Positions 1 through 64,000 of a stretch of 64,000 nt of DNA are shown here, piece after piece. The DNA is from an uncultured bacterium. GTDB lineage: Bacteria > Omnitrophota > Omnitrophia > Omnitrophales > Aquincolibacteriaceae. Location: contig CAZSFZ010000003.1 in the NCBI GenBank assembly GCA_964606385.1, forward strand, positions 111,615-175,614, in the 5' to 3' direction. Numbering within the stretch: position 1 is the first letter of the stretch; each line of letters begins with the position of its first letter. Position numbers and translations under genes: made by a program. Below the pieces are notes generated by a model that saw only the letters and a program-made list of their open reading frames with translations, ran no database searches and was not told the origin of the DNA.

Positions 1-263
1 AGCACGCGGGCCGGCGTGAAGGCGATCTCATGCTCCGGTTTGTGTTTCGGGTCCCAGGTCGCGAGCCGCTCGATATCTTTTCGCGTGACGTTCTTGCCGT
101 CCTCATTACGAAGGAGGTTCTCGAGAAGCACGCGGATGGAATAAGGCAGCTTGAGGACTTTGGCAACCCCGCACTCCTGGAGCGCGCGCAGGCGGTAGAT
201 CGTGTAGTCCTTCCCCGCGATCCGGAGCGTGACCTTGCTGCCAAAACTGTTCAAGAGGCTCAT
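1..263 (-). CDS. acnA: aconitate hydratase, N-terminal part only (runs off the window start)
   Basis: Minus-strand translation from the ATG at 263-261 gives MSLLNSFGSKVTLRIAGKDYTIYRLRALQECGVAKVLKLPYSIRVLLENLLRNEDGKNVTRKDIERLATWDPKHKPEHEIAFTPARV, a close match to aconitase N-termini (KSLKVLLENLLR...REIAYRPARV in E. coli AcnA). Its ATG overlaps the upstream hemerythrin stop by 1 nt (TGATG). The plus-strand track ORF 30..323 is a shadow. Confidence 0.8.
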   Translation of the reverse strand, partial: MSLLNSFGSKVTLRIAGKDYTIYRLRALQECGVAKVLKLPYSIRVLLENLLRNEDGKNVTRKDIERLATWDPKHKPEHEIAFTPARV

Positions 264-670
264 CAACAGATCCCTTTTTCGTTCAGAAACGGGCCGTACT
301 GTTTATCCACTTCCAGAATGTGATGATCCAGCCAGCCCAGCAAAAAGTTGATCACTTCCATCGAAAGCGTCGCTTTCCCCGCCGCAAAATCTTTTTCAAA
401 CGCCGTGACCTTTGCCCGGAAGGCATCATGCTCCCTTTTGTGCGCTTCATACCCGGGAAAGCCGTACTGCTTCATAAAGATCTCTTCCGTCCCGAAATGC
501 TCGCTGGCATACCAGACCATCTGATCCAGGATGGCCTTCAGCGCTTCCGGGCTTTTCTTTTTTCCCATTTCTTCGAAAAGCTTTCCGAGGATCTCGATGA
601 TCTTCTTATGCTGCTGGTCGATCACCTCGATATTCACGCTGTACTTGTCATCCCAAGCGATATGCGACAT
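263..670 (-). CDS. hemerythrin-like (bacteriohemerythrin) protein
   Basis: 135 aa with hemerythrin metal-ligand pattern (H..H...E..H...HF..EE...H....H...D; WLDHHILEVD). GGGGGAAA RBS upstream. Confidence 0.75.
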   Translation of the reverse strand: MSHIAWDDKYSVNIEVIDQQHKKIIEILGKLFEEMGKKKSPEALKAILDQMVWYASEHFGTEEIFMKQYGFPGYEAHKREHDAFRAKVTAFEKDFAAGKATLSMEVINFLLGWLDHHILEVDKQYGPFLNEKGIC

Positions 671-694
671 AAGTTTCCCCCTTGCCCGGCTGAT

Positions 695-1777
695 CTACCG
701 CAATTTCTTGATGATCGCTTCTCCCATCTCACGGGTCCCGACCGCCGTCGGGTCATTGCGGTCATCTTTCAAGTCATACGTCACGCTCTTGCCTTCACGG
801 ATCACATCAGCCACCGCTTTTTCCAGGCGCTTCGCGGCGTCAATCTCCCCGAGATGCTGGAGCATCAAAACACCTGAAAGGATCATGGCGACGGGGTTTA
901 CCTTATTGAGCCCTTTGTATTTCGGCGCGGAACCATGGGTCGCTTCAAAAAGCGCCCCGTTCGTCCCGATATTCGCCCCGGGAGCCACGCCCAGCCCGCC
1001 GACCAAGCCGGCGCAAAGATCGGAAAGAATATCGCCGTAAAGGTTCGGAAGCACCAATACGTCATAAAGTTCCGGTTTTTGGACAAGCTGCATGCACATG
1101 TTGTCCACGATGCGGTCCTCGAACTGGATATCCGGATATTTTTTAGCTACTTCGCGCGCCACCTCAAGAAAAAGCCCGTCCGAGAATTTCATGATGTTGG
1201 CCTTGTGGACCGCCGTCACCTTTTTGCGTTTGTACTGCCGCGCGTAATCAAAGGCGAATTTGACGATGCGTTCCGTCCCCGCGACCGAGATCGGCTTGAT
1301 GCTTACACCGGAATCCGTGCGGATCTTGCGTTTGGAAAGTTTTTCGATGTGCGCGATCAGGTCCAGGGCTTCGGGCGTTCCCTTCTGGAATTCAATGCCG
1401 GCGTAAAGGTCTTCGGTATTCTCGCGCACGACCACGAGATCGATGTTCTTGTAGCGGGAGCGGACCCCTTCGTAGGACTTACAGGGCCTGAGACAGGCGT
1501 AAAGATCGAGTTCTTTGCGGAGCGCCACATTCACCGAGCGGAATCCGGTCCCGACCGGCGTGGTGATAGGCGCCTTGATGGCGATCTTGTTCTTGCGGAT
1601 GGATTCAACCACGCGGTCCGGAAGCGGCGTCCCTTCGGCCTCCATGACATCCAGGCCCGCGGTCTGAATATCCCAGTCGAATTTCACTCCCGTAGCTTCC
1701 AGGCATGCCTTCGTCGCTTCGGCTAGTTCGGGCCCGACGCCGTCGCCGGGGATCAAAGTGACACGATAAGATTTCAT
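695..1777 (-). CDS. idh: NAD-dependent isocitrate dehydrogenase (IDH3-like, isocitrate/isopropylmalate dehydrogenase family)
   Basis: 360 aa. [28 protein letters not shown] is near-identical to the NAD-IDH signature. N-terminal [19 protein letters not shown]. Adjacent to aconitase. Confidence 0.85.
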
Positions 1778-1888
1778 TGGAACTCCTTGATATTAACGTT
1801 GTTTGTTCAATGAGTTGAAGCCGATGAGCTGTTCAGATAGAATGCTTTCTCGCCGTCAAAAGGACCCATTGAGGGAACCGTATTTTAT

Positions 1889-2689
1889 ATGAAGAATGCT
1901 GAAATTAAAAGAACGCTCTTGGAAGCCATCCGCAAGGCCGGAACGGTCGTTCGGGCCAACTTCGGCAAGGTCCAGCGCATCACCAAAAAAGGCGAATTCA
2001 ACCTTGTCACCGAGATCGATAAGGCATCCGAAGCCGCCGCGCTCCGGGTGATCCGGAAGCGGTTTCCGGACCATTCGATCCTGGCCGAGGAATCCCCCGC
2101 CGTCGAGGGATCGGGATGCCGCTGGATCATTGACCCGATCGATGGCACCACGAATTTCGCGCACGGATTTCCCATCGTCTCCGTTTCAATTGCCTTTGAA
2201 CGGGAAGGGCGGCTTGAGATGGGGGCTGTCCTCGATCCGACGCGGAACGAGCTTTTCTTCGCCGAACGCGGACGCGGGGCGTTCCTCAACGGTGAAAGGA
2301 TCCGGGTCTCCAAAGTTAAAACCCTCTCGGATTCCCTGGTCGTCACGGGATTTCCGTATGACCGGAAGAAGAACCCCGAGGATTATTTGAACCTTCTGCG
2401 GGCCTTCCTCACCAAGGTGCAGTGCATCCGGCGCACCGGATCCGCCGCCATGGACCTTTGTTATGTCGCGGTCGGCCGTTTTGACGGTTACTATGAAATG
2501 AAGCTCAACCCGTGGGACAAAGCGGCCGGCATGCTGATCGCTGAGGAAGCGGGCGGCAAACTTACAGACTTTTCAGGTTCCCCCCTGACGCTTTCCAGCG
2601 TCCAAAACCTCGCCACCAACAGCCTGATCCACGCGGAAATGCTCGCAGCCCTTGCGCCATTCAAGGATCTGGGACGGTCCGGCTTTTAG
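1889..2689 (+). CDS. suhB: inositol monophosphatase family protein
   Basis: 266 aa with WIIDPIDGTTNFAHGFP and AAMDLCYVAVGRFDGY motifs of IMPase/SuhB. Confidence 0.85.
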   Translation: MKNAEIKRTLLEAIRKAGTVVRANFGKVQRITKKGEFNLVTEIDKASEAAALRVIRKRFPDHSILAEESPAVEGSGCRWIIDPIDGTTNFAHGFPIVSVSIAFEREGRLEMGAVLDPTRNELFFAERGRGAFLNGERIRVSKVKTLSDSLVVTGFPYDRKKNPEDYLNLLRAFLTKVQCIRRTGSAAMDLCYVAVGRFDGYYEMKLNPWDKAAGMLIAEEAGGKLTDFSGSPLTLSSVQNLATNSLIHAEMLAALAPFKDLGRSGF

Positions 2690-2700
2690 GAGGACCTGGA

Positions 2701-2850
2701 ATGCCTAAGAAAAAAATCTCCGGAATGCCAAAACTTCGTCATGGTTGGGCGATCAACCCTCGGACACGGGTGAAACCTTCCCGGAAGACTTACCACCGGA
2801 AAACCGTCAAAAAAGCGGAAAAGAACTGGGTGGATGAGCTGCTGGACTGA
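2701..2850 (+). CDS. small basic protein (49 aa), not in the ORF track because it is under 60 aa
   Basis: ATG at 2701 preceded by a GGAGG RBS (2690-2694). Translation is MPKKKISGMPKLRHGWAINPRTRVKPSRKTYHRKTVKKAEKNWVDELLD. A strong hairpin terminator follows at 2871-2901. Confidence 0.5.
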   Translation: MPKKKISGMPKLRHGWAINPRTRVKPSRKTYHRKTVKKAEKNWVDELLD

Positions 2851-2870
2851 AAAGGCGGGTTTAAAAATAA

Positions 2871-2901
2871 AAAGCGCCGGGTTTTGAGGCCCGGCGCTTT
2901 T
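2871..2901. terminator. bidirectional rho-independent terminator
   Basis: aaaaataaaaa-GCGCCGGG-ttttgagg-CCCGGCGC-tttt. A-run and T-run flank a GC stem. It serves the small ORF 2701..2850 (+) and the gene 2919..3290 (-). Confidence 0.7.
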
Positions 2902-2918
2902 GAGAGACGAAATCTCGA

Positions 2919-3290
2919 TTACTTCGTCGAGCCGCCGCTGATATCCACCCCGTTGTTCGGGAGCGGAAGGTCCGCAGGGATCGGGAAGGTGACCAAATGG
3001 AGCGCGCCACCGACCGTATCCACGACCGCTTCCACAGCGCCCTGTCCAATGCCGGCCCAAACGTTCTTGCCTTCATCGGCGTACTGATTGGGAACCGCGA
3101 AGAGCTGGATCCAGCCGAGCAGGGTGTTCGTAAGACCGAACACGAGCTTACCGGTCACTCTGTCGCCATAGGTTTTTTCTTCAGTCCACGGGCTGGCCGC
3201 GAAAGCGACAGGCGCGAGGAGCATGGAAAGAACCACTACGAGACTCATAATCTTCTTCATTCGTTTTTTCTCCCTTTGTTTTGATAACAC
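2919..3290 (-). CDS. small secreted protein, paralog family member 1 (signal peptide)
   Basis: 123 aa. N-terminal signal MKKIMSLVVVLSMLLAPVAFA. Shares GKLVFGLTNTLLGW and a Gly-rich central block with the genes at 5082 and 7036. Confidence 0.6.
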   Translation of the reverse strand: MLSKQREKKRMKKIMSLVVVLSMLLAPVAFAASPWTEEKTYGDRVTGKLVFGLTNTLLGWIQLFAVPNQYADEGKNVWAGIGQGAVEAVVDTVGGALHLVTFPIPADLPLPNNGVDISGGSTK

Positions 3291-3404
3291 TTACTTCTTA
3301 TGTTCCTGAAAGTTATCGTCCCTCAACATCTTTTCTTTATCTTTTTCTATCATCTTTGATCCGCCTCTTGCCGCCCCCCTCTGAACCCGATATCATACCC
3401 CCCT

Positions 3405-4478
3405 ATGCCTGAAGACCCGAGATCACTCCCCAAGCTGCGCCGGCAACTTCTCCGTTGGTACCATAGGTCCAAGAGAGACCTTCCCTGGAGGCATACCCGG
3501 AACCCCTACAAGATCTGGGTCTCCGAGATCATGCTCCAGCAGACCCAGGTTGCGACGGTCATTCCTTACTACGAACGCTGGCTCCAAACATTCCCCTCTC
3601 TTGCCTCCCTGGCCGCGGCCCCGTTACCCAAGGTATTGAAGCTCTGGGCAGGACTGGGTTATTACAGGCGGGCCAGGATGTTCCATCAGGCGGCCCGTCA
3701 TGTCCAGCATGAACTTCACGGAAAAATCCCCAAAACGGCCGAGGCGCTGAGAAAACTTCCCGGTATCGGCCGCTACACGGCCGGCGCGATCGCCAGTATC
3801 GCCTGGGGTGAAAGGACGCCCGTATTGGACGGCAATGTGATACGGATCCTGACAAGGATTTTTGCTATTTCCCATAGTATCGACCGGCCCTCGACCCAGG
3901 AAAAACTTTGGAAGCTCGCGGCCGCGCTCCTTCCAGCGAAAAACTCCGGGGATTTCAATCAGGCCATGATGGAGCTGGGCGCAACGGTTTGTTTCCCTCT
4001 GAATCCTGATTGTTCTCAATGCCCGGTCAGGAAAAATTGCCGGGCTCGCCAAAAGGAGCGCGAACTTTCATATCCGGTCCGCTCGAGGAAAGAAAAGTAC
4101 GAGAAGCTCCATATGGCAGCTTTGGTCCTGGTCGGTCCCCGGGGAAAGATCTGGCTCGAAAAACAACCGGAACACGGCCGCTGGGGAGGACTTTGGATGT
4201 TCCCTTTTTGGAAAAGTGAAGGGGACATGTTCGACGAATTAGGGTCTTTAGGATGGAAACCGGCGCTCAAAATGAAGGTTCAGCATGGATTCACAAAATA
4301 CAGGATCACATTGAAGGTGTTCGGCGTGGCGCCCAACAAAACCGCGTGGAAACATCGCTCAGGAAGATGGTTTTCGATCGGAAATCTGGCCCGCATCGCT
4401 TTTCCGTCCCCGCACAGGAAAATCGCTCAGGCGCTGGTGAAACCAAGTGGGGTTTTCGCGCCCCTTTTCTCTGCCTGA
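3405..4478 (+). CDS. mutY: A/G-specific adenine DNA glycosylase
   Basis: 357 aa. HhH-GPD core (LPGIGRYTAGAIASIAWGE), 4Fe-4S cluster Cys ligands (CFPLNPDCSQCPVRKNC) and a C-terminal NUDIX-like domain. Confidence 0.85.
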   Translation: MPEDPRSLPKLRRQLLRWYHRSKRDLPWRHTRNPYKIWVSEIMLQQTQVATVIPYYERWLQTFPSLASLAAAPLPKVLKLWAGLGYYRRARMFHQAARHVQHELHGKIPKTAEALRKLPGIGRYTAGAIASIAWGERTPVLDGNVIRILTRIFAISHSIDRPSTQEKLWKLAAALLPAKNSGDFNQAMMELGATVCFPLNPDCSQCPVRKNCRARQKERELSYPVRSRKEKYEKLHMAALVLVGPRGKIWLEKQPEHGRWGGLWMFPFWKSEGDMFDELGSLGWKPALKMKVQHGFTKYRITLKVFGVAPNKTAWKHRSGRWFSIGNLARIAFPSPHRKIAQALVKPSGVFAPLFSA

Positions 4479-4575
4479 CGGCAGGCCCACCAGAAGCGCG
4501 ATATTTTAGAGACCCGGGTCCCGACTCACCTGAAACCGTTATCGCAAGGATAACCGCCGCAAACCCGGGGATCTC

Positions 4576-4797
4576 TTATTGATTCATCCGATCGGTCAAC
4601 CAGGCGTCCAGGACGTCTTTTTTAAAACGCCACTGTCCCCCGATCTTCGTTGCCGGAACTTCACCTTTCTTCAGTAGCCGATAGATCGTCACGAGATGGA
4701 ACCCGAGATACTTCGCCGCTTCCTTGGGCGTCATGATCTGGGTTCTTTCCCGCCTGGGATACTGGAATTCCTGGCCCTGCTCTTTTGCCTGTTCCAT
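4576..4797 (-). CDS. excisionase-family helix-turn-helix DNA-binding protein
   Basis: 73 aa. MTPKEAAKYLGFHLVTIYRLLKKGEVPATKIGGQWRFKKDVLDAWL matches the Xis-type HTH consensus. Strong AAGGAGAA RBS before the ATG at 4797. No integrase nearby. Confidence 0.6.
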   Translation of the reverse strand: MEQAKEQGQEFQYPRRERTQIMTPKEAAKYLGFHLVTIYRLLKKGEVPATKIGGQWRFKKDVLDAWLTDRMNQ

Positions 4798-5081
4798 GCT
4801 AGTTCTCCTTGTCCATTATTGCTATTTTTGAATCTATTATAGCTACATACTACAACATAACTTATCCTACATACTATAAATTGTCAATAGTTGCTAGTTT
4901 TTAGCATTTCGGGCTGTTTATGTAACTTATTGCCTTTTAAGCGCTTACAAAAAACGCTGCGGGAAAATAAAAATATTATTGCGTGTTATTTTTATTCATT
5001 GTATTATCTGTCCCTGTCCGGATTTTTCCGGATATCCGATCATTCGTCATCTTCAAACATTCATTAAAAGGGAGGTTGTTC

Positions 5082-5603
5082 ATGAACAAGGCAAAGATAT
5101 TGTTGGCTCTTCTGGTCTGCGCGTTCCTGCTCGTCCCGATGGGCTTCGCGAAAGACATGTGGGAAATGGCGGATTCCGAAGTCTATAAAGAAAAAGCCGG
5201 CGCGATGTTAGGCCGCGGTCTTCTCAATGTTGCGACAAGCCCCGTGGATATCTTTGTTCAAACCGTGAACCGCTCCAAAGAAGGTCCCGCTCTTATCGGC
5301 ACCTTGACGGGCATGGCCGGCGGTCTTGGCTGCACGGCACTCCGCGCCAGCTCGGGTATTGTGGATGCGGGTCTTTTCTGGGTCCCCGGATTCAACGGTT
5401 TTCCAGTAAACCGTTCCTATGATAATTGTTTGATCGAGGCTTCTGACGAAGTCGCGCAGCCTGTTTACCAGGCTCCGATGTCTTTCCAGCCCTCTCCCGC
5501 TGTGACCGAGGCAGCGCCGATCGTGACGGTGACCGAAACCGAACCCGCTCCGGTCAAGAAGCTCGTCAAAAAGCACAACGCTTACGATTACGTAAAGAAA
5601 TAA
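5082..5603 (+). CDS. small secreted protein, paralog family member 2
   Basis: Track ORF 4983..5603. The likely start is the ATG at 5082 (MNKAKILLALLVCAFLLVPMGFA signal peptide) preceded by an AAAGGGAGG RBS. Motif GRGLLNVATSPVD is shared with the 7036 gene (GRGAMNILTSPGE). Confidence 0.6.
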   Translation: MNKAKILLALLVCAFLLVPMGFAKDMWEMADSEVYKEKAGAMLGRGLLNVATSPVDIFVQTVNRSKEGPALIGTLTGMAGGLGCTALRASSGIVDAGLFWVPGFNGFPVNRSYDNCLIEASDEVAQPVYQAPMSFQPSPAVTEAAPIVTVTETEPAPVKKLVKKHNAYDYVKK

Positions 5604-5621
5604 GCGTTCGCAGGGATATAG

Positions 5622-5663
5622 TAAAAAAGCGCAAGGCCGAATATCGGTCTTGCGCTTTTTTTA
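5622..5663. terminator. bidirectional rho-independent terminator between convergent genes
   Basis: aaaaaa-GCGCAAGgccga-atat-cggtCTTGCGC-tttttttt between the 5603 (+) end and the pyrE (-) end. Confidence 0.7.
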
Positions 5664-5689
5664 TGTCCGGGGATTAAAACGCCGAGGCC

Positions 5690-6235
5690 TTACAACCCCA
5701 GATCGCGAAGCGTAAAGATAGGCGCGTAATTGTAATTGGCGAGAGTTTCAGAAGCCCCTTCGTTGCGATCCACCAGGCAAATCGTTTTGATCACCTTCGC
5801 TCCGAGAGCTTCGACTTCTTTGATCGCTTTCAAGACGGATCCCCCGGTCGTGATCACATCCTCGAGCATCACCACTTTGTCACCGGGTTGAAGGGCCGGA
5901 CCTTCGATCATTTTCTGCATGCCGTGATCTTTGGCCTCTTTGCGGACAATGAATGCTTTGAGAGGCTTGCCGCTTTGGGAACTCAGGACGGAAACTGCCG
6001 CCGCAAGCGGGTCCGCGCCCAGCGTGGGCCCTCCGACCGCATCGGCGCCAGCTGCCTGGGCCATATGAAGGATCACTTTAGCCGCGTAGAACAGCCCTTG
6101 GGCGTCCAGCGTGACCTGCTTCCCGTCGATGTAGTATTGCGAGATCTTTCCGGAGGCCAGTTTGCGCTCCCCGCGCACCACCGCCTTCTCCTGGATCGAT
6201 TTCAATAATTCCTGCTTAAGTGTCTGTTCATCCAT
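5690..6235 (-). CDS. pyrE: orotate phosphoribosyltransferase
   Basis: 181 aa. PRPP-binding motif VVMLEDVITTGGSV. AAGGAG RBS. Confidence 0.9.
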   Translation of the reverse strand: MDEQTLKQELLKSIQEKAVVRGERKLASGKISQYYIDGKQVTLDAQGLFYAAKVILHMAQAAGADAVGGPTLGADPLAAAVSVLSSQSGKPLKAFIVRKEAKDHGMQKMIEGPALQPGDKVVMLEDVITTGGSVLKAIKEVEALGAKVIKTICLVDRNEGASETLANYNYAPIFTLRDLGL

Positions 6236-6275
6236 AAATAAACGACTCCTTTTTTTCTATTCTATCGGGGTGCTT

Positions 6276-6998
6276 TCAGGAATTCAAAACCTTTTCTCGT
6301 ATCGTTCGCGAAAGCCCTTTGATCATCTGCGCCTCAGGCGCCAGAAGGCCGGAGCGCTTGATAAGCCCCCGAAAGGTATGAAGGATCCGCGGCAGAAGGT
6401 TCGCCCCGCCCTCTTTGTATCCAAGCGCCCGAAGCGCTTCTTCAAAGTGCCGGACCGTAACCTCGATCTCTTTTTTGTTCAGGGTTCTTTCCTTCGTACG
6501 CGGGCCAGCCGGATCACGCCGCCACGCGAGAGCGAAAAGCATGACCATCACCGCTTGGGCAAGGTTCAGTGATGGATAGGCGGCCCCCGTCGGGATCATC
6601 ACAAGATGGTCACACAGCGCGCTCTCCTCATTCGACAGCCCCTTGGACTCCCGTCCGAAAACGATCCCCACTTTCTGTTGACGTGAAACCCCGCGAACCT
6701 TCGCGATCGCTTTGTCAAAAGAAAGAAAAGCCCCACGATGGCCTCCGGAACGCCGCGTCGTCCCGATCACAAGCCCCAGATCGCGTATCGCGTCTTCCGT
6801 CGAAGGGTAAACTTTCGCTTCTTTGAGAATGTCCGTCGCGGACATGGCCATTTTCTTCGACTTCACGCGCCAGGCTTTAGGAGGCTGTACGAGGCGCAGC
6901 CCCCGGAACCCCATATTCATGATCGCGCGGGCGGCAGCCCCGATATTATCGGGGTTCTCGGGAGAGACAAGGATGACCTGGATATTTTCTTTCTTCAT
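6276..6998 (-). CDS. trmJ: SpoU/TrmH-family RNA 2'-O-methyltransferase (TrmJ-like)
   Basis: N-terminus MKKENIQVILVSPENPDNIGAAARAIMNMGF matches TrmJ. The track ORF starts at a TTG (7070). The ATG at 6998 is preferred and avoids overlap with the 7036..7401 gene. Confidence 0.7.
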   Translation of the reverse strand: MKKENIQVILVSPENPDNIGAAARAIMNMGFRGLRLVQPPKAWRVKSKKMAMSATDILKEAKVYPSTEDAIRDLGLVIGTTRRSGGHRGAFLSFDKAIAKVRGVSRQQKVGIVFGRESKGLSNEESALCDHLVMIPTGAAYPSLNLAQAVMVMLFALAWRRDPAGPRTKERTLNKKEIEVTVRHFEEALRALGYKEGGANLLPRILHTFRGLIKRSGLLAPEAQMIKGLSRTIREKVLNS

Positions 6999-7035
6999 CG
7001 GAATTTTCGGAGACCTGAGAAAAATGAACGATTCT

Positions 7036-7401
7036 TTATTCTTTTTCCCAGACGTAATCGGGAAGATCAAAATGACGCGTGATGGGCTCGGTTTCGCCCT
7101 TAAAAGGCGCCACGAAAGGCAGTACGGCGATATCGTTCACTCCCGACGCGACACGGGTCGTCAAGTTCGTGAAGAAGCGCGGGATATAGGTCACAGGCCA
7201 AGCTTTCGGATGGTCCTTGCGCTCAAAGTTATAAGCCGACGCTAACTCCCCCGGCGATGTCAGGATATTCATCGCACCGCGCCCCTGGATGGAAGCGATC
7301 TCTTTGAAGGTGTTCTCTTTTTTAGCGGCTTCTTCCGCGTAAAGAGCGCCTGCCCCCAGCAATAAAAAGCCCACGAGTATCCAAGCCGTCATTTTTTTCA
7401 T
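7036..7401 (-). CDS. small secreted protein, paralog family member 3
   Basis: Track ORF 7036..7893 is over-extended into rsmB in another frame. The real start is MKKMTAWILVGFLLLGAGALYA (ATG at 7401, GGAG RBS). Motif GRGAMNILTSPGE. Confidence 0.6.
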   Translation of the reverse strand: MKKMTAWILVGFLLLGAGALYAEEAAKKENTFKEIASIQGRGAMNILTSPGELASAYNFERKDHPKAWPVTYIPRFFTNLTTRVASGVNDIAVLPFVAPFKGETEPITRHFDLPDYVWEKE

Positions 7402-7417
7402 GTTCTTTTCTCCGCTT

Positions 7418-8710
7418 TTATTTATTTTTCTTGAACGCCGCAAGAAAGAAACCATCCGTCCCCGTCTCGGGCGGCCACAATTTGAAGAAGGGCTCCCCTC
7501 CTTCCCCGCACGGAACGGCTTCGAGTTCGGGATGCGCGGCCAAAAATTTCGCGGCCACCTCTTCGTTCTCGGCCGCTTCCACCGAACAGGTGGCGTAGTA
7601 CAGTTTGCCGTTTTTCGCAAGATATGGCAAAGCTTTTTCCAGGATCGCCAGCTGCTCCCGGGGAAGCGTCTCGAACCACGAGGGCGTGAGCTTCCATTTC
7701 GCGTCCGGATTCCGCCCAAGCGTCCCGGTCCCGGAACACGGCGCGTCCACCAGGATCCGGTCAAACCCCCGCTGGGCGAGTTTGAGGTCCGCCATGCGGT
7801 CCAGTTCCGCGGGAAAAATATTGAAGACCCCCGCGCGCTTGGCTCTTTTCTTAAGTTCCTCGAGCTTATAAGAGCGCAGGTCGGTCGCCACAATGCGCCC
7901 CTTGTTCTCCATCATGGCCGCCAAAAGAAGGCTCTTCCCGCCTCCTCCCGCGCAGACATCCCAAATGCTCTCCCCCGGCTGGGGGTCCATTTTCTGACAA
8001 ACCATCTGGCTGCCTTCGTCCTGGACCTCGAACCAGCCGTCCCGGAAAGCCGGAGTATCAAATACGTTGCGCCGCTCCTGGAGGATTAGGCCGAAATAAG
8101 ATTTGGTGGTTTGATTCGCTTCCACGCCGAGCCGGCGGAACATATCCACAAGTTTTTTGCGGCTGATCTTGAGCGTATTCGCCCGAAGCACCAAAAGCGG
8201 CCTTTCCTGGAAAAAAGCGATCAAGCGCTCAGCCTCGGCCACGCCGAACGTTTTGACCCAGCGCTCAACGAGCCATAGCGGGAACGAATAGAGCCGGGCG
8301 ATCATTTCTTCCTTGGACTTTGGGCCGCTCTCCTCCGGCAAGAGATGTTCCCTCAAGGCGTTATAGACCTTCTCGCTTTGCTGAAAGACCTCCCGGAAAT
8401 CCTCTTTTGTGACAAACCCTTCTTTCACCGCGGCATAAAGACAAAGGCATTCCGCTTTTTCAAGATCGCTCATGATCGGACGCGGCTTCGCTTTTTCGAC
8501 CCAAGCCTCCAGAAAGCTTTTGTGCCGGAAGATCGCGTAAAGGGTTTCGGAAAGGAATTTCCGGTCTCGGGAACCGATCTTTCTTCGATTCTGATAAAAA
8601 TAACGCGCGAGCCATCGGTCGGAGGGCATGGGGTCTTTCGAGACGCCCTGCCAGGCTTCGGTCGCCATGCGGAGCTGCGAAGCGATGAGCCGTTTTTGAT
8701 TATCTTTCAT
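7418..8710 (-). CDS. rsmB: 16S rRNA m5C methyltransferase, RsmB/Sun family
   Basis: 430 aa. NusB-like N-terminus. SAM-binding DVCAGGGGKS and catalytic DAPCSGTGTL. Confidence 0.85.
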   Translation of the reverse strand: MKDNQKRLIASQLRMATEAWQGVSKDPMPSDRWLARYFYQNRRKIGSRDRKFLSETLYAIFRHKSFLEAWVEKAKPRPIMSDLEKAECLCLYAAVKEGFVTKEDFREVFQQSEKVYNALREHLLPEESGPKSKEEMIARLYSFPLWLVERWVKTFGVAEAERLIAFFQERPLLVLRANTLKISRKKLVDMFRRLGVEANQTTKSYFGLILQERRNVFDTPAFRDGWFEVQDEGSQMVCQKMDPQPGESIWDVCAGGGGKSLLLAAMMENKGRIVATDLRSYKLEELKKRAKRAGVFNIFPAELDRMADLKLAQRGFDRILVDAPCSGTGTLGRNPDAKWKLTPSWFETLPREQLAILEKALPYLAKNGKLYYATCSVEAAENEEVAAKFLAAHPELEAVPCGEGGEPFFKLWPPETGTDGFFLAAFKKNK

Positions 8711-8801
8711 GAGTACCTCGGGATTAACGCCGCATGAAAATTAAGATCTCGGGAATGCGGCGCCACGCCGTTCTCTATTAAAATTATGAAATAACGGCAT
8801 A

Positions 8802-8833
8802 GAAAAAAAGGCCTGATCGCGGGGATCAGGCCT
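8802..8833 (-). terminator. rho-independent terminator for the gene 8872..9312
   Basis: Minus strand reads AGGCCTGATC-cccgc-GATCAGGCCT followed by TTTTTTT. Confidence 0.65.
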
Positions 8834-8871
8834 TTCGCAATATCAGAAAATCAAAGAGCGATCTCTAAAAA

Positions 8872-9312
8872 CTATTGCTCGCCGGCTCTCAAGATCCTCT
8901 GGCGAATATCGGATTCCCGTTCGAAACGATTCTGACGGGACACGTCCAGGGTCCTTTGAGCGGATGAAAGTTGCTGCTGAATATACGGGTCGTTGTTGTT
9001 CTGGTTGCTCCGCGCTGTTTTGAAAGCATCCGTCGCGCTCCACGCGTGGTTGGCGATCAAGGGCCCGAGACCCACCCAGAAAAGACCGCCGCTGGTGAGC
9101 GTTGCGAGAAGGATCGTGGTGGTGACGGCGGCGACTTCGATGCCTGCCATGATCTTGGTCTTGGTCGCCCCGATCTCGTTATTCATGGCCTGCCCTGTGG
9201 TCGGTAAAAGCAGGGACGCGCCGAATTCTTTGCCGCCCACCGCAAAAGCCGCGGGAGATAAGGACGCGAAGATCATTAAAAATGCGATAAGGATAGAAAG
9301 TTTCTTTTTCAT
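8872..9312 (-). CDS. secreted/membrane protein of unknown function
   Basis: 146 aa. Signal peptide MKKKLSILIAFLMIFASLSPAAFA, a hydrophobic segment and a Q/N-rich C-terminus. Weakly related to the paralog family (GLFWVGLG). Confidence 0.5.
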   Translation of the reverse strand: MKKKLSILIAFLMIFASLSPAAFAVGGKEFGASLLLPTTGQAMNNEIGATKTKIMAGIEVAAVTTTILLATLTSGGLFWVGLGPLIANHAWSATDAFKTARSNQNNNDPYIQQQLSSAQRTLDVSRQNRFERESDIRQRILRAGEQ

Positions 9313-9376
9313 AACGATTCTCCTTAAATTAGCTGCTTTTCCTGCTTTAAGTCTAACGGCTTTTTCGGAGAAATCT

Positions 9377-10900
9377 TTATGACTTCGAAACGCTTTCCGG
9401 ACCCCAGCTCGAGAGAACTTCGGTCAAGAGCCGAACTCCGTATCCGGTCGCGCCCTTGGGACAATCGAACCGGTTTGAGGTGCAGTTGGCCACGCCGGCA
9501 ATATCCAGATGGACCCACGGCGTTTTTTCGGGAACGAATTCTTTCAGGAACATCGCCGCCGTAATGGTCCCAGCGTAACCGTCCCCGGTATTTTTAAGGT
9601 CGGAATGGTGGGACTTGATACAGTCCCCGTAATCTTCCCACAGGGGCAGCGGCCAACACCGTTCCCCGACCTTATCCCCCGCTTCCTGGATGGCATCCAT
9701 GAGCTTCGGATCCGTCCCGAGCATCCCGCAGGTCTTATCCCCGAACGTGTGATGACACATGCCGGTGAGGGTCGCCATATCGATGATCGCTGTGGGATTG
9801 AATTTAGCGCAATAGGAAAGAGCGTCCGCCAGGATCAACCGTCCCTCGGCATCAGTATTGATCACTTCAACGGTTTTTCCGTTATACATGCGGATAATAT
9901 CGCCGGGACGCTGGGGATCATTGGCCACCGTGTTCTCAACGCACGGCGCCAGCCCCACGATGTGCACCGGCAGTTTCAGGTCCGCTACAAGCCCCATCGT
10001 CGCGATGACCGCGATCGCGCCCGATTTATCATATTTCATCTCCTCCATACCTTTGGAAGGCTTGATCGAAATGCCGCCGGTGTCGAATGTCACGCCTTTT
10101 CCCACAACGCATACCGTTCCGTTCTTCTTGTAGGCTTCTCCGTGCTCGAAAGCGATCAGCGCGGCCGGGGTCACGGCACCCGCATTCACCGCCAGGATCC
10201 CGTTCATGCCGAACTTTTTAAGTTCCGCGAGCCCAAGCACCTTACACTGCAGCCCTTTTTCGTGAGCAAGTTTTTTGGATTCCTCCACGAGCCGCGGCGC
10301 GTTCATCACATTACCCGGTTCATTATTAAGATCGCGCGCGAAATTCACGGCCTTCGCGATCTTTTCCGCCCGCGTCATAATGGGTCGGGCCAGAGGGATC
10401 AGGTCCTTCGCTTGGGTCACAAGCTCCACGGATTCCGGAGCTTTCGCCGGATCATCCTTTTTCTGGGTCTTGTACGGCGTAAAACGATAAGACGCGAGAT
10501 AAGACGCTTCCGTCATGAGCCGAACGATCTCTCCGGCGGGAAGAGCCCCTTGCACGAAAGAATCGACAAGTACCCGGACCTTGGCGGCTTTCCGGGCGTT
10601 CGCGGCGGCGATCAGCGCGCCCACGGCCTTCCGCAGGGATTCACTTTTGTAATCTTTTTTCTCGCCCAACCCCAGGAGCATCATTTCCGGCGCCTGGCGA
10701 TAGGCGGCCTGGTACGAACTGAACGTTTCGCCGCATTTTCCTTCGAAGCGTTTCCGGGTTAAGGCTGTTTCGGCGGCCCGCGCGAACGCGGGATCGATCT
10801 TTTTAAGCGCCTTAAGATCCTTCTCGCCTTTAAAGAGCCCGAAAACAAAAAGATCCGCTTTGGGCGCTGATTTTGTCAAACCCGCAAATGAAACTTTCAT
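9377..10900 (-). CDS. pepA: leucyl aminopeptidase, M17 family
   Basis: 507 aa. NTDAEGRL signature, metal ligands (VGKGVTFDTGG), AAGGAGG RBS. Confidence 0.9.
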   Translation of the reverse strand: MKVSFAGLTKSAPKADLFVFGLFKGEKDLKALKKIDPAFARAAETALTRKRFEGKCGETFSSYQAAYRQAPEMMLLGLGEKKDYKSESLRKAVGALIAAANARKAAKVRVLVDSFVQGALPAGEIVRLMTEASYLASYRFTPYKTQKKDDPAKAPESVELVTQAKDLIPLARPIMTRAEKIAKAVNFARDLNNEPGNVMNAPRLVEESKKLAHEKGLQCKVLGLAELKKFGMNGILAVNAGAVTPAALIAFEHGEAYKKNGTVCVVGKGVTFDTGGISIKPSKGMEEMKYDKSGAIAVIATMGLVADLKLPVHIVGLAPCVENTVANDPQRPGDIIRMYNGKTVEVINTDAEGRLILADALSYCAKFNPTAIIDMATLTGMCHHTFGDKTCGMLGTDPKLMDAIQEAGDKVGERCWPLPLWEDYGDCIKSHHSDLKNTGDGYAGTITAAMFLKEFVPEKTPWVHLDIAGVANCTSNRFDCPKGATGYGVRLLTEVLSSWGPESVSKS

Positions 10901-10918
10901 GATACCTCCTTAAAAGGA

Positions 10919-11272
10919 TTAGGATTGCTTGAAAAAAAAGATCTTGATCGCGACCAGAACCAAAAAAATGGCAAAAGAACGCTGGAGTAAGACCGCGTCC
11001 AATTTAAGCGATAATTTGGTCCCAAGCCAGACACCCAGGATGCTGAACAGGCCCAAAATGGCCGCAGCCTTCCAATCCACCATGCCGGCCTTCCCGTGAA
11101 AGATCGCCCCGGAAAGCGCCGTAAAAATAATGATCAGAAGGGACGTCCCGATCGCCCGATGGACATCAAAGCCTTTCAGGAGCATCAGCAAGGGCACAAA
11201 GATGGTCCCGCCTCCGACTCCGAATAAGCCTCCCAAAAAACCCCCTAAAATCCCGATCAACGCTATAGCCAT
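10919..11272 (-). CDS. TauE/SafE-like membrane protein, half-length
   Basis: 117 aa, hydrophobic. GGLFGVGGGTIFVPLLMLL is typical of the TauE/SafE (DUF81) repeat unit. Confidence 0.55.
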   Translation of the reverse strand: MAIALIGILGGFLGGLFGVGGGTIFVPLLMLLKGFDVHRAIGTSLLIIIFTALSGAIFHGKAGMVDWKAAAILGLFSILGVWLGTKLSLKLDAVLLQRSFAIFLVLVAIKIFFFKQS

Positions 11273-11296
11273 ACCTTGCTTTCCCGTTTATCTCTT

Positions 11297-11719
11297 TTAA
11301 TGGCCTTCGTGATCCAGCGCCAGATTCACGAGCCGGTCAACATGCTTGATCTTCGGATGTTCGCGTGGCACATGAAAATAAGAAATCCGTTTGAACTTTT
11401 TCTCAAGGTCTTTGACTTGTGTAAAGAACGGCTTAAGGTGCTCAGCCTTGAGCCTGTAAATCCCCGAGAGCTGGCGGGCAACGAGTTCGCTGTCCAGGAA
11501 ATAATCCGCCTCGGAGATCCCGAGCTCTGAAGCCAGCATCAGGCCGCGGACCACCGCGGTGTATTCCGCGACATTGTTGGTGGTGTCCCCGATAGTTTCC
11601 CCGTGATCGGTCAGTTTCTGGTCTTTTTCATCACAGATCAGGACGCCGATGGCCGCGGGCCCCGGATTGCCGCGGGCGCCCCCGTCGGAATAGATCTTGG
11701 CTTTCGCGAGAGCCTTCAT
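11297..11719 (-). CDS. rnhA: ribonuclease H
   Basis: 140 aa. IYSDGGARGNPGPAAIGVLI and TNNVAEYTA RNase H fold motifs. Confidence 0.8.
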   Translation of the reverse strand: MKALAKAKIYSDGGARGNPGPAAIGVLICDEKDQKLTDHGETIGDTTNNVAEYTAVVRGLMLASELGISEADYFLDSELVARQLSGIYRLKAEHLKPFFTQVKDLEKKFKRISYFHVPREHPKIKHVDRLVNLALDHEGH

Positions 11720-12408
11720 TTTGGTTCGTTCTGGGTAGGTTTCTTGTGCGCCTGACCTTTGTGCTGCGCTTCCAGGGACTCCACTTCTTTTTGAAGTTCA
11801 CGGACGCGGTTCTTGAGCTCTTTCACGGGATCCGGAAGATCTCCGTGGTCCAGGTCGATCTCTTCGGGTTTTTTACCGTCGATCCGGACGATCTCGGCCG
11901 GCACACCGACCACCGTGCAGTGGTCCGGCACCGAATGGATCACGACCGAACCGCCGCCGATCTTCACATGGTCGCCGATCTTGATATTCCCGAGCACTTT
12001 GGCGCCCACGCCGACCACGACATTGTGGCCGAGTGTCGGATGACGTTTGCCGCGTTCTTTCCCTGTCCCTCCAAGCGTCACGCCCTGATAGATCGTCACA
12101 TTTTCTCCGATCTCAGTCGTCTCGCCGATCACAACGCCCATGCCGTGATCGATAAAGAACCCCGGAGCGATCTTGGCGCCAGGATGGATCTCCACGCCGG
12201 TCAAAAACCGTGCGACCTGCGAAAGCAGGCGCGGAATAAAAGGTATGCGCAGCCTGTAAAGGATATGCGCGAACCGATACACAAGGACTGCGTGAAGCCC
12301 TGAATAGAGGAACAGGACCTCAAGGGCCCCGAAAGGCGTCCGGGCGGCCGGATCCCGTTCAAAGCAGGCCTTAAAGTCGCGGTAGATGGAGTAAAAAGGG
12401 TTTTTCAT
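11716..12408 (-). CDS. cysE: serine O-acetyltransferase
   Basis: 230 aa. Left-handed beta-helix hexapeptide repeats FFIDHGMGVVIGETTEIGENVTIYQGVTLGG. ATGA overlap with rnhA. Confidence 0.85.
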   Translation of the reverse strand: MKNPFYSIYRDFKACFERDPAARTPFGALEVLFLYSGLHAVLVYRFAHILYRLRIPFIPRLLSQVARFLTGVEIHPGAKIAPGFFIDHGMGVVIGETTEIGENVTIYQGVTLGGTGKERGKRHPTLGHNVVVGVGAKVLGNIKIGDHVKIGGGSVVIHSVPDHCTVVGVPAEIVRIDGKKPEEIDLDHGDLPDPVKELKNRVRELQKEVESLEAQHKGQAHKKPTQNEPK

Positions 12409-12424
12409 AGTGGGGGTATTATAT

Positions 12425-12514
12425 ACGGGGAATGGGAAACGGGGAACGGGGAACGTGAAATTTTTAAACCACGGCGCTAAACGGTCGTTTGCCGTTCCCC
12501 GAGGAACGTTCCCC
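12425..12514. repeat. GGGGAAC heptamer inverted-repeat element (REP-like hairpin)
   Basis: acGGGGAAtGGGAAACGGGGAACGGGGAACGtg, a 33-nt AT-rich spacer, then GCCGTTCCCCgagGAACGTTCCCC, between ychF and cysE. Confidence 0.7.
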
Positions 12515-12525
12515 GCTCTTTCGAT

Positions 12526-13620
12526 TTAGACACTAAATCGAAAGAGCATCACATCGCCGTCCTGGGTCTCGTATTCCTTGCCCTCGACGCGGAGGAGGCC
12601 TTTTTCTTTGACCGCCGGCTGGGAGCCGTATTTGACGAGATCTTCATAGCGCATAACCTCGGCCCGGATGAACCCGCGTTCAAAATCGGAATGGATCACA
12701 CCCGCGGCCTGCGGGGCCTTGGAACCTTTGCGGACGGTCCACGCACGCACTTCTTTTTCTCCCGCCGTAAAATAGGTAATGAGCTGGAGGGTTTTATAGC
12801 CGGCGCGGATCAAGGAGTTCAGTCCCGGTTCTTCAAGGCCGAGGTCTTTCAGGAAAACCTGCTGGTCTTCTTCTGAAAGATCGATCAGTTCGGATTCGAC
12901 TTTCCCGGAAATCACGACAACCTCGGCGCCTTCTTTTGCCGCGTGCTGACGCACAAGATCGACATATTTTCCGCCGCCAGGAAGATCTTTCTCGGCAACA
13001 TTCGCGCAGTAAAGCGTGGGCTTTAAGGTAAGAAAGGCCATGTCTTTCACGAGCTTTTTTTCTTCTTCATTCAGCCCGATCCCGCGGAGAGTCGTTCCAG
13101 CCTCCAGCGCCTTTTTCACCCGCTCGTAAACGGGCATTTTTTCCTTAGCTTCCTTGTCGCCGGAGCGCGCAAGTTTTTCGGTCTTGTCATAGCGGGCGTT
13201 GATCGTATCGAGATCTTTCAGGCAAAGTTCCGTATCGATCACGCTGATATCGCGTTCCGGATCGATCGAGCCGGAAACATGGACGATGTTCGGGTCTTCG
13301 AAGCAGCGCACCACGTGAAGGATCGCTTCGACTTCTTTGATGTGCCCAAGAAATTGGTTCCCCAGGCCTTCCCCCTTGGACGCGCCGGCGACAAGTCCCG
13401 CGATATCATAGAATTCGACCGTGGTCGGGGTGGTCTTCTGGGGATTATAAAGTTTGCTCAGTTCCCAAAGGCGAGGGTCCGGCACCGGGACCATGCCGAC
13501 ATTGGGCTCGATCGTGCAGAAAGGATAGTTCGAAGCCGCAGCGTGCGCCTTGGCGATCGCGTTAAAGATGGTCGATTTTCCGACATTCGGGAGGCCGACA
13601 ATACCGCATTTGAAACCCAT
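12526..13620 (-). CDS. ychF: ribosome-binding ATPase YchF
   Basis: 364 aa. Starts MGFKCGIVGLPNVGKSTIFNA (G1 motif). TGS domain at the C-terminus. Confidence 0.9.
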   Translation of the reverse strand: MGFKCGIVGLPNVGKSTIFNAIAKAHAAASNYPFCTIEPNVGMVPVPDPRLWELSKLYNPQKTTPTTVEFYDIAGLVAGASKGEGLGNQFLGHIKEVEAILHVVRCFEDPNIVHVSGSIDPERDISVIDTELCLKDLDTINARYDKTEKLARSGDKEAKEKMPVYERVKKALEAGTTLRGIGLNEEEKKLVKDMAFLTLKPTLYCANVAEKDLPGGGKYVDLVRQHAAKEGAEVVVISGKVESELIDLSEEDQQVFLKDLGLEEPGLNSLIRAGYKTLQLITYFTAGEKEVRAWTVRKGSKAPQAAGVIHSDFERGFIRAEVMRYEDLVKYGSQPAVKEKGLLRVEGKEYETQDGDVMLFRFSV

Positions 13621-13640
13621 GGCTCACTATGCTCGCGTTG

Positions 13641-13777
13641 AACGGGAAACGGTTAACGAAAAATAATCTTTATAATTTTAAAGCTCTTTTTATTTTTGAA
13701 ACGAGGCACTATAGCAGAAAATTTCTCCCCGGGAAATGACAAACGGGTAGGGCGTTCCCCGTTCCACGTTCCCCTGG
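13641..13777. repeat. GGGGAAC heptamer inverted-repeat element flanking an AT-rich promoter region
   Basis: GAACGGGAAACGGttaacg (13641-13659) and GGCGTTCCCCGTTCCACGTTCCCC (13751-13777) bracket about 90 nt of AT-rich sequence upstream of ychF. Confidence 0.65.
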
Positions 13778-13780
13778 CGG

Positions 13781-16700
13781 CTATGCCGCTCGAGCAAAGA
13801 CGATGCTGTTCTGAAATTCCTGGAGAGCCACGCGCAGCATCGCGCTCGCCATGGAAAGGTCCATGACGCCCTTTTCGGAGGGTTTCTCGTGCTGGTCCGC
13901 GTAAAGAAGCGCCATCGGTACCAACCCCGTTTCTTCCGCGATATAACGGAAATCAAAGATCTTTTTGTTTAAAGCAGAACGCGGGACGCTGCGTTTTGAA
14001 ATGCGGATGATCTTTTCATCTTTCCCGACCGGCATATCTTCCGGAGCAACCTCCGTGATCACAATGCGCCCGGCGCCTAGTTGGCGCTGAAGCCGGGTCA
14101 AACGATCCACCGCGCCCTTCGCAGAAAAAGGCTGGCTTTGATTTCCATAAAAAACGAATTTTACGTTCGGCTGCAGGATCGCCATGGTTTCGAATTCCTG
14201 TAGCTGGGCGTCCGTAAAATACGCTACATCCGCCAGGTCCGTCATGACCGTGAATTTTCCGCGCAGGTTTTCGATCGCTGTCCGCACGGACCGTTTTTCA
14301 TTAAGACCCGAAGATTGAACCGGTTCATATTCTTTGGGGCCGGTTCCGCTCGAGCGAACTTCAGACCGATCAGATTTGTCTTTCGGTGTTTTTCCTGTAA
14401 GTTCCAGCTCACGCGCTTCAGATTTCCGGACGGCTTCGATCGCGGCCTTCGCGTAGGCCTCCGTGAACGCGTCATAAAAACTCGTCCTTTGTCCGCCGAC
14501 GACCACCTGAAGGTTCCGCCCTTCCTCTGAGAAGATCTTGCTGTCGTCAAAGAGGGACCCCTGTTTTTCGGGGTGGGCATTCGCATTGAGCAACAGAAGA
14601 GCGCCATCGCTCTCAATCGCGTTCCTGACAGCGGTCTCATCGGCGTCTGCCCCGGCGCGGATCCGGATCGGAGCGGCCCCTTCACGGCGCGCCTGATCAG
14701 CCCACAACTCTTGCGCGTTCGAAAATTCTTTCCGGCTGTGATCCACCATCACGAGAGGAGCCTTCAAGTCCTTCGCGATCCTGGCGGCCTCTTTCGCCCC
14801 CCACATATCGACCGAAGGGTCCCAAGCTTCTTCCTCATAATTCTCATATTCCCTGTTTTCTCCCGGAAAACTGGATGCTGTTTTCTGCTTGATCAGGATG
14901 AAGCGGGTTTTACCCGGCTGCCATTGAGCGGCCTGCGTGTTCCACCGAGAGGGATCCCCGGACAGCTCCAGCACCCCGAGCTCCGTCTTGACGGCCTCGC
15001 TGAAGTAAGGGAAAAACTGCCCCAGGCTCATGTTCTGCCAAATGACAAGCGGCCTGTCTTTTTTCCCGGACTCATCCATCCAGCGCCGCGCCTCGAGGAT
15101 CTTTTTCAGAGCATAGGCCGCCGAAGGAGTTTCCTTTTCGATCACGTTCCAGACGGAGTAAGAAAGGCCGTCTTGCTGGACCGTGTATCGGGTCAAAAAG
15201 TCAGCCGAACTTTGATAGGCATCGGAATTTCCATCCACCCTCACTTCAGAGCGGCCGCCGACGGCAAACCGCACGATGCGAACCAAAGTTCCGTGTTCGC
15301 TTAAAACACATGGGATCGGCTGCGGCTCAAAAACATGCGGCAAGAAACGATACGCTTCCGAGGAACCCGAAGGGAGAACCGTATGAATTTCAGCAAAACT
15401 ATGCGGCTCCGACCGGACCGCTGAAAGAATATAAGGAAGTCCTTTGCCTCGGTGGGTGCTTCCGGTCATTGAATTTCCGGGCTCCACGGCCCAAAGAACG
15501 GAGGGGATCCCTTCCCCATTATCCAAAGAAAGGATCTCGATCCCTTTGCGCCCCCGGTCTTCGATCGAGCGGGCGACGATCACGCTTTGGGCCTGATTTC
15601 CCGCATGAACACGATTGATCTGGAACTCGTTAAGCACCTGCCCCATCAACTCTTCATCGGTCGAAACCTTCTCCTCACCAAGCATCCGGAAATAGACCGG
15701 CGCCGGTGTCGTCGAAAAACCTGTCTCTTCCAACAGATCGCTCAAACGCGTCCCGCGGTTAAGCTCTGAAAAACCGCTCACCCAATAACCCTTTTCTAGA
15801 AGCTCCTTCGCTGCTTCCTTGGAACCCTTCATCCACCGGCCCGCTAACTCCAGGTCTTCATGCCGCATCTCCGCCCGGTTCCGAGAATCGGGAGGGGTCT
15901 GCTGGGCGGCATAAACACCGTTGAGAGCCTCAAGAACATTGCTTTGATCGGTTTTGTCCCAGATATTGCGTGAGACAAAAAATTCCGCCAGGGGTTCCGG
16001 AAGCCCGTGATCGAGAAGACCTTTCAAGCTCGACACGACAGGACGCGTTGTGTAGGAATAAATTTTAAGATACTGAGTGATCATCTCCCGATTCGTTGCC
16101 GCATTGAACCTGGCGTCTAATAAGGCCTTTAATTCTTGCGCGGTTTTCATGAAATCGATGTCACGCGCTTCCGAACGACCCTTAGATTCAAGCCGCGGCT
16201 CAGCTGCCGGCCATTTTCTTTCTTGTCCGTTCTTCATATTACGAAGCTCAATGAATCCGGGCTCGCGCTTGATCGACTCGGGGTCCAGACCCGCTTCACG
16301 CAAAGCCGCGTCCCATCCACCGCGATCTTTATAGACCTGAAGGGCCTTGTTGTAGACCGACGATGGAGTCCGCGGCGTTCCCAACACCCCGAAAACGACC
16401 CGGGCGCCCGCTTCACTGATTTCCAGTTGGACCGTTCCTCCCCGCAGACTGAATCCTGCTTCATGAAGCGCTTTAAGGACCTGCGGGATCTTTGCTTTTT
16501 CTCCCTCCGTCCATGCCGGGATCTTTTTGGACCACCATTTAAACTGGCGCTGGGCCGCTTCAAGATCGGTCTTCGCTGCTTCATCGTTTGAGGATCCGGC
16601 CTCGCGCATTTCCGACCGTTCCGCCGTAAACCGGACGATCACCGCCGATCCTTTGAACTTGGCAATATCCTGGGCTCGCTTCCCGTCATAGGGCCGGGGA

Positions 16701-19700
16701 ATCACTTTCCTTGCGGCCGTTTCTCCTTTTCGGATCTCCGCCACCTGCCCATGAGAAATGATCGTGACATCGCCTTCCTTGATGACGCGACCCATCGCGA
16801 TCCCGTCGCCACCCCCCTCAGATTTCTGCGCCAGGAAACCGCCATGGACCAAGGCTATATCCAATTCACCCTTCGTGTTGATAGGAAATCCTTCGCCGCG
16901 ATCGATAGCGGCCACGTATCCGGTACCGGTGGCATCATCATAATCCACCACAAGAGCACCCTGCTGATGGGCATACCAATCTACATTTTCTCCGAGGTAG
17001 TTAGCCGCCATTCTCGCATTTCGAATGAATGAATAATTTTTTCCATAGCCCCTCTTGCGAAGATTCTCCGTCGCCTTCCCCATCCACTGATATCCCTCTT
17101 CAGTTCCGTCGATCAGCCCGGCCCATGCGACCACCGCTTTTTCAAACTCCGTACTATCGCCGATGAATACAAATCCTTCTTTCCCGGTTTGAACACTCTT
17201 CACATCGAGCGGAACAGGTTTGTTTCGAAGGTTGAGTTGATCCACTTTCTCCCAAACATCCGTTACCTTGGCCATAACCTCTTCCGGCACGATATCTTTG
17301 TTCCGAGCCTCGGAACGCTTTTTCGTGAGGAGGATGGCCTCGAGACCGGTGCCGCGGGAATTGCGAGTGCCCGCAAGGTCTTTGCCATTCGCCCACAGGA
17401 ACACATCTTTTGCCCCTCTGGCAATGAACTGCTGAATTACCTCCGGCAGATATGCGCCGATGAATTTGGAATCGCCCGCAAGGGTGTTCCCGACCAATAG
17501 TTGTTTCTTTCCGCGCGGATCTTCTGCCAGACCGATAAAGCTGTGGGGGTAATATGCAGCGATCAAACGAATCTCGATTTCGCGACCGTTGATGATCCGA
17601 AACTCCCCTTCGTCGAGTTTTTCTTTCTCTTTGTCTCTTCGCGCATCAAAATCTTTGTATTCCCATTCCAGATATTTCTGACGGATCGCCTCAACCGTTA
17701 ACCCTTTTTTCAATAACGGTTCGAGCGAAAGAACGATCGGCTGTCCCATGAGCGCCAACTTGATAAGTTCGGGGTCTCGATAAAGCTCCCCCAGATCATC
17801 GCTGAACCCAAGTTCGATATTCTGTTCGACTCCGTCCCGTACCATACGGAAAAACGGTAGCCGGAAAATATGGCGAAGATCATCGAATTGTTCATGAAGA
17901 TTCTTGAGATTGTCTTTACCGTTTTTTACGATCCGCTGCCCATAGACCGCATAGCGAATGCCCGTCACGGGATCTCCCCGTTCATCAAAAATACCGCGGG
18001 TGCCATCCGGCTTCATGAGCTGGAGACTCATGACGGAGAGCGAACCATCCTCCCCTGTGACCAGCATGTCATAGACGCGGCCCGCTTTCGGGTCGCGTGC
18101 CGAAGAATATACTTTTCCATCCGCCACGCCGACAAACCAGTCATTGATCCCGAGATTTCCGTTCGGAAGCACAAGCTCGACTTTCTCATCGGAATGTGTG
18201 ACTTCATAGGTTTCAATGAATTGAGAAACAGTCTTCTTGAACGCCTCGACCCGGGGATCATGAGACCCGTAGGGTTTTCCCTCGCGGTCCACATAAAGCG
18301 GCCCATGGACCCTGTCCCGGAAAAGCCGGCTCACGCCGTCAGCTTTGAACCATTGTTTTGTCGGATCTGTTTCGTCCGCGCCGCTCACGCTCAAGACAAC
18401 CTTGATCTTGTCGGGATCAAAGGCCTCTATTTGGGGCTCTACTTTCTGGAACTTCGATGTCCGTATCTCGGACCTCTTCGCTTCATCTTTCTCATTTTTC
18501 CGGATGCGAACATCCCAGCCATATCGATGCGCGGGAGCATCGCTCAAAATACCGCCTCCTCGCAATTTCAGGATGGCCTGAGTAAGTTCTTTATAATGTG
18601 GAATGCTTAATTGCGGGAGCCCTCCCGGGAAACTACTCCCCCGGTCTGTAAACGCGAGTTCGCGCGGCGTGCCGGGGACATGATAGTAGGCATGATCATC
18701 GGTAATAAAATAGCCGCCTTGCGGAAGCGCATCCTGGAGTTCTAAAATAAATCCTGGGTTCTGCGCGTAATCCAGGGGGACTTCCTCACCGGCGCGTTGA
18801 TAGTAACCGTTGAAGCCGGATCCCAAAAGTTCCCGGTAAGCATAAGACCGTGTGATATCGGCATCCACGAACAAAACCGTCCGAGACGATAAGGTTTTCC
18901 CTAGAGGATGTTGCCATTCGAAATCGAGACCAAGTGACTGTTCGTAAGAAGTGATCTGAAAATTTTTAACTCCCAAAGCGTCCAATTCCACGGTCATTGC
19001 GATAAGCCGCTCCAACGGACCCCTTAACCATTCTCCGACAGAATAACCAAAGACTTCTTTATTATAACGATATCGATCCGCTAATTCCGATGCCAACCAG
19101 CGTGCCCGGGTCCCCGGATCCAGGATCTGTCTGGGGTCCATCGGAATTGCTCCGGTCAACGCGTCTTTGAACCACCCGAAGTAATCGGAAATGAACAGCC
19201 CGCGCGTCATATTCGTGCTCAAAAGCGCGTTCGAAAGATCCACGCCGGCTGCGCCATAGATCAATCCGTAATCCTTAAGCGAAGGATTCACCACGCTCAA
19301 AATCATCCAGTCATGGAGAATATAAGCCGGATCCAAAAGATGGCTCACTTCGGATCCCGCCGCCTTTGCTTTCAACCCTTCCCAATTGGCAAATCTTTCC
19401 GCATCTCTCACTTCTGAGCGGTTGGTATTTGCGGCTTGTTCCAATACATCACGAACGTCTTGATTGGCAGGATCGTGAAGAAGCGGGGCGAGGAGATCGC
19501 TGGAAAGCTGGTCGTGGCCGAGGCTCATCAGTTCATCATAAGCGTATTCATGAATGGACCAGACTTCACCAAGACCGTTCTTGGCTTTCTGCTGCGCCTC
19601 AAGCCACTGTTTGAAACCGGCTTCCCCCAACTCGGCAAGCTTCGTCTCTAAAAGTTTTCCCGTAGCCCGGATCTTTTGGATCTCTTCGATGCTGGCAAAA

Positions 19701-22700
19701 TAAACATAATGAGAACGGCGCTCGCGGTTCTTTCCGTCCCACTCTGGCGAGGCGAAAGCGCCTTCGGTGCGAATCGTCTGCAATTTACTGTCATCAATTT
19801 TCCAGTCCTCCGGCAGTCCCAGCTCTTCGACAATCTCGTGTTTAACCGTATCCCTGTAACCTTGCCTTGTCTGAACATGGCCACCAAAAAGGGAGAGCCG
19901 CATTGGCTCGGCGATATTATGTGCCCGACGTTGGAGAAGGAACTTGCCTTCGGGGGTCATAATAAATGTGGTCGGAACCCGGTGCATCAATCCGTACCGG
20001 TGCGCGATGTTCCGGTCAATCGCCCCGATCACCGTTTCTATACCATTCTCTGACTTGATAATATCCACATCTTCGCCCTTGAGCTTCAGGCTTCCGTTCT
20101 CAATCGCCGTCAAAATATCTTGTATCTTTGCGCTATCCAGCCCGGCGGAAGGATCTTCTTTAATTTTTTCAAGTTGTTGCCGCAGTTTCGGTTGAACCCC
20201 CTTTGTTTCCGGTCGGATTGGTTCCGAAACAGTCTTTGACCGGGCGATTTCGAAAATGGTGTAAATGTGATCCTCGTCAGCTTGATGATAGAACGCGATA
20301 CTTGAAACACCGCGAGCGTTGAAATCGAGCGGCGCGAGCGAGGCTTGAAACACCTTTTCACAATCCGGATCCTGGATTTTGGTAAGATCGGTCCGACGGC
20401 GCATATAGCGTGACATGGTTCCCTGGTAGAGAAAAACAAGCGCCTTGCCATTCGGGTCAAGATGCGCGGGGAGCTCCCTCAAGAACCTGAGCGTAAGCTG
20501 TTTTGCGGCCGCGGCCCCATGCTGAAGTGGCAAGCTCGCGAGAATAAGATCGAATTTTTCATCAACCCCGACGGCTTCACCCGTGAAGGGGTCCCCATAG
20601 GCAACGCGGACTTTGTCCTGAAGACCGAGACGGCGCACATTCCATTTCGCGAGTTCAAGCGACAAATCATCGGTATCAGTCGCCGTCACCTGTCCTGAGC
20701 CTTTTTGAACCGCAAGCGCCGCAAAGATCCCCGAGCCCGTTCCGACATCGAGCGTTTTGAATCCAGTCTTGAGTTCCATCCCTCCCAAAAGCGCGGCGAA
20801 CTTATCGCTTACCCGATTTTTCGACATCAAACGCCCGCGGACGTTCATAAAACCGTCTTCTGTATAAAAAATGGGCGCACCATTCATAAAAACCGGCTTG
20901 CCGGGGAAGAGCTCGCCGGCCTTTTGCATCTGCGCTGCGGCTTGCGCCTCATCCGGATACGCCCAAGGGTCCCATGCGTCATTCGGGTTCTTTTGATTTC
21001 GTCTGACCTCCGCTTCGCTCATGACCGGCACGATTAAAACAAAAGACGGACTTTCAATAGCCAAGCTTTGCCCGTCACTGTTTTCAATGAGGCTCGCTCG
21101 GATCTTCGAAGACTCTCCTATCAGAACTCTTTCGAAAAACTGATTTTCGGTCTCCTCTGCGTTTTTTTGAGCCAGAAAAATCTCCGCGCCTATCCTTCGA
21201 GATGGCATCATCACTTCCGATTCCGAACTGTGCCGGTTAAGGTCCAGCAGCCATTTTTCAAAACTTCTCATTTTTAGGGGCTCTATGCGCCCTTCAATGA
21301 TGTCAAATCCTCCCCTCACGCCAGCCACAGAACGGTCAAAATTCAAACCAATATGGCCGAACAGGAACACATAATCCGGATTCTGCAACTTAACATCTGT
21401 CCTTATCTCAGAACGGATATTTTTTACGGCAAAGATCATGTCCATATCCTGGGAAAGATCGAATCTGCCGACATAGGATTTTCTTTCGTGCCTTGGAACA
21501 GAGAACGACTTTGCGGCCTCAAGCGCGTCGGTCACAGCTTTTGCTTTTTCATCCGCTTTCATGCCCTTCCAGACGGCGGTCGCTTCGGGTGAATAATAGT
21601 CCGGGTTATAAGCGACAAAAAGGGTCCCGCCTTCTTTTAAGGTCTCAGCGGCAGCGCGGAACAAAGAAGGAAGATCCTCGGCATACGCGGCGCCCGAGGT
21701 CATGACCACGGCATCGAAACGGCCTTTCCATTCCTCCGGGAATGCCGGCTTTTCATTCACATCTTGAACGCGATAGCTGGTTAATTTTTTGTTAAGCGCC
21801 ATTTCCTTATCATTCAAGCCGACCCCGATTACCTCGGACGCTTGCGATGCGGCAGGCACATAGGAGAATTTCCCGCTCATCAGATCGAGCACCTTCGCGC
21901 CTTCGGGAAGGAGTGTCGCCAGTTTCTGTTCGATCATTTGTCCGGGCGCCCATTCAAGATAAGGCGTTTCGTTCACGACATCTCTAAAATCACTTTGAGA
22001 TCCTTCCCGCATTTCAGAGCGAGGGCGAGGGCCAGAGCCAGATAGAAGTTCGGAGATATCGTCCGGAAACAGATTTTTCACTTTAGTGCCAGAAGCGTGC
22101 TGTGCCGAACGCCATTCGAGAAGATTGAAAGTAAGCTCGGACGATCTGGCGAGAAGCGCTTCGCGCGAAAAACTATGGGTGCCTTCCGCCGGCATGGCCG
22201 AAACGTGGGCGATCACCTGATGATGAAGGTCCCGCAATTGCTTGAACGACATCCCCGGATATCTCCGGTACTCGTCCCGCACAAGCTCAAAAAGCTGGCT
22301 CGGGACCGCAATGAACGCTCCCCCGGCCGGGAAAAAGTTCGCCCAAAAGAGCGTGTTGACCCGGAGCTTATAGATCCACGTGAAAGGCGCGATCAGGAAC
22401 ACAAGCCTGAGGAATGGGCTCATGAAGAACCATATGGAAACAGGAACAAAAGCGAACAGCGGATGCGTCGCGACCAGCGCAGTGCTCAGCGTGCTCAGGA
22501 CCGTCTTCGAGATCGCGAAGAGAGGGACCGAAAGTGACATGAGCTCCCAAAGCCGGATATAGGCTTTTTTCTGTTCCGGCGAAAACCCTGTTCGATGGAC
22601 CAAATAATTCAAAAGCCGAAGGTCCGGACTCTCGAGCATCTTTCGACGTTGTGCATCCCGCCATTTTGAAACAAAATCGGTACGAACTTCTGAGCGGTTT

Positions 22701-25700
22701 TTGGGGGTCATATCCTGCCCCGGAATGATGTCTAATCTTATGGTCTTGGTCATTTCATGCTCAAGCGGGGGTTGGTTGCTGAATTCCGTTGGATTTCCCG
22801 CCACCCCCGAAAGAATGCGCATAACATCTCGTTTGAGCTTGGTCGGGGCCTGCCGGATCTTCTCGGAGCTGATGACCTGGAGAAGCCGGAAGAATTTCGG
22901 GTTCATTTTCCCTGCGGGAAGATAGGAAACGGCAACCTCAAGGACGGGCAGCCAAATCGAAATCCGGTCTTCCTGGAGAAGCTTCTCAAGCGCCTCAAGG
23001 GCGTAATTCGTGCGGTCAACCGCTTGCCCGACCACGTTCGCGAACAGGACTTCCTGGATCACTTCTTTTCTGAGCTTCTCCAGTTCTCCGAATTCAGCGC
23101 TTTCCTGATAAAGGCGGCATGTTTCATCGACAGCGTGCTTGTAGTGATGGATGGGGTCGTCCTTCACAGGCTTTTTATCATCCGCTTTCAACAGATCCCC
23201 CAGAGAAGCAAGGATTAGTTTTAATAATTCCGAATACCGGACCATATCCTGGTCGCGGCCTTCATAAGCGACGGTTGCCGGATAAATTTCTGCCGAAAGG
23301 ACGGTCCCGTTCGTGGAGCGGTAGTCCTCGATGGTGATCCACAGGTTCCCCTCATCATCCCGAAAGACCCGGAATGAGAAATGCCTGCCTGAGGTCACAA
23401 ACTCGGAGTCGACCGTGAACAGCTCCGCAGCCTGGATCTTGTCTTCCGGAACGTGGTCCCGGGCGACCATGTAGGTTTTATTGAAATCCACTTCATACGT
23501 GTCCGCGTCTCCGCGGGAATAGATCCTGAAAGCGATCCTTCCGTCCGCAAGCGGTTCGATCTCGAATTGAACCGGACTTGTTTCGACGTGTTCCCCCACG
23601 CCGAGAATGACCCTTCCGAAGAACATTGCCGTGAAATCTTCTCCTCTTAATTGGCGGTCCTGAAGGATCATGGTCGGTTCGGAAGCGGGCGAATGCAGAT
23701 AATTCAGAACTGTTTTTTTGAGCTCCGGAGAAAGCATATCCAGAAAGTCTTTCCGCAGTTCCGGATTCATGTGTTCGACCAAAAGAAAAGCGAGGTTTTT
23801 CTGATCCTGGCTTTGCAACATGACAGAAATTGCAACAAAGTTATAAGTTTTTCCTTCCCACGCAATCGTCTGCATTTTGGGGGCGTTTTTAAGCGCCAGC
23901 GGGGTGAACCTGGCCGGTATGCCCGCACTTCTCACTTCTGAACGCTTTTCGTGGTGATCAACACGGGTCTCCGTTTGAGGATGAACGCCGAGCTTTTGGG
24001 CTTGTTCGTAGGTCCAAGCCGCGAGGCGTTTGTAATCCGTCACGCGGAACGGCCGGTCAAGATCGCCGGTCAACTGGATCATGCCCGCGTCCGCAGTCCC
24101 CTGCGTCATGGCATAAACAGTCTGGAGGTAAACATTTCTCAAATAGTGAAGATGCCCGACGCCTTGTTCAAGATAAGGCGTATTGAGAAGAACTTTCAGG
24201 ACGTAGGCCTGCGTTCCGTCCTCGGACGGCGTGCCTTTTTCCGCATCCCATCGCTGCCCGACACCCTCCATATAGCCGACTACGATGCCGTTCCGTCTCC
24301 GGTCTTCGTTCCCGTCTCCCAGTCCCTCGAACATCTTTTTAACGAATGCTTCATGGCTTCCGGCGCTCCGAATATCCGCCATCATCGCTTCGTCTTCGGC
24401 CTGATAGGCAAGTTTTTCATCTTCGATCTGGGACGCGTAGGTCCGGAACACTGCGCGGAGGATCTCGGGATCTTTCAGGATCTCGTTGGGATCCACGGTC
24501 CCTTTCGCGGGGCGCAGGGCATTCAGCCTCTTCATAAAATCTTCAAAGCCCTGATTCGTCGCATAACGAAGATGAGCATTCCGGAGGTGGGTCCCTTCGT
24601 GGATCACGACATATTTCACGATCATCTGCGGCATCTCCAACGCAAAATCTTTATTGACCTGGATCCCGCTCAGCTCTCCGGCCTTGTTGGCCTGCTGGCG
24701 AATAAAGGGATGTATTGAAAGCGGATCGATCCGGGTTTCATCGATCTTGGCATGCTCTCGGAACTCTTTGATGAGGTCTTGAATGGATTCCCGCGCGGCA
24801 GGGTCCATAACGGTCGCGGCGATCCTGTTGAAACGGCGGGCGATCCGGTCCGTATCCGATGAGGTCATTTGAAAAACAAAGAACGCCGCGATCGCGATCG
24901 TTACCGCCAAGGAAACTGCCAGGCTCGCCTTTAAGACGAAGCCCTTGCGGCTTGTCGCCGGCGGCGCGCGCGATTGAAGGCCTGAGATCTCGAATAAGGT
25001 CTTGAGCTTCGCGATAGAAACATCCGGTCCAAGCACCTCACGAACATCCTCATAAGAATGGATCCGGCCTTTCCGTAACGCCGCAACCAACTCATTGGCC
25101 TTTGCTTTTCTCTTGGCTTTATCAGAAACCACGCTTTTGAGCACTTCGAGCAGTTCGGTGAATTTCGTTTCAGCGGCCAGCAGGGTCCTTATTTCCGAGC
25201 GGCCGTTTATCGAAACATCCGTGTCGGGAACGTTTGGTTTTTTTGCGGCAAGCGCCGCGGGAGGCAGCGTAAAAAGAACGTTCAAGTCCAGGTTCGCTTT
25301 GACCCAGCGCAAAACCTCTTCAAGGTGGAAGGCGTCGATCTCATTTTCATGGACATTCGGAAAATCGATCGCCGTGCCCACCGTGGTCGAGGCCAGCTCC
25401 AAAGCCCCGGAGCGGTAGACACCCTCCGAAAAAGCCTTCTTGATCAGTTCCGCGCCGAGCGTGATCGCCCGCCCGTGCTGGTAAAAAACCTCTTCCGCGG
25501 CGTTATTCTTTTCTTTTTCGATGGGAAGCTGGGTCCGGAGCGAACGAAAAAGCTGAAAAAGGTCGGGTGACTTTTGGAGCGAGCTTTGCAGATGTTTCGC
25601 CGTCGCTTCGGCTCTTTCTGTTTTGGCCGCGATCGTAACGGGCATGCCCGGAAAGAATCGGTCGTACTTTTTTGCAAAATAACAGACTGTAAGAAATTGC

Positions 25701-28700
25701 AAAAAACGGATGTCCGTCAGGATCAAGGTCGCCAGAACTTCCGTTGAAATATTCCGGAGCTTTGCCTGGGCCTGAAGCCATTCCCAAAATGTGCCGGAAG
25801 CTTGCGAAAAAAAGATCCTTGTTAAGGGTTCCGTGGCCTGAACAGGATTCCAGAAAATGTCGGGGAGGAACGGCTCCGGCGCGTTGAACCAGGGAGACGG
25901 ATCCTCACCCGTGATCCCGATCCCGCCGGACCAATGGATCATTTTCCGCGCGTCGCTCGCGAAATTCTTGTCCGAAGGATCCGTCATCGATTCCAGGAAA
26001 AGCCTGCGCCAGTAAAGCGCCTTTTCCCCCAAAACTTCGCGCAGGAGGCTTCTCGCTCCCGAAGACGTTCTTTCAAGGAGTTCCCGTGTCCGGACGATCG
26101 AGGCCTCGAGGGCTTTTTGCCGGGCCTCGGTCTTCCACGGCTCATCAGGAATGTCCGAAGCCCGCACTTCCGAACGGCTCGCAGGATCAAGAGGTTCTCC
26201 CCGCCGGCGCCGTTTTTCACTGTCCAGGTGCCAGGCGTGCGCAAAGGCCTTCACCGCTTTCATATCAAGCCGTCCTTCTTCCGCATGCCTGACAAATTCG
26301 CCCACCGCCTTGTGAGCCGTGATCCCGTTCCGGTAAACACGTTCTACTGTCATCGCATCGAATGAATCCGCAACGGCAATGATCCTTGCTTCCACCGAGA
26401 TTTCTTTTCCGATCAGCCCGCGCGGATACCCCCTGCCGTCCATGCGTTCGTGATGAGAGAGAACGGTCTCGCGGACTTTTTCTAGGCCGGGGATCGAGGA
26501 GAGGAGATCCGCGCCTTTTCGGGAGTGTGTCTTCATGATGATCCATTCCGGGTCTGAAAGAGGATTGGGATTTTTAAGGATCTCTTCGGGGATCTCGAGC
26601 TTCCCGATATCATGCAGGAGAGCCGCTTGGGCCAATGTCAGTGAATGAGGCAGCCTCAATTCTACGGCTGTCATGACCGCAAGACGCATGACCCTCTCCA
26701 TATGACTTAAAATCTCTTCGTCCTTTTCCCGGACTTTTTCCAGAAGCTCCCGGGCCTGGGGAGGCAAAGACTCCACAACCTCCTGAACCGTCCATTGTTT
26801 ATGGGAATCGTCCGTTTCATCGGTGGCTGGCGCCAGAATATCCCTAAGAAGGGTTATTTGATAATCGTCCCGGAAATGATACCCAAGCTTAACAGCCCCG
26901 GATCGTTCCCTCTTTTCCAGATACCGATCATAGAAATCCCTGGATGCCTCACTAAAGGCTTGCCAGAAAACTTCCCGGACCCCCGCCTGGAACATCTGAC
27001 TCAAAAAGACATCCATGAGCCATGTGCCGCGTCCGCGAAGACCGTCTTTCACGGTCAGGATCCTCACAAGTTCCACTTTCTCACGGTCATCGCTCAAACG
27101 GCCATAAATACCTCCCGCGATCCTTCCTTGCGCGTCGATAAAGATCCAGGCTGGGTACCGGGTCAGATTCCTTTCCCACTTATCGGAAGAACCGCTTCGC
27201 AAAACGCCGTCCTGCTGTTTGACATGAAATGCTTCTGCCTCTAATTCACCCAGAACAGCGGCGACCTCCCGGAGTTGTCGCGCATCCAACTCCAAGGCTT
27301 TAACATTGACAATTTTCCCCAAGAGCGGGTCCGAAACCACGACCGCCGCTTCAGGAATTTCCATCTGCAACTGAAAAACGGATTTCGTTGCCGCTACTGA
27401 GATAAGCCTGTCAAGGGTGGCTACCAGAGACTGATATTGGGTGAAAACTTCACGGTGCCCGCCGAGGCCGTATTTTCCGATCACGACCCGACGCAGATTA
27501 TCCTTTTGAAATTGCGCTTCCGCGGCTACTTGCTCGGGCTCTTCGGCGGCCATCGGGATAAGAGAATCCAGTTTTTTCTCAAGCACTCCGAGAAGCCCTT
27601 TCACGATCGCGATCTTCTGCGCTTCGGAAAGATCTTTTTTGTCTTCGTCGCCTTCTGTCCGGACCTCGGAGCGGATCCGGAGATGTTCCAAAAATCTGCC
27701 TGTTAAAAGATCTTGATCCAGGGGCTGAAGTTTTTTAACCCAAGCCCGCTTGAGCGTCAGGCCTCCCTCCCAAGGGATCTTCGTTGAAAGGTCCGTAAAG
27801 ACATAGCCGAAATCCGGCATGTTCTGATCATAGACAATGCGGGCCAAGTCGGGATCCAGGGCTTTCATGTAGAGCCGTTTTTTCATGCGCTCCGCCGCGG
27901 GGCTGCCCCCCATCCACTTGAAAAGCGAGGGGATCATCGGCCGCATCAAAAAGGTCGCGAAGATCTGAACCGCGCGGAAAAACCGGGTCAGGGCATCGCT
28001 CTTCCCATAATGCTGAAGCCTCGCGATGACTCCCGGAAAGGCCCGTTCCGGCCAGCGTTCGAGGATGGTTTCGCTCCCAGGGCTGACGATCTCGGTGACG
28101 CCCGGAAGGGTCCGGGCATACGCTTCCAGGACAAGGCGCATGACTTTCCGCCAATCCTTGTACCTCGTCCGCGTGGTCTCATCTTTTTTGAGGAACGGAT
28201 AGATATCGCTTTGGACTTCCGCCACGACAAGCTGGTGGCCGCGCACATAACAGCGGGCAAAAGCAAGCGATCCCGGCACATGAATGTCCGTGAATTGCCC
28301 TTCCAGAACTTCTGAGGTATGAATGTGTTCCTTTTCCTCATCCGCCGGAAAGAACCCGATCACCTTCGGGTCTTTGGCTGTACCGTACATCCGCCGCGTT
28401 GCTTCGAAAGGAACTTCGCGCGCCTCTCCGCTGAAAAGATCCATTTTGGCTTTTCCGATCTTGAAGCGTTCCTGACCTTGCGGGATATTGATCGTCGCGT
28501 AAAAATCAACATTTCTCGTTTCGGAACGGTTAAAAAGTTTTTCCTGGTTGGCTAAATAAACCACGAGAGGAAATTCTTTGGAATCACGATAACGAAAAGT
28601 GGTCACATCCCATGTCAGGGAACCGCTCAACCGGTCCTCGAAAGTTTTCTTACGATCTTTCTTGGAGGGGTTGGGGTCTCTGAAGATCTTTCCTTTCGCG

Positions 28701-31700
28701 GCGCCTACGTACCGGAGCTGTTCTCCTTCGATTCCTGCGATGACAAAATGCATCACCTCCTGATCGCTGGGGTACATGGGGGGGGTCCGGACCACGACCA
28801 CATCCCCTGTTTTCAGGCCATCCTGTGGTATTTTATCGTATACCTCAAACTCCCCGGGGTTTTGAACCGCATATTTCATCCATTCAAAAGAGCCCTTTTC
28901 GGTAAATTCAGTAACAGAAGATTGTTCTGAAAGCGTTTTGCCAGCCTCTCCGAGGCGGGTGAGACGGACGGCTCGTTGAGGAAATTTGAAGCGAATGGTG
29001 GTTTTGTGACCGTCAAGACCCGGAGAAAGCGCTTCCATGGTACCGTCGTGGGCTTGCGTAACGATTTGGGACATAAGAACACCTATGCCGCCCCGGCTTA
29101 AGATAAAACGTCCGGATCCTTCTCGCGCGGGGCTTTTGGATACGATCTTGAAATATTCCCCGTAGAGGTCCTCGGGAACGAGAGAGGCAATGCCGATGCC
29201 GTCATCGGAAACTTCAAGATAAACATGATCTGCGTCTTGCAAAACCTTAAGATGAACCAGCCCCTCCCGGTCACCGCGGCCGTAAGCTGCCAGTCCGTTC
29301 TTGAGCGCTTCCGCGAGAAGCTCATGAGGTTCCCAGCTTTTCAAATCATGGACAATCCTCCCCCAAGTCCATTCCGGATGCCTTCCAAGCACTTCTTGAG
29401 CTCCTAGGCCGATGATATGATCGATCGGTTCAGTTGCCCATTTCAACCCCACGCGGTCCATGAAGTCCGTTAACATTTCACCTATCAATCCTTCGAGGTC
29501 CGCCTGGGTGTCCTGGAGGGTGGGCGCCGGCCTCATCGAACGGCTTTCGAAAACAACCTCTCTTGTCTCAGATCGTTTTGAGTGATGTTTTTCGCGGCTG
29601 ACCGAAGCATCCTCATAAAAAACCTCTTCGACATCCGCGATCTGCCGATGATCCTTATCCAGAATCGCCCTGAAATCCCCCCCGTTCCCGTGCACGATCC
29701 GTTCGATCTTGGCATAGATCCAAGATGCGGTTTCTGCGGCGGGCCATGCGATGCCGCTGGTATAAAAATCGTTTTCCAAGAAAAATTTTCGAAAGATCTC
29801 CTCGCCACTCCTCCGTCGGACTTCGGAACGAATTTCCTTCGCGGCGCTCATGGGCAATTGGGGCAAAAAGGGTTCGAGTTCGGCCTTCGCCGACCGGATC
29901 ACTTCTTCCTGCTGCCCAGGACGGGTGTCGAAATACCGGCTAAGACCACTTTTATAAACTTTGAACGCTTCCGGGGAAGCCGAAGCTGTGCGCAGGCCAT
30001 GGAGCATTTCCTCTTCAGTAAGCTCTTTTTCAGATCCCGGGTCCTGAATGGCCGTTTTGAAGACCGCTTCCATGAACCCCATATTGCCCGGGAAGATATC
30101 CGGACGTACCTTTGAATACGGTTTGATGTAAATCGCCGCGGGCCGGTTTTTAAAAGGCGCCCGCATGAGCAAGAGATGGGGCGTATCCAGCAACTTCAGG
30201 AAATCCGTGATCAGAGCCGCGTACTTTGCGACACCGCTCGACGAGGGCCCCTTCACGACAAACCACGCTCCTTCATCCGTTGAAAGTTCCGCAACAAAGG
30301 GCCCTCCTTCCTGGGCCGGAATGAATATGTCCTCTTCCTTGACCAGCTGATCTTCGATCCATGTGCTGTCCGAAACAAAACCGTGGGCATGTTGGGGCTT
30401 ATCTCCCATTCCGACAGCCGTCCCTCCATGGAACGCAAGCGCGACATTTCCGACCCCGAATCGTTCAAGCGCCTTCATCATGATTAAAAGGGACCGGCGG
30501 TCGACTGTTTGGTTGTGAAGCTCTCGATGATTAATGGCAAGGACGAAGTGATACGGCAAAAACGGCATATAACTGCGCAGGATGTGGACGTGAAGCCCAT
30601 CAATATTAAAATCGAGAAGCTTCTGGTGGGGATACTTGGCGGCAATTTCCTTCCAAGGCATGCCGGCGGCAGAGCGATCGACCGGTTTTGTAACAAAACC
30701 CGGAGCATTTTTGTAGAACGCTATCCACGCAACAACTTTGCGGAGAAATCCCCGGGGGCCGGGGATGGCCTCCGTTCTGACATCTTTGAGGTAGGAGAAC
30801 CCCGCGCCCCCCGCCCCCGTATAGGCTTCGGTTGCTTCGTAGCGTTTTTCAAACTCACGGAATACCGCGCTTGTAAAATGTTTGTCTTTTTCCTCTTTAC
30901 CGGCCCCGGGCAATTCGGAATGCGCTTGAGCCTGGGAAGTCTCGTCGCGCTGCGCTTTTCGAAGGGACCTGATGATCGAGGCACGTTCATCGCCGGAGAG
31001 CTCCGGGATTTTTTTATAAACATCAATAATTCGATCGAAAAGGCTTTTCGAAACCGTCTCGGTCTCAAGAGCTTCTTTGATTTCACCCATGATCGCGTCA
31101 GGAACATAGGAAAAGCCCGCGAATTCTGGAAATCCGGGACGCTCGACCGGAAAGAGGGCTGAGGGAGTACGCGATCTCGGGAAGATATAGAAGGTCCCTC
31201 CGCTCAGAATCACATTGTGCGGGATATCGGCGCTTCGGAGAACCCCGATATATTTTAATGCTTCTGCGCCCGCGGTTTGAGGGTCTTTCCCCGAAAAAAC
31301 CACGGCTCGGGCGCGATAATCGGTCAATTGCTCCACACGCACATCCAAGGGGGTCACCGCTATTTCTGTCCTGGCGGTTTGGTCCAGCCGCGAAGCTCCT
31401 CTCGAAACCGGCACAAGCATTACTGAAAAATAAAGTTGCCTGAATCGGGCGCCGGCAATCATGCTGTCAAATCCTATATAGACCCGGTACTGACCGCCTT
31501 CAGAAAGAGCGCGAACTATGGCCGCCATATATTCAAAAGCTTTTTGATTCATGACTTGAGGCAGGTTCGCGGACATATCAGCCACCACATAAAAATGATT
31601 AGGCCTGGACCCTCGTCCGGCTGTTAGAATGCGAACGCCGTTCGAAATCCCCTCGATCGAAACAGATTTCTCAAAAAGGTCGCTCCTGTCACCGTCAAGC

Positions 31701-34231
31701 AAGCCTTCGTAACCGGGTACGGGTCGTTCCCGGTCCGATGAGTGAGTCGCGGACCATTGCGCCATAAAAAGGTCCTTGAGCCCCGGGTCATCCATATCAC
31801 TCATGAGATAGGTCGGCTCCATTTCTTCAAACAACGCGGGCGGCAGCAGTAAGCCTTCGGATTTTTTCGAGAGTTTTTTCGAGCCTTGCACGCCACGCGC
31901 CCGTTCCAAAATCTTCACGGAAAGCGGTGCTTCAGTGAATGGTTCTTCCGTTTTCTTCCGCTCCATGCCCTGGGGCTTAAGCTGTCTGACCTCCGAACGG
32001 GCTTTTTCGCTTTTTACACTTTCAAAACGAATGTAATCCCGGATCGCCTGGTCAGTCCGGGGCCAGACCTCCAGCATCTTGAAGATCCCGCGCCTGAACT
32101 TTTCATAATCATTGCCGGGCGCAGCCAAACCGGAATTAAAAGCAGCATTCAGTAAATAGGGAAGCTGTATATCGTAAGGAACGGGGTCAGCTTGTGTTCC
32201 CTGATATTTGTCGAGAGTAGTCTTGTAAGCTGTAAAATCCTCTTTAAGGATCAACCGGAACATTTCCGAGTTTCTTGAAAACGTTTGCCGGATCTCTTCG
32301 AGCGCTTTGTCGAGATCTTGTAAATTCGCCTCTTTTTCCCCGAATTCCCAAAAAAGCATTTCGAGGATCCCGGAGAGGATCTGTTCCTTATTCGCAAAAA
32401 GATGGGTGCTGAAAACGCCCAGAGCCGTTTGGGTATCCAATACCTGCCCGTTCATGATATAAACCGTCTTTTTCAGGCGAGCATGCTTCCCAATCCACAT
32501 TTTAAGGCTTGAAAAATACTTTATAGCGGAAGAAGCCCGCTTAAGAAGATCGGGTTCATCCCAATCCGGCTCAGACGGCCACACCTCTTCCCTCATTTCC
32601 GCGCGTTGAGAGGAACCTTCCAATGCGCGATCCATTTTAAGCACAAAATCCTGGGACGGCTCGCCGCGCAAAGGTCCGGCGGCTTCAAGAAGACGGGATA
32701 ACGCGGGGGCGTAATCCATGGTCACAGCGCGTTGCGGGCAGGTGCTTTCACGGGCCACGCTCTCCGGACCATGCGCCACGCCCGCCTCACCGCTTTTCGT
32801 GTCCCGTGTCCCGTGTCCCACAGCCCAATCTTTTTCAAAATCATGTTTTCCCCCGCTCATGAGCATGCGGTAATAATCCTGATGCCGTTTGCTGGGGGCG
32901 CCGATCGCGGGAGAAAGAATGACGTAGCCGATCCCTTTTTCTTTCAGGATCTTTTTAATGGCCTCTTTGTGGAAACCGCCGAACACAAGCGCCGCGGCCT
33001 TGGCTTCCGGGTCCTGGAGAAAACCGTCGAAGATCTTCCCGATCGAAAGGTCGCGCTTCATCGCGAGCTCATAGAACCGGGTAGCGTCGGTGATGAGCCC
33101 CTCCCAGGAACGGAACATCACGATCGAACGGCCCGTTTCCTGAGCAAGAAACCGGGCCACGTCCTCGGTCTTGAGGCCTTCGAGCGATCCTTTGAGCTCG
33201 GTGAATTCCTCGTGGCTCAACTCGATCGCATTCATTTTTTCAAGCAGCAAAACGCTTTGGTAATAACCGTAAGTTTTTCTGTCCCGCTCGGAAGAGAGGC
33301 CGGACTCAACGATCTCCCCTTCCAGCTGTTCGATCTCTTTCAGGAGTGCCATGAGATCGATCTGCTGGATCTTTTTCTCATCACCGGAAAGCAACTTTGA
33401 AATTTCGGGGAATGATGAGCGGGGAACGTCCAGCGCTTTCGTTTCCCGTTCCACGTTTCCCGTTCCACGGGTTTTCCATGTTCGCTGGAGATATTCCACG
33501 AGCGGCATCTGCCCCTGCTGGTACCGCTCCTTCAACTTCAACCATTCCTTCATTTCCTTGGGAAAATTTTTATCGATGAGTTTTTGGAGTTCCTTGCGGA
33601 TGAGCCAGATATCGCGGGTCACCTCCCCTCGGTTTTTTGCGGCTTGTTCGTAAGCGCGGATGTTCTCGAGGTGCAGCGCGATCGAATCAGCGCCCACAAG
33701 CTGAAAGTCGCTTTGCGGAGAACGGGGAACGGGGAACGCTGAGCGATCCGTTAACCGTTCACCGTTAGCCGTTTCCCGGGAGGACGGTTCTGCCGACCGA
33801 TTAATGTGCGCATACTCCGCCCCGCCGACACGGAGCTTGTCCATCAGGTAGTAAGAGAGCTTTTCCTTGAGCGCAGGGTCGTCGATCGCGCCAAAGATCT
33901 TGTCCGTCGGGACGGGGCCTTCGTAGCCTTCTTCATAAACGGTCTTGATCCCGTATTCTTTGACCAGGTAGCGGACCATGCCGGCGATATTTTCTTGCGC
34001 TTCGAGGGAATCATGCGCGTCCTGGATATAGACAAGTGTTTTACCCGACTTCCCGGCCGAGGTCTCCATCAGGCTGCCGAGTTTCTCGGGCAATTGGAAG
34101 GACGAGCGAAGTTCGGCTCCCGGCATCACGGGCGACAATGATTCGAGAGGCATAGCGATCGCGTTCGTCGTCACAAAACAAACGACGACTACCAAGCTGA
34201 CGATCCGTTTAAAGCCAGAACCTCTTATCAT
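13781..34231 (-). CDS. giant multidomain protein, 6,816 aa. Signal peptide plus internal TM segments and many fused enzyme modules separated by a recurring RSE[VI]R motif
   Basis: Uninterrupted 20,451-nt ORF. N-terminal signal peptide (MIRGSGFKRIVSLVVVVCFVTTNAIAMP). GHKL ATPase motifs (EVSDDGIGI, GGIGV) near nt 29190. GNAT-like motif. HD-GYP (HHERMDGRGYP) near nt 26420-26465. HExxH (VVIHEGTHL) near nt 24590. FHA-like (YRSTNGT) near nt 23300. SAM MTase motifs (VLDLMSGK; LDVGTGSGIFAALA near nt 20705-20765). Nudix box GGHVQTRQGYRDTVKHEIVEELGL at nt 19817-19888. GAGAGGT RBS before the ATG at 34231. Confidence 0.8.
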   Translation of the reverse strand: MIRGSGFKRIVSLVVVVCFVTTNAIAMPLESLSPVMPGAELRSSFQLPEKLGSLMETSAGKSGKTLVYIQDAHDSLEAQENIAGMVRYLVKEYGIKTVYEEGYEGPVPTDKIFGAIDDPALKEKLSYYLMDKLRVGGAEYAHINRSAEPSSRETANGERLTDRSAFPVPRSPQSDFQLVGADSIALHLENIRAYEQAAKNRGEVTRDIWLIRKELQKLIDKNFPKEMKEWLKLKERYQQGQMPLVEYLQRTWKTRGTGNVERETKALDVPRSSFPEISKLLSGDEKKIQQIDLMALLKEIEQLEGEIVESGLSSERDRKTYGYYQSVLLLEKMNAIELSHEEFTELKGSLEGLKTEDVARFLAQETGRSIVMFRSWEGLITDATRFYELAMKRDLSIGKIFDGFLQDPEAKAAALVFGGFHKEAIKKILKEKGIGYVILSPAIGAPSKRHQDYYRMLMSGGKHDFEKDWAVGHGTRDTKSGEAGVAHGPESVARESTCPQRAVTMDYAPALSRLLEAAGPLRGEPSQDFVLKMDRALEGSSQRAEMREEVWPSEPDWDEPDLLKRASSAIKYFSSLKMWIGKHARLKKTVYIMNGQVLDTQTALGVFSTHLFANKEQILSGILEMLFWEFGEKEANLQDLDKALEEIRQTFSRNSEMFRLILKEDFTAYKTTLDKYQGTQADPVPYDIQLPYLLNAAFNSGLAAPGNDYEKFRRGIFKMLEVWPRTDQAIRDYIRFESVKSEKARSEVRQLKPQGMERKKTEEPFTEAPLSVKILERARGVQGSKKLSKKSEGLLLPPALFEEMEPTYLMSDMDDPGLKDLFMAQWSATHSSDRERPVPGYEGLLDGDRSDLFEKSVSIEGISNGVRILTAGRGSRPNHFYVVADMSANLPQVMNQKAFEYMAAIVRALSEGGQYRVYIGFDSMIAGARFRQLYFSVMLVPVSRGASRLDQTARTEIAVTPLDVRVEQLTDYRARAVVFSGKDPQTAGAEALKYIGVLRSADIPHNVILSGGTFYIFPRSRTPSALFPVERPGFPEFAGFSYVPDAIMGEIKEALETETVSKSLFDRIIDVYKKIPELSGDERASIIRSLRKAQRDETSQAQAHSELPGAGKEEKDKHFTSAVFREFEKRYEATEAYTGAGGAGFSYLKDVRTEAIPGPRGFLRKVVAWIAFYKNAPGFVTKPVDRSAAGMPWKEIAAKYPHQKLLDFNIDGLHVHILRSYMPFLPYHFVLAINHRELHNQTVDRRSLLIMMKALERFGVGNVALAFHGGTAVGMGDKPQHAHGFVSDSTWIEDQLVKEEDIFIPAQEGGPFVAELSTDEGAWFVVKGPSSSGVAKYAALITDFLKLLDTPHLLLMRAPFKNRPAAIYIKPYSKVRPDIFPGNMGFMEAVFKTAIQDPGSEKELTEEEMLHGLRTASASPEAFKVYKSGLSRYFDTRPGQQEEVIRSAKAELEPFLPQLPMSAAKEIRSEVRRRSGEEIFRKFFLENDFYTSGIAWPAAETASWIYAKIERIVHGNGGDFRAILDKDHRQIADVEEVFYEDASVSREKHHSKRSETREVVFESRSMRPAPTLQDTQADLEGLIGEMLTDFMDRVGLKWATEPIDHIIGLGAQEVLGRHPEWTWGRIVHDLKSWEPHELLAEALKNGLAAYGRGDREGLVHLKVLQDADHVYLEVSDDGIGIASLVPEDLYGEYFKIVSKSPAREGSGRFILSRGGIGVLMSQIVTQAHDGTMEALSPGLDGHKTTIRFKFPQRAVRLTRLGEAGKTLSEQSSVTEFTEKGSFEWMKYAVQNPGEFEVYDKIPQDGLKTGDVVVVRTPPMYPSDQEVMHFVIAGIEGEQLRYVGAAKGKIFRDPNPSKKDRKKTFEDRLSGSLTWDVTTFRYRDSKEFPLVVYLANQEKLFNRSETRNVDFYATINIPQGQERFKIGKAKMDLFSGEAREVPFEATRRMYGTAKDPKVIGFFPADEEKEHIHTSEVLEGQFTDIHVPGSLAFARCYVRGHQLVVAEVQSDIYPFLKKDETTRTRYKDWRKVMRLVLEAYARTLPGVTEIVSPGSETILERWPERAFPGVIARLQHYGKSDALTRFFRAVQIFATFLMRPMIPSLFKWMGGSPAAERMKKRLYMKALDPDLARIVYDQNMPDFGYVFTDLSTKIPWEGGLTLKRAWVKKLQPLDQDLLTGRFLEHLRIRSEVRTEGDEDKKDLSEAQKIAIVKGLLGVLEKKLDSLIPMAAEEPEQVAAEAQFQKDNLRRVVIGKYGLGGHREVFTQYQSLVATLDRLISVAATKSVFQLQMEIPEAAVVVSDPLLGKIVNVKALELDARQLREVAAVLGELEAEAFHVKQQDGVLRSGSSDKWERNLTRYPAWIFIDAQGRIAGGIYGRLSDDREKVELVRILTVKDGLRGRGTWLMDVFLSQMFQAGVREVFWQAFSEASRDFYDRYLEKRERSGAVKLGYHFRDDYQITLLRDILAPATDETDDSHKQWTVQEVVESLPPQARELLEKVREKDEEILSHMERVMRLAVMTAVELRLPHSLTLAQAALLHDIGKLEIPEEILKNPNPLSDPEWIIMKTHSRKGADLLSSIPGLEKVRETVLSHHERMDGRGYPRGLIGKEISVEARIIAVADSFDAMTVERVYRNGITAHKAVGEFVRHAEEGRLDMKAVKAFAHAWHLDSEKRRRRGEPLDPASRSEVRASDIPDEPWKTEARQKALEASIVRTRELLERTSSGARSLLREVLGEKALYWRRLFLESMTDPSDKNFASDARKMIHWSGGIGITGEDPSPWFNAPEPFLPDIFWNPVQATEPLTRIFFSQASGTFWEWLQAQAKLRNISTEVLATLILTDIRFLQFLTVCYFAKKYDRFFPGMPVTIAAKTERAEATAKHLQSSLQKSPDLFQLFRSLRTQLPIEKEKNNAAEEVFYQHGRAITLGAELIKKAFSEGVYRSGALELASTTVGTAIDFPNVHENEIDAFHLEEVLRWVKANLDLNVLFTLPPAALAAKKPNVPDTDVSINGRSEIRTLLAAETKFTELLEVLKSVVSDKAKRKAKANELVAALRKGRIHSYEDVREVLGPDVSIAKLKTLFEISGLQSRAPPATSRKGFVLKASLAVSLAVTIAIAAFFVFQMTSSDTDRIARRFNRIAATVMDPAARESIQDLIKEFREHAKIDETRIDPLSIHPFIRQQANKAGELSGIQVNKDFALEMPQMIVKYVVIHEGTHLRNAHLRYATNQGFEDFMKRLNALRPAKGTVDPNEILKDPEILRAVFRTYASQIEDEKLAYQAEDEAMMADIRSAGSHEAFVKKMFEGLGDGNEDRRRNGIVVGYMEGVGQRWDAEKGTPSEDGTQAYVLKVLLNTPYLEQGVGHLHYLRNVYLQTVYAMTQGTADAGMIQLTGDLDRPFRVTDYKRLAAWTYEQAQKLGVHPQTETRVDHHEKRSEVRSAGIPARFTPLALKNAPKMQTIAWEGKTYNFVAISVMLQSQDQKNLAFLLVEHMNPELRKDFLDMLSPELKKTVLNYLHSPASEPTMILQDRQLRGEDFTAMFFGRVILGVGEHVETSPVQFEIEPLADGRIAFRIYSRGDADTYEVDFNKTYMVARDHVPEDKIQAAELFTVDSEFVTSGRHFSFRVFRDDEGNLWITIEDYRSTNGTVLSAEIYPATVAYEGRDQDMVRYSELLKLILASLGDLLKADDKKPVKDDPIHHYKHAVDETCRLYQESAEFGELEKLRKEVIQEVLFANVVGQAVDRTNYALEALEKLLQEDRISIWLPVLEVAVSYLPAGKMNPKFFRLLQVISSEKIRQAPTKLKRDVMRILSGVAGNPTEFSNQPPLEHEMTKTIRLDIIPGQDMTPKNRSEVRTDFVSKWRDAQRRKMLESPDLRLLNYLVHRTGFSPEQKKAYIRLWELMSLSVPLFAISKTVLSTLSTALVATHPLFAFVPVSIWFFMSPFLRLVFLIAPFTWIYKLRVNTLFWANFFPAGGAFIAVPSQLFELVRDEYRRYPGMSFKQLRDLHHQVIAHVSAMPAEGTHSFSREALLARSSELTFNLLEWRSAQHASGTKVKNLFPDDISELLSGSGPRPRSEMREGSQSDFRDVVNETPYLEWAPGQMIEQKLATLLPEGAKVLDLMSGKFSYVPAASQASEVIGVGLNDKEMALNKKLTSYRVQDVNEKPAFPEEWKGRFDAVVMTSGAAYAEDLPSLFRAAAETLKEGGTLFVAYNPDYYSPEATAVWKGMKADEKAKAVTDALEAAKSFSVPRHERKSYVGRFDLSQDMDMIFAVKNIRSEIRTDVKLQNPDYVFLFGHIGLNFDRSVAGVRGGFDIIEGRIEPLKMRSFEKWLLDLNRHSSESEVMMPSRRIGAEIFLAQKNAEETENQFFERVLIGESSKIRASLIENSDGQSLAIESPSFVLIVPVMSEAEVRRNQKNPNDAWDPWAYPDEAQAAAQMQKAGELFPGKPVFMNGAPIFYTEDGFMNVRGRLMSKNRVSDKFAALLGGMELKTGFKTLDVGTGSGIFAALAVQKGSGQVTATDTDDLSLELAKWNVRRLGLQDKVRVAYGDPFTGEAVGVDEKFDLILASLPLQHGAAAAKQLTLRFLRELPAHLDPNGKALVFLYQGTMSRYMRRRTDLTKIQDPDCEKVFQASLAPLDFNARGVSSIAFYHQADEDHIYTIFEIARSKTVSEPIRPETKGVQPKLRQQLEKIKEDPSAGLDSAKIQDILTAIENGSLKLKGEDVDIIKSENGIETVIGAIDRNIAHRYGLMHRVPTTFIMTPEGKFLLQRRAHNIAEPMRLSLFGGHVQTRQGYRDTVKHEIVEELGLPEDWKIDDSKLQTIRTEGAFASPEWDGKNRERRSHYVYFASIEEIQKIRATGKLLETKLAELGEAGFKQWLEAQQKAKNGLGEVWSIHEYAYDELMSLGHDQLSSDLLAPLLHDPANQDVRDVLEQAANTNRSEVRDAERFANWEGLKAKAAGSEVSHLLDPAYILHDWMILSVVNPSLKDYGLIYGAAGVDLSNALLSTNMTRGLFISDYFGWFKDALTGAIPMDPRQILDPGTRARWLASELADRYRYNKEVFGYSVGEWLRGPLERLIAMTVELDALGVKNFQITSYEQSLGLDFEWQHPLGKTLSSRTVLFVDADITRSYAYRELLGSGFNGYYQRAGEEVPLDYAQNPGFILELQDALPQGGYFITDDHAYYHVPGTPRELAFTDRGSSFPGGLPQLSIPHYKELTQAILKLRGGGILSDAPAHRYGWDVRIRKNEKDEAKRSEIRTSKFQKVEPQIEAFDPDKIKVVLSVSGADETDPTKQWFKADGVSRLFRDRVHGPLYVDREGKPYGSHDPRVEAFKKTVSQFIETYEVTHSDEKVELVLPNGNLGINDWFVGVADGKVYSSARDPKAGRVYDMLVTGEDGSLSVMSLQLMKPDGTRGIFDERGDPVTGIRYAVYGQRIVKNGKDNLKNLHEQFDDLRHIFRLPFFRMVRDGVEQNIELGFSDDLGELYRDPELIKLALMGQPIVLSLEPLLKKGLTVEAIRQKYLEWEYKDFDARRDKEKEKLDEGEFRIINGREIEIRLIAAYYPHSFIGLAEDPRGKKQLLVGNTLAGDSKFIGAYLPEVIQQFIARGAKDVFLWANGKDLAGTRNSRGTGLEAILLTKKRSEARNKDIVPEEVMAKVTDVWEKVDQLNLRNKPVPLDVKSVQTGKEGFVFIGDSTEFEKAVVAWAGLIDGTEEGYQWMGKATENLRKRGYGKNYSFIRNARMAANYLGENVDWYAHQQGALVVDYDDATGTGYVAAIDRGEGFPINTKGELDIALVHGGFLAQKSEGGGDGIAMGRVIKEGDVTIISHGQVAEIRKGETAARKVIPRPYDGKRAQDIAKFKGSAVIVRFTAERSEMREAGSSNDEAAKTDLEAAQRQFKWWSKKIPAWTEGEKAKIPQVLKALHEAGFSLRGGTVQLEISEAGARVVFGVLGTPRTPSSVYNKALQVYKDRGGWDAALREAGLDPESIKREPGFIELRNMKNGQERKWPAAEPRLESKGRSEARDIDFMKTAQELKALLDARFNAATNREMITQYLKIYSYTTRPVVSSLKGLLDHGLPEPLAEFFVSRNIWDKTDQSNVLEALNGVYAAQQTPPDSRNRAEMRHEDLELAGRWMKGSKEAAKELLEKGYWVSGFSELNRGTRLSDLLEETGFSTTPAPVYFRMLGEEKVSTDEELMGQVLNEFQINRVHAGNQAQSVIVARSIEDRGRKGIEILSLDNGEGIPSVLWAVEPGNSMTGSTHRGKGLPYILSAVRSEPHSFAEIHTVLPSGSSEAYRFLPHVFEPQPIPCVLSEHGTLVRIVRFAVGGRSEVRVDGNSDAYQSSADFLTRYTVQQDGLSYSVWNVIEKETPSAAYALKKILEARRWMDESGKKDRPLVIWQNMSLGQFFPYFSEAVKTELGVLELSGDPSRWNTQAAQWQPGKTRFILIKQKTASSFPGENREYENYEEEAWDPSVDMWGAKEAARIAKDLKAPLVMVDHSRKEFSNAQELWADQARREGAAPIRIRAGADADETAVRNAIESDGALLLLNANAHPEKQGSLFDDSKIFSEEGRNLQVVVGGQRTSFYDAFTEAYAKAAIEAVRKSEARELELTGKTPKDKSDRSEVRSSGTGPKEYEPVQSSGLNEKRSVRTAIENLRGKFTVMTDLADVAYFTDAQLQEFETMAILQPNVKFVFYGNQSQPFSAKGAVDRLTRLQRQLGAGRIVITEVAPEDMPVGKDEKIIRISKRSVPRSALNKKIFDFRYIAEETGLVPMALLYADQHEKPSEKGVMDLSMASAMLRVALQEFQNSIVFARAA

Positions 34232-34542
34232 TCCGTCTGTTACCTCTCTTTTTTCTACGATTTGAATCTCTAAAAAATACGGCCGTATTTTCGATTAAAC
34301 ATCTTTCAAAAAGACTTGAGTTGCATGCTTGCGCCTTTGTAAATGGATATTTTTAGTTTTAAGAATAGATTCTCAAAATTTCGAACAGCATAGTCCTTAA
34401 AATGTAACCTCCCAAAAGCTCTTTTTCAAGAGAGGAGCTGTTTTTATAGGACTTATTTTGAAATAAATTCGATGTTTTATTGACTTTGTTTCATAATATG
34501 AATATATTATATGATTATTATGTATATATAGGAGGCTACATT

Positions 34543-36198
34543 ATGATCCAAACTAAAGTAAAAATAGCGGTTCTGGGCATCTTGTTCATTCTCTTTTCGA
34601 TAGGTTTCCAGATCCAGGCTCCGGCCGAGTGGCAAAAACCTGCGCAACCCCCCGCCGCGGGAGGCCCTCTCACCTGCCTCGTCCCGCATCCGCTGGATCC
34701 CGCGAAATTCCTGACAGCATCGGAACACAGTATTTTTGAAAACAGCGCTGAAAAAACATGGCGGCCGCTGTGGTCCCAGGGCGACTCGAACTCGGCGATC
34801 CGGCACCTTTATGTCTTCCCGATCCTGCCATCCGTTATTTTTGCGATCACGGACCGGGCGGTTTTTATGGGAGATCTGAAAAACGGGTCCTGGCGCCAGG
34901 TTTATCAAGCCAACGATAGAGACCCCCTCGCTTTCACCGTTCACCCGGAAAACCCCAATCGCTGGTTCCTGGGAACCCGGAAAGGTCTTTGGGAGTCGCA
35001 TGACGCCGGAAAAACCTGGTCCCCTTCTGCGGCATTCCGAAGGGCAGGTCCTGTTTCACTTTTGATCTTTGACCGTGAGCGGCTTTTTCTTGCGGACGAA
35101 GGAACGCTTTATGTGATCCTGCCCGGAAACTCCGCGAGGCCCGTCCTGGATCTTTCCGGTCCGGAACCGGAGATTCCTGTCGCCGATACTTTGGGTCCCG
35201 AAACGGTCGCGGAGCCCGCGGACGGCAGCGTCAGGATCCACGACCTGATCTCTTCAAAGCGGGAGCCTCACGAGTGGTTCCTCGCGACAAGCCGGGGTCC
35301 TTTCCGAAGCGGTGATGGCGGGTACCGCTGGAACCCCATGCCGCAAAGCGGACTTCAAAGCCCTGTCATCCATCAACTCGCCTATTCCGGGAGGACAGGC
35401 ACTCTTTATGCCGCGACACCGCGAGGGATCTACGCTTATGACGCGAAGGCAAGGGCATGGACGGGACTGTTCCGGGGGCTGGCCAAGGACCGCGCGCAGG
35501 GTCTCGCGGTACTCAATGAAGAACGGCTAATCGCGATCACCGAGGAAGGATTCGTACAATACCCCCTTCAACCCCCCATTCCCGAAACAACGCCTTCCCT
35601 CGCGATCTACCATCCTTCCGCTGCAACGCTTTCTCTTTTGCGGGAACTTCTCAAAAGGGAGCCCTCGGCCCGGGAGGTCCACAAACATGTGATCCGGTAC
35701 GCCAACGTCGGGAACGGAAAGATCAAGCGCTGGCACGCCGAGTCGCGCCTCGCGGGACTCATGCCTTCCTTTTCTTTCGGAAAAAATCTTGATCGTAACG
35801 CTTCGATCACGACCTACAGCGGCAAATACATCACGGGCCCCGAGGACGTCAGTAAAGGCTGGGACGCGGACGTCAGTTGGGATCTTGGAGATACGATCTA
35901 CAGCTCGGACCAGACTTCCATCGACTCGCGGGAAAAACTTATGGTCGAGCTTCGTAACGACCTGCTTTCCGAAGCGACCCGTATTTTTTACGAACGCCGG
36001 CGCCTTCAGATCGGCAGGGTCTTTACGCCTCCCGCCTCCGAGCAGGAACACCTGGAAAGCCTCCTGCGCATGGACGAGCTCACCGCGCTTCTGGATAGCA
36101 TGACGGACGGTTTCTTCTCGAAAAAGATTGCGGGAATCTACCGGGAAAAGCCGGAGTTTGACAAGTTGTGGGTCTATCGACCTTCGGGGAACGGGTAA
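34543..36198 (+). CDS. secreted BNR/Asp-box repeat (beta-propeller) protein
   Basis: Track ORF 34480..36198. The preferred start is the ATG at 34543 after a TAGGAGG RBS, giving signal peptide MIQTKVKIAVLGILFILFSIGFQ. Asp-box motifs SHDAGKTW and SGDGGYRW. Confidence 0.55.
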   Translation: MIQTKVKIAVLGILFILFSIGFQIQAPAEWQKPAQPPAAGGPLTCLVPHPLDPAKFLTASEHSIFENSAEKTWRPLWSQGDSNSAIRHLYVFPILPSVIFAITDRAVFMGDLKNGSWRQVYQANDRDPLAFTVHPENPNRWFLGTRKGLWESHDAGKTWSPSAAFRRAGPVSLLIFDRERLFLADEGTLYVILPGNSARPVLDLSGPEPEIPVADTLGPETVAEPADGSVRIHDLISSKREPHEWFLATSRGPFRSGDGGYRWNPMPQSGLQSPVIHQLAYSGRTGTLYAATPRGIYAYDAKARAWTGLFRGLAKDRAQGLAVLNEERLIAITEEGFVQYPLQPPIPETTPSLAIYHPSAATLSLLRELLKREPSAREVHKHVIRYANVGNGKIKRWHAESRLAGLMPSFSFGKNLDRNASITTYSGKYITGPEDVSKGWDADVSWDLGDTIYSSDQTSIDSREKLMVELRNDLLSEATRIFYERRRLQIGRVFTPPASEQEHLESLLRMDELTALLDSMTDGFFSKKIAGIYREKPEFDKLWVYRPSGNG

Positions 36199-36215
36199 AG
36201 GGAAACGGGGAACGC
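36183..36215. repeat. GGGGAAC heptamer array (forward arm) 5' of the four-helix-bundle gene
   Basis: GGGGAACGGGtaaaGGGAAACGGGGAACGcc overlapping the last codons of the BNR gene. Confidence 0.6.
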
Positions 36216-36240
36216 CAACGAAAGAATCAAAAAAGGAGCC

Positions 36241-36783
36241 TTGAAAATGGAGCAGCAAAAACCATCTGAAAAATATACGGGGAACTGGAAACGGTCGCCT
36301 TACCCTCGAAAATCGAATCCCTATCAGAAAAATGACAAAGACTCCATCCTTCCGGGCTTAACGGTAACGCATAAGCAGGCAACCGGCCCTGCCACTTCCG
36401 AAACGGGGCTCCTTGAGGCATCCTCTCCGGAAAAAATCAGCGATTTTAGGGATCTTCACATATGGAAATTGGGAAAAGAGATCGTGCTCGATGTGTACAG
36501 GGTCACGAAATCTTTTCCTTCGGAGGAACTTTACGGCTTAACAGCGCAAATGCGTCGGGCGGCCATTTCCATCCCCAGCAATATTTCGGAGGGTTTTAAC
36601 CGCCGCTACACGAAAGACTATCAACGGTTTTTGTCCATTGCGTTGGGATCATGTGCGGAACTCGAAACGCAAGCAGAGGTCGGCAAAGACCTGGGATATC
36701 TTTCCCAGAACGGCTGTTCATTGCTTCTGGAAAAAACAGACCACGAGACGAGGATGATACGAAGCCTGATGAACAAGCTTTGA
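36241..36783 (+). CDS. four-helix-bundle protein (23S rRNA IVS-type family)
   Basis: C-terminal 115 aa (FRDLHIWKLGKEIVLDVYRVTKSFPSEELYGLTAQMRRAAISIPSNISEGFNRRYTKDYQRFLSIALGSCAELETQ) match the four-helix-bundle family. The N-terminal 65 aa are low-complexity and the true start is uncertain. Confidence 0.65.
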   Translation: MKMEQQKPSEKYTGNWKRSPYPRKSNPYQKNDKDSILPGLTVTHKQATGPATSETGLLEASSPEKISDFRDLHIWKLGKEIVLDVYRVTKSFPSEELYGLTAQMRRAAISIPSNISEGFNRRYTKDYQRFLSIALGSCAELETQAEVGKDLGYLSQNGCSLLLEKTDHETRMIRSLMNKL

Positions 36784-36792
36784 TCGTTTTCT

Positions 36793-37884
36793 TCAACCGT
36801 TCCCCGTTCCCCGTTCCCCGCGCTTGGACATTCTGTCCAAGCGGAGCTGCCCACACGCCGCTTCCGTCTCCCGCCCCATGGTCTTGCGGAACGTGGAACG
36901 AACACCCAACCGCTCCAGGGTTTCGCGGAATTTTGTCATACGTTCCTGGGAAGGGGTCTTCCAGTCGATCTCCCGGATCGGATTGTAGGGAATGAGGTTG
37001 ATCTTGGCCTGCAGAGGCTTGGCGATCTTGGCGACCGCCCTCGCGTCTTCTTCGGAATCATTCACGCCGTCGACTAAAGTGTATTCGAACGTAATGTCTC
37101 GCTTCAGATCCTGATGGATCTTTGCGAGCATTTTGATGAGTTCCTTGAGCGGGTATTTCCGGTTATAGGGGATCAGCCGGCTCCGGACCGCGTCGTCCGG
37201 AGAATGAAGCGAGACGGACAGCCGAATACGTCCTTCGGTCTGTTTCACGAACTCATAGATCTTTTCCGGGACTCCCGAGGTCGAAACCGTGATCTTGCGC
37301 CCCCCCATCTCAAAACCCCAGGACGCCGTAAGGACCTCGAGGGCTTTCATGACCTCGTCAAAATTATCGAGAGGTTCCCCCATCCCCATAAAAACCACGT
37401 TGGTGATCTTGCGTCCGGTCTCCCTCGCGATCCACGCGACCTGCTCGATGATCTCTCCGGCGGTCAGGTTCCGGAGCAGGCCTGTTTTCCCGCTCGCGCA
37501 AAAAGGGCAGCGGACCGCACAACCCAGTTGGGTCGAAACACAAACGGTCTCCCGGTCCCTTTGGGAGATCAGAACGCTTTCCAGAAAATGGCCGTCGGTC
37601 GTTTTAAAGAGGAACTTGGCCGTCCCTTCGCCCGCGGCGGCACGACCCTCTTCCATCGAGAGCGCGGTCAGTCCGAAGCGAGCAGCCAGAAGGTCGCGGA
37701 GTTCTTTGGGAAGGGTCTTCATTTCCTCCCATGAGAGGATATGCTTTTTATAAAGCCATTCGAGGATCTGCTTGGCGCGGAATTTCGGAAGGCCGAGCGA
37801 GAGAACGAGAGCTTCGACCTCCGGAGGGGTGGAGCCATAGAGGGTTTTCATTCTGTTTGCCGCCGGACTCAAAACGCCGCACAC
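36793..37884 (-). CDS. rlmN: 23S rRNA m2A2503 / tRNA m2A37 radical-SAM methyltransferase
   Basis: 363 aa. QLGCAVRCPFCASG radical-SAM motif in an RlmN/Cfr context (FRAKQILEWLYKK, GMGEPLDN). The track start is GTG at 37884. The alternative is the ATG at 37851. Confidence 0.85.
   Translation of the reverse strand: MCGVLSPAANRMKTLYGSTPPEVEALVLSLGLPKFRAKQILEWLYKKHILSWEEMKTLPKELRDLLAARFGLTALSMEEGRAAAGEGTAKFLFKTTDGHFLESVLISQRDRETVCVSTQLGCAVRCPFCASGKTGLLRNLTAGEIIEQVAWIARETGRKITNVVFMGMGEPLDNFDEVMKALEVLTASWGFEMGGRKITVSTSGVPEKIYEFVKQTEGRIRLSVSLHSPDDAVRSRLIPYNRKYPLKELIKMLAKIHQDLKRDITFEYTLVDGVNDSEEDARAVAKIAKPLQAKINLIPYNPIREIDWKTPSQERMTKFRETLERLGVRSTFRKTMGRETEAACGQLRLDRMSKRGERGTGNG
36797..36824. repeat. 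GGGGAAC heptamer array (inverted arm) 3' of the four-helix-bundle gene
   Basis: CCGTTCCCCGTTCCCCGTTCCCCG, reverse complement of the array at 36183. It overlaps the rlmN stop region. Confidence 0.6.
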
Positions 37885-37894
37885 CGTACGACCA

Positions 37895-38875
37895 TTACAT
37901 CCACTTTTTGATCCGCATCCAGACGGCCATGATCAGGGTGAGCGCCAGGGTCAGGATCACCACACCCCAGAATCCCTGCTCATGGTTCGCTCCCGGAATA
38001 ACCCTGAAATTCATACCGTAGATGCTCGCGATCATCACGGCCGGCATGGCGAGCGTGGCCACGACCGTCAGGCGTTTCATGACCACGTTCAGCTCGCTGG
38101 AGAGATAAGAAAAATAAACTTCGAGCATGCTGGTCAGATGGTCGTGCATGCCGTTAGCCAGGGCCGAGATGCGGTAAAGATGGTCGCTGATATCGCGGAA
38201 ATAGATCAGGTTTTTGGTTTTGATGAGACCCCCGGCGTTCCGGGTCAGGAAATGCAGGGTATCCCGTTGCGGGCCTACGATCCTTCGGAGCGTCGAGATG
38301 TCCTGTTTGAGCTGAAGGAGCGTCGCCAGTTTCTCACGAGAGGGGCTTTTGCTGAAAATATCCTTTTCCAGCACATCGACCTTTTGCTCATACTGATGAA
38401 AAACAGGCATGTAACGGTCCACGAGATGGTCCAGGATCATATGCGCCAAAACATCCGCCCCTGAATTCATCACGGCGGATGTTTTCTGCTGGGTCTTCAG
38501 GATATCCTGCGTGAGGCTTTCGATCGGGGTCTTGTGGAACGTCACCACATAATTGGGACCCAAAAAAAGGTTAAGCTCGATCGTGGAAAGCTCCTTGTCG
38601 CCGTTCTTCTGGACGATCGTCAAGGCGTGAACCACGAGAAAAAGATATTCCTCGTAATCATCCACTTTCGGCTCGGAGTGGTCGTTGATGCAGTCCTCGA
38701 CCGCCAGGGGGTGAAAGTTGAAGATCTCCACGAGCGAATCGCTTTCAAATTCGCTCGGATCCTCAAAATCAACCCAGAGAAGCGCGTCTTTTTCCGTCAA
38801 GGCCGTCAAAAGCCTCGCGCGGCTAAGATTCGTCTCGACCTGCCCGCCTTTTTTATAAAGAAAACTTGTGATCAT
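37895..38875 (-). CDS. corA: magnesium/cobalt transporter CorA
   Basis: 326 aa. Two C-terminal TM helices with the YGMNF signature. GGAG RBS. Confidence 0.85.
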   Translation of the reverse strand: MITSFLYKKGGQVETNLSRARLLTALTEKDALLWVDFEDPSEFESDSLVEIFNFHPLAVEDCINDHSEPKVDDYEEYLFLVVHALTIVQKNGDKELSTIELNLFLGPNYVVTFHKTPIESLTQDILKTQQKTSAVMNSGADVLAHMILDHLVDRYMPVFHQYEQKVDVLEKDIFSKSPSREKLATLLQLKQDISTLRRIVGPQRDTLHFLTRNAGGLIKTKNLIYFRDISDHLYRISALANGMHDHLTSMLEVYFSYLSSELNVVMKRLTVVATLAMPAVMIASIYGMNFRVIPGANHEQGFWGVVILTLALTLIMAVWMRIKKWM

Positions 38876-39037
38876 CTTAAGCTCCGGTTCATGGGGAACG
38901 GGGTTATCTTACCAATCCTCCCTTGGGTTGGCGATATAAAAATCAACACCGGGCGGTCAACGGCCGGAGGCCTTCGAAATCGGTTCCTCCGAAAAGCTCT
39001 CTGCCTTATAATGAAGCATCACACGGCGGGAGGGCAT

Positions 39038-39406
39038 ATGCCTAAAAAGGTCCTGATCATCGACGATGAGCCTGAGATCTGTAAAATGATCACGGAATTC
39101 CTCTTTGACGCGGGGTATGCCGCTTCCTACGCGCTGAACGGCCCCGACGGCCTGGCCATGATCAAAAAAGATCTCCCGTCGCTCGTACTCCTCGATATCG
39201 GCATGCCCGGCATGGACGGTATCGAAGTGATGCGCCTCCTCCGCGAACAATATCCCGCCTTGCCTGTGGTGGTCCTGACCGGTCACCGGGACACGGAGCC
39301 GGTCAAAAAAATGGCGGAGCTGGGCGCCTGCGAGTATTTGACCAAGCCGATCCAGCTGGACACGCTGCTCCATCAATTCGTGAAGGATCTGATCGGAAAT
39401 CCCTGA
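39038..39406 (+). CDS. single-domain response regulator (CheY-like receiver)
   Basis: Track ORF 38534..39406 is over-extended. The ATG at 39038 (GGGAGGG RBS) gives MPKKVLIIDDEPEICKMITEFL...LLDIGMPGMDGIEVMRLL...LTKP with conserved DD, D and K receiver residues. Confidence 0.85.
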   Translation: MPKKVLIIDDEPEICKMITEFLFDAGYAASYALNGPDGLAMIKKDLPSLVLLDIGMPGMDGIEVMRLLREQYPALPVVVLTGHRDTEPVKKMAELGACEYLTKPIQLDTLLHQFVKDLIGNP

Positions 39407-39431
39407 GGCTTCAAAGCGGCGGGGTTCGTTC

Positions 39432-39797
39432 TTACTTTTTCTTGTGCGCAATCACGTAGGCGTGAATGGCTTCGCGGTCTTTCTTCTTCAACTTCAGAAA
39501 CTCGACCCCCGAGCGGTAAAGGTCCTGCTCCAGAAATCCCGTATGCCGAACCACCCCTTCTATGGTCACATACTGGCTTTGATCGTCCGGCATCAAAAAA
39601 CTCACTTTAACCGGCGCGTCCTGAGGGATCCCTTCGTTGAAAGTCACAAGGAGCGCCCCGCCTTCTGAAATGTCCGAGATGCGCGTCTGGACCCCGACTT
39701 CCATATCGCGGAGGGGGCAAAAATAACGGGTGATCGCGTAAATGCTGACGCGAACAAACTTTCTCCGGTCTTTAAAATCCTTGAATTCATCCGCCAT
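39432..39797 (-). CDS. PilZ-domain protein (c-di-GMP binding)
   Basis: RRKFVRV (RxxxR) and DISEGG (D/NxSxxG) PilZ motifs. The preferred start is the ATG at 39797 with a GGAGA RBS. The track uses a GTG at 39809. Confidence 0.65.
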   Translation of the reverse strand: MADEFKDFKDRRKFVRVSIYAITRYFCPLRDMEVGVQTRISDISEGGALLVTFNEGIPQDAPVKVSFLMPDDQSQYVTIEGVVRHTGFLEQDLYRSGVEFLKLKKKDREAIHAYVIAHKKK

Positions 39798-39865
39798 GGA
39801 AATCTCCACGATTTTTACTTGCCACTATTTTCGGCCTTTTGGGCCCGGGTCTTAACAAGATCTAG

Positions 39866-40417
39866 TCACTCCTCCTCAGAGATGATGCGCATCTCATTGT
39901 AAACAAGACCTTCCTCCGGGGACATGTTCTGCACGGCCACTTTCAGACGCTGTTTTTTCCCGACCTTGTACTTAGAAAGCTCAGGACAGAACTCGTAATG
40001 ATGCCCCACCAGGACATCCCTCATAGCCTTGAGTTCTTTCTCCGCTTTGTCCTTCAAGGGCTTGTCCGCAAAATAGAGGATCGACTGAATGCAGGGAGCG
40101 CAGGCCGCGCCTTCCGGACACGGCGGGCACGGGGCCGGAGCGCAAAGCACCAGATACGCGCTTGTGAAGAACTCCCGCTCTTCGGGCACCGTGTTCTTTG
40201 AAAGCTGTTCGAGAGTATAGCTCCGGCCCGGCACGAGCGGCTTGGCTTTAGGATCCGCCGGAAGCAGTTCGACGGCGTTTTCATCCAGGAATGCCTCAGC
40301 AGGCGGATTTCCCACCGCAGGGGTCTCTTTAGCTTCGTCCATCGACGCGCTTGCGCTTCCGCAAACCATCGCTAAGTTTATACAAAAACAAAATAACGCT
40401 TTGACGCTGACCCGCAT
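39866..40417 (-). CDS. secreted Cys/Pro-rich protein of unknown function
   Basis: Signal peptide MRVSVKALFCFCINLAMVCGSASAS. CAPAPCPPCPEGAACAPC cluster. The track start is TTG at 40438 and the ATG at 40417 is preferred. Confidence 0.4.
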   Translation of the reverse strand: MRVSVKALFCFCINLAMVCGSASASMDEAKETPAVGNPPAEAFLDENAVELLPADPKAKPLVPGRSYTLEQLSKNTVPEEREFFTSAYLVLCAPAPCPPCPEGAACAPCIQSILYFADKPLKDKAEKELKAMRDVLVGHHYEFCPELSKYKVGKKQRLKVAVQNMSPEEGLVYNEMRIISEEE

Positions 40418-40476
40418 AACGGCTTTTTTAAACTGCAATATGGTTCCCCCCTTGTAAGACGCCTGAGCAATAAAAA

Positions 40477-40563
40477 CGGAGAGGGAGGGATTCGAACCCC
40501 CGAGACGCTTGCGCGCCTAACGGTTTTCAAGACCGCCGCATTCAACCGCTCTGCCACCTCTCC
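40477..40563 (-). tRNA. tRNA-Ser (anticodon UGA)
   Basis: Minus strand reads GGAGAGGTGGCAGAGCGGTTGAATGCGGCGGTCTTGAAAACCGTTAGGCGCGCAAGCGTCTCGGGGGTTCGAATCCCTCCCTCTCCG. 7-bp acceptor, 3-bp D-stem, anticodon loop CTTGAAA, long variable arm, GGTTCGAATCC T-arm. CCA is not encoded. Confidence 0.85.
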
Positions 40564-40644
40564 ATCAAAAATCTATTGGTAGGGTGTGCTGTCCTGGCCA
40601 CCTTTATTTTAAAAACAAGGCCAGGGCTGCCACCTCTCCATTAA

Positions 40645-40715
40645 CACCCGGGAAACGTTCCTCGGGGAACGGCTAACATTCAAACTCTTACGTTCTGCGC
40701 CACCCGTTTCCCGTT
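40645..40715. repeat. GGGGAAC heptamer inverted-repeat element immediately 3' of tadA
   Basis: cccGGGAAACGTTCCTCGGGGAACGGctaac, then a spacer, then caCCCGTTTCCCGTTCCacacg. Confidence 0.6.
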
Positions 40716-40724
40716 CCACACGCC

Positions 40725-41201
40725 TCAGCGCTTCTCTTTCCTCAAATTCTTGAAAAATTCCGCAAGCAGGAACTTCGCGTCATCCGCCATGACCCCGCCG
40801 GTCACTTTCACGCGGTGGTTCAGCCGGTCGTCTTCCGTGATCCGGTAAAGGCTGTGGCACGCCCCGGCTTTCGCGTCACGCGCGCCGTAGACCAGATTCG
40901 TGCATTTGGTCATCACAAGCGCTCCCGCGCACATCGGGCACGGTTCGAGCGTCACATAAAGCGTCGCTCCTTCCAAGGAGCCCCGGTGGTCACAGTGTTT
41001 GGGTTTCGCCTCAGGAAGCCCGCTTAAAGTCTCGGAGGCTTGCGTCAGCGCGATCATTTCCGCGTGAGCCGTTGGATCCCGAAGCGTTTCCATCTGATTG
41101 TGGGCCCGCGCCACGATCCGGTTCTTCCAGACTACTACCGCCCCGACCGGCACCTCCCCCGCCTCAAGCGCGATCATCGCTTGTTTGATCGCTTCCTTCA
41201 T
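40725..41201 (-). CDS. tadA: tRNA-specific adenosine deaminase
   Basis: CDA-fold zinc motifs HAEMIAL and PCPMCAGAL. Conserved N-terminus MKEAIKQAMIALEAGEVPVGAVVV, with the ATG at 41201 preferred over the track start 41228. Confidence 0.85.
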   Translation of the reverse strand: MKEAIKQAMIALEAGEVPVGAVVVWKNRIVARAHNQMETLRDPTAHAEMIALTQASETLSGLPEAKPKHCDHRGSLEGATLYVTLEPCPMCAGALVMTKCTNLVYGARDAKAGACHSLYRITEDDRLNHRVKVTGGVMADDAKFLLAEFFKNLRKEKR

Positions 41202-41239
41202 GTAATGGTCGTGATGGGGCTTTTCCATAAGAGGGGTTT

Positions 41240-41267
41240 ATTATAGGTGTTTGATAAGGGATTGCAA
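41240..41267 (-). promoter_or_regulatory. sigma-70-type promoter for tadA
   Basis: Minus strand reads TTGCAA, a 16-nt spacer, then TATAAT. The predicted TSS near 41233 lies about 30 nt upstream of the ATG at 41201. Confidence 0.5.
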
Positions 41268-41401
41268 AAAACTTTAAGGAGGTGACAGGAGTCGGCAACA
41301 ACATCCGGCAGGCCGGAAACCTACTGCTTCCGGCACTCCGCTCGGTCTTGACGACCTTCGCTCCGGAGTTTCCAAGGCTCACCCCGATATAGACACAAAT
41401 T

Positions 41402-41438
41402 AAAACGGGTACAATCCAGAAGGACTGTACCCGTTTTA
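41402..41438 (-). terminator. rho-independent terminator 3' of tRNA-Arg
   Basis: Minus strand reads AAAACGGGTACAgtccttctggatTGTACCCGTTTTAATTT. Confidence 0.65.
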
Positions 41439-41441
41439 AAT

Positions 41442-41515
41442 CGCGCCCGGCAGGAGTTGAACCTGCAACCCCCACATCCGTAGTGTGGTGCTCTATCCAA
41501 TTGAGCTACGGGCGC
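41442..41515 (-). tRNA. tRNA-Arg (anticodon ACG)
   Basis: Minus strand reads GCGCCCGTAGCTCAATTGGATAGAGCACCACACTACGGATGTGGGGGTTGCAGGTTCAACTCCTGCCGGGCGCG. Anticodon loop CTACGGA. CCA is not encoded. Confidence 0.85.
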
Positions 41516-41755
41516 AAACCACATTAATTTTTTATTCTATAATGCTTGTTCGCGACCAGTCCTTTAGGACAGGCGCAAACTGTTTTAACTTATTATATTC
41601 ATTACACTTAAAGATCTTAGAGGGTATCGGTGTTTGACCGTTCGCCCCTCACCGAGGATCGGCCCGAAAACATGCAAGCAAGGCAAACCATTCCTAAAGA
41701 GGGCGTTATTATACGCATTTTAGGGGGAAATGCAAAAATTGTTCCATGGAATCAT

Positions 41756-43231
41756 TCACTGATGGAAAATCTCTTTTAAGATGGCGTCTGCAATGTTTTC
41801 GGCAAGTAACCGGTTTCCTTTCGCGGTACAATGACCGAAATCCCCGCCGAAAATATCCGTAAAATATTCTTTGTAGTCGCTTTTTTTAAGAGCATCTTTG
41901 AAAATTTTCTCATTATCAACAAATAAGATATCTGTCTCCCCTTCAAATATCTTTTTAAGCGGTTCCACGCTCCGCACAGGATATTGGACGCACACGAGCC
42001 GGATACCTCGCTGATCGAGCATATACTTTATTTTGAGATAATTTTCTCGGGTCACAGGATCATAATATCCCAATCGGACCTCATTGGCTTTTTTAAACAA
42101 CGCGTCAGCTTGTTTTTTATTTCCCATTTCCTTATAAAGCACCGCTAACCGTCCGTATGTTTTTGCGGCTTCGGCTTCATCCTGAATGCGTGTCAGCTCG
42201 ATCGTCTTTTTGAATTGTTTCTTCGCGCAGTCTTCCTCCCCGAGAAGTTCGCACGACCACCCCAGCTGGAAATTCGCTTCCACATTTTCGGGGTTCTTTT
42301 GAACTGCTTTTTCATACATTTTCTGCGCTTCCCGTTCCCTGCCGGTCCTGTGATAGATCCCGCCCAAATCGAGGTATCCCCGGACATTCTCAGGCTGCAG
42401 CGCGATGGCTTTTTGATATGCTACTTCCGTTTCCGGATACCTTCCCTGCCGGTCATAAGCCATCGCTAATCCAATATAAGCTTCATAATGCTCCGGATCT
42501 TCGGCGACCATTTCTTTGAAGATTTTTTCCGCCTCAACCCCGCGGCTGTTAAGAATATGATCATAACCTTCCCTTAGAGGATTTTTTTCGACGGGGATTA
42601 CGGAAGTTTCTTTGTTTTGGAGAATATCTGCGCGAGGCATCAAAGAGTCTTTAGGAATCGGGGCCTGTTCAGATAGCTCTTCGCTTTTGGTTCGGCGTAA
42701 TGAAGTCTGCCCTCGGTGGAGCTTGGTGGTTATATGGAGCCAAAGATAGCGGAAGAGTTTATAGGTCCTGAGTTTTTCAAGAAGAGAAGGGCGTTTTCCG
42801 GGAACGCTGTATTCGCGGGGTAAGTGGGATGCAAAATCATTCACGCCCATCATAGTGATGACAATATCCGGCTTGAAGGTGTTAAGATTTTCTTGCAGAT
42901 GATCTGCAATATAGCTGCTTGTGATACCGGAAAGCCCCTTATTGATCACGATGAACTTGATCCCCGCATTCCGTCCATTGAGGATCTTTTCCAGCTGTTC
43001 CGGATAAGGCTCCGGACCGGCCTGTGTTGTTGATTCCCCGAGACAAAGAATCCGGATCACATCCTTTTGCTTCATGGCGACGGCATTTTGATAATTCTGT
43101 GCTGAAACAATGAGAAAGCCGCAACAGCGCATCGACACCTCAAGCATGAGGAGGGACAAGAAGATCCCGAAAAACACCAGCGCTGTCTTTTGAATGAGGC
43201 TCGTTTTCAAAAAGTCCTCTCGGATTTTCAT
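41756..43231 (-). CDS. membrane-anchored SGNH/GDSL-type hydrolase with C-terminal TPR repeats
   Basis: 491 aa. N-terminal TM. GDSL-like block ILCLGESTTQ...GLSGITSSY...MMGVNDF. Multiple TPR units (AYIGLAMAYDRQGRYPEAEVAYQKAIALQP...). Confidence 0.55.
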   Translation of the reverse strand: MKIREDFLKTSLIQKTALVFFGIFLSLLMLEVSMRCCGFLIVSAQNYQNAVAMKQKDVIRILCLGESTTQAGPEPYPEQLEKILNGRNAGIKFIVINKGLSGITSSYIADHLQENLNTFKPDIVITMMGVNDFASHLPREYSVPGKRPSLLEKLRTYKLFRYLWLHITTKLHRGQTSLRRTKSEELSEQAPIPKDSLMPRADILQNKETSVIPVEKNPLREGYDHILNSRGVEAEKIFKEMVAEDPEHYEAYIGLAMAYDRQGRYPETEVAYQKAIALQPENVRGYLDLGGIYHRTGREREAQKMYEKAVQKNPENVEANFQLGWSCELLGEEDCAKKQFKKTIELTRIQDEAEAAKTYGRLAVLYKEMGNKKQADALFKKANEVRLGYYDPVTRENYLKIKYMLDQRGIRLVCVQYPVRSVEPLKKIFEGETDILFVDNEKIFKDALKKSDYKEYFTDIFGGDFGHCTAKGNRLLAENIADAILKEIFHQ

Positions 43232-43256
43232 CGCGGCAGCAACGATCTAAAGGGGT

Positions 43257-44546
43257 CTAAGTTTTTCTGCTTTTCAAGGCTTCGAGGTGCTCGATGACCT
43301 TCTGCATCTCAGAGTTAAGGCTATGCGCGGAAACTTGTTGGTCCTTTTTTAAAAACTCCCTTAAAAAGACCGTGAGTTTTTCCCGTCGCAGCAGATCTTT
43401 ATAGTGGTTAAGCGTTTTGATCAGCCGCCCCACATATTTTCGCTTTTGGTTTCCATCCGCAATCGTCGCGACAAACCGGACCGCTCCTGCGTGGATATCG
43501 GAAAGCTCGAACAGATGGACGCAACTTTGCAGGCAATGGGTCCGGCAGTGATCGACTTTGCAGCGTATCGCCTTCGCTTTCTGAGAAAGCCACTCTTTCC
43601 GCAGCGAACTCTCTTTCAGGTTCCCGATCAGACCCTGACAGGTCCAAAGATCTCCGTCGAAGGTCAGGACGATCCTCACGATCGCTTCATAGCATTGCAG
43701 GTCTTCATTGAAGGACGTCCCTTCAAAATAGTCCGGGATCAGCTCCAGGATCCTTTCATCGACGTGGATAAATTCGTCTATGGCCGCTTTTTTCAGCAAC
43801 AGGATCTTTCGAATAACCTCCCGGAGCTTATCCATGTTCCGCACGGAAACCCAAAGGTCGTTCTTTTTCCGTTCCTGCATTTCGGTGTTGTCCGACATCA
43901 TGGGCTGGAACACGATGATATTACAGCCTTTGCTTCGCGCAAGATCGATCATGGGCAGCATGTCATCGAGATTGCAGTCCATGATCGTGAAATTGATGCC
44001 GACCGTGGGACGAGCCCGCTCGCCCCGGATCTTGCGAAAGATGTCGATCGTCGTTAAAGCCTTTTGGAAAGAGCCTCTGCCTCTTATAAAGTCATTGGCG
44101 GTTTCAAGGCCGTCGATCGACAAGGTGATGTGGCTCAACCCGCTTTGGGTCAACCGGCGGGCGGTCTCCTCGTCGATCAAAAGACCATTACTGATCAGAT
44201 CGATCTGGCCGATCTTTTTCGAAGCGGCATGTTCGATCAGCGAGAAAATGTCTTTCCGCAGGATCGGCTCCCCGCCCGAAAAGATGATGTGGTCGACCTT
44301 CAGTCCGGCGATCTGATCGATAATCTTTTTGCACTGTTCCGTCGAAAGTTCTTCTTCGGCCCTCGCATTCGCCGACGGGATCCCGCACATCTTGCATCTC
44401 AGGTTGCAGCGGTTCGTCAGCGAAAAGTAGACGTGTTCCGGAGGGCACAGGGGGCGTTTCAGAACCTTGGAATAATAAAAGCCGAGGTTCCTCTCGATCC
44501 GTTTCCATTCCCTTTCCAAACCCTCCTGTTTCACGACCGGCATCAT
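43257..44546 (-). CDS. radical SAM/SPASM-domain protein
   Basis: CNLRCKMCGIP CX3CX2C motif, GGEP, and a C-terminal Cys-rich SPASM-like region (CYEAIV...WTCQGLIGNL...CKVDHCRTHCLQSC). The start is the ATG at 44546 in an ATGA overlap with the upstream gene stop. The track ORF extends to 44669. Confidence 0.75.
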   Translation of the reverse strand: MMPVVKQEGLEREWKRIERNLGFYYSKVLKRPLCPPEHVYFSLTNRCNLRCKMCGIPSANARAEEELSTEQCKKIIDQIAGLKVDHIIFSGGEPILRKDIFSLIEHAASKKIGQIDLISNGLLIDEETARRLTQSGLSHITLSIDGLETANDFIRGRGSFQKALTTIDIFRKIRGERARPTVGINFTIMDCNLDDMLPMIDLARSKGCNIIVFQPMMSDNTEMQERKKNDLWVSVRNMDKLREVIRKILLLKKAAIDEFIHVDERILELIPDYFEGTSFNEDLQCYEAIVRIVLTFDGDLWTCQGLIGNLKESSLRKEWLSQKAKAIRCKVDHCRTHCLQSCVHLFELSDIHAGAVRFVATIADGNQKRKYVGRLIKTLNHYKDLLRREKLTVFLREFLKKDQQVSAHSLNSEMQKVIEHLEALKSRKT

Positions 44547-45574
44547 AGACCCCTTATAATCGCGCTCAAGGACCCGGATCTTTCCCGCGAATAACAGGAT
44601 TGCAAACACAGGTCCCTGCAATTTTTGACACCTCGCCTGAGCGCAGAGGCTTCCTTGGAATACCAACACTCCCGCAGCGAACGCTCGTTCAGGTTCCCGC
44701 AGATCCCATGGCAGGTATAGACAAGCGGCGCTCCGTCATCGCCGCCGCAAATGAAAATGGTTTTGTAGCCTCCGAAACATTGCCAGTCCGCTTTCTCCAA
44801 CGTTTTACGGTAATATTTTCGAAGCAATTCCAACTTGGGTTCTTCATAGATCTGGATGTGATCCCGCTTGAGATCCTTGACTGCTTGAAGCGCCTGATCT
44901 AAAGCGGGCCACTTTGCTTCGCGAACCCAAAACTCGCTTTCCTGCCGGTCGGGTGTATTGAAGTTATCTTTTAAAAGCGGTTGAAAGTTGATCACATCCA
45001 CACCCAGGTCATCCGCAAAGCTCAAAAGCTTTGGCAAGTCTTCCAGATTATGCTCCATCACGGTGCATGCGATCCCGATCGAGGGACCTCGGCCCCGCGT
45101 CTTTTTCGCTCTTATGAGCACCTCGATGCCTTGCACCGCCTTACGGAAATTGCCTTTACCCCGAACCAGATCATGGGTATCTTCCAGACCATCGATCGAA
45201 AAATGAATGTGGTCCATCCCGGAATCGGCCACGGCGTTCGCGAATGCTTCGTCGATCAGTGTACCATTCGTGGTTACGATCGATCTCACGCCTTTGGCCC
45301 GGCAATGGCCGCAGATCTCCAAAAGGTCCTGCCGGAGCAGAGGTTCTCCCCCTGTCAACACGGCTTCCGGGATCCCCATCGCGGCGGCTTGATCGATGAT
45401 GTTCGTGACCGTTTCCCGGGAAAGTTGTTTATGGGGAGCTGCTGGAAGAGAACACATGCTGCAGCGAAGGTTGCACGCCTCAGTCATAGGGATCTGGATC
45501 GCATCGGGACCTACCCAGGGATGTCCGATGTGTCGCGATAGCCAAAAAAGTGCGTCTCTGATGTTTTCTCTCAT
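44543..45574 (-). CDS. radical SAM/SPASM-domain protein
   Basis: FWLSRHIGHPWVGPDAIQIPMTEACNLRCSMCSLP, GGEP, and a C-terminal CFGGYKTIFICGGD...CHGICGNL...CRDLCLQSC. The track start is TTG at 45667. The ATG at 45574 is preferred by analogy with the paralog at 52810. Confidence 0.75.
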   Translation of the reverse strand: MRENIRDALFWLSRHIGHPWVGPDAIQIPMTEACNLRCSMCSLPAAPHKQLSRETVTNIIDQAAAMGIPEAVLTGGEPLLRQDLLEICGHCRAKGVRSIVTTNGTLIDEAFANAVADSGMDHIHFSIDGLEDTHDLVRGKGNFRKAVQGIEVLIRAKKTRGRGPSIGIACTVMEHNLEDLPKLLSFADDLGVDVINFQPLLKDNFNTPDRQESEFWVREAKWPALDQALQAVKDLKRDHIQIYEEPKLELLRKYYRKTLEKADWQCFGGYKTIFICGGDDGAPLVYTCHGICGNLNERSLRECWYSKEASALRRGVKNCRDLCLQSCYSRERSGSLSAIIRGL

Positions 45575-45585
45575 GTGCCCCACAA

Positions 45586-46683
45586 TCAGCGGACTCCGCT
45601 TTGCGTGACGGCTTTGTAGATCGTTTTGTTCTGTTCCTTGAGAATGGTGCAACATCCCGCAAAACAAGGGGCTTTATCTTGGAGTCGTTGCCTGAATTTT
45701 AAATGTTCGCCGGTCCAAAGTTTTTTGAGCCGGATCTTTTTCACGTTCATGCCGGCCACGGGGTCCTGGATCTGCGGGCATTGCAGGATGTCGCCGTTCG
45801 CGTCCACGGAAAGAATATAATAATTCGTAAAGCATTGTCCGGGGTTCTCTTCCGGGCTTTTGCCGGAGCAAGAACACGCCTTCGCTCCCCTCTCCTCCGG
45901 CGCGACCGGGGCCTTGTCTTCATCCAGCCAGTTCCTGGCATAAGCCAATTTAGGGTTTTCCACGAACTTCCGCAACAGGCCTTTGAACTCCTCCCGCTCC
46001 GCCACGCTGAGCTGCAGGGACTCATAGTCCTTCTGCCCGGAATAAAGCATCTTCAGGACATGCACGGATTCGATGTTCTTATGCGCTTGCGCGAAATCCA
46101 GGATATCGGGAAGGGTCTTGTAGTTATGGCGCGTGATCACAACATTCAGGAGGACCCTCAGCTTGCTTTCAAGGCGTTCCAGTTCTTCGAAAAACTCTGT
46201 AATCTTGTGGAAATATGGTTTTCGGTCGATCGCGGGTCTTACTCTGTGCTGGATCTCAGGTGTCACGGCATCCAGGCTCAGAAGCATGATGTCCCAACCA
46301 AACTCTGTCATGACCCGGGCGGCTTCTGGACCCAAAAGGCTCCCGTTCGTGGTCATCGATCCCATAAAGCCGAGCTCTTTGATCTTGCGAAGAATGGCGA
46401 AGATGTCTTTTTTACAGAAGGGGTCCCCGACCAGCCCGCCCAAGTTGATTTCTTTGACTTGGAAGGTCTTGGCGTCCTCAAAAAACGCGAACCATTCTTC
46501 GGGGGCGAGCTCCCTACCCCAGTCCGGCCTTATGGCGCCGCCGTGGTCCGGATGGCCGCCCCGGCAATAAAGGCAGTCGAGGTTGCAGGTTTTCGTCATC
46601 ATGAGCGCGATCGTCTCCGGCCCAACGTTTTTGTCGCGTAATGATCTTTTGACGCGCTCGATCGTATTTCGATCCATGGTCAT
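45586..46683 (-). CDS. radical SAM/SPASM-domain protein
   Basis: TKTCNLDCLYCRGG motif and a C-terminal CSCSGKS...CFTNYYILSVDANGDILQCPQ...CFAGCC. ATGA overlap with the upstream gene. Confidence 0.75.
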   Translation of the reverse strand: MTMDRNTIERVKRSLRDKNVGPETIALMMTKTCNLDCLYCRGGHPDHGGAIRPDWGRELAPEEWFAFFEDAKTFQVKEINLGGLVGDPFCKKDIFAILRKIKELGFMGSMTTNGSLLGPEAARVMTEFGWDIMLLSLDAVTPEIQHRVRPAIDRKPYFHKITEFFEELERLESKLRVLLNVVITRHNYKTLPDILDFAQAHKNIESVHVLKMLYSGQKDYESLQLSVAEREEFKGLLRKFVENPKLAYARNWLDEDKAPVAPEERGAKACSCSGKSPEENPGQCFTNYYILSVDANGDILQCPQIQDPVAGMNVKKIRLKKLWTGEHLKFRQRLQDKAPCFAGCCTILKEQNKTIYKAVTQSGVR

Positions 46684-47738
46684 GATCCCCGAAAAGTGTA
46701 TTTGCTGTTAGTCGCTGATGAGCCGCCTCTGAAGATCGAGATCAGCTTTCCCCAAAAACGCTTTTGGGACGAATCATGCCGTGCGCTCTCTTGCCCCGCC
46801 TTGTCCACCACAAGACCCGCCAGGCAAGGCGATTTGCATTTTTGGACCCTTTTCATTTCCTGAAGATACGCGTCGCAATTCAAGGCGTCCTCAAGCTTGT
46901 GCAGATGAAGGGGGTGATCGATCTCTTTGCCGCAGATCCAGAGATTGCCGCGATAGTTGATGTTAAAGCTCTTTGTTCCCATCAGGCAGTAATTATCCGT
47001 GATCAGCTGGTTGGTGAAATAATCCCAATACCGATCCATCACCCGCAAGGGACGGGCGAGCTTCATCTTTCTTTCGTTCTCATGCAAAAAGGTCAAAAGG
47101 TTTTTCAGCGCTTTTAATTGATGTCGGTCCAGATGAAACCCGTTACGCAAATAGTAGACTTCGTTGTTCGTAATGACCGGTTGAATATCAATGTGGAGTC
47201 GTTTGTGCTTCTTCATGAAAAATTTCAAGAAATCCTTAAAGCGAAGCATGTTCTCGGGCATCAGGACCGACGTGTAGAGAAAAGACCAACCCCCTTTCTC
47301 GAGCAGGCTCACCGCCGCCATGACCTTTTTAAAAACCCCCTTACCACGGATCGCGTCATTCTCTCGCTCCAGACCGTCCAGCGACAACAAGAAAACGACT
47401 TTGTCCTTACAGGCTCGGATGCTTTCTAAAAAAGCTGCGTCTAAAAGGGTCGCATTGGTGACAATGTTAGCAGTAATTCCCTTCGAAGTGATCAACGGGA
47501 TCAAGCGGCCCAGATCGGCCGCCCGCGACAAAGGCTCTCCGCCTCCGAAAGCGATGGTTTCGACAGGAAAGCGAGTGATGTTTTGAACAATGGCCTCCCA
47601 TTGCTCCACGGTCAACTCGAGCTCGACCGGAGTCTTGCTCACCGTCGTGGAGCACATGATGCAGCTAAGACCGCATCGGTCGGTCATGGCAATATAGAAC
47701 TGACCGAACCGTTTCGGATTATTTTCTGAAAAAACCAT
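46680..47738 (-). CDS. radical SAM-domain protein (tandem paralog A)
   Basis: MTDRCGLSCIMCSTT, GGGEPLS, and a C-terminal CLMGTKSFNINYRGNLWICGKE...CKSPCLAGLVV. About 70% identical to the N-terminal half of the 48291 gene. Confidence 0.75.
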   Translation of the reverse strand: MVFSENNPKRFGQFYIAMTDRCGLSCIMCSTTVSKTPVELELTVEQWEAIVQNITRFPVETIAFGGGEPLSRAADLGRLIPLITSKGITANIVTNATLLDAAFLESIRACKDKVVFLLSLDGLERENDAIRGKGVFKKVMAAVSLLEKGGWSFLYTSVLMPENMLRFKDFLKFFMKKHKRLHIDIQPVITNNEVYYLRNGFHLDRHQLKALKNLLTFLHENERKMKLARPLRVMDRYWDYFTNQLITDNYCLMGTKSFNINYRGNLWICGKEIDHPLHLHKLEDALNCDAYLQEMKRVQKCKSPCLAGLVVDKAGQESARHDSSQKRFWGKLISIFRGGSSATNSKYTFRGS

Positions 47739-47747
47739 ATCGGCCTC

Positions 47748-48185
47748 TTAAGACGACTCCCGGTCCCTTGAAAGGTTCAACATTTGCGATTTTATTTCCT
47801 GGGTATCGCAACAGACCTGGTCCAGATGGTCGCGCATGAGTTCCGTAAAATTCCGGATCGCTTCCAGATCGTGGGCCATGCGTTCGCTGGTAACATGGGA
47901 CTGCCGCAGTGATTGTTGTATGCTGTGCATTTGAGCTTCACGGGCGCTTTCCGAAATAATCTTGGACTCAAAAAGAAGCTGTCCTATGTTCGCGAGCATC
48001 CGAACCACGGCGGCCACAATCCAGCAGATGATCATGAACGTGGTCGCTTGAAGGACCCAGTTTGGCTTCCGCGCATGAAAAAAAATCGCCTGCGCTCCCA
48101 CGACGCTCCCTACGATCGCGATGACCCAGGAAAAAGCCAACAGAATGACGCTGTTCAGCATCGGCCTTTTCTTAAATGGTAACAT
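47748..48185 (-). CDS. small membrane protein (2 TM) with a coiled-coil tail
   Basis: 145 aa. Strong AAGGAGGTT RBS. A G10 homopolymer tract sits 28 nt upstream of the ATG. Confidence 0.5.
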   Translation of the reverse strand: MLPFKKRPMLNSVILLAFSWVIAIVGSVVGAQAIFFHARKPNWVLQATTFMIICWIVAAVVRMLANIGQLLFESKIISESAREAQMHSIQQSLRQSHVTSERMAHDLEAIRNFTELMRDHLDQVCCDTQEIKSQMLNLSRDRESS

Positions 48186-48212
48186 GGTATAACCTCCTTC
48201 GTTAACACCCTC

Positions 48213-48222
48213 CCCCCCCCCG
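48213..48222. repeat. poly(C) on the plus strand, i.e. a G10 homopolymer tract on the coding (minus) strand
   Basis: ccctCCCCCCCCCCgg between the radical-SAM paralog at 48291 and the membrane-protein gene at 48185. Confidence 0.8.
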
Positions 48223-48290
48223 GAGGTAAGAACCTTCGGTTGCTCCTTGGGAAAAGGCGCTGCTCTTTTAAACGTTTAAACGAGTGCGGC

Positions 48291-50267
48291 TTATTTTTCC
48301 TTAAATCCTTTCAAAGAGGAACGGCATCCTTCACTTTCAAGAAACTGCTTCAAACTTATCAGTTCGCGATAGTTTTTCTGCCAAGTGTCTTTCTTCCCCG
48401 GCCCAAATGCAAGGGTCCCGTCGCTTTCGATCATGATCGAAAAAGGACCCCCGTTTTGGGGGCCGCTCAAATTTCCCGCTTCGTCCTCGGTAAAAACACC
48501 AAAATCAGAAAAGTCGGGATTAGGGTCGAAGCGAAAGCGGTCTATGTTAGATTTGATCTTCAGATCATCAAACTTTTTTCTCATGAGCGGTCTATCTTTT
48601 AAAAATCCTTCTTGCTGCTCCGGAGAGAACCCGCGGGATTCTTCGGGCGAAAGAAAGAAAAATCCGTTCAACTTGAATTCCGCCAAAAGGCCGAAAAGCC
48701 TGGAGAGGCCGCCGTCTTGCATTCCGACGGGCGGCGATAAAATATCGATGAGAGGATGGTCGGCGTGATACACCCCCTTATATTTTTCTGAGGCTCTCAA
48801 GATCCTGAGCGCGCGTTCTTGTTGCGATCCGAGAGTCAGATCAAGACGGACGCCCAAGCGGCTGATCAAACCGTCTCCCGTCAAACGTTCCAAGTTCGCC
48901 TCATTCAGCCGAAAAACGCCGGCCATTACGCTAATGAATAGGTCCTCATTTTTCAATGCTTCTAAGAAATAAAACAGCTTTTCCTTGTAAAAAAAAGGGT
49001 CACCATTCCCGCCGATGTAGATCTCCCGGATCTCAAGCTCGCGGATGTCCTTCACTAGCTTATCGATCAGATCCCTATGCCTAAAAAAATCTTCGTGGGG
49101 GCTAAAACTACACGCATGACCACCAAGCTCCCCTCGGGCGTCCCCACACGAGCTCACTGAGAGAAAAAGCCTGGGGGGGAATGAACTGGCGCGGGAGTCC
49201 GTAGAGTTTTTTGCTTCTCCCGCTCTTCCTGATTCAATTTCGAGCGGGAACCGCCTTTTGAAGCGATCCCTCCGAAGCGCACGGCCGTAAACTGCTTTTT
49301 TCCCTCCGGCATATCCGGTTTTTGTTTCTACCACAAGACCGGCCAAACAGGGGGATTTGCATCTTTTCACCCGCTCCATCTCCTTAAGGTAAGCTTCCGT
49401 GTTAAATACATCTTCGAAAGGATGTTGATAAAGGGGAAAATCGATCTCCTTGCCGCATATCCAAAGGTTCCCGCGATAATTGATGTTAAAGCTCTGCGTT
49501 CCCATTAGGCACCGGTTGTCGGGAACGATCTCATTCCTAAAATAATCCCAATACCGGTCAATCACAGGTAAAGGGCGGGCAATCTTCATCCGTCTCTTGT
49601 TCTTATGCAAAAAGGACAGGACATCCCTCAGGGAGTTCAGCTGCGCTTCATTTAAGTGGAAACCGTTCCGCAGGTAATAGATCTCATTATTTGTGATGAC
49701 CGGCTGGATGTCCACAGGAACGGCCGGGTACCGTTCCGTCAAAAATTCTAAAAAATCCACAAAACGGCAGACGTTCTCGGGCATCAGGACCGAGGTGAAA
49801 AGGAAAGGCCATTGATAGCTCTGAAGCAGGCGCGCGGCATTCATCACTTTTTGAAAAACACCCTGCCCCCGGATCGCGTCGTTCTCTTTTTCAAGTCCGT
49901 CTACCGAGAGAAGAAAAGTGACCCTGTTTTTATGCGCCAGAACGCTCTCCAAAAATTTTTCATCCAGACAGGTCGTATTGGTCACGATGTGGATGGGAAC
50001 GCCCTTGGAGGCGATTAGAGGGATCAAGCGCGTCAGGTCGGTCGCGCGAGACAGGGGTTCCCCGCCGCCGAAAGCGATCATTCCGATCGGGAAGCGAATG
50101 ATATTGCGGATGACGGATTCCCATTTTTCCACGGACATTTCATGCTCCACGGGCGTCTTGCTGATCGTCGTGGAGCACATGATGCAGCTCAGGCTGCACC
50201 GATCCGTCATCGCGATATAAATATGCTCGATCCTTGCGGGCATGCCCCGGTTCTCGGTCGGGTTCAT
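48291..50267 (-). CDS. radical SAM-domain protein (tandem paralog B) with an extra degenerate radical-SAM-like C-terminal domain
   Basis: N-terminal half (MTDRCSLSCIMCSTT...CKSPCLAGLVVE) is paralogous to the 46680 gene. The C-terminal 330 aa contain SCGDARGELGGHAC and IYIGGNGDPFF, a radical-SAM-like fold lacking the canonical Cys triad. The start is the ATG at 50267 (ATGA overlap). The track extends to 50333. Confidence 0.7.
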   Translation of the reverse strand: MNPTENRGMPARIEHIYIAMTDRCSLSCIMCSTTISKTPVEHEMSVEKWESVIRNIIRFPIGMIAFGGGEPLSRATDLTRLIPLIASKGVPIHIVTNTTCLDEKFLESVLAHKNRVTFLLSVDGLEKENDAIRGQGVFQKVMNAARLLQSYQWPFLFTSVLMPENVCRFVDFLEFLTERYPAVPVDIQPVITNNEIYYLRNGFHLNEAQLNSLRDVLSFLHKNKRRMKIARPLPVIDRYWDYFRNEIVPDNRCLMGTQSFNINYRGNLWICGKEIDFPLYQHPFEDVFNTEAYLKEMERVKRCKSPCLAGLVVETKTGYAGGKKAVYGRALRRDRFKRRFPLEIESGRAGEAKNSTDSRASSFPPRLFLSVSSCGDARGELGGHACSFSPHEDFFRHRDLIDKLVKDIRELEIREIYIGGNGDPFFYKEKLFYFLEALKNEDLFISVMAGVFRLNEANLERLTGDGLISRLGVRLDLTLGSQQERALRILRASEKYKGVYHADHPLIDILSPPVGMQDGGLSRLFGLLAEFKLNGFFFLSPEESRGFSPEQQEGFLKDRPLMRKKFDDLKIKSNIDRFRFDPNPDFSDFGVFTEDEAGNLSGPQNGGPFSIMIESDGTLAFGPGKKDTWQKNYRELISLKQFLESEGCRSSLKGFKEK

Positions 50268-52813
50268 TTTCGTTTCTTGCCTTTCGGGAACGGGAAGAGC
50301 GGCCTCTGATGTCTTTCTCGCAGTACTTTCCATTTGTCAAAAAAGGTCTTGCTGATTGTGGAAAGTTTTTCGGATTCCGGCCGCTCGGAACAGAACTGGG
50401 TGCAATTCGAGCGGCATCGTTTGATCTTTTTGCGCAGTTGCTGCGCTTTTTCCGAGAACCAAAGCTCTTTAAGGCTGCGCTGCTGGATGTTGCCGAGGGA
50501 TTCCATGCAGACAAAACTAACATCGCCGGAGGGCCCGACGAAGATCCGGCTGAAACCGGCAAAGCAGGTATTCACGGTCCGTTTTCTCTCGAAATGCTGC
50601 ACGGTCTTTTCAGCCATAAAATCAATGTGAGGTTCCCCGGGCAAAGCCGCGCGCTTCATTATTTCGAGTTCTTCAAAGACACGGCGCAGCTCCGCGATAT
50701 CAGACGCCTCGAGCAAAAAATCAGATTTGAATACCGAGAAAGACGCAAGATCGCTGTTATCCACGAGAGGCTGGAAGGCGATATAGCAACATTGGGTCCT
50801 GCGGGCGAGCCGGGCCAGGTCAGGAAGTCCCTTAACATTACTTTTCATGATCACGCTGCACATGGCGACATCCAGCCGCCCTTCGGGGTTGTCCTCAAGC
50901 CTTCGTTTGTATTCCTTTTTATAGTGATTGATCCAATTCAAAGCCTGGAGAGCCTTGTCAAAGACTCCTTTGCCCCGGATCGCGTCGTGAATTTCGGGAT
51001 CCGCGCTATCGATCGAAAACGAGAGGCTGCGGAGTTTGGAGCGGACGATTTTTTTCGCAAGCTCTTCGGTGATCAGACTTCCGTTTGTGTTAAGCGTAGT
51101 GACAACACCCGGACGCTGGGCGTAATCGATCAATTCAAAGATATCCGGCCGCAAAAGCGCTTCCCCGCCTGTAAAATAGATATTCTTCGCCCCAAGCGCA
51201 ATGCCCTGGTCGATCACCCGCTTCACTTCTTCGGTAGTCATCTCCCGGTCGTGCTGCTGCTTCCACACGGTGCACATCTTGCAGCGGATGTTGCATTTCG
51301 TGGTCATCATGATCTGGATCATGTCCGGACCCACCAGCACCTTACTGAAAAGACGTGAAAAATAAAAGAGGGCGTTCCGCTTCGTTTCACAAAGCAGCTC
51401 CCAAAAGTCTTTCGCGTAAGGGTCCTCATGTTTTCTTGAATGCCTGTTGCTGGTGATACCGCCTTTGTAGAGCCCGAGGAGCCGCGCGAGCCTCCGAAGG
51501 CCCTTGGCGCGCCATGTCCTTGTGCGGTAATCGTTCTTTTCTTGCGCGATGAACCAATGTCCTTGGGGATCGTATTGGATCTGAAGGTCCTCGGCCTGCT
51601 CATGAAGCGCCGAGTTCTCCGGGATATAACAAGCGCTCACGTTCACGAACTCCTCGATATATTTCCTGTTCTTGAACAGGAACCATGCTGTCCGGAAAAA
51701 ATCCGAGGCGGTCTCTTTGGGATGCCCCACCATCCACAGGGTATTCACTTTGATCCCTGCCTCGTAGGCCCTTTGCATGGTGATCGAAGCTTCTTCGGCG
51801 CTCGGCTTTCCCATGAATTTGAGAATCTTGTCCGAACCGCTTTCGATGCCGAAGGTCAAATACAGACATCCGGCATTCTTGATCTTTTTGAAAAGTCCCG
51901 GTGGCATATCTTTCCGGGCCCTGGCCATGCCTCCCCAGGTAATATTCAGCTTCTCTTGGATCAAAAGATCCGCCAAGCGTTCCAGCCCCTTGAGGTCGCC
52001 GTTCACCAGAAGATCATTGCTCTTAAACCAGGTCCTTCCGTACCGCGCCTTATGCTTTTTGATCTCTTCGACGATATCCTCCGCGGGACGCATCCGGTAA
52101 TTGCCCCAAATGGGTTTGTCGCAACAGAAGCGGCAATGGTAATGACACCCCCGGCTGAAGAGGATCGGCATTTCCGTTTTATTATCGTAAGCGTTCATGT
52201 CAAAGAGGTCGAACGCGGGGAGCGGGATCGTATCGATAGGGATTGTTCCGTGGTTATCGCCGTTATCGACCAAGGTCCCACCCTCCCGAACCACCGTCCC
52301 TTTGATCCCTGTGAGCGGCTCTCTCCGGGCCAACCGTCCCAGGATCTCACTCATGATATTCTCACCTTCTCCCTTGACAAAAATGTCGACATCCGCATTG
52401 CGGGCATCCCGAAGATCCAGTCCCGACGAACAGAAGGGGCCGCCATAAATGATCGGGACCGAAGGGGCGATCTTCTTGAGCTTCCCAGCTAGTAGATTGG
52501 CCATCATGCGCGAATGGGAGTTCACTCCGAAGCCTACGACCTCGGGACCATAAGCCATAACTTCCTGGGCCCAGTGATCGGCAATCCTTTCGATATTAAA
52601 ATGTTTCTTGATCTCTTCCTCGCTCAGCCAAAGATCCGCGTTCGGCCAATCCCAAAGATGCTTTGCGGGGCCACTTTCTGCGTACAGCCTGGAGTTGAAA
52701 CAAAAAACTTTTACATCGTGTTTTTCTTCTCTGACCTTTGCCGCGATGTAAGCAAGACCCAAATGGGGAAAATCCACACCGTAGACAGGAGGAAAAACGA
52801 GGGCGACCTTCAT
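50264..52813 (-). CDS. fusion of a B12-binding (class B) radical SAM with a SPASM-type radical SAM
   Basis: 849 aa. The N-terminus MKVALVFPPVYGVDFPHLGLAYIAAKV is a cobalamin-binding domain followed by the RGCHYHCRFCCD radical-SAM motif. A second domain begins near residue 480 with MMTTKCNIRCKMCTVW, GGEALL and a C-terminal Cys cluster (CFAGFSRIFVGPSGDVSFVC...CRSNCTQFC). Confidence 0.75.
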   Translation of the reverse strand: MKVALVFPPVYGVDFPHLGLAYIAAKVREEKHDVKVFCFNSRLYAESGPAKHLWDWPNADLWLSEEEIKKHFNIERIADHWAQEVMAYGPEVVGFGVNSHSRMMANLLAGKLKKIAPSVPIIYGGPFCSSGLDLRDARNADVDIFVKGEGENIMSEILGRLARREPLTGIKGTVVREGGTLVDNGDNHGTIPIDTIPLPAFDLFDMNAYDNKTEMPILFSRGCHYHCRFCCDKPIWGNYRMRPAEDIVEEIKKHKARYGRTWFKSNDLLVNGDLKGLERLADLLIQEKLNITWGGMARARKDMPPGLFKKIKNAGCLYLTFGIESGSDKILKFMGKPSAEEASITMQRAYEAGIKVNTLWMVGHPKETASDFFRTAWFLFKNRKYIEEFVNVSACYIPENSALHEQAEDLQIQYDPQGHWFIAQEKNDYRTRTWRAKGLRRLARLLGLYKGGITSNRHSRKHEDPYAKDFWELLCETKRNALFYFSRLFSKVLVGPDMIQIMMTTKCNIRCKMCTVWKQQHDREMTTEEVKRVIDQGIALGAKNIYFTGGEALLRPDIFELIDYAQRPGVVTTLNTNGSLITEELAKKIVRSKLRSLSFSIDSADPEIHDAIRGKGVFDKALQALNWINHYKKEYKRRLEDNPEGRLDVAMCSVIMKSNVKGLPDLARLARRTQCCYIAFQPLVDNSDLASFSVFKSDFLLEASDIAELRRVFEELEIMKRAALPGEPHIDFMAEKTVQHFERKRTVNTCFAGFSRIFVGPSGDVSFVCMESLGNIQQRSLKELWFSEKAQQLRKKIKRCRSNCTQFCSERPESEKLSTISKTFFDKWKVLRERHQRPLFPFPKGKKRK

Positions 52814-53871
52814 GGTTGGGCCTTCAGAAATTTACGGAATACGTTTTTCAATGACGCGGACTCCTGACGGGCATGGCAATCCTGAAGGCAGTACTGACGG
52901 CATTGTTTGATCCAGGCCCTCCGTTTCCGGGACGCCGCCGATGTCCAGAGCTTCTTGATGGAAGGGGTTTGGCGAACATTGCCGATGATCTCGCCACACA
53001 TCTGGATGGACCCGTCCGGCAACAGCACGAAGCGGCGGTATCCCGCGAAACACACCCAATCATTTTTACCGACCTCTCTATTAAAGTATTTTTTCAGCAG
53101 ACCGTAGCTCGGGTAATCGAGATGGTATTTGGTCCTTTGTAAAGCGTCGAACTTCCCGAGGATCTTTTCGAACTTTTTAAGACGTTCCCCGGAGATCCAC
53201 AGGCCATGTTTGTCGTCGTCCGAGCTTTGTTTATAAAGCTCCACATTGTTGGCCACGACCGGCGTGATGTATAAGGATTCCGCAGAAAGTTTCTCGGCTA
53301 ACCAAAAATATTCTTCCAGATCCTCGAAATTATAGTTGGAAAGGGTCAAGATCAGGACCTTGATCGGGCTCGATAAAGTTTTAAGACGGTTAAGATGTTC
53401 GATCCCTTTGAGGATCTTGTCGAAGGCGCCTCGCTGCCCGCGGATCGTGTCATGGGTCTCCGCTTTGGCTCCGTCCAAAGAGATCGTGAGAACATCCAGC
53501 TTGGAATCGATCAGTTGCTTCGCCATCCGCTCATCGATCAGCGTCCCGTTCGTCGTCAGGATGACCCGCAATCCGAGATCCTTGGCATGTTTGATAATAT
53601 CAAAACAGACGTCCCGCAGCAGGGGCTCTCCCCCGCATAAATTCACTTCCCGCACACCCCAACGGGCGCATTGATCCATCACGGACCGGATCTCTTCGAA
53701 TGTCAGTTCCTGTGTTTCTTCCGCGCGCTCCCAGACATCGCACATCTTGCACCGGAGATTACAGCGGCTGGTCACGGAGATCTGAAGAGTGTCCGGAGCG
53801 ATCCAGGGATGCCCGGTCTTGCGGGACAACCAAAAACCAAGATCTCTCGTAAGGTCATTCCATCGATTCAC
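52810..53871 (-). CDS. radical SAM/SPASM-domain protein
   Basis: FWLSRKTGHPWIAPDTLQISVTSRCNLRCKMCDVW, CGGEPLL, and a C-terminal CFAGYRRFVLLPDGSIQMCGE...CRQYCLQDC. GTG start with an AAAGGAAA RBS. Confidence 0.75.
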   Translation of the reverse strand: MNRWNDLTRDLGFWLSRKTGHPWIAPDTLQISVTSRCNLRCKMCDVWERAEETQELTFEEIRSVMDQCARWGVREVNLCGGEPLLRDVCFDIIKHAKDLGLRVILTTNGTLIDERMAKQLIDSKLDVLTISLDGAKAETHDTIRGQRGAFDKILKGIEHLNRLKTLSSPIKVLILTLSNYNFEDLEEYFWLAEKLSAESLYITPVVANNVELYKQSSDDDKHGLWISGERLKKFEKILGKFDALQRTKYHLDYPSYGLLKKYFNREVGKNDWVCFAGYRRFVLLPDGSIQMCGEIIGNVRQTPSIKKLWTSAASRKRRAWIKQCRQYCLQDCHARQESASLKNVFRKFLKAQP

Positions 53872-53917
53872 TTCGTTTTCCTTTCAAAAATCCTGCAGTG
53901 CCCCATGCCGCTTTGCT

Positions 53918-55840
53918 CTATTTTGAATCGCAAAAACACGGCAAAAGACACGGCCAGCCGCATTTTTGGGCCTGCTCATTCGCGGCGATTCTTTTAGGGC
54001 TGGTCAGAACCTCTCTGAGGGACTGGACAGCGGCATGCCCATACACCGAGAAACAAGTGGCATATTCACCTTGGTTAGAGATCAGGACGGTCTCCGCGGC
54101 AGAGGCGCAACGGACATCCGCGGAGGATAAATTACCTTCATAATATTTTTCGATCAACCTGAGATTGTCCGCAGAGTTTTTTATAAAATCCGGATGAACG
54201 TTCTTGAATTCGATCAGCTGCCTCAATGCTTCTCCTAAAGCCGGTACTCTTTCCCGCGGAACCCAGTATTTTGATTTTTTACGCTCCGCCATTTTCAGAT
54301 TATTCGGAAGCAGCGCCTGGAATTGCAGCGAATTAGCCCCTAGAGACAACACATATTCGGCCAATGACCGGAGTTCTTCCAGGTTTTGGTTCAGTATGAT
54401 GCTGATAACATTGAAATTGACCTCCGGGCAGTCTTTCTTCAGTCTTGAAAGCAGCGCCAGCCCTTCCCGGGTCCGCTGCCACGCATCAGCGGAGTTCCTG
54501 ATCTCGTTATGAAGCGCGGGCGAAAGGGAATCCAGGGAAACCACCAGAGAAAGAGTCCGTCCGGTCAGGTAAGGCTTCAACCGTTCGAAACGATCCCGGA
54601 TCACGACGCCGTTGCTGAGGACCCCGAGATCCTTGAGTCCGAGCTTTTTTGCGTAATCCAGAATCTCAAAAACGTCTTTCCGCAGCAGGACCTCTCCCCC
54701 GGAAAGAGCGATCTCTTTGATCCCGAGATCGCGGGCCTCTCGCAGCAATTTTTTTGCCGCGGAGGTATCAAGCTCTTCTTGGGTCCCCGCGGTTTTCCAA
54801 ATGTCGCAAATATTGCACCGAAGATTGCAGGCATGGGTCAGGTCCAGAATGAGAAGACGCGGCAACAGCATTTCTCCCAGAAGAAATGTTTCCTTGCCGC
54901 TCCGGATCCTGAAAAACTCCGTAACGTTGCCGCACAGATAAGCGATCTTATGAAGCGCAAAACAACCGGCTACCGCTGTTTTTTTCCAAAAATTTTTAAT
55001 GGAATATTCGCGTGTCAGTTTTTTGCCGAGCAGGTAACAAAATCTGGGGATCTTGAGAACATTGACGATCGTGGCCGCCCAGAATGAACCCGGGCCCGTC
55101 TTCAGTTCTTGAAGCAGGACATGGCTCGGATGCAGGTGCTTGACCAGCAGGTTCCCCCTCCCGTAGATGTACGCTTGTTTTGCCAGGCTGGATAGGGATG
55201 GATCGCGATAATGAACCACCTTGATATCCTTGTCCCAAAAGGAACGGCAGCCGGCCTGGAAGATCCGCCAGAAAAATTCAAGGTCTTCTCCCCCGGGCAA
55301 AGGGAATTTTTCATCAAAAACATGCCGCAAAAAAAGAGACTTTTTGCAAGAAACATTACAGGTCGGAAAAAAGATCAGCTCGCTCTTTCCGGCTATGTCT
55401 ACCTCGATGCTGCAGGTGCTCAGGAACTGACCGACGATCACAGAGGCTTTTTGAACAGCTGTTAAGGTGGCGCCGCCGACGGCGACAAGGTCGGGGTGCG
55501 TCCTGTGGTCTTGGACCATCCGGGCCAACCAATCCGGATAAGCTTCGCAATCGTCATCGATAAAGGCGACGATATCCCCTCCAGCCAAACGGACTCCCCA
55601 ATTCCGGGCTGCGGCAGGGCCTTGATTTTCTTGGCGGAAGATCCGGACGGCCGGAAGGGATGCGTTGCGAGAATCCCGACAAAGCTCCTCCAAGCCTTCC
55701 AGCTTTTCTTTCGAGCCGTCATCAATGATGATGACCTCGAACCGGTCCTTGGGATAATCCTGCTTGATCAAGGAACGCACGCATTTCGCAAGGCCCTCTT
55801 TGCGGTTAAAGGTCGGCACCACAACAGAAATATCGATCAT
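53918..55840 (-). CDS. fusion of a family-2 glycosyltransferase (N-terminal) with a radical SAM/SPASM domain (C-terminal)
   Basis: 640 aa. N-terminus MIDISVVVPTFNRKEGLAKCVRSLIKQDYPKDRFEVIIIDDGS with a DDD/DxD GT-A fold. From about residue 320, LTHACNLRCNICDIW, SGGEVLL, and a C-terminal CASAAETVLISNQGEYATCFS...CGWPCLLPCFC. Confidence 0.75.
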   Translation of the reverse strand: MIDISVVVPTFNRKEGLAKCVRSLIKQDYPKDRFEVIIIDDGSKEKLEGLEELCRDSRNASLPAVRIFRQENQGPAAARNWGVRLAGGDIVAFIDDDCEAYPDWLARMVQDHRTHPDLVAVGGATLTAVQKASVIVGQFLSTCSIEVDIAGKSELIFFPTCNVSCKKSLFLRHVFDEKFPLPGGEDLEFFWRIFQAGCRSFWDKDIKVVHYRDPSLSSLAKQAYIYGRGNLLVKHLHPSHVLLQELKTGPGSFWAATIVNVLKIPRFCYLLGKKLTREYSIKNFWKKTAVAGCFALHKIAYLCGNVTEFFRIRSGKETFLLGEMLLPRLLILDLTHACNLRCNICDIWKTAGTQEELDTSAAKKLLREARDLGIKEIALSGGEVLLRKDVFEILDYAKKLGLKDLGVLSNGVVIRDRFERLKPYLTGRTLSLVVSLDSLSPALHNEIRNSADAWQRTREGLALLSRLKKDCPEVNFNVISIILNQNLEELRSLAEYVLSLGANSLQFQALLPNNLKMAERKKSKYWVPRERVPALGEALRQLIEFKNVHPDFIKNSADNLRLIEKYYEGNLSSADVRCASAAETVLISNQGEYATCFSVYGHAAVQSLREVLTSPKRIAANEQAQKCGWPCLLPCFCDSK

Positions 55841-55845
55841 GACCG

Positions 55846-56622
55846 TCAGGTTTTTTTCATAATATTAGGTTTAAGCTTCAAAAAGAGTCCCCACCCGGCC
55901 AGCAGTGTGATCGCGGCGATAAGGGAGGTCGTCAACAATTCATTCCAAAGGACCCGATCTTCGAATAGCACGCCTCGGAAAAAAGCGATCATTGGCGTCA
56001 TGGGATTGATGTTACATATCCATTGATAGTTTTGAGGGACCATATCCACGGAATAAAAAACGGGCGTGATCCAGAACCAAAACATAAGAAACACGGACAA
56101 AAGCTGGCCAATGTCGCGAAAATAAACATTCAAGATCGAAATGATAAGGCCCGCCCCGGAAACAAACAAAAGGATAAGGGCGAATCCCACGATCAGGAGA
56201 GGAAACAAAGCAATAATCTGGGGCCTGAACCATAAAAAAAGAGGATAGATAAAAATCCATCCGATGAGAAAGTTCAAAAAATTCCCCAGGACAGATGCTA
56301 GCGGGATGATCTCGGCCGGCAGATTGAACTGTCTGAGAACGTTTTTCTGGTTCAAGATGGAAAAAGCCGCTTCGGAAACCGCGTTTGAAAAAAAGAACCA
56401 GGGATAAATGCCGGCCAAAACGAACATAGAAAAATCCTTGATGCCGGTCTTAAAAACGCAGACAAAGACGAAGCTGACCGCCAGCATAATGAGTACGGGG
56501 TTAATGACGGCCCACGCCACGCCTAAAAGCGATCGGGAATATTTATTTTTGAGTTGGCCGACGGCCATCCTCCAGACCGCTTCCCGGAAAGAGAACAGTT
56601 CTTTAAGTCTTCCGCATTTCAT
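55846..56622 (-). CDS. wzm: ABC-2 type polysaccharide export permease
   Basis: 258 aa with six hydrophobic segments. The N-terminal region (AVGQLKNKYSRSLLGVAWAVINPVLIMLAVSFVF) is typical of Wzm/TagG/KpsM. Confidence 0.8.
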   Translation of the reverse strand: MKCGRLKELFSFREAVWRMAVGQLKNKYSRSLLGVAWAVINPVLIMLAVSFVFVCVFKTGIKDFSMFVLAGIYPWFFFSNAVSEAAFSILNQKNVLRQFNLPAEIIPLASVLGNFLNFLIGWIFIYPLFLWFRPQIIALFPLLIVGFALILLFVSGAGLIISILNVYFRDIGQLLSVFLMFWFWITPVFYSVDMVPQNYQWICNINPMTPMIAFFRGVLFEDRVLWNELLTTSLIAAITLLAGWGLFLKLKPNIMKKT

Positions 56623-56712
56623 TCAAAACCCTCCCTAGCAAAACTCAAGACTAACACCAGCGCGATCAATCGACAACGAAATCCCCGAGCCCATCGATCC
56701 ATAGGCCATGTT

Positions 56713-57828
56713 TTATGCCAACTCCTTCAAAAGTTTTCGGATGTTGTGTTGATAAGTTTCAAACTGAAAAACCCCTGGAATCAAAGGTGTGGCTGCGGAC
56801 CGCTTCCCGGCCATGATCTCATCTTCGATCGAAGCTGGCGATAAATCTTTGCAGTGCCTCTCTTGAAAATAGTCCAAGATCTCTGCCGATCCCGGATTCA
56901 TCGTGATGAGGATCCTTTGAGAGAGCACGAGCGCTTCCAGAAACGCCAATCCGAACGGTTCATTCCTCCGAAACGGAAAGACACAAACATCGACCTTCTT
57001 GAGAATTCCTGCTACATGGGTCTGAAGCCCGCAAAAAAAGACCACGGATTCCATGCTGTTTTCACGAAGGTACCGTTCTATTTTCTTTTTGTATGCTTTA
57101 GCGCGCCAGTCGCAGGGAGCGACATCTCCCACGATAAGAAGTGCGAATTTACGAGGAACTGTTTTGCCGACCTCATGCATCATCCGCACCAGCTCGAGCT
57201 GTCCCTTGGAAGGATGAATCCTTGCAACCACCGCAAAAATGACCGCATCGGGAGGCAAAGAAGGCTGCTCCTCTTCGAAAGGTGACAGGTCCATAGGTGC
57301 CGGGGAGACCATTCCCTCATAAATGATGGGGATGGCCTTCCGTTTCTCCGTCGAAAAAAGAACATCCCGTATGTTGCGAGACATGCAAACCACGGTCGAT
57401 CGCGTCGCCTGCGCTATCCCGATAAGCATGCGATTCACGCCGCGAGAGGGGAAAAATTCCCGCAAGTGCCAGATGTGTTTTTTCCGCGTGAATGAGGCCA
57501 CCAAGGATGGGAAGACAAGCAACAAGTTGTTCGTATAAAGCAGGTCGATCTTTTTTAAAAGAACGTATCCGGTAAAAAAAACCATATCGAGCAAAAACAA
57601 GACCGGAGCGAGCAGATAATAAATCGGAGACCATGAGAAGGTTAAAATGCTCAGAGGAAAAACGAAGATAGAAACATTCTTTCTTTTCAGCATTTTTTGG
57701 AGCGGGCCCTGTCGCGGAACCACCACGGTGATCTCATACTCACCCCGGATCGCTTCGATCAGATTAAGAAGTCCACGCTCCGAGCCATAAAGCTCGCTCC
57801 CCGAACTAAAAATAAGTATTTTTTTCAT
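56713..57828 (-). CDS. family-1 (GT4-like) glycosyltransferase
   Basis: Rossmann-like GT-B layout with EX7E-like segments (FGLAFLEALVLSQRILITMNPGSAEI). The ATG at 57828 (MKKILIFSSGSELYGSERG) is preferred, in an ATGA overlap with the upstream GT2. The track starts at 57888. Confidence 0.65.
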   Translation of the reverse strand: MKKILIFSSGSELYGSERGLLNLIEAIRGEYEITVVVPRQGPLQKMLKRKNVSIFVFPLSILTFSWSPIYYLLAPVLFLLDMVFFTGYVLLKKIDLLYTNNLLLVFPSLVASFTRKKHIWHLREFFPSRGVNRMLIGIAQATRSTVVCMSRNIRDVLFSTEKRKAIPIIYEGMVSPAPMDLSPFEEEQPSLPPDAVIFAVVARIHPSKGQLELVRMMHEVGKTVPRKFALLIVGDVAPCDWRAKAYKKKIERYLRENSMESVVFFCGLQTHVAGILKKVDVCVFPFRRNEPFGLAFLEALVLSQRILITMNPGSAEILDYFQERHCKDLSPASIEDEIMAGKRSAATPLIPGVFQFETYQHNIRKLLKELA

Positions 57829-58682
57829 CTTCGGAACTTCCGCGAGACGTCGTGCCACGCTTGCTTCGCATGAGGATTTGTCAGGCAAAAATGAAGTATC
57901 CGCGGAATGTCATAAAAAAAACTCCTGAGAAAGAACCGGCTTAAGTTCGTTTCATTTTTGGCAATAATATAAAACCGGTTCCGAAAGCTGTAAAAACGCC
58001 GTTTTTGCGGATCGATCGGAGCGCTTCCCCCTTGATGAACACAACACAGTTGCGGGTCGAACAAAAACTTGTACCCCTTTTTTGTAAGGCGTAAGGAAAG
58101 ATCCGTATCTTCGAACAAAAAGAAGAAATCTTCGTCAAAATACATTCCTTTTCCCCGAACCTCATCGAGACACGACCGCCGAAGCGCAGCGCAACAGCTA
58201 TTAAAACCGTTCACTTCAAATGGCGCCGAGGCCGTCGAAGCGGCTTTTCCCTTCAAAACATCGTGAGACCGATAAAGGGGAGTGATCTTCAACCCGCAAG
58301 AAAACAGCTCGCCTGTATTTGCTTGAGATATTTTGGCGGTCAGCCCGGCATAGCACGGACTCAAAGAGGCCAGAGATCGCTCGAGAGCGTCGAAAAAGCC
58401 TGCTTCCAAAAAAGCGTCGGCATCAAGGAACACGATAAACCGGCCTTGGGACGCGCGTATGCCTTGATTCCGAGCCGAAGCGCTCCCTAAATTTTTTTCA
58501 TTGCGGATCAGCTTCACGCTGGGATAATTATTTAAAATAAGGTCAGGCGTTTCGTCGGAAGATCCATTATCCACAACAAACACTTCGTAATCCCGATGCC
58601 CTTGGGACATGACAGACTCAAGACAGCGACGAATAAACATTGCGCTGTTAAAAGTGGGAATGATGAAAGAGAGAAGTTTCAT
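57825..58682 (-). CDS. family-2 glycosyltransferase
   Basis: MKLLSFIIPTFNSAMFIRRCLESVMSQGHRDYEVFVVDNGS...LDADAF GT-A motifs. Confidence 0.8.
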   Translation of the reverse strand: MKLLSFIIPTFNSAMFIRRCLESVMSQGHRDYEVFVVDNGSSDETPDLILNNYPSVKLIRNEKNLGSASARNQGIRASQGRFIVFLDADAFLEAGFFDALERSLASLSPCYAGLTAKISQANTGELFSCGLKITPLYRSHDVLKGKAASTASAPFEVNGFNSCCAALRRSCLDEVRGKGMYFDEDFFFLFEDTDLSLRLTKKGYKFLFDPQLCCVHQGGSAPIDPQKRRFYSFRNRFYIIAKNETNLSRFFLRSFFYDIPRILHFCLTNPHAKQAWHDVSRKFRR

Positions 58683-58740
58683 TTCAGCATATTTTCGACA
58701 AAGAAAAATAAAACCCTGTTAGACGGCGGTTCGGGTCGGG

Positions 58741-59520
58741 TCAGATCAATGAAGCGCTTTGAGCTTTCCCAAGCCTGGACATGCCCTGAAGCGCCGACTT
58801 ATTCTTTGGATTAAAGGTCAGAGCTTTCGCAAACCATGTTTTTGCTCTTCTGGGGTCCTTTCGCCGTATTTCAAGCCAGCCCATTTCGGCAAGAACCTGG
58901 TCATTTTTAGCATTCATCCGTAAAACATAGGAGAAAAGGCCCTCAGCGTCGTTCAGCCTGCCTTGCTGAGCATAAATAATTCCCAATTGGGTCGCCACAT
59001 CCTGATCCTTGGGGTTTGAAGCTAACTTTTTTTTATATTCTTCCGCAAGAGCCTGCCTTACACCGGCTTTGGCTTCTTCGTTCTGGGCGTCAAGAGAAAG
59101 CGCTTTTTGAAAATATTGCCGGGCCCTGACAAAATCCCCCTGCCCTAAAAAAATATTTCCAGCCTCAACATAAATTTCATCGTTATTCGGATCCTCAGTG
59201 ATTGCTTTTGCTAATATTTTTTTAGCCAGGCTTTTTTTGCCCTGAGCCCGATAAAGCTTTGCCCATAAAAGCCTGGCTTGGATGCTCTGAGGATTGATTT
59301 CCCAAGCTTCTTTTAAGAGTTTTTCTGTTTGCGCATAATCCTTTTTAGCAAGATGAAGCGACGCCTGATTCAGGAGATCGTTCTCTGTCAAAGGTTGCTT
59401 GGGTTGGTGCCTTTCATAAGAGGCATCCGCTTCAACCAGAGCGGTCTCCGCCGACGCGCGGCCGGAGATACCCGAAACAACGAGGAGGATCAAGATGCTT
59501 AAAAATGTTCTATGGCGCAT
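58741..59520 (-). CDS. secreted TPR-repeat protein
   Basis: Signal peptide MRHRTFLSILILLVVSGISGRASA, with the ATG at 59520 preferred. The track ORF extends to 59586. Six or more TPR units. Confidence 0.6.
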   Translation of the reverse strand: MRHRTFLSILILLVVSGISGRASAETALVEADASYERHQPKQPLTENDLLNQASLHLAKKDYAQTEKLLKEAWEINPQSIQARLLWAKLYRAQGKKSLAKKILAKAITEDPNNDEIYVEAGNIFLGQGDFVRARQYFQKALSLDAQNEEAKAGVRQALAEEYKKKLASNPKDQDVATQLGIIYAQQGRLNDAEGLFSYVLRMNAKNDQVLAEMGWLEIRRKDPRRAKTWFAKALTFNPKNKSALQGMSRLGKAQSASLI

Positions 59521-59607
59521 GCCCTGTCTTTCCGTGTGAAGGAGACGTTTTTTGTTTTCCGCAGTGAGTATGCCTCTTGGACCCAAAACCTCTCGTCTCG
59601 ACGTATT

Positions 59608-60747
59608 TTACCCTTCTTCATCCTGCCCAAATAGGTCTATTTTTTCCATTTGCTCAGCAAGCTCGACAAATTCACCTCTCTCGGAACACAGCTGGAGACA
59701 AGGCGTTTGACATTTTTTTATCATTTTCCGATATTGATTAGCCTGCTTGGAATACCAGAGTTCCCTTAGAGAGGATTGTCTTATGTCACCAAAAACCGCT
59801 TTGTGTTGGTTTTCGTTCACGCAAAAATAGATCTTCCCCTCCTGGGTGATTTGAAGCCGGTTATAGCCCGCATAACACGGAAGCTTCTTGGGATCCAGAC
59901 ATCCTCTGAAATATTTTTTCATCCATTCCAGCCGTTTCACGCTGTTGCCAAGAAAATCATAATCGGAGGGAGAGCTTTTTTTGCGAGCGATCAATCCGTC
60001 GATAGCATGGTCCAACACATCCAAACGTTCCGGAGGGATCGCCCCGGTAAAATTCTTTTCCCGTTGCGCCTGGTTCACATTGCAAGCGACCACGGGCTGA
60101 AAAAGAAGCTTCTCCGCCCGCAGGTCCCTGCAGAGATCAACCAGGCTTACAAGCTCTTCGAGGTTATCGTTCATCACGGTACAGACAATCACTATTTTCG
60201 GAAATTCGCCGCCTCTTTCTTTTTTGATCTCATTTATAGCATGAATATTCTGCAGAATGGTTTTCAGGATGTTCTGCCCCCGAATATTTTGAAAAGTTTT
60301 TTCTGTGGCGGCGTCGATGGAAATACTCAGCCATTTCACACCGGAATCAAAACACGCCCTGACATTTCTTTCATTCATTAAGACCCCATTGGTGATCAAA
60401 ACGGTGTTCAGACCAAAACTTTGAGCATATCGCACCAATTCAAAAATATCCTCACGCATAAACGGTTCCCCGCCAAGAAAAATAATATCGCGCGTCCCAA
60501 GCTCGCACGTCTCCCGGATCACTTTTTTACAAAGTTCCGTGCTGATCTCGACCTCCCTGTTCTCCTTTTTGTGGATCTCCATCTGCTTGTGCATATCACA
60601 CATTTTGCATCTTAAATTACATTGGAAGGTGAAATTCATTTGAACAAAATCGGGCGGGAGTAATGGAAAATTGGCCTGACGCGAAGCCCAAAATAAAGCA
60701 TTCCGTCCCAAAAGCCACTCTGATTTCTCTTTTTTTCCTGAAATCAT
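59608..60747 (-). CDS. radical SAM/SPASM-domain protein
   Basis: MNFTFQCNLRCKMCDMH, LGGEPFM, and a C-terminal CYAGYNRLQITQEGKIYFCVN...CQTPCLQLC. Confidence 0.75.
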   Translation of the reverse strand: MISGKKEKSEWLLGRNALFWASRQANFPLLPPDFVQMNFTFQCNLRCKMCDMHKQMEIHKKENREVEISTELCKKVIRETCELGTRDIIFLGGEPFMREDIFELVRYAQSFGLNTVLITNGVLMNERNVRACFDSGVKWLSISIDAATEKTFQNIRGQNILKTILQNIHAINEIKKERGGEFPKIVIVCTVMNDNLEELVSLVDLCRDLRAEKLLFQPVVACNVNQAQREKNFTGAIPPERLDVLDHAIDGLIARKKSSPSDYDFLGNSVKRLEWMKKYFRGCLDPKKLPCYAGYNRLQITQEGKIYFCVNENQHKAVFGDIRQSSLRELWYSKQANQYRKMIKKCQTPCLQLCSERGEFVELAEQMEKIDLFGQDEEG

Positions 60748-63470
60748 CCGGCATCCTTTCCAAGGCTGATTTTGATATCACAAAAACAGTAACGCCCCGG
60801 CCAAAGAATTCCCTTTTCCGGTTCCGCGCTGAGTTTCAAAAGACGTCCGCGATGGCAAATATCAGAGTTCATGATGTTCCAGATCGCCCGCATGTCCACA
60901 CCCCCTTCAGGGGTGAACCGGATCTCCGGCAGCTGGGCGGTCCCGGAAGAGGCTCGAATTTCTTTTAAGCCTCCCGCCCCCTCCAAAAACCCATCGCTGC
61001 TCCAGATCACGGGCCACTCATCGGGTTTTTCTTCAAAAGGCGGCATGTCCGCTTCAAAACCGTTACCGGTCCATTTATTATAAAGCTCCGAAAGCATGAT
61101 GTTGGTTTGAAGTTGTTCGAGGCATACCTTTTCTATGACCTCCAACTCCGCTTTCCAGATGATCGTGTCGCGTCCCTCAAAGGAAACCCGGCATTTTTGT
61201 AAAACCGGCAGCGATCGCCACTCACCCGAGAACAGGACTTCTTCCTCCGATTGAGCCGTAACCCACTTTGCATCAAGATAAGAGTTCAGCCAACGCCCTT
61301 GATATCTCAGCGACGTACAAAGCCCCATTTTTTTGGTTATTTCCCGTCCCTGGAAAAACAATTTACCCCCTCCTTGAAAAAAAACAAAACTTACGGGATC
61401 ACGCTTAAAGACCCGTTCCGAACCTTCTCCCAAAATTGACGGGGCGATCGCTCCGACAACCTCGAAACAATCATGGTGACCGGGGCCGAACCGGGTTTCA
61501 CGTTCCGGCTCAACCCTTCCGACGCGAAGATCGCGCGCCCTGAAAGATAAATCCGTATTGAAAATTTTCATGTAGGTGTTCTGATTTCGAGAGATTTCTT
61601 TCAAGGAAAAACCCGGCATTTTATCGTCTGATGCCTTTAAGGCGATCTCGCCTCCAACGACGCTTTTCTGAAGAATATCGACTTCATGCTCCTGAAAATG
61701 TTCGGCGAAAAAACCTCCGCCCCATGGACTATCGTAGAGATCATAAGCCTCAGAAAACATAAGCCGGAGATATTGTTCGCCGATGTCGACTTCTTTTTTG
61801 AGTTCCAATGCCACCCGCCACGAAAAAGAATTATTTTCTTTTAATTCCAAGGTCCAGATCTGCGTGATCCCGCTGTCCGGGAAAACCCCGCGCGCGATTA
61901 GTTTGTTCTCGTGGTCTTTGCGGCAGCTCCATGAGGCCCATTCGGAAGAATAGCAAACGTTATCGACCCAAAACATACTGACAAAGTTCCTGGATTTCGT
62001 CAGTCTCGTTTCTTTAAAAAACAGCACCCATTGCCCCTTATGAAATAGAAATTTTAAATCCCCCCGAGCTAAGCCGTAATGATCGGCCAGCTGACGGGTG
62101 TATTCTTTGATGTCGGAGCGCGCGATCGCGATCTTTCCAAAAAAATTCAGCGCTCCGCGATTTTGGTCTGGATCCTCGCTGGGGATTTTCTTCTCCCGAT
62201 ACTCTATCGTTCTTGCGTGAGCGAAATAATCCGTATTCAACAGTTTGATCTTGCTGGAAGCGGAGGGTTCTATCTGCTCGATCACGATGGGAGGAGCGGA
62301 ACCATCATCCTTTCCCATCAGCCCCACAAAAACAGGCGGTAAATCGTCCCCGGCTACATCGTTCCACTCCGTCTGGCTTTCCGGAATGTCCGGAAACTTT
62401 CCGTTTTTAATGAGCGTCAGCCACTGTTGATAATCGGAAGACCATAATGCGGTAACACACCTCTCTTCCACATCCTTCAACCCTTTACCTTCAAAGCGCA
62501 TACTGAAAACGACTTGTCCGTCCCGGAGCAATTGTATGTTCCATATTTGTTTTAGATCGAGGCGATAAAAATCACCTTCGGCCGAAATAGTGTCGTCCCG
62601 CTGTTCAACCCGCCAGCTAGCTTCAGAGGGCTGATACCATCTCCCTTGGGCGAAGAAACGGGCAAAGATCCCGGGTTGAGGCGTGATAAGCTGTCCGTTC
62701 CAATTTAAAAGCAATCGCCCCTGGTTAAAGATGATTTTGAGGGCTTCCTTTTGCAAAACTCCAACTTCCTGCCCAGTTCCTGCGGTTTGGATATAAAGAG
62801 AAAGTGATTCGTGGACAGAGCTATCACTGATTATTCTTCCGCCCTTCAAAAAAAGGGCCCTTCGCGAAAGCTTTTTCAACAAGCTCATATCGTGAGTTGC
62901 AAAAACGATCGTTTTCTTATTTTCTTTTAGTTCGAAGATCTTTTTTAAACATTTGTTCTGAAAATACTCGTCGCCCACTGAAAGCGTGTCGTCAATAACA
63001 AGCACGTCTGGATCCATATGGATCGCGATCGCAAAAGACAATCTGACAAACATGCCTTGAGAATAACAGCTCACGGGCGCGCAGATGAATTTTCCTAAAG
63101 AAGCAAAGTCCTCTATCTGCTGATACACATCATCTATTTTTTTGCGCGAAAGACCGAATAAATTGGCGTTAAGGTAGATGTTCTCCCGCCCGGTGAGGTC
63201 CGCCTGGAACCCGGCTCCAAGGTCCAAAAGACCCGCCGCGCGTCCCGAAACGACCGCCGCGCCGCGGCTCGGCTTCATAATGCCCGCGACGATTTTTAAG
63301 AGCGTGGATTTTCCGGAGCCGTTCTCTCCGATCACGCCCAGCGCTTCTCCTTGCTCCAAGGCAAAGCTAATGCCCCGCAAAGCCCAAAAATTTTCTTTTT
63401 GATGTTTACCTTCTATCGAAAATTCTATCTGGTACATCTCCCACACATCATCGAATTTCACGGCTTCCAT
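60744..63470 (-). CDS. wzt: ABC transporter ATP-binding protein (Wzt-like) with a large C-terminal extension of about 650 aa
   Basis: N-terminal 250 aa carry Walker A GENGSGKSTLLKIVAG, the signature TLSVGDEYF and Walker B VLVIDD. The remaining 650 aa match no domain I recognise. ATGA overlap with the downstream radical SAM. Confidence 0.75.
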   Translation of the reverse strand: MEAVKFDDVWEMYQIEFSIEGKHQKENFWALRGISFALEQGEALGVIGENGSGKSTLLKIVAGIMKPSRGAAVVSGRAAGLLDLGAGFQADLTGRENIYLNANLFGLSRKKIDDVYQQIEDFASLGKFICAPVSCYSQGMFVRLSFAIAIHMDPDVLVIDDTLSVGDEYFQNKCLKKIFELKENKKTIVFATHDMSLLKKLSRRALFLKGGRIISDSSVHESLSLYIQTAGTGQEVGVLQKEALKIIFNQGRLLLNWNGQLITPQPGIFARFFAQGRWYQPSEASWRVEQRDDTISAEGDFYRLDLKQIWNIQLLRDGQVVFSMRFEGKGLKDVEERCVTALWSSDYQQWLTLIKNGKFPDIPESQTEWNDVAGDDLPPVFVGLMGKDDGSAPPIVIEQIEPSASSKIKLLNTDYFAHARTIEYREKKIPSEDPDQNRGALNFFGKIAIARSDIKEYTRQLADHYGLARGDLKFLFHKGQWVLFFKETRLTKSRNFVSMFWVDNVCYSSEWASWSCRKDHENKLIARGVFPDSGITQIWTLELKENNSFSWRVALELKKEVDIGEQYLRLMFSEAYDLYDSPWGGGFFAEHFQEHEVDILQKSVVGGEIALKASDDKMPGFSLKEISRNQNTYMKIFNTDLSFRARDLRVGRVEPERETRFGPGHHDCFEVVGAIAPSILGEGSERVFKRDPVSFVFFQGGGKLFFQGREITKKMGLCTSLRYQGRWLNSYLDAKWVTAQSEEEVLFSGEWRSLPVLQKCRVSFEGRDTIIWKAELEVIEKVCLEQLQTNIMLSELYNKWTGNGFEADMPPFEEKPDEWPVIWSSDGFLEGAGGLKEIRASSGTAQLPEIRFTPEGGVDMRAIWNIMNSDICHRGRLLKLSAEPEKGILWPGRYCFCDIKISLGKDAG

Positions 63471-63565
63471 AACAGGGCCCCTGGGTTCGATAAACTCATG
63501 TTTCGCGCTCGTCGCCGCACCCTATCACGATTCGCGCTTGTTAGAATAGTGAAATATTTTTTATC

Positions 63566-63991
63566 CTACAGCATGATTTTTTGCTTAGCGGGCATTCGGC
63601 AACAGCCGAGAATTTTTTTAGCTATTTTGTGGACGCCATACGCCATATAAAGGCTCGCGGGAGCGACCAGCGTAAAATAATGCGTGGCAAAATCAATATA
63701 CAAAACGGCCGTAACGCTTGAAAAAATAACCGCCCCCCATATAAGCACGATCGTATAAACCGAACATGAACGGTATTTCTTCAAGAATCGCCCCTCGGAA
63801 TACAACATCCAGAAACCCCCAAGCCAAAACAAGAGCTGTTTGAACCAACCCCAAAGGAAAAAATCCGTATCCCTTTCAAAAATCCTGGCCCGCATAAAAC
63901 GAACCTTCTGGGAGATCGACCCCAGAACAGCCGTACCGTATTCCTCATGAAAATAATCCTTTTCCGAAAATTCTTGCGCTTGGTGCTTCAT
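63566..63991 (-). CDS. membrane protein of unknown function, possibly 5'-truncated by the window edge
   Basis: 141 aa with hydrophobic segments. It is the first gene of the minus-strand operon. Only 9 nt are available upstream of the ATG at 63991. Confidence 0.4.
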   Translation of the reverse strand: MKHQAQEFSEKDYFHEEYGTAVLGSISQKVRFMRARIFERDTDFFLWGWFKQLLFWLGGFWMLYSEGRFLKKYRSCSVYTIVLIWGAVIFSSVTAVLYIDFATHYFTLVAPASLYMAYGVHKIAKKILGCCRMPAKQKIML

Positions 63992-64000
63992 TTGAGTTGC

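Follow-up and report, generated by a model that had tools for sequence, protein, structure and literature searches.

A family 2 glycosyltransferase (GT2) and a radical SAM (rSAM) enzyme are encoded as a single polypeptide by the gene at positions 53918..55840 of the window, i.e., the whole 64,000-nucleotide stretch of DNA from an uncultured Omnitrophota bacterium that was analysed in this work. The gene, like every feature whose coordinates are given below, lies on the minus strand; it starts with ATG and encodes 640 amino acids followed by a stop codon, as supported by the open reading frame, Pfam matches and homologues. We consider it moderately probable that the fusion is a bifunctional enzyme of a Wzm/Wzt pathway for a lipid-linked glycan, with the GT2 half adding a sugar and the rSAM half modifying it before export. 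No characterised GT2-rSAM fusion was present in the literature searched, in agreement with the sequence-only reading, and this type of locus was likewise not described there.

Conservation and architecture of the fusion gene

The open reading frame contained no internal stop codons, and its translation included VVVPTFNRKEGL, IIIDDGS, CNLRCNICDIW and CGWPCLLPCFC. More than 120 collinear full-length homologues (629-650 aa, 45-89% identity) were retrieved from independent NCBI, JGI, ENA and Logan assemblies. The gene was carried by 66 species-representative genomes, almost all of them belonging to Candidatus Omnitrophota; the other labels attached to some of the fusion-bearing MAGs (Planctomycetales, Nanoarchaeota, Woesearchaeota, Paceibacterota, Methanosarcinales) are probably binning or labelling noise. 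The two halves are joined by a short linker (residues 314-328; 54857..54901), which forms the fusion junction and is variable in sequence (low consensus conservation, pLDDT 68-70); a conserved helical segment and the constant length of the linker bridge the junction in the homologues. Adjacent gene pairs of both enzyme classes are common in such loci, and two of them could in principle appear merged through a frameshift, through loss of the stop codon between them or through chimeric assembly. No direct support for such an artefact was found, and it is exceedingly improbable given the collinear homologues from many independent assemblies and sources, the 66 species-level genomes, the conservation across the junction and the presence of an identical protein on a second, independently assembled contig. 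The occurrence of GT2 and rSAM domains in one polypeptide, as read from the sequence, is thus genuine.

The AlphaFold2 (AF2) model of the fusion had a pLDDT of 88. Its full-length pTM was low (0.55, versus 0.87 for the isolated rSAM domain), which indicates an undefined inter-domain orientation and argues against a fixed geometry. Where members of this rSAM clade are fused to a domain other than rSAM, the recurrent partner is GT2: such fusions took at least four forms and accounted for 18 of the 150 nearest representatives at 50% identity. This recurrence strengthens the functional link well beyond a single fused gene. The related architectures (GT2-rSAM-rSAM, rSAM-rSAM-GT2-rSAM and proteins with as many as four rSAM domains in tandem) also offer natural variants for study. 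A search for a split-gene (Rosetta-stone) pair of GT2 and rSAM gave no clean case; locus L061 contained a standalone orthologue-like rSAM without an adjacent GT2, and the standalone GT2 homologue of locus L062 lies in unrelated surroundings of the cellulase/LacI type. The earlier claim that physical fusion implies the same substrate for both activities goes too far, as the fusion shows a shared pathway or complex, not a shared molecule.

Features of the GT2 and radical SAM halves

The GT-A catalytic core of the GT2 half spans residues 1-215 (55196..55840), as delimited by PF00535/PF13641, AF2 secondary structure and Foldseek. The Pfam Glycos_transf_2 model (PF00535) matched residues 5-123 with an E-value of 6.1e-32 (111.3 bits versus a cutoff of 23.3), PF13641 (GT2_3 model, residues 4-222) and PF10111 were also above their cutoffs, and a GT2 profile match was obtained for 32 of the 32 family members. 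Foldseek returned K4CP, TarP, TarS, RmlT, WrtF and AvpGT, and the top PDB matches were all GT-A GT2 enzymes with a probability of 1.00. The catalytic motifs of both halves were kept throughout an alignment of 32 homologues. In the GT2 half they include the DxD motif D95-D96-D97 (55550..55558), predicted from the translation and the alignment to bind the metal and the NDP-sugar, and the invariant 'ED' motif E185-D186 (55283..55288), which may provide the catalytic base, as would be expected of an inverting GT2. D41, D95, D97, E185 and D186 were invariant, and D96 was present in at least 90% of the 32 sequences. Together with the motifs seen in the translation, the profile match upholds the initial description of residues 1 to about 300 as a canonical GT-A GT2.

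The catalytic core is followed by a highly conserved helical C-terminal extension of the GT2 part (residues 216-313; 54902..55195), in which AF2 placed helices at residues 216-236, 250-262, 264-278 and 284-313. The extension is specific to the GT2-rSAM architecture, and a model of EpsD-type standalone GT2 enzymes matched positions 1-305, extension included (1.2e-40). The GT2 half was also similar to K4CP (5e-43), GalT1, TarS/TarP and a PglI-named enzyme, and polyprenyl-phosphate GT2s gave weaker scores (DPMS 4.6e-12, GtrB-like 3e-9, ArnC 4e-8). Judged by these sequence matches, it resembles complete standalone GT2s of polysaccharides or lipid-linked oligosaccharides. No transmembrane segment was predicted in the fusion protein.

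The rSAM core, a partial TIM barrel, covers residues 329-570 (54131..54856), and Pfam Radical_SAM (PF04055) matched residues 334-496 (2.4e-21, 77.1 bits versus a cutoff of 29.5). The CX3CX2C motif (C338/C342/C345; 54806..54829; CNLRCNIC in the translation), which is predicted to ligate the radical-SAM [4Fe-4S] cluster, and the predicted SAM-binding 'GGE' motif (G381-G382-E383; 54692..54700) were both invariant in the alignment. The corresponding GGEP motif is indispensable to BlsE (PMC3715490). Among the fold neighbours of this half were SkfB, SuiB, anSME, PqqE and CteB.

The C-terminal region (53930..54109), delineated from the translation, carries the cysteine pattern C578-X12-G-X4-C596 ... 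C627-X3-C631-X3-C635-X-C637, with five of the cysteines invariant and C637 found in at least 90% of the 32 homologues. Its first part, C578-X12-G591-X4-C596, is invariant, fits the SPASM hairpin motif C-X9-15-G-X4-C and was modelled with hairpin strands. The canonical second half, CX2CX5CX3C plus a downstream cysteine, is absent from the fusion, which has CX3CX3CXC (C627/C631/C635/C637) instead and ends three residues later. The C-terminal cysteine layout is common to the in-cluster rSAM paralogues, which carry CX3CX3C. The Pfam SPASM model (PF13186) did not match the fusion protein at E<=0.1; it matched 15 of the 32 family members at E<=0.01, as well as paralogues of the cluster whose full length aligns with the fused rSAM domain. 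On the strength of this half-match to the SPASM cysteine signature, we assign the region to a divergent SPASM/twitch-type auxiliary Fe-S domain. The six conserved cysteines would be compatible with one fully ligated cluster or two partly ligated ones. The sequence-only reading of a complete SPASM enzyme is therefore only partly right: the rSAM core is intact and the first cysteine motif is in place, but the second half is non-canonical.

Genomic context and the probable substrate

The fusion lies within a cluster rich in rSAM genes (10-12 rSAM domains accompany the transporter at such a locus, 10 of them in the window). Directly upstream is a Wzm-like ABC-2 permease (55846..56622; Pfam ABC2_membrane), whose best NCBIfam match was the galactan-export Wzm/RfbD and whose stop codon is separated from the fusion ATG by a 5-nt spacer. 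Between this gene and a long Wzt-like ABC ATPase (60744..63470; 908 aa), genes for a GT4, a GT2 (285 aa), a TPR protein and an rSAM/SPASM protein (379 aa) were identified with Pfam (56713..60747). The Wzt-like protein combines a TagH/Wzt-type NBD with a C-terminal region of approximately 650 aa of unassigned fold; these C-terminal 649 aa gave neither a Pfam match at E<=1 nor a meaningful PDB sequence match. The best NCBIfam matches of the two transporter halves were TagH and galactan Wzt/Wzm models, all of them below the curated equivalog cutoffs. Downstream, the fusion is adjoined by an rSAM/SPASM paralogue (52810..53871; 353 aa; Pfam) with 25% identity to the fused rSAM domain over its own full length, and by an 849-aa B12-binding rSAM fused to a SPASM-type rSAM (50264..52813), for which Pfam identified two Radical_SAM stretches, B12-binding and SPASM. 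Five more rSAM genes (470, 374, 365, 352 and 680 aa) and an ORF for a 145-aa membrane/coiled-coil protein follow (43257..50333; Pfam, ORFs). Neither the fusion nor any rSAM of the locus reached the cutoff of a curated NCBIfam family. The left cluster edge is occupied by a GDSL/SGNH hydrolase with TPR repeats (41756..43231; Pfam), and similar genes were also seen in other homologous loci. Just past the window, the same genome encodes GT9 and PMT-type GT-C enzymes. An initiating polyprenyl-phosphate sugar-phosphate transferase was not found in the window or in the 9.4 kb beyond it.

In homologous loci, the usual order was GT4, a WecA-like initiating transferase, a UDP-galactopyranose mutase (UGM) homologue, Wzm, the approximately 908-aa Wzt, GT2-rSAM and then several rSAM paralogues. 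Among the 29 loci with adequate flanks, Wzm was located within 10 kb of the fusion in 28, the long Wzt with its C-terminal region was present in 26, and rSAM paralogues occurred in all 29, most commonly as an rSAM at +1.5 kb. A WecA-like PNPT (PF00953) was encoded in 22 of 34 loci, the UGM homologue in 25 of 34 and GT4 in 22 of 34. The conserved FAD 'amine oxidase' was considered as a lipid desaturase and rejected, as it proved to be the UGM homologue (5.4e-42). One homologous locus contained a YdjC/HpnK-like deacetylase gene. No RRE/PqqD-like domain was matched by Pfam in the fusion or any other cluster protein, and the segment preceding the rSAM core of the fusion is the all-helical GT2 extension in the AF2 model. 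A BLAST search for precursor peptides across 53 loci, with limited sensitivity for short peptides and restricted to ORFs of 25-130 aa, revealed no recurring small-ORF family; the only candidates were spurious antisense ORFs within genes cut off at the ends of loci. With Wzm/Wzt, PNPT, the UGM homologue, GT4, GT9 and PMT-type GT-C, and with neither RRE/PqqD nor a conserved small ORF, the locus and its counterparts in other genomes are, taken together, of the glycan type and not of the peptide type, as had been suspected.

The acceptor, the reaction order, the chemistry and the use of the same sugar by both domains are inferred, and the scheme is as follows. The cytoplasmic, non-membrane-spanning fusion protein would act in an ABC-transporter-dependent pathway of Candidatus Omnitrophota, where its GT-A/GT2 domain would take a sugar from a nucleotide-activated donor and add it to a glycan intermediate carried on polyprenyl diphosphate. 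The tethered rSAM domain would reductively cleave SAM at its CX3CX2C-bound [4Fe-4S] cluster, and the resulting 5'-deoxyadenosyl radical would abstract a hydrogen from the added sugar or a neighbouring one. The auxiliary SPASM/twitch Fe-S site may then take care of the substrate-radical electron, the outcome being an oxidative or rearranging change, namely dehydrogenation, decarboxylation, epimerisation or ring contraction. Additional processing of the modified glycan would fall to the numerous rSAM and B12-rSAM paralogues encoded at the locus, before its presumed exit via Wzm and the long Wzt.

Other substrates have to be weighed against this scheme. It is rather unlikely that the rSAM half alters the nucleotide sugar (e.g., UDP-hexose, UDP-uronic acid or UDP-Galf) prior to transfer, the fusion serving to channel an unusual and possibly unstable donor into the GT2 site; the many rSAMs per locus fit stepwise tailoring of a polymer as well as the making of a single donor, or better. 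We regard as unlikely a glycolipid product in which the rSAMs, the fused one included, modify a polyprenyl or other lipid and GT2 only adds a head group. Such chemistry has precedents in Tes, Mss, Hbs, Grs and HpnP/R, but lipid-synthesis genes are absent from the loci, the best locus rSAM scored 75.6 bits with the Tes model (cutoff 450 bits), the conserved FAD enzyme is a UGM homologue, and the GT2 half is nearer to polymer or oligosaccharide GT2s such as K4CP than to DPMS, GtrB-like enzymes or ArnC.

A glycosylated RiPP or modified protein, cross-linked or oxidised by the rSAM/SPASM half and glycosylated by GT2, would be analogous to the products of MftC/MftF in mycofactocin or to glycocins, which GT2-type S-glycosyltransferases glycosylate. 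It is for peptide maturation that SPASM/twitch rSAMs are best known, and such enzymes are among the fold neighbours listed above; the GT2 half gave an E-value of 3.7e-40 with the MftF model, some RiPPs are exported, or protected against, by ABC-2 transporters, and the PMT-type GT-C nearby belongs to a family that includes protein O-mannosyltransferases. Nevertheless, a peptide substrate appears very unlikely. The MftF match of the GT2 half has 138 bits, far under the cutoff of 280, the fusion and the locus rSAMs have no RRE/PqqD domain, the standalone paralogues carry the radical-SAM cysteine motif approximately 20-90 residues from the N-terminus, and no small-ORF family of 25-130 aa recurred across the 53 loci. 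The best transporter matches are glycan exporters, and PNPT, UGM, GT4 and GT9 typify the assembly of lipid-linked glycans. SPASM-type rSAM-rich clusters should not be taken as RiPP clusters by default in genome-mining pipelines.

A broader, more tentative and less probable picture is that Omnitrophota make a glycan or glycoconjugate for the cell surface in which roughly a dozen rSAMs extensively remodel the sugars, with the GT2-rSAM fusions working as 'add-and-remodel' modules. The attached sugar would possibly be related to galactofuranose, and the radical step that immediately follows could, for instance, contract a sugar ring to a carbocycle, the reaction proposed for HpnJ and Cds, remove a carboxyl group, or link sugars to one another through C-C or ether bonds. 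The product of the fused enzyme might be a terminal cap read by the approximately 650-aa C-terminal region of Wzt. Such a glycan would define a new class of polysaccharide shaped by radical chemistry. The fusion loci would also inform on the cell surface in Omnitrophota, a phylum that is widespread, partly host-dependent and for the most part uncultured. Carbohydrate rSAM chemistry has been described for a handful of small-molecule pathways (BtrN, DesII, BlsE, AprD4) and two lipid head-group cases (HpnJ, Cds); for polysaccharides or lipid-linked glycans, to our knowledge, almost nothing of the kind has been described. The GT2-rSAM fusion suggests a type of radical sugar tailoring that is not yet characterised, and its family provides a concrete, widely conserved test case for radical glycan chemistry. 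With glycosyl transfer and a radical step in one soluble polypeptide, the fused GT2 could in principle supply the rSAM substrate on the spot, and the WecA-like PNPT, UGM and Wzm/Wzt of the pathway help to narrow down the substrate candidates.

Comparison with known systems

In blasticidin S biosynthesis, BlsD, the CGA synthase, is followed by BlsE (PDB 7vob), a radical SAM cytosylglucuronate decarboxylase. BlsD and BlsE are not fused, and they work on a soluble precursor of a nucleoside antibiotic, in contrast to the fused enzyme and the lipid-linked glycan proposed here. BlsE shares 19% identity with the fused rSAM, whose six conserved C-terminal cysteines were left unaligned to BlsE by sequence, and the 400-bit cutoff of the NCBIfam BlsE model was missed by all locus rSAMs (77 bits for the neighbouring 353-aa rSAM). 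In hopanoid synthesis, the GT2 HpnI places a hexosamine on the lipid and the radical SAM enzyme HpnJ remodels that sugar into a cyclitol ether, and the calditol synthase Cds converts a lipid-bound hexose into a carbocycle (PMC13459092). HpnI-HpnK-HpnJ and Cds are the clearest precedents for a glycosyltransferase followed by an rSAM on one lipid-bound sugar. The mechanism of HpnJ is itself still unproven, and, unlike the fusion, HpnI/HpnJ and Cds are separate polypeptides that act on hopanoid or GDGT lipids without Wzm/Wzt export. HpnJ belongs to the rSAMs with a B12-binding domain and not to the SPASM/twitch type. With respect to the SPASM/twitch dehydrogenases anSME and BtrN, the fusion differs in bearing CX3CX3CXC at the extreme C-terminus in place of the canonical CX2CX5CX3C...C.

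Mycofactocin biosynthesis likewise has both domain classes in one pathway, i.e., the rSAM/SPASM protein MftC and the GT2 MftF. Besides the MftF score given above, the rSAM half reached 52 bits with the MftC model (4.4e-14; cutoff 265 bits). The mycofactocin proteins are unfused and encoded in another genomic context, and the MftA precursor and MftB/RRE are missing at the fusion locus. The commonest gene layout, wzm, wzt, GT2-rSAM, recalls the chain-terminating enzymes encoded beside wzt (e.g., WbdD of E. coli O9a and WbbB of Klebsiella O12), with which the fusion shares the gene position and a multidomain cytoplasmic make-up. This resemblance is a lead only; the chain-terminating enzymes show no sequence relationship to the fusion, and a capping role would be speculative. 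Mycobacterial galactan synthesis (WecA, Glf, the GT2-type GlfT1/2 and Wzm-Wzt) and the galactan-type O-antigens of Klebsiella are ABC-transporter-dependent and galactofuranose-containing, and they share with the homologous loci a core set of WecA-like PNPT, UGM homologue, GT2/GT4 and Wzm/Wzt. We know of no radical SAM enzymes in galactan-type pathways of this kind, whereas at the fusion locus the transporter is accompanied by 10-12 rSAM domains and Wzt is extended by approximately 650 aa.

The GT2-radical SAM fusion and its two halves

The fusion protein was encoded by an uninterrupted ORF of 640 codons (53918..55840, minus strand), the translation of which contained all the motifs quoted in the sequence-only reading. 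The Pfam Glycos_transf_2 (residues 5-123, 6.1e-32) and Radical_SAM (residues 334-496, 2.4e-21) models matched far above their gathering thresholds, and the wider GT2_3 model covered residues 4-222. The first 305 residues aligned end to end with the EpsD model of standalone GT2s (model positions 1-305 of 325, 1.2e-40), and the last 320 aligned end to end with standalone radical SAM (rSAM) proteins encoded in this locus (25-30% identity across approximately 315-330 residues). The protein thus consists of two complete enzymes fused head to tail. The linker between them was variable and comprised approximately 15 residues. No transmembrane segment was found in the fusion protein. A search of 5.8 billion proteins identified more than 120 full-length collinear homologues, mostly of 629-650 aa, with 99-100% query coverage and 45-89% identity, derived from NCBI, JGI, ENA and Logan assemblies; the named ones were annotated as 'glycosyltransferase [Candidatus Omnitrophota/Omnitrophica bacterium]'. 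A second, independently assembled contig carried an identical copy, and when each species was represented by a single genome, 66 fusion loci were identified. Nearly all of them belonged to MAGs of Omnitrophota; the small number assigned to other taxa probably reflects errors of binning or labelling. Since the fusion recurred collinearly across assemblies and species genomes, an origin by frameshift or chimeric assembly, which the sequence-only reading had named as what would refute it, was for practical purposes ruled out.

Residue conservation was scored in an alignment of 32 diverse family members. In the GT2 half, D41, D95 and D97 of the DxD motif (D96 in at least 90% of members) and the ED motif (E185-D186) were invariant. 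The rSAM half showed an invariant CX3CX2C cluster motif (C338/C342/C345), GGE SAM motif (G381-G382-E383) and C-terminal cysteines C578, C596, C627, C631 and C635, with C637 present in at least 90%. For the full-length fusion, AlphaFold2 gave a confident model (mean pLDDT 88.2) whose pTM was low (0.55), whereas the rSAM domain alone reached a pLDDT of 88.9 and a pTM of 0.87, indicating that each domain is well defined but their relative orientation is not. The SPASM label originally given to the C-terminus stood only in part. Of the SPASM signature, the first half (C-X12-G-X4-C) was present on a predicted beta-hairpin, whereas the second half, CX3CX3CXC at the extreme C-terminus, differed from CX2CX5CX3C...C. 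The Pfam SPASM model (PF13186) had no match in the fusion protein; it matched 15 of the 32 family members (E<=0.01) and several in-cluster rSAM paralogues. In view of the half-present signature and mixed matches, we refer to this region as a putative divergent SPASM/twitch-type auxiliary Fe-S domain.

Gene cluster and homologous loci

All genes from approximately 41.7 kb to the right edge of the window were located on the minus strand. From left to right, the cluster comprised genes for a GDSL/TPR protein, five rSAMs, an 849-aa fusion of a B12-rSAM with a SPASM-type rSAM (50264-52813), a 353-aa rSAM/SPASM protein adjacent to GT2-rSAM, the GT2-rSAM itself, a Wzm-like permease (stop codon 5 nt before the ATG of the fusion), a GT4, a GT2, a TPR protein, a 379-aa rSAM/SPASM protein and a 908-aa Wzt-like ATPase (60744-63470). 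The cluster held 10 rSAM domains, and none of its rSAMs reached curated family cutoffs. The ATPase and permease best matched the teichoic-acid exporter (TagH) and galactan exporters (Wzt, Wzm). The TagH/Wzt-type NBD of the ATPase was followed by a C-terminal region of approximately 650 aa with no Pfam match (E<=1) and no PDB sequence match, which may represent a new domain for glycan recognition or for regulation.

In the following, window coordinates refer to the minus strand. In the 849-aa protein, the SPASM-type rSAM belonged to the clade of the GT2-fused domain, and the B12-binding rSAM was of class B. On visual inspection, the near-identical motifs in the translations suggest that a 352-aa rSAM (46680-47738) and the N-terminal half of a 680-aa rSAM (48291-50333) are recent tandem duplicates; the further C-terminal half of the latter (approximately 340 aa) had no Pfam match. 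Taken as longest ORFs, neighbouring rSAM genes overlapped by 70-125 nt (43257-44669 with 44543-45667, and 50264-52813 with 48291-50333), and gene calls on the identical contig began later (429, 343 and 658 aa versus 470, 374 and 680 aa), so the true start codons of these genes are uncertain. Past the right edge, the cluster continued in the same genome (L073, 1-9364) with a PMT-type GT-C, two more B12-rSAMs, two TPR proteins and a GT9-family (heptosyltransferase-family) gene. The left 41 kb contained housekeeping genes and a giant ORF typical of the phylum (13781-34231, 6816 aa) with HATPase_c, HD/HD_5, several SAM-methyltransferase and NUDIX domains, which agrees with the 'giant protein' phenotype that has been described in Omnitrophota (bioRxiv 10.64898/2026.06.07.730766).

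Among the 29 loci in which the fusion was flanked by at least 6 kb on each side, Wzm was present in 28, the long Wzt including its ~650-aa C-terminal region in 26, and rSAM paralogues in all 29. A PF00953 transferase (best match WecA, 7.6e-26) was found in 22 of the 34 loci with at least 8 kb upstream, a FAD enzyme homologous to UDP-galactopyranose mutase (UGM; 5.4e-42 to PDB 4dsg) in 25 and a GT4 in 22. The gene set thus defined resembles an ABC-transporter-dependent, polyprenyl-linked glycan pathway. The UGM homologue of these loci, encoded by a conserved FAD 'amine-oxidase' gene upstream of wzm (in locus L072, 3010-4344), was related to the eukaryotic-type UGM group. It implies a furanose sugar in the glycan, and the pathway probably uses one; this gene was not found within the window. 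The commonest order was wzm, wzt, GT2-rSAM, rSAM, rearranged in the window. The annotated neighbourhoods of five diverse fusion homologues gave the same picture, one of them adding nucleotide-sugar epimerase/dehydratase and Wzy_C (O-antigen-ligase-like) genes. In a single locus of the 34 (L070, 20324-21202), a YdjC-family (HpnK-like sugar deacetylase) gene lay among B12-rSAM genes, recalling the HpnI/HpnK/HpnJ logic.

Recurrent joining of GT2 and rSAM domains

Searched with phmmer, the rSAM domain by itself matched only 49 of 1.84 billion representatives at E<=1e-30, and local HMMs of both halves were run on the 150 best representatives. Of these, 96 had a single rSAM domain, 35 had 2-4 rSAM domains in one polypeptide, and 18 combined rSAM with GT2. 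The GT2-bearing proteins showed at least four layouts: GT2-linker-rSAM, GT2-rSAM-rSAM (1134-1493 aa), rSAM-rSAM-GT2-rSAM and rSAM-GT2-rSAM. Pfam confirmed the layouts in a sample of ten and in two proteins of locus L003, and all named GT2-rSAM examples were from Omnitrophota. The GT2 of the second fusion type shared only approximately 25% identity and its spacer was unrelated, which suggests that the enzyme classes were joined more than once or very long ago. Such recurrence argues for a functional link considerably more strongly than the one fusion noted in the sequence-only reading. Representatives of the same rSAM clade (P0215, P0247, P0141, P0165 and others) carried three or four tandem rSAM domains per polypeptide, up to approximately 1430 aa, and form assembly-line-like arrays of radical enzymes.

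Substrate and proposed pathway

The rSAM domain gave its highest fold-comparison score with BlsE (25.1), followed by SkfB (23.3), SuiB (23.2), anSME (20.8), ChlB and PqqE (20.2 each), viperin (19.7), DesII (19.6), CteB (19.5), MoaA (19.0), Tes (18.4) and BtrN (15.4); as peptide maturases scored almost as high as BlsE, fold similarity alone gives no verdict on the substrate. The view that the locus is of glycan rather than peptide type was upheld by its gene content. No RRE/PqqD domain was detected by Pfam in the fusion or cluster proteins, no small ORF (25-130 aa) was conserved across 53 loci, and the fusion scored far below the cutoffs of the MftF and MftC models. A 145-aa ORF between rSAM genes (47748-48185, minus strand), in which the N-terminal segments were hydrophobic and the polar tail may form a coiled coil, had a homologue in only 3 of 29 loci and is not an obvious precursor peptide. 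As for a lipid substrate, the loci contained no lipid-synthesis genes, their rSAMs gave low Tes-like scores, and the fusion GT2 was much closer to polymer/oligosaccharide GT2s than to polyprenyl-phosphate GT2s. The candidate 'desaturase' proved to be the UGM homologue. The glycan reading is supported by the transporter type, the WecA-like initiating transferase, UGM, GT4/GT2/GT9, GT-C and SGNH/GDSL proteins, the last of which are often polysaccharide O-acyl-handling enzymes.

We propose that the GT2 domain would add a sugar to a cytoplasmic lipid-linked glycan, and that the tethered rSAM domain would generate a 5'-deoxyadenosyl radical and abstract a hydrogen from this sugar or from a neighbouring one, with the auxiliary Fe-S site disposing of the electron. 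The product sugar might be dehydrogenated, decarboxylated, epimerised or ring-contracted, and paralogous rSAMs and B12-rSAMs may modify it further ahead of Wzm/Wzt export. A variant in which the rSAM domain would tailor the nucleotide-sugar donor before transfer accounts for the present data as well, although we give it a lower probability. The architecture is visible in public databases under automatic names ('glycosyltransferase' or 'MoaA/NifB/PqqE/SkfB family radical SAM enzyme/GT2 family glycosyltransferase'), and no curated family model claims it. In agreement with the sequence-only reading, the literature searched yielded neither a characterised GT2-rSAM member nor an account of this kind of locus, and we regard the fusion as uncharacterised. 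The locus is best described as a putative Wzm/Wzt glycan pathway in which radical SAM tailoring is both fused and massively expanded, the substrate, chemistry and number of Fe-S clusters of the fusion being predictions. Glycosyl transfer followed by rSAM action on that sugar has a precedent in BlsD/BlsE (PMC3715490), and HpnI/HpnK/HpnJ and calditol synthase are further precedents (PMC13459092), all of them unfused. As a whole, the locus has its parallels in the galactan system of mycobacteria and the galactan O-antigen systems of Klebsiella, to which it adds a large set of rSAMs.
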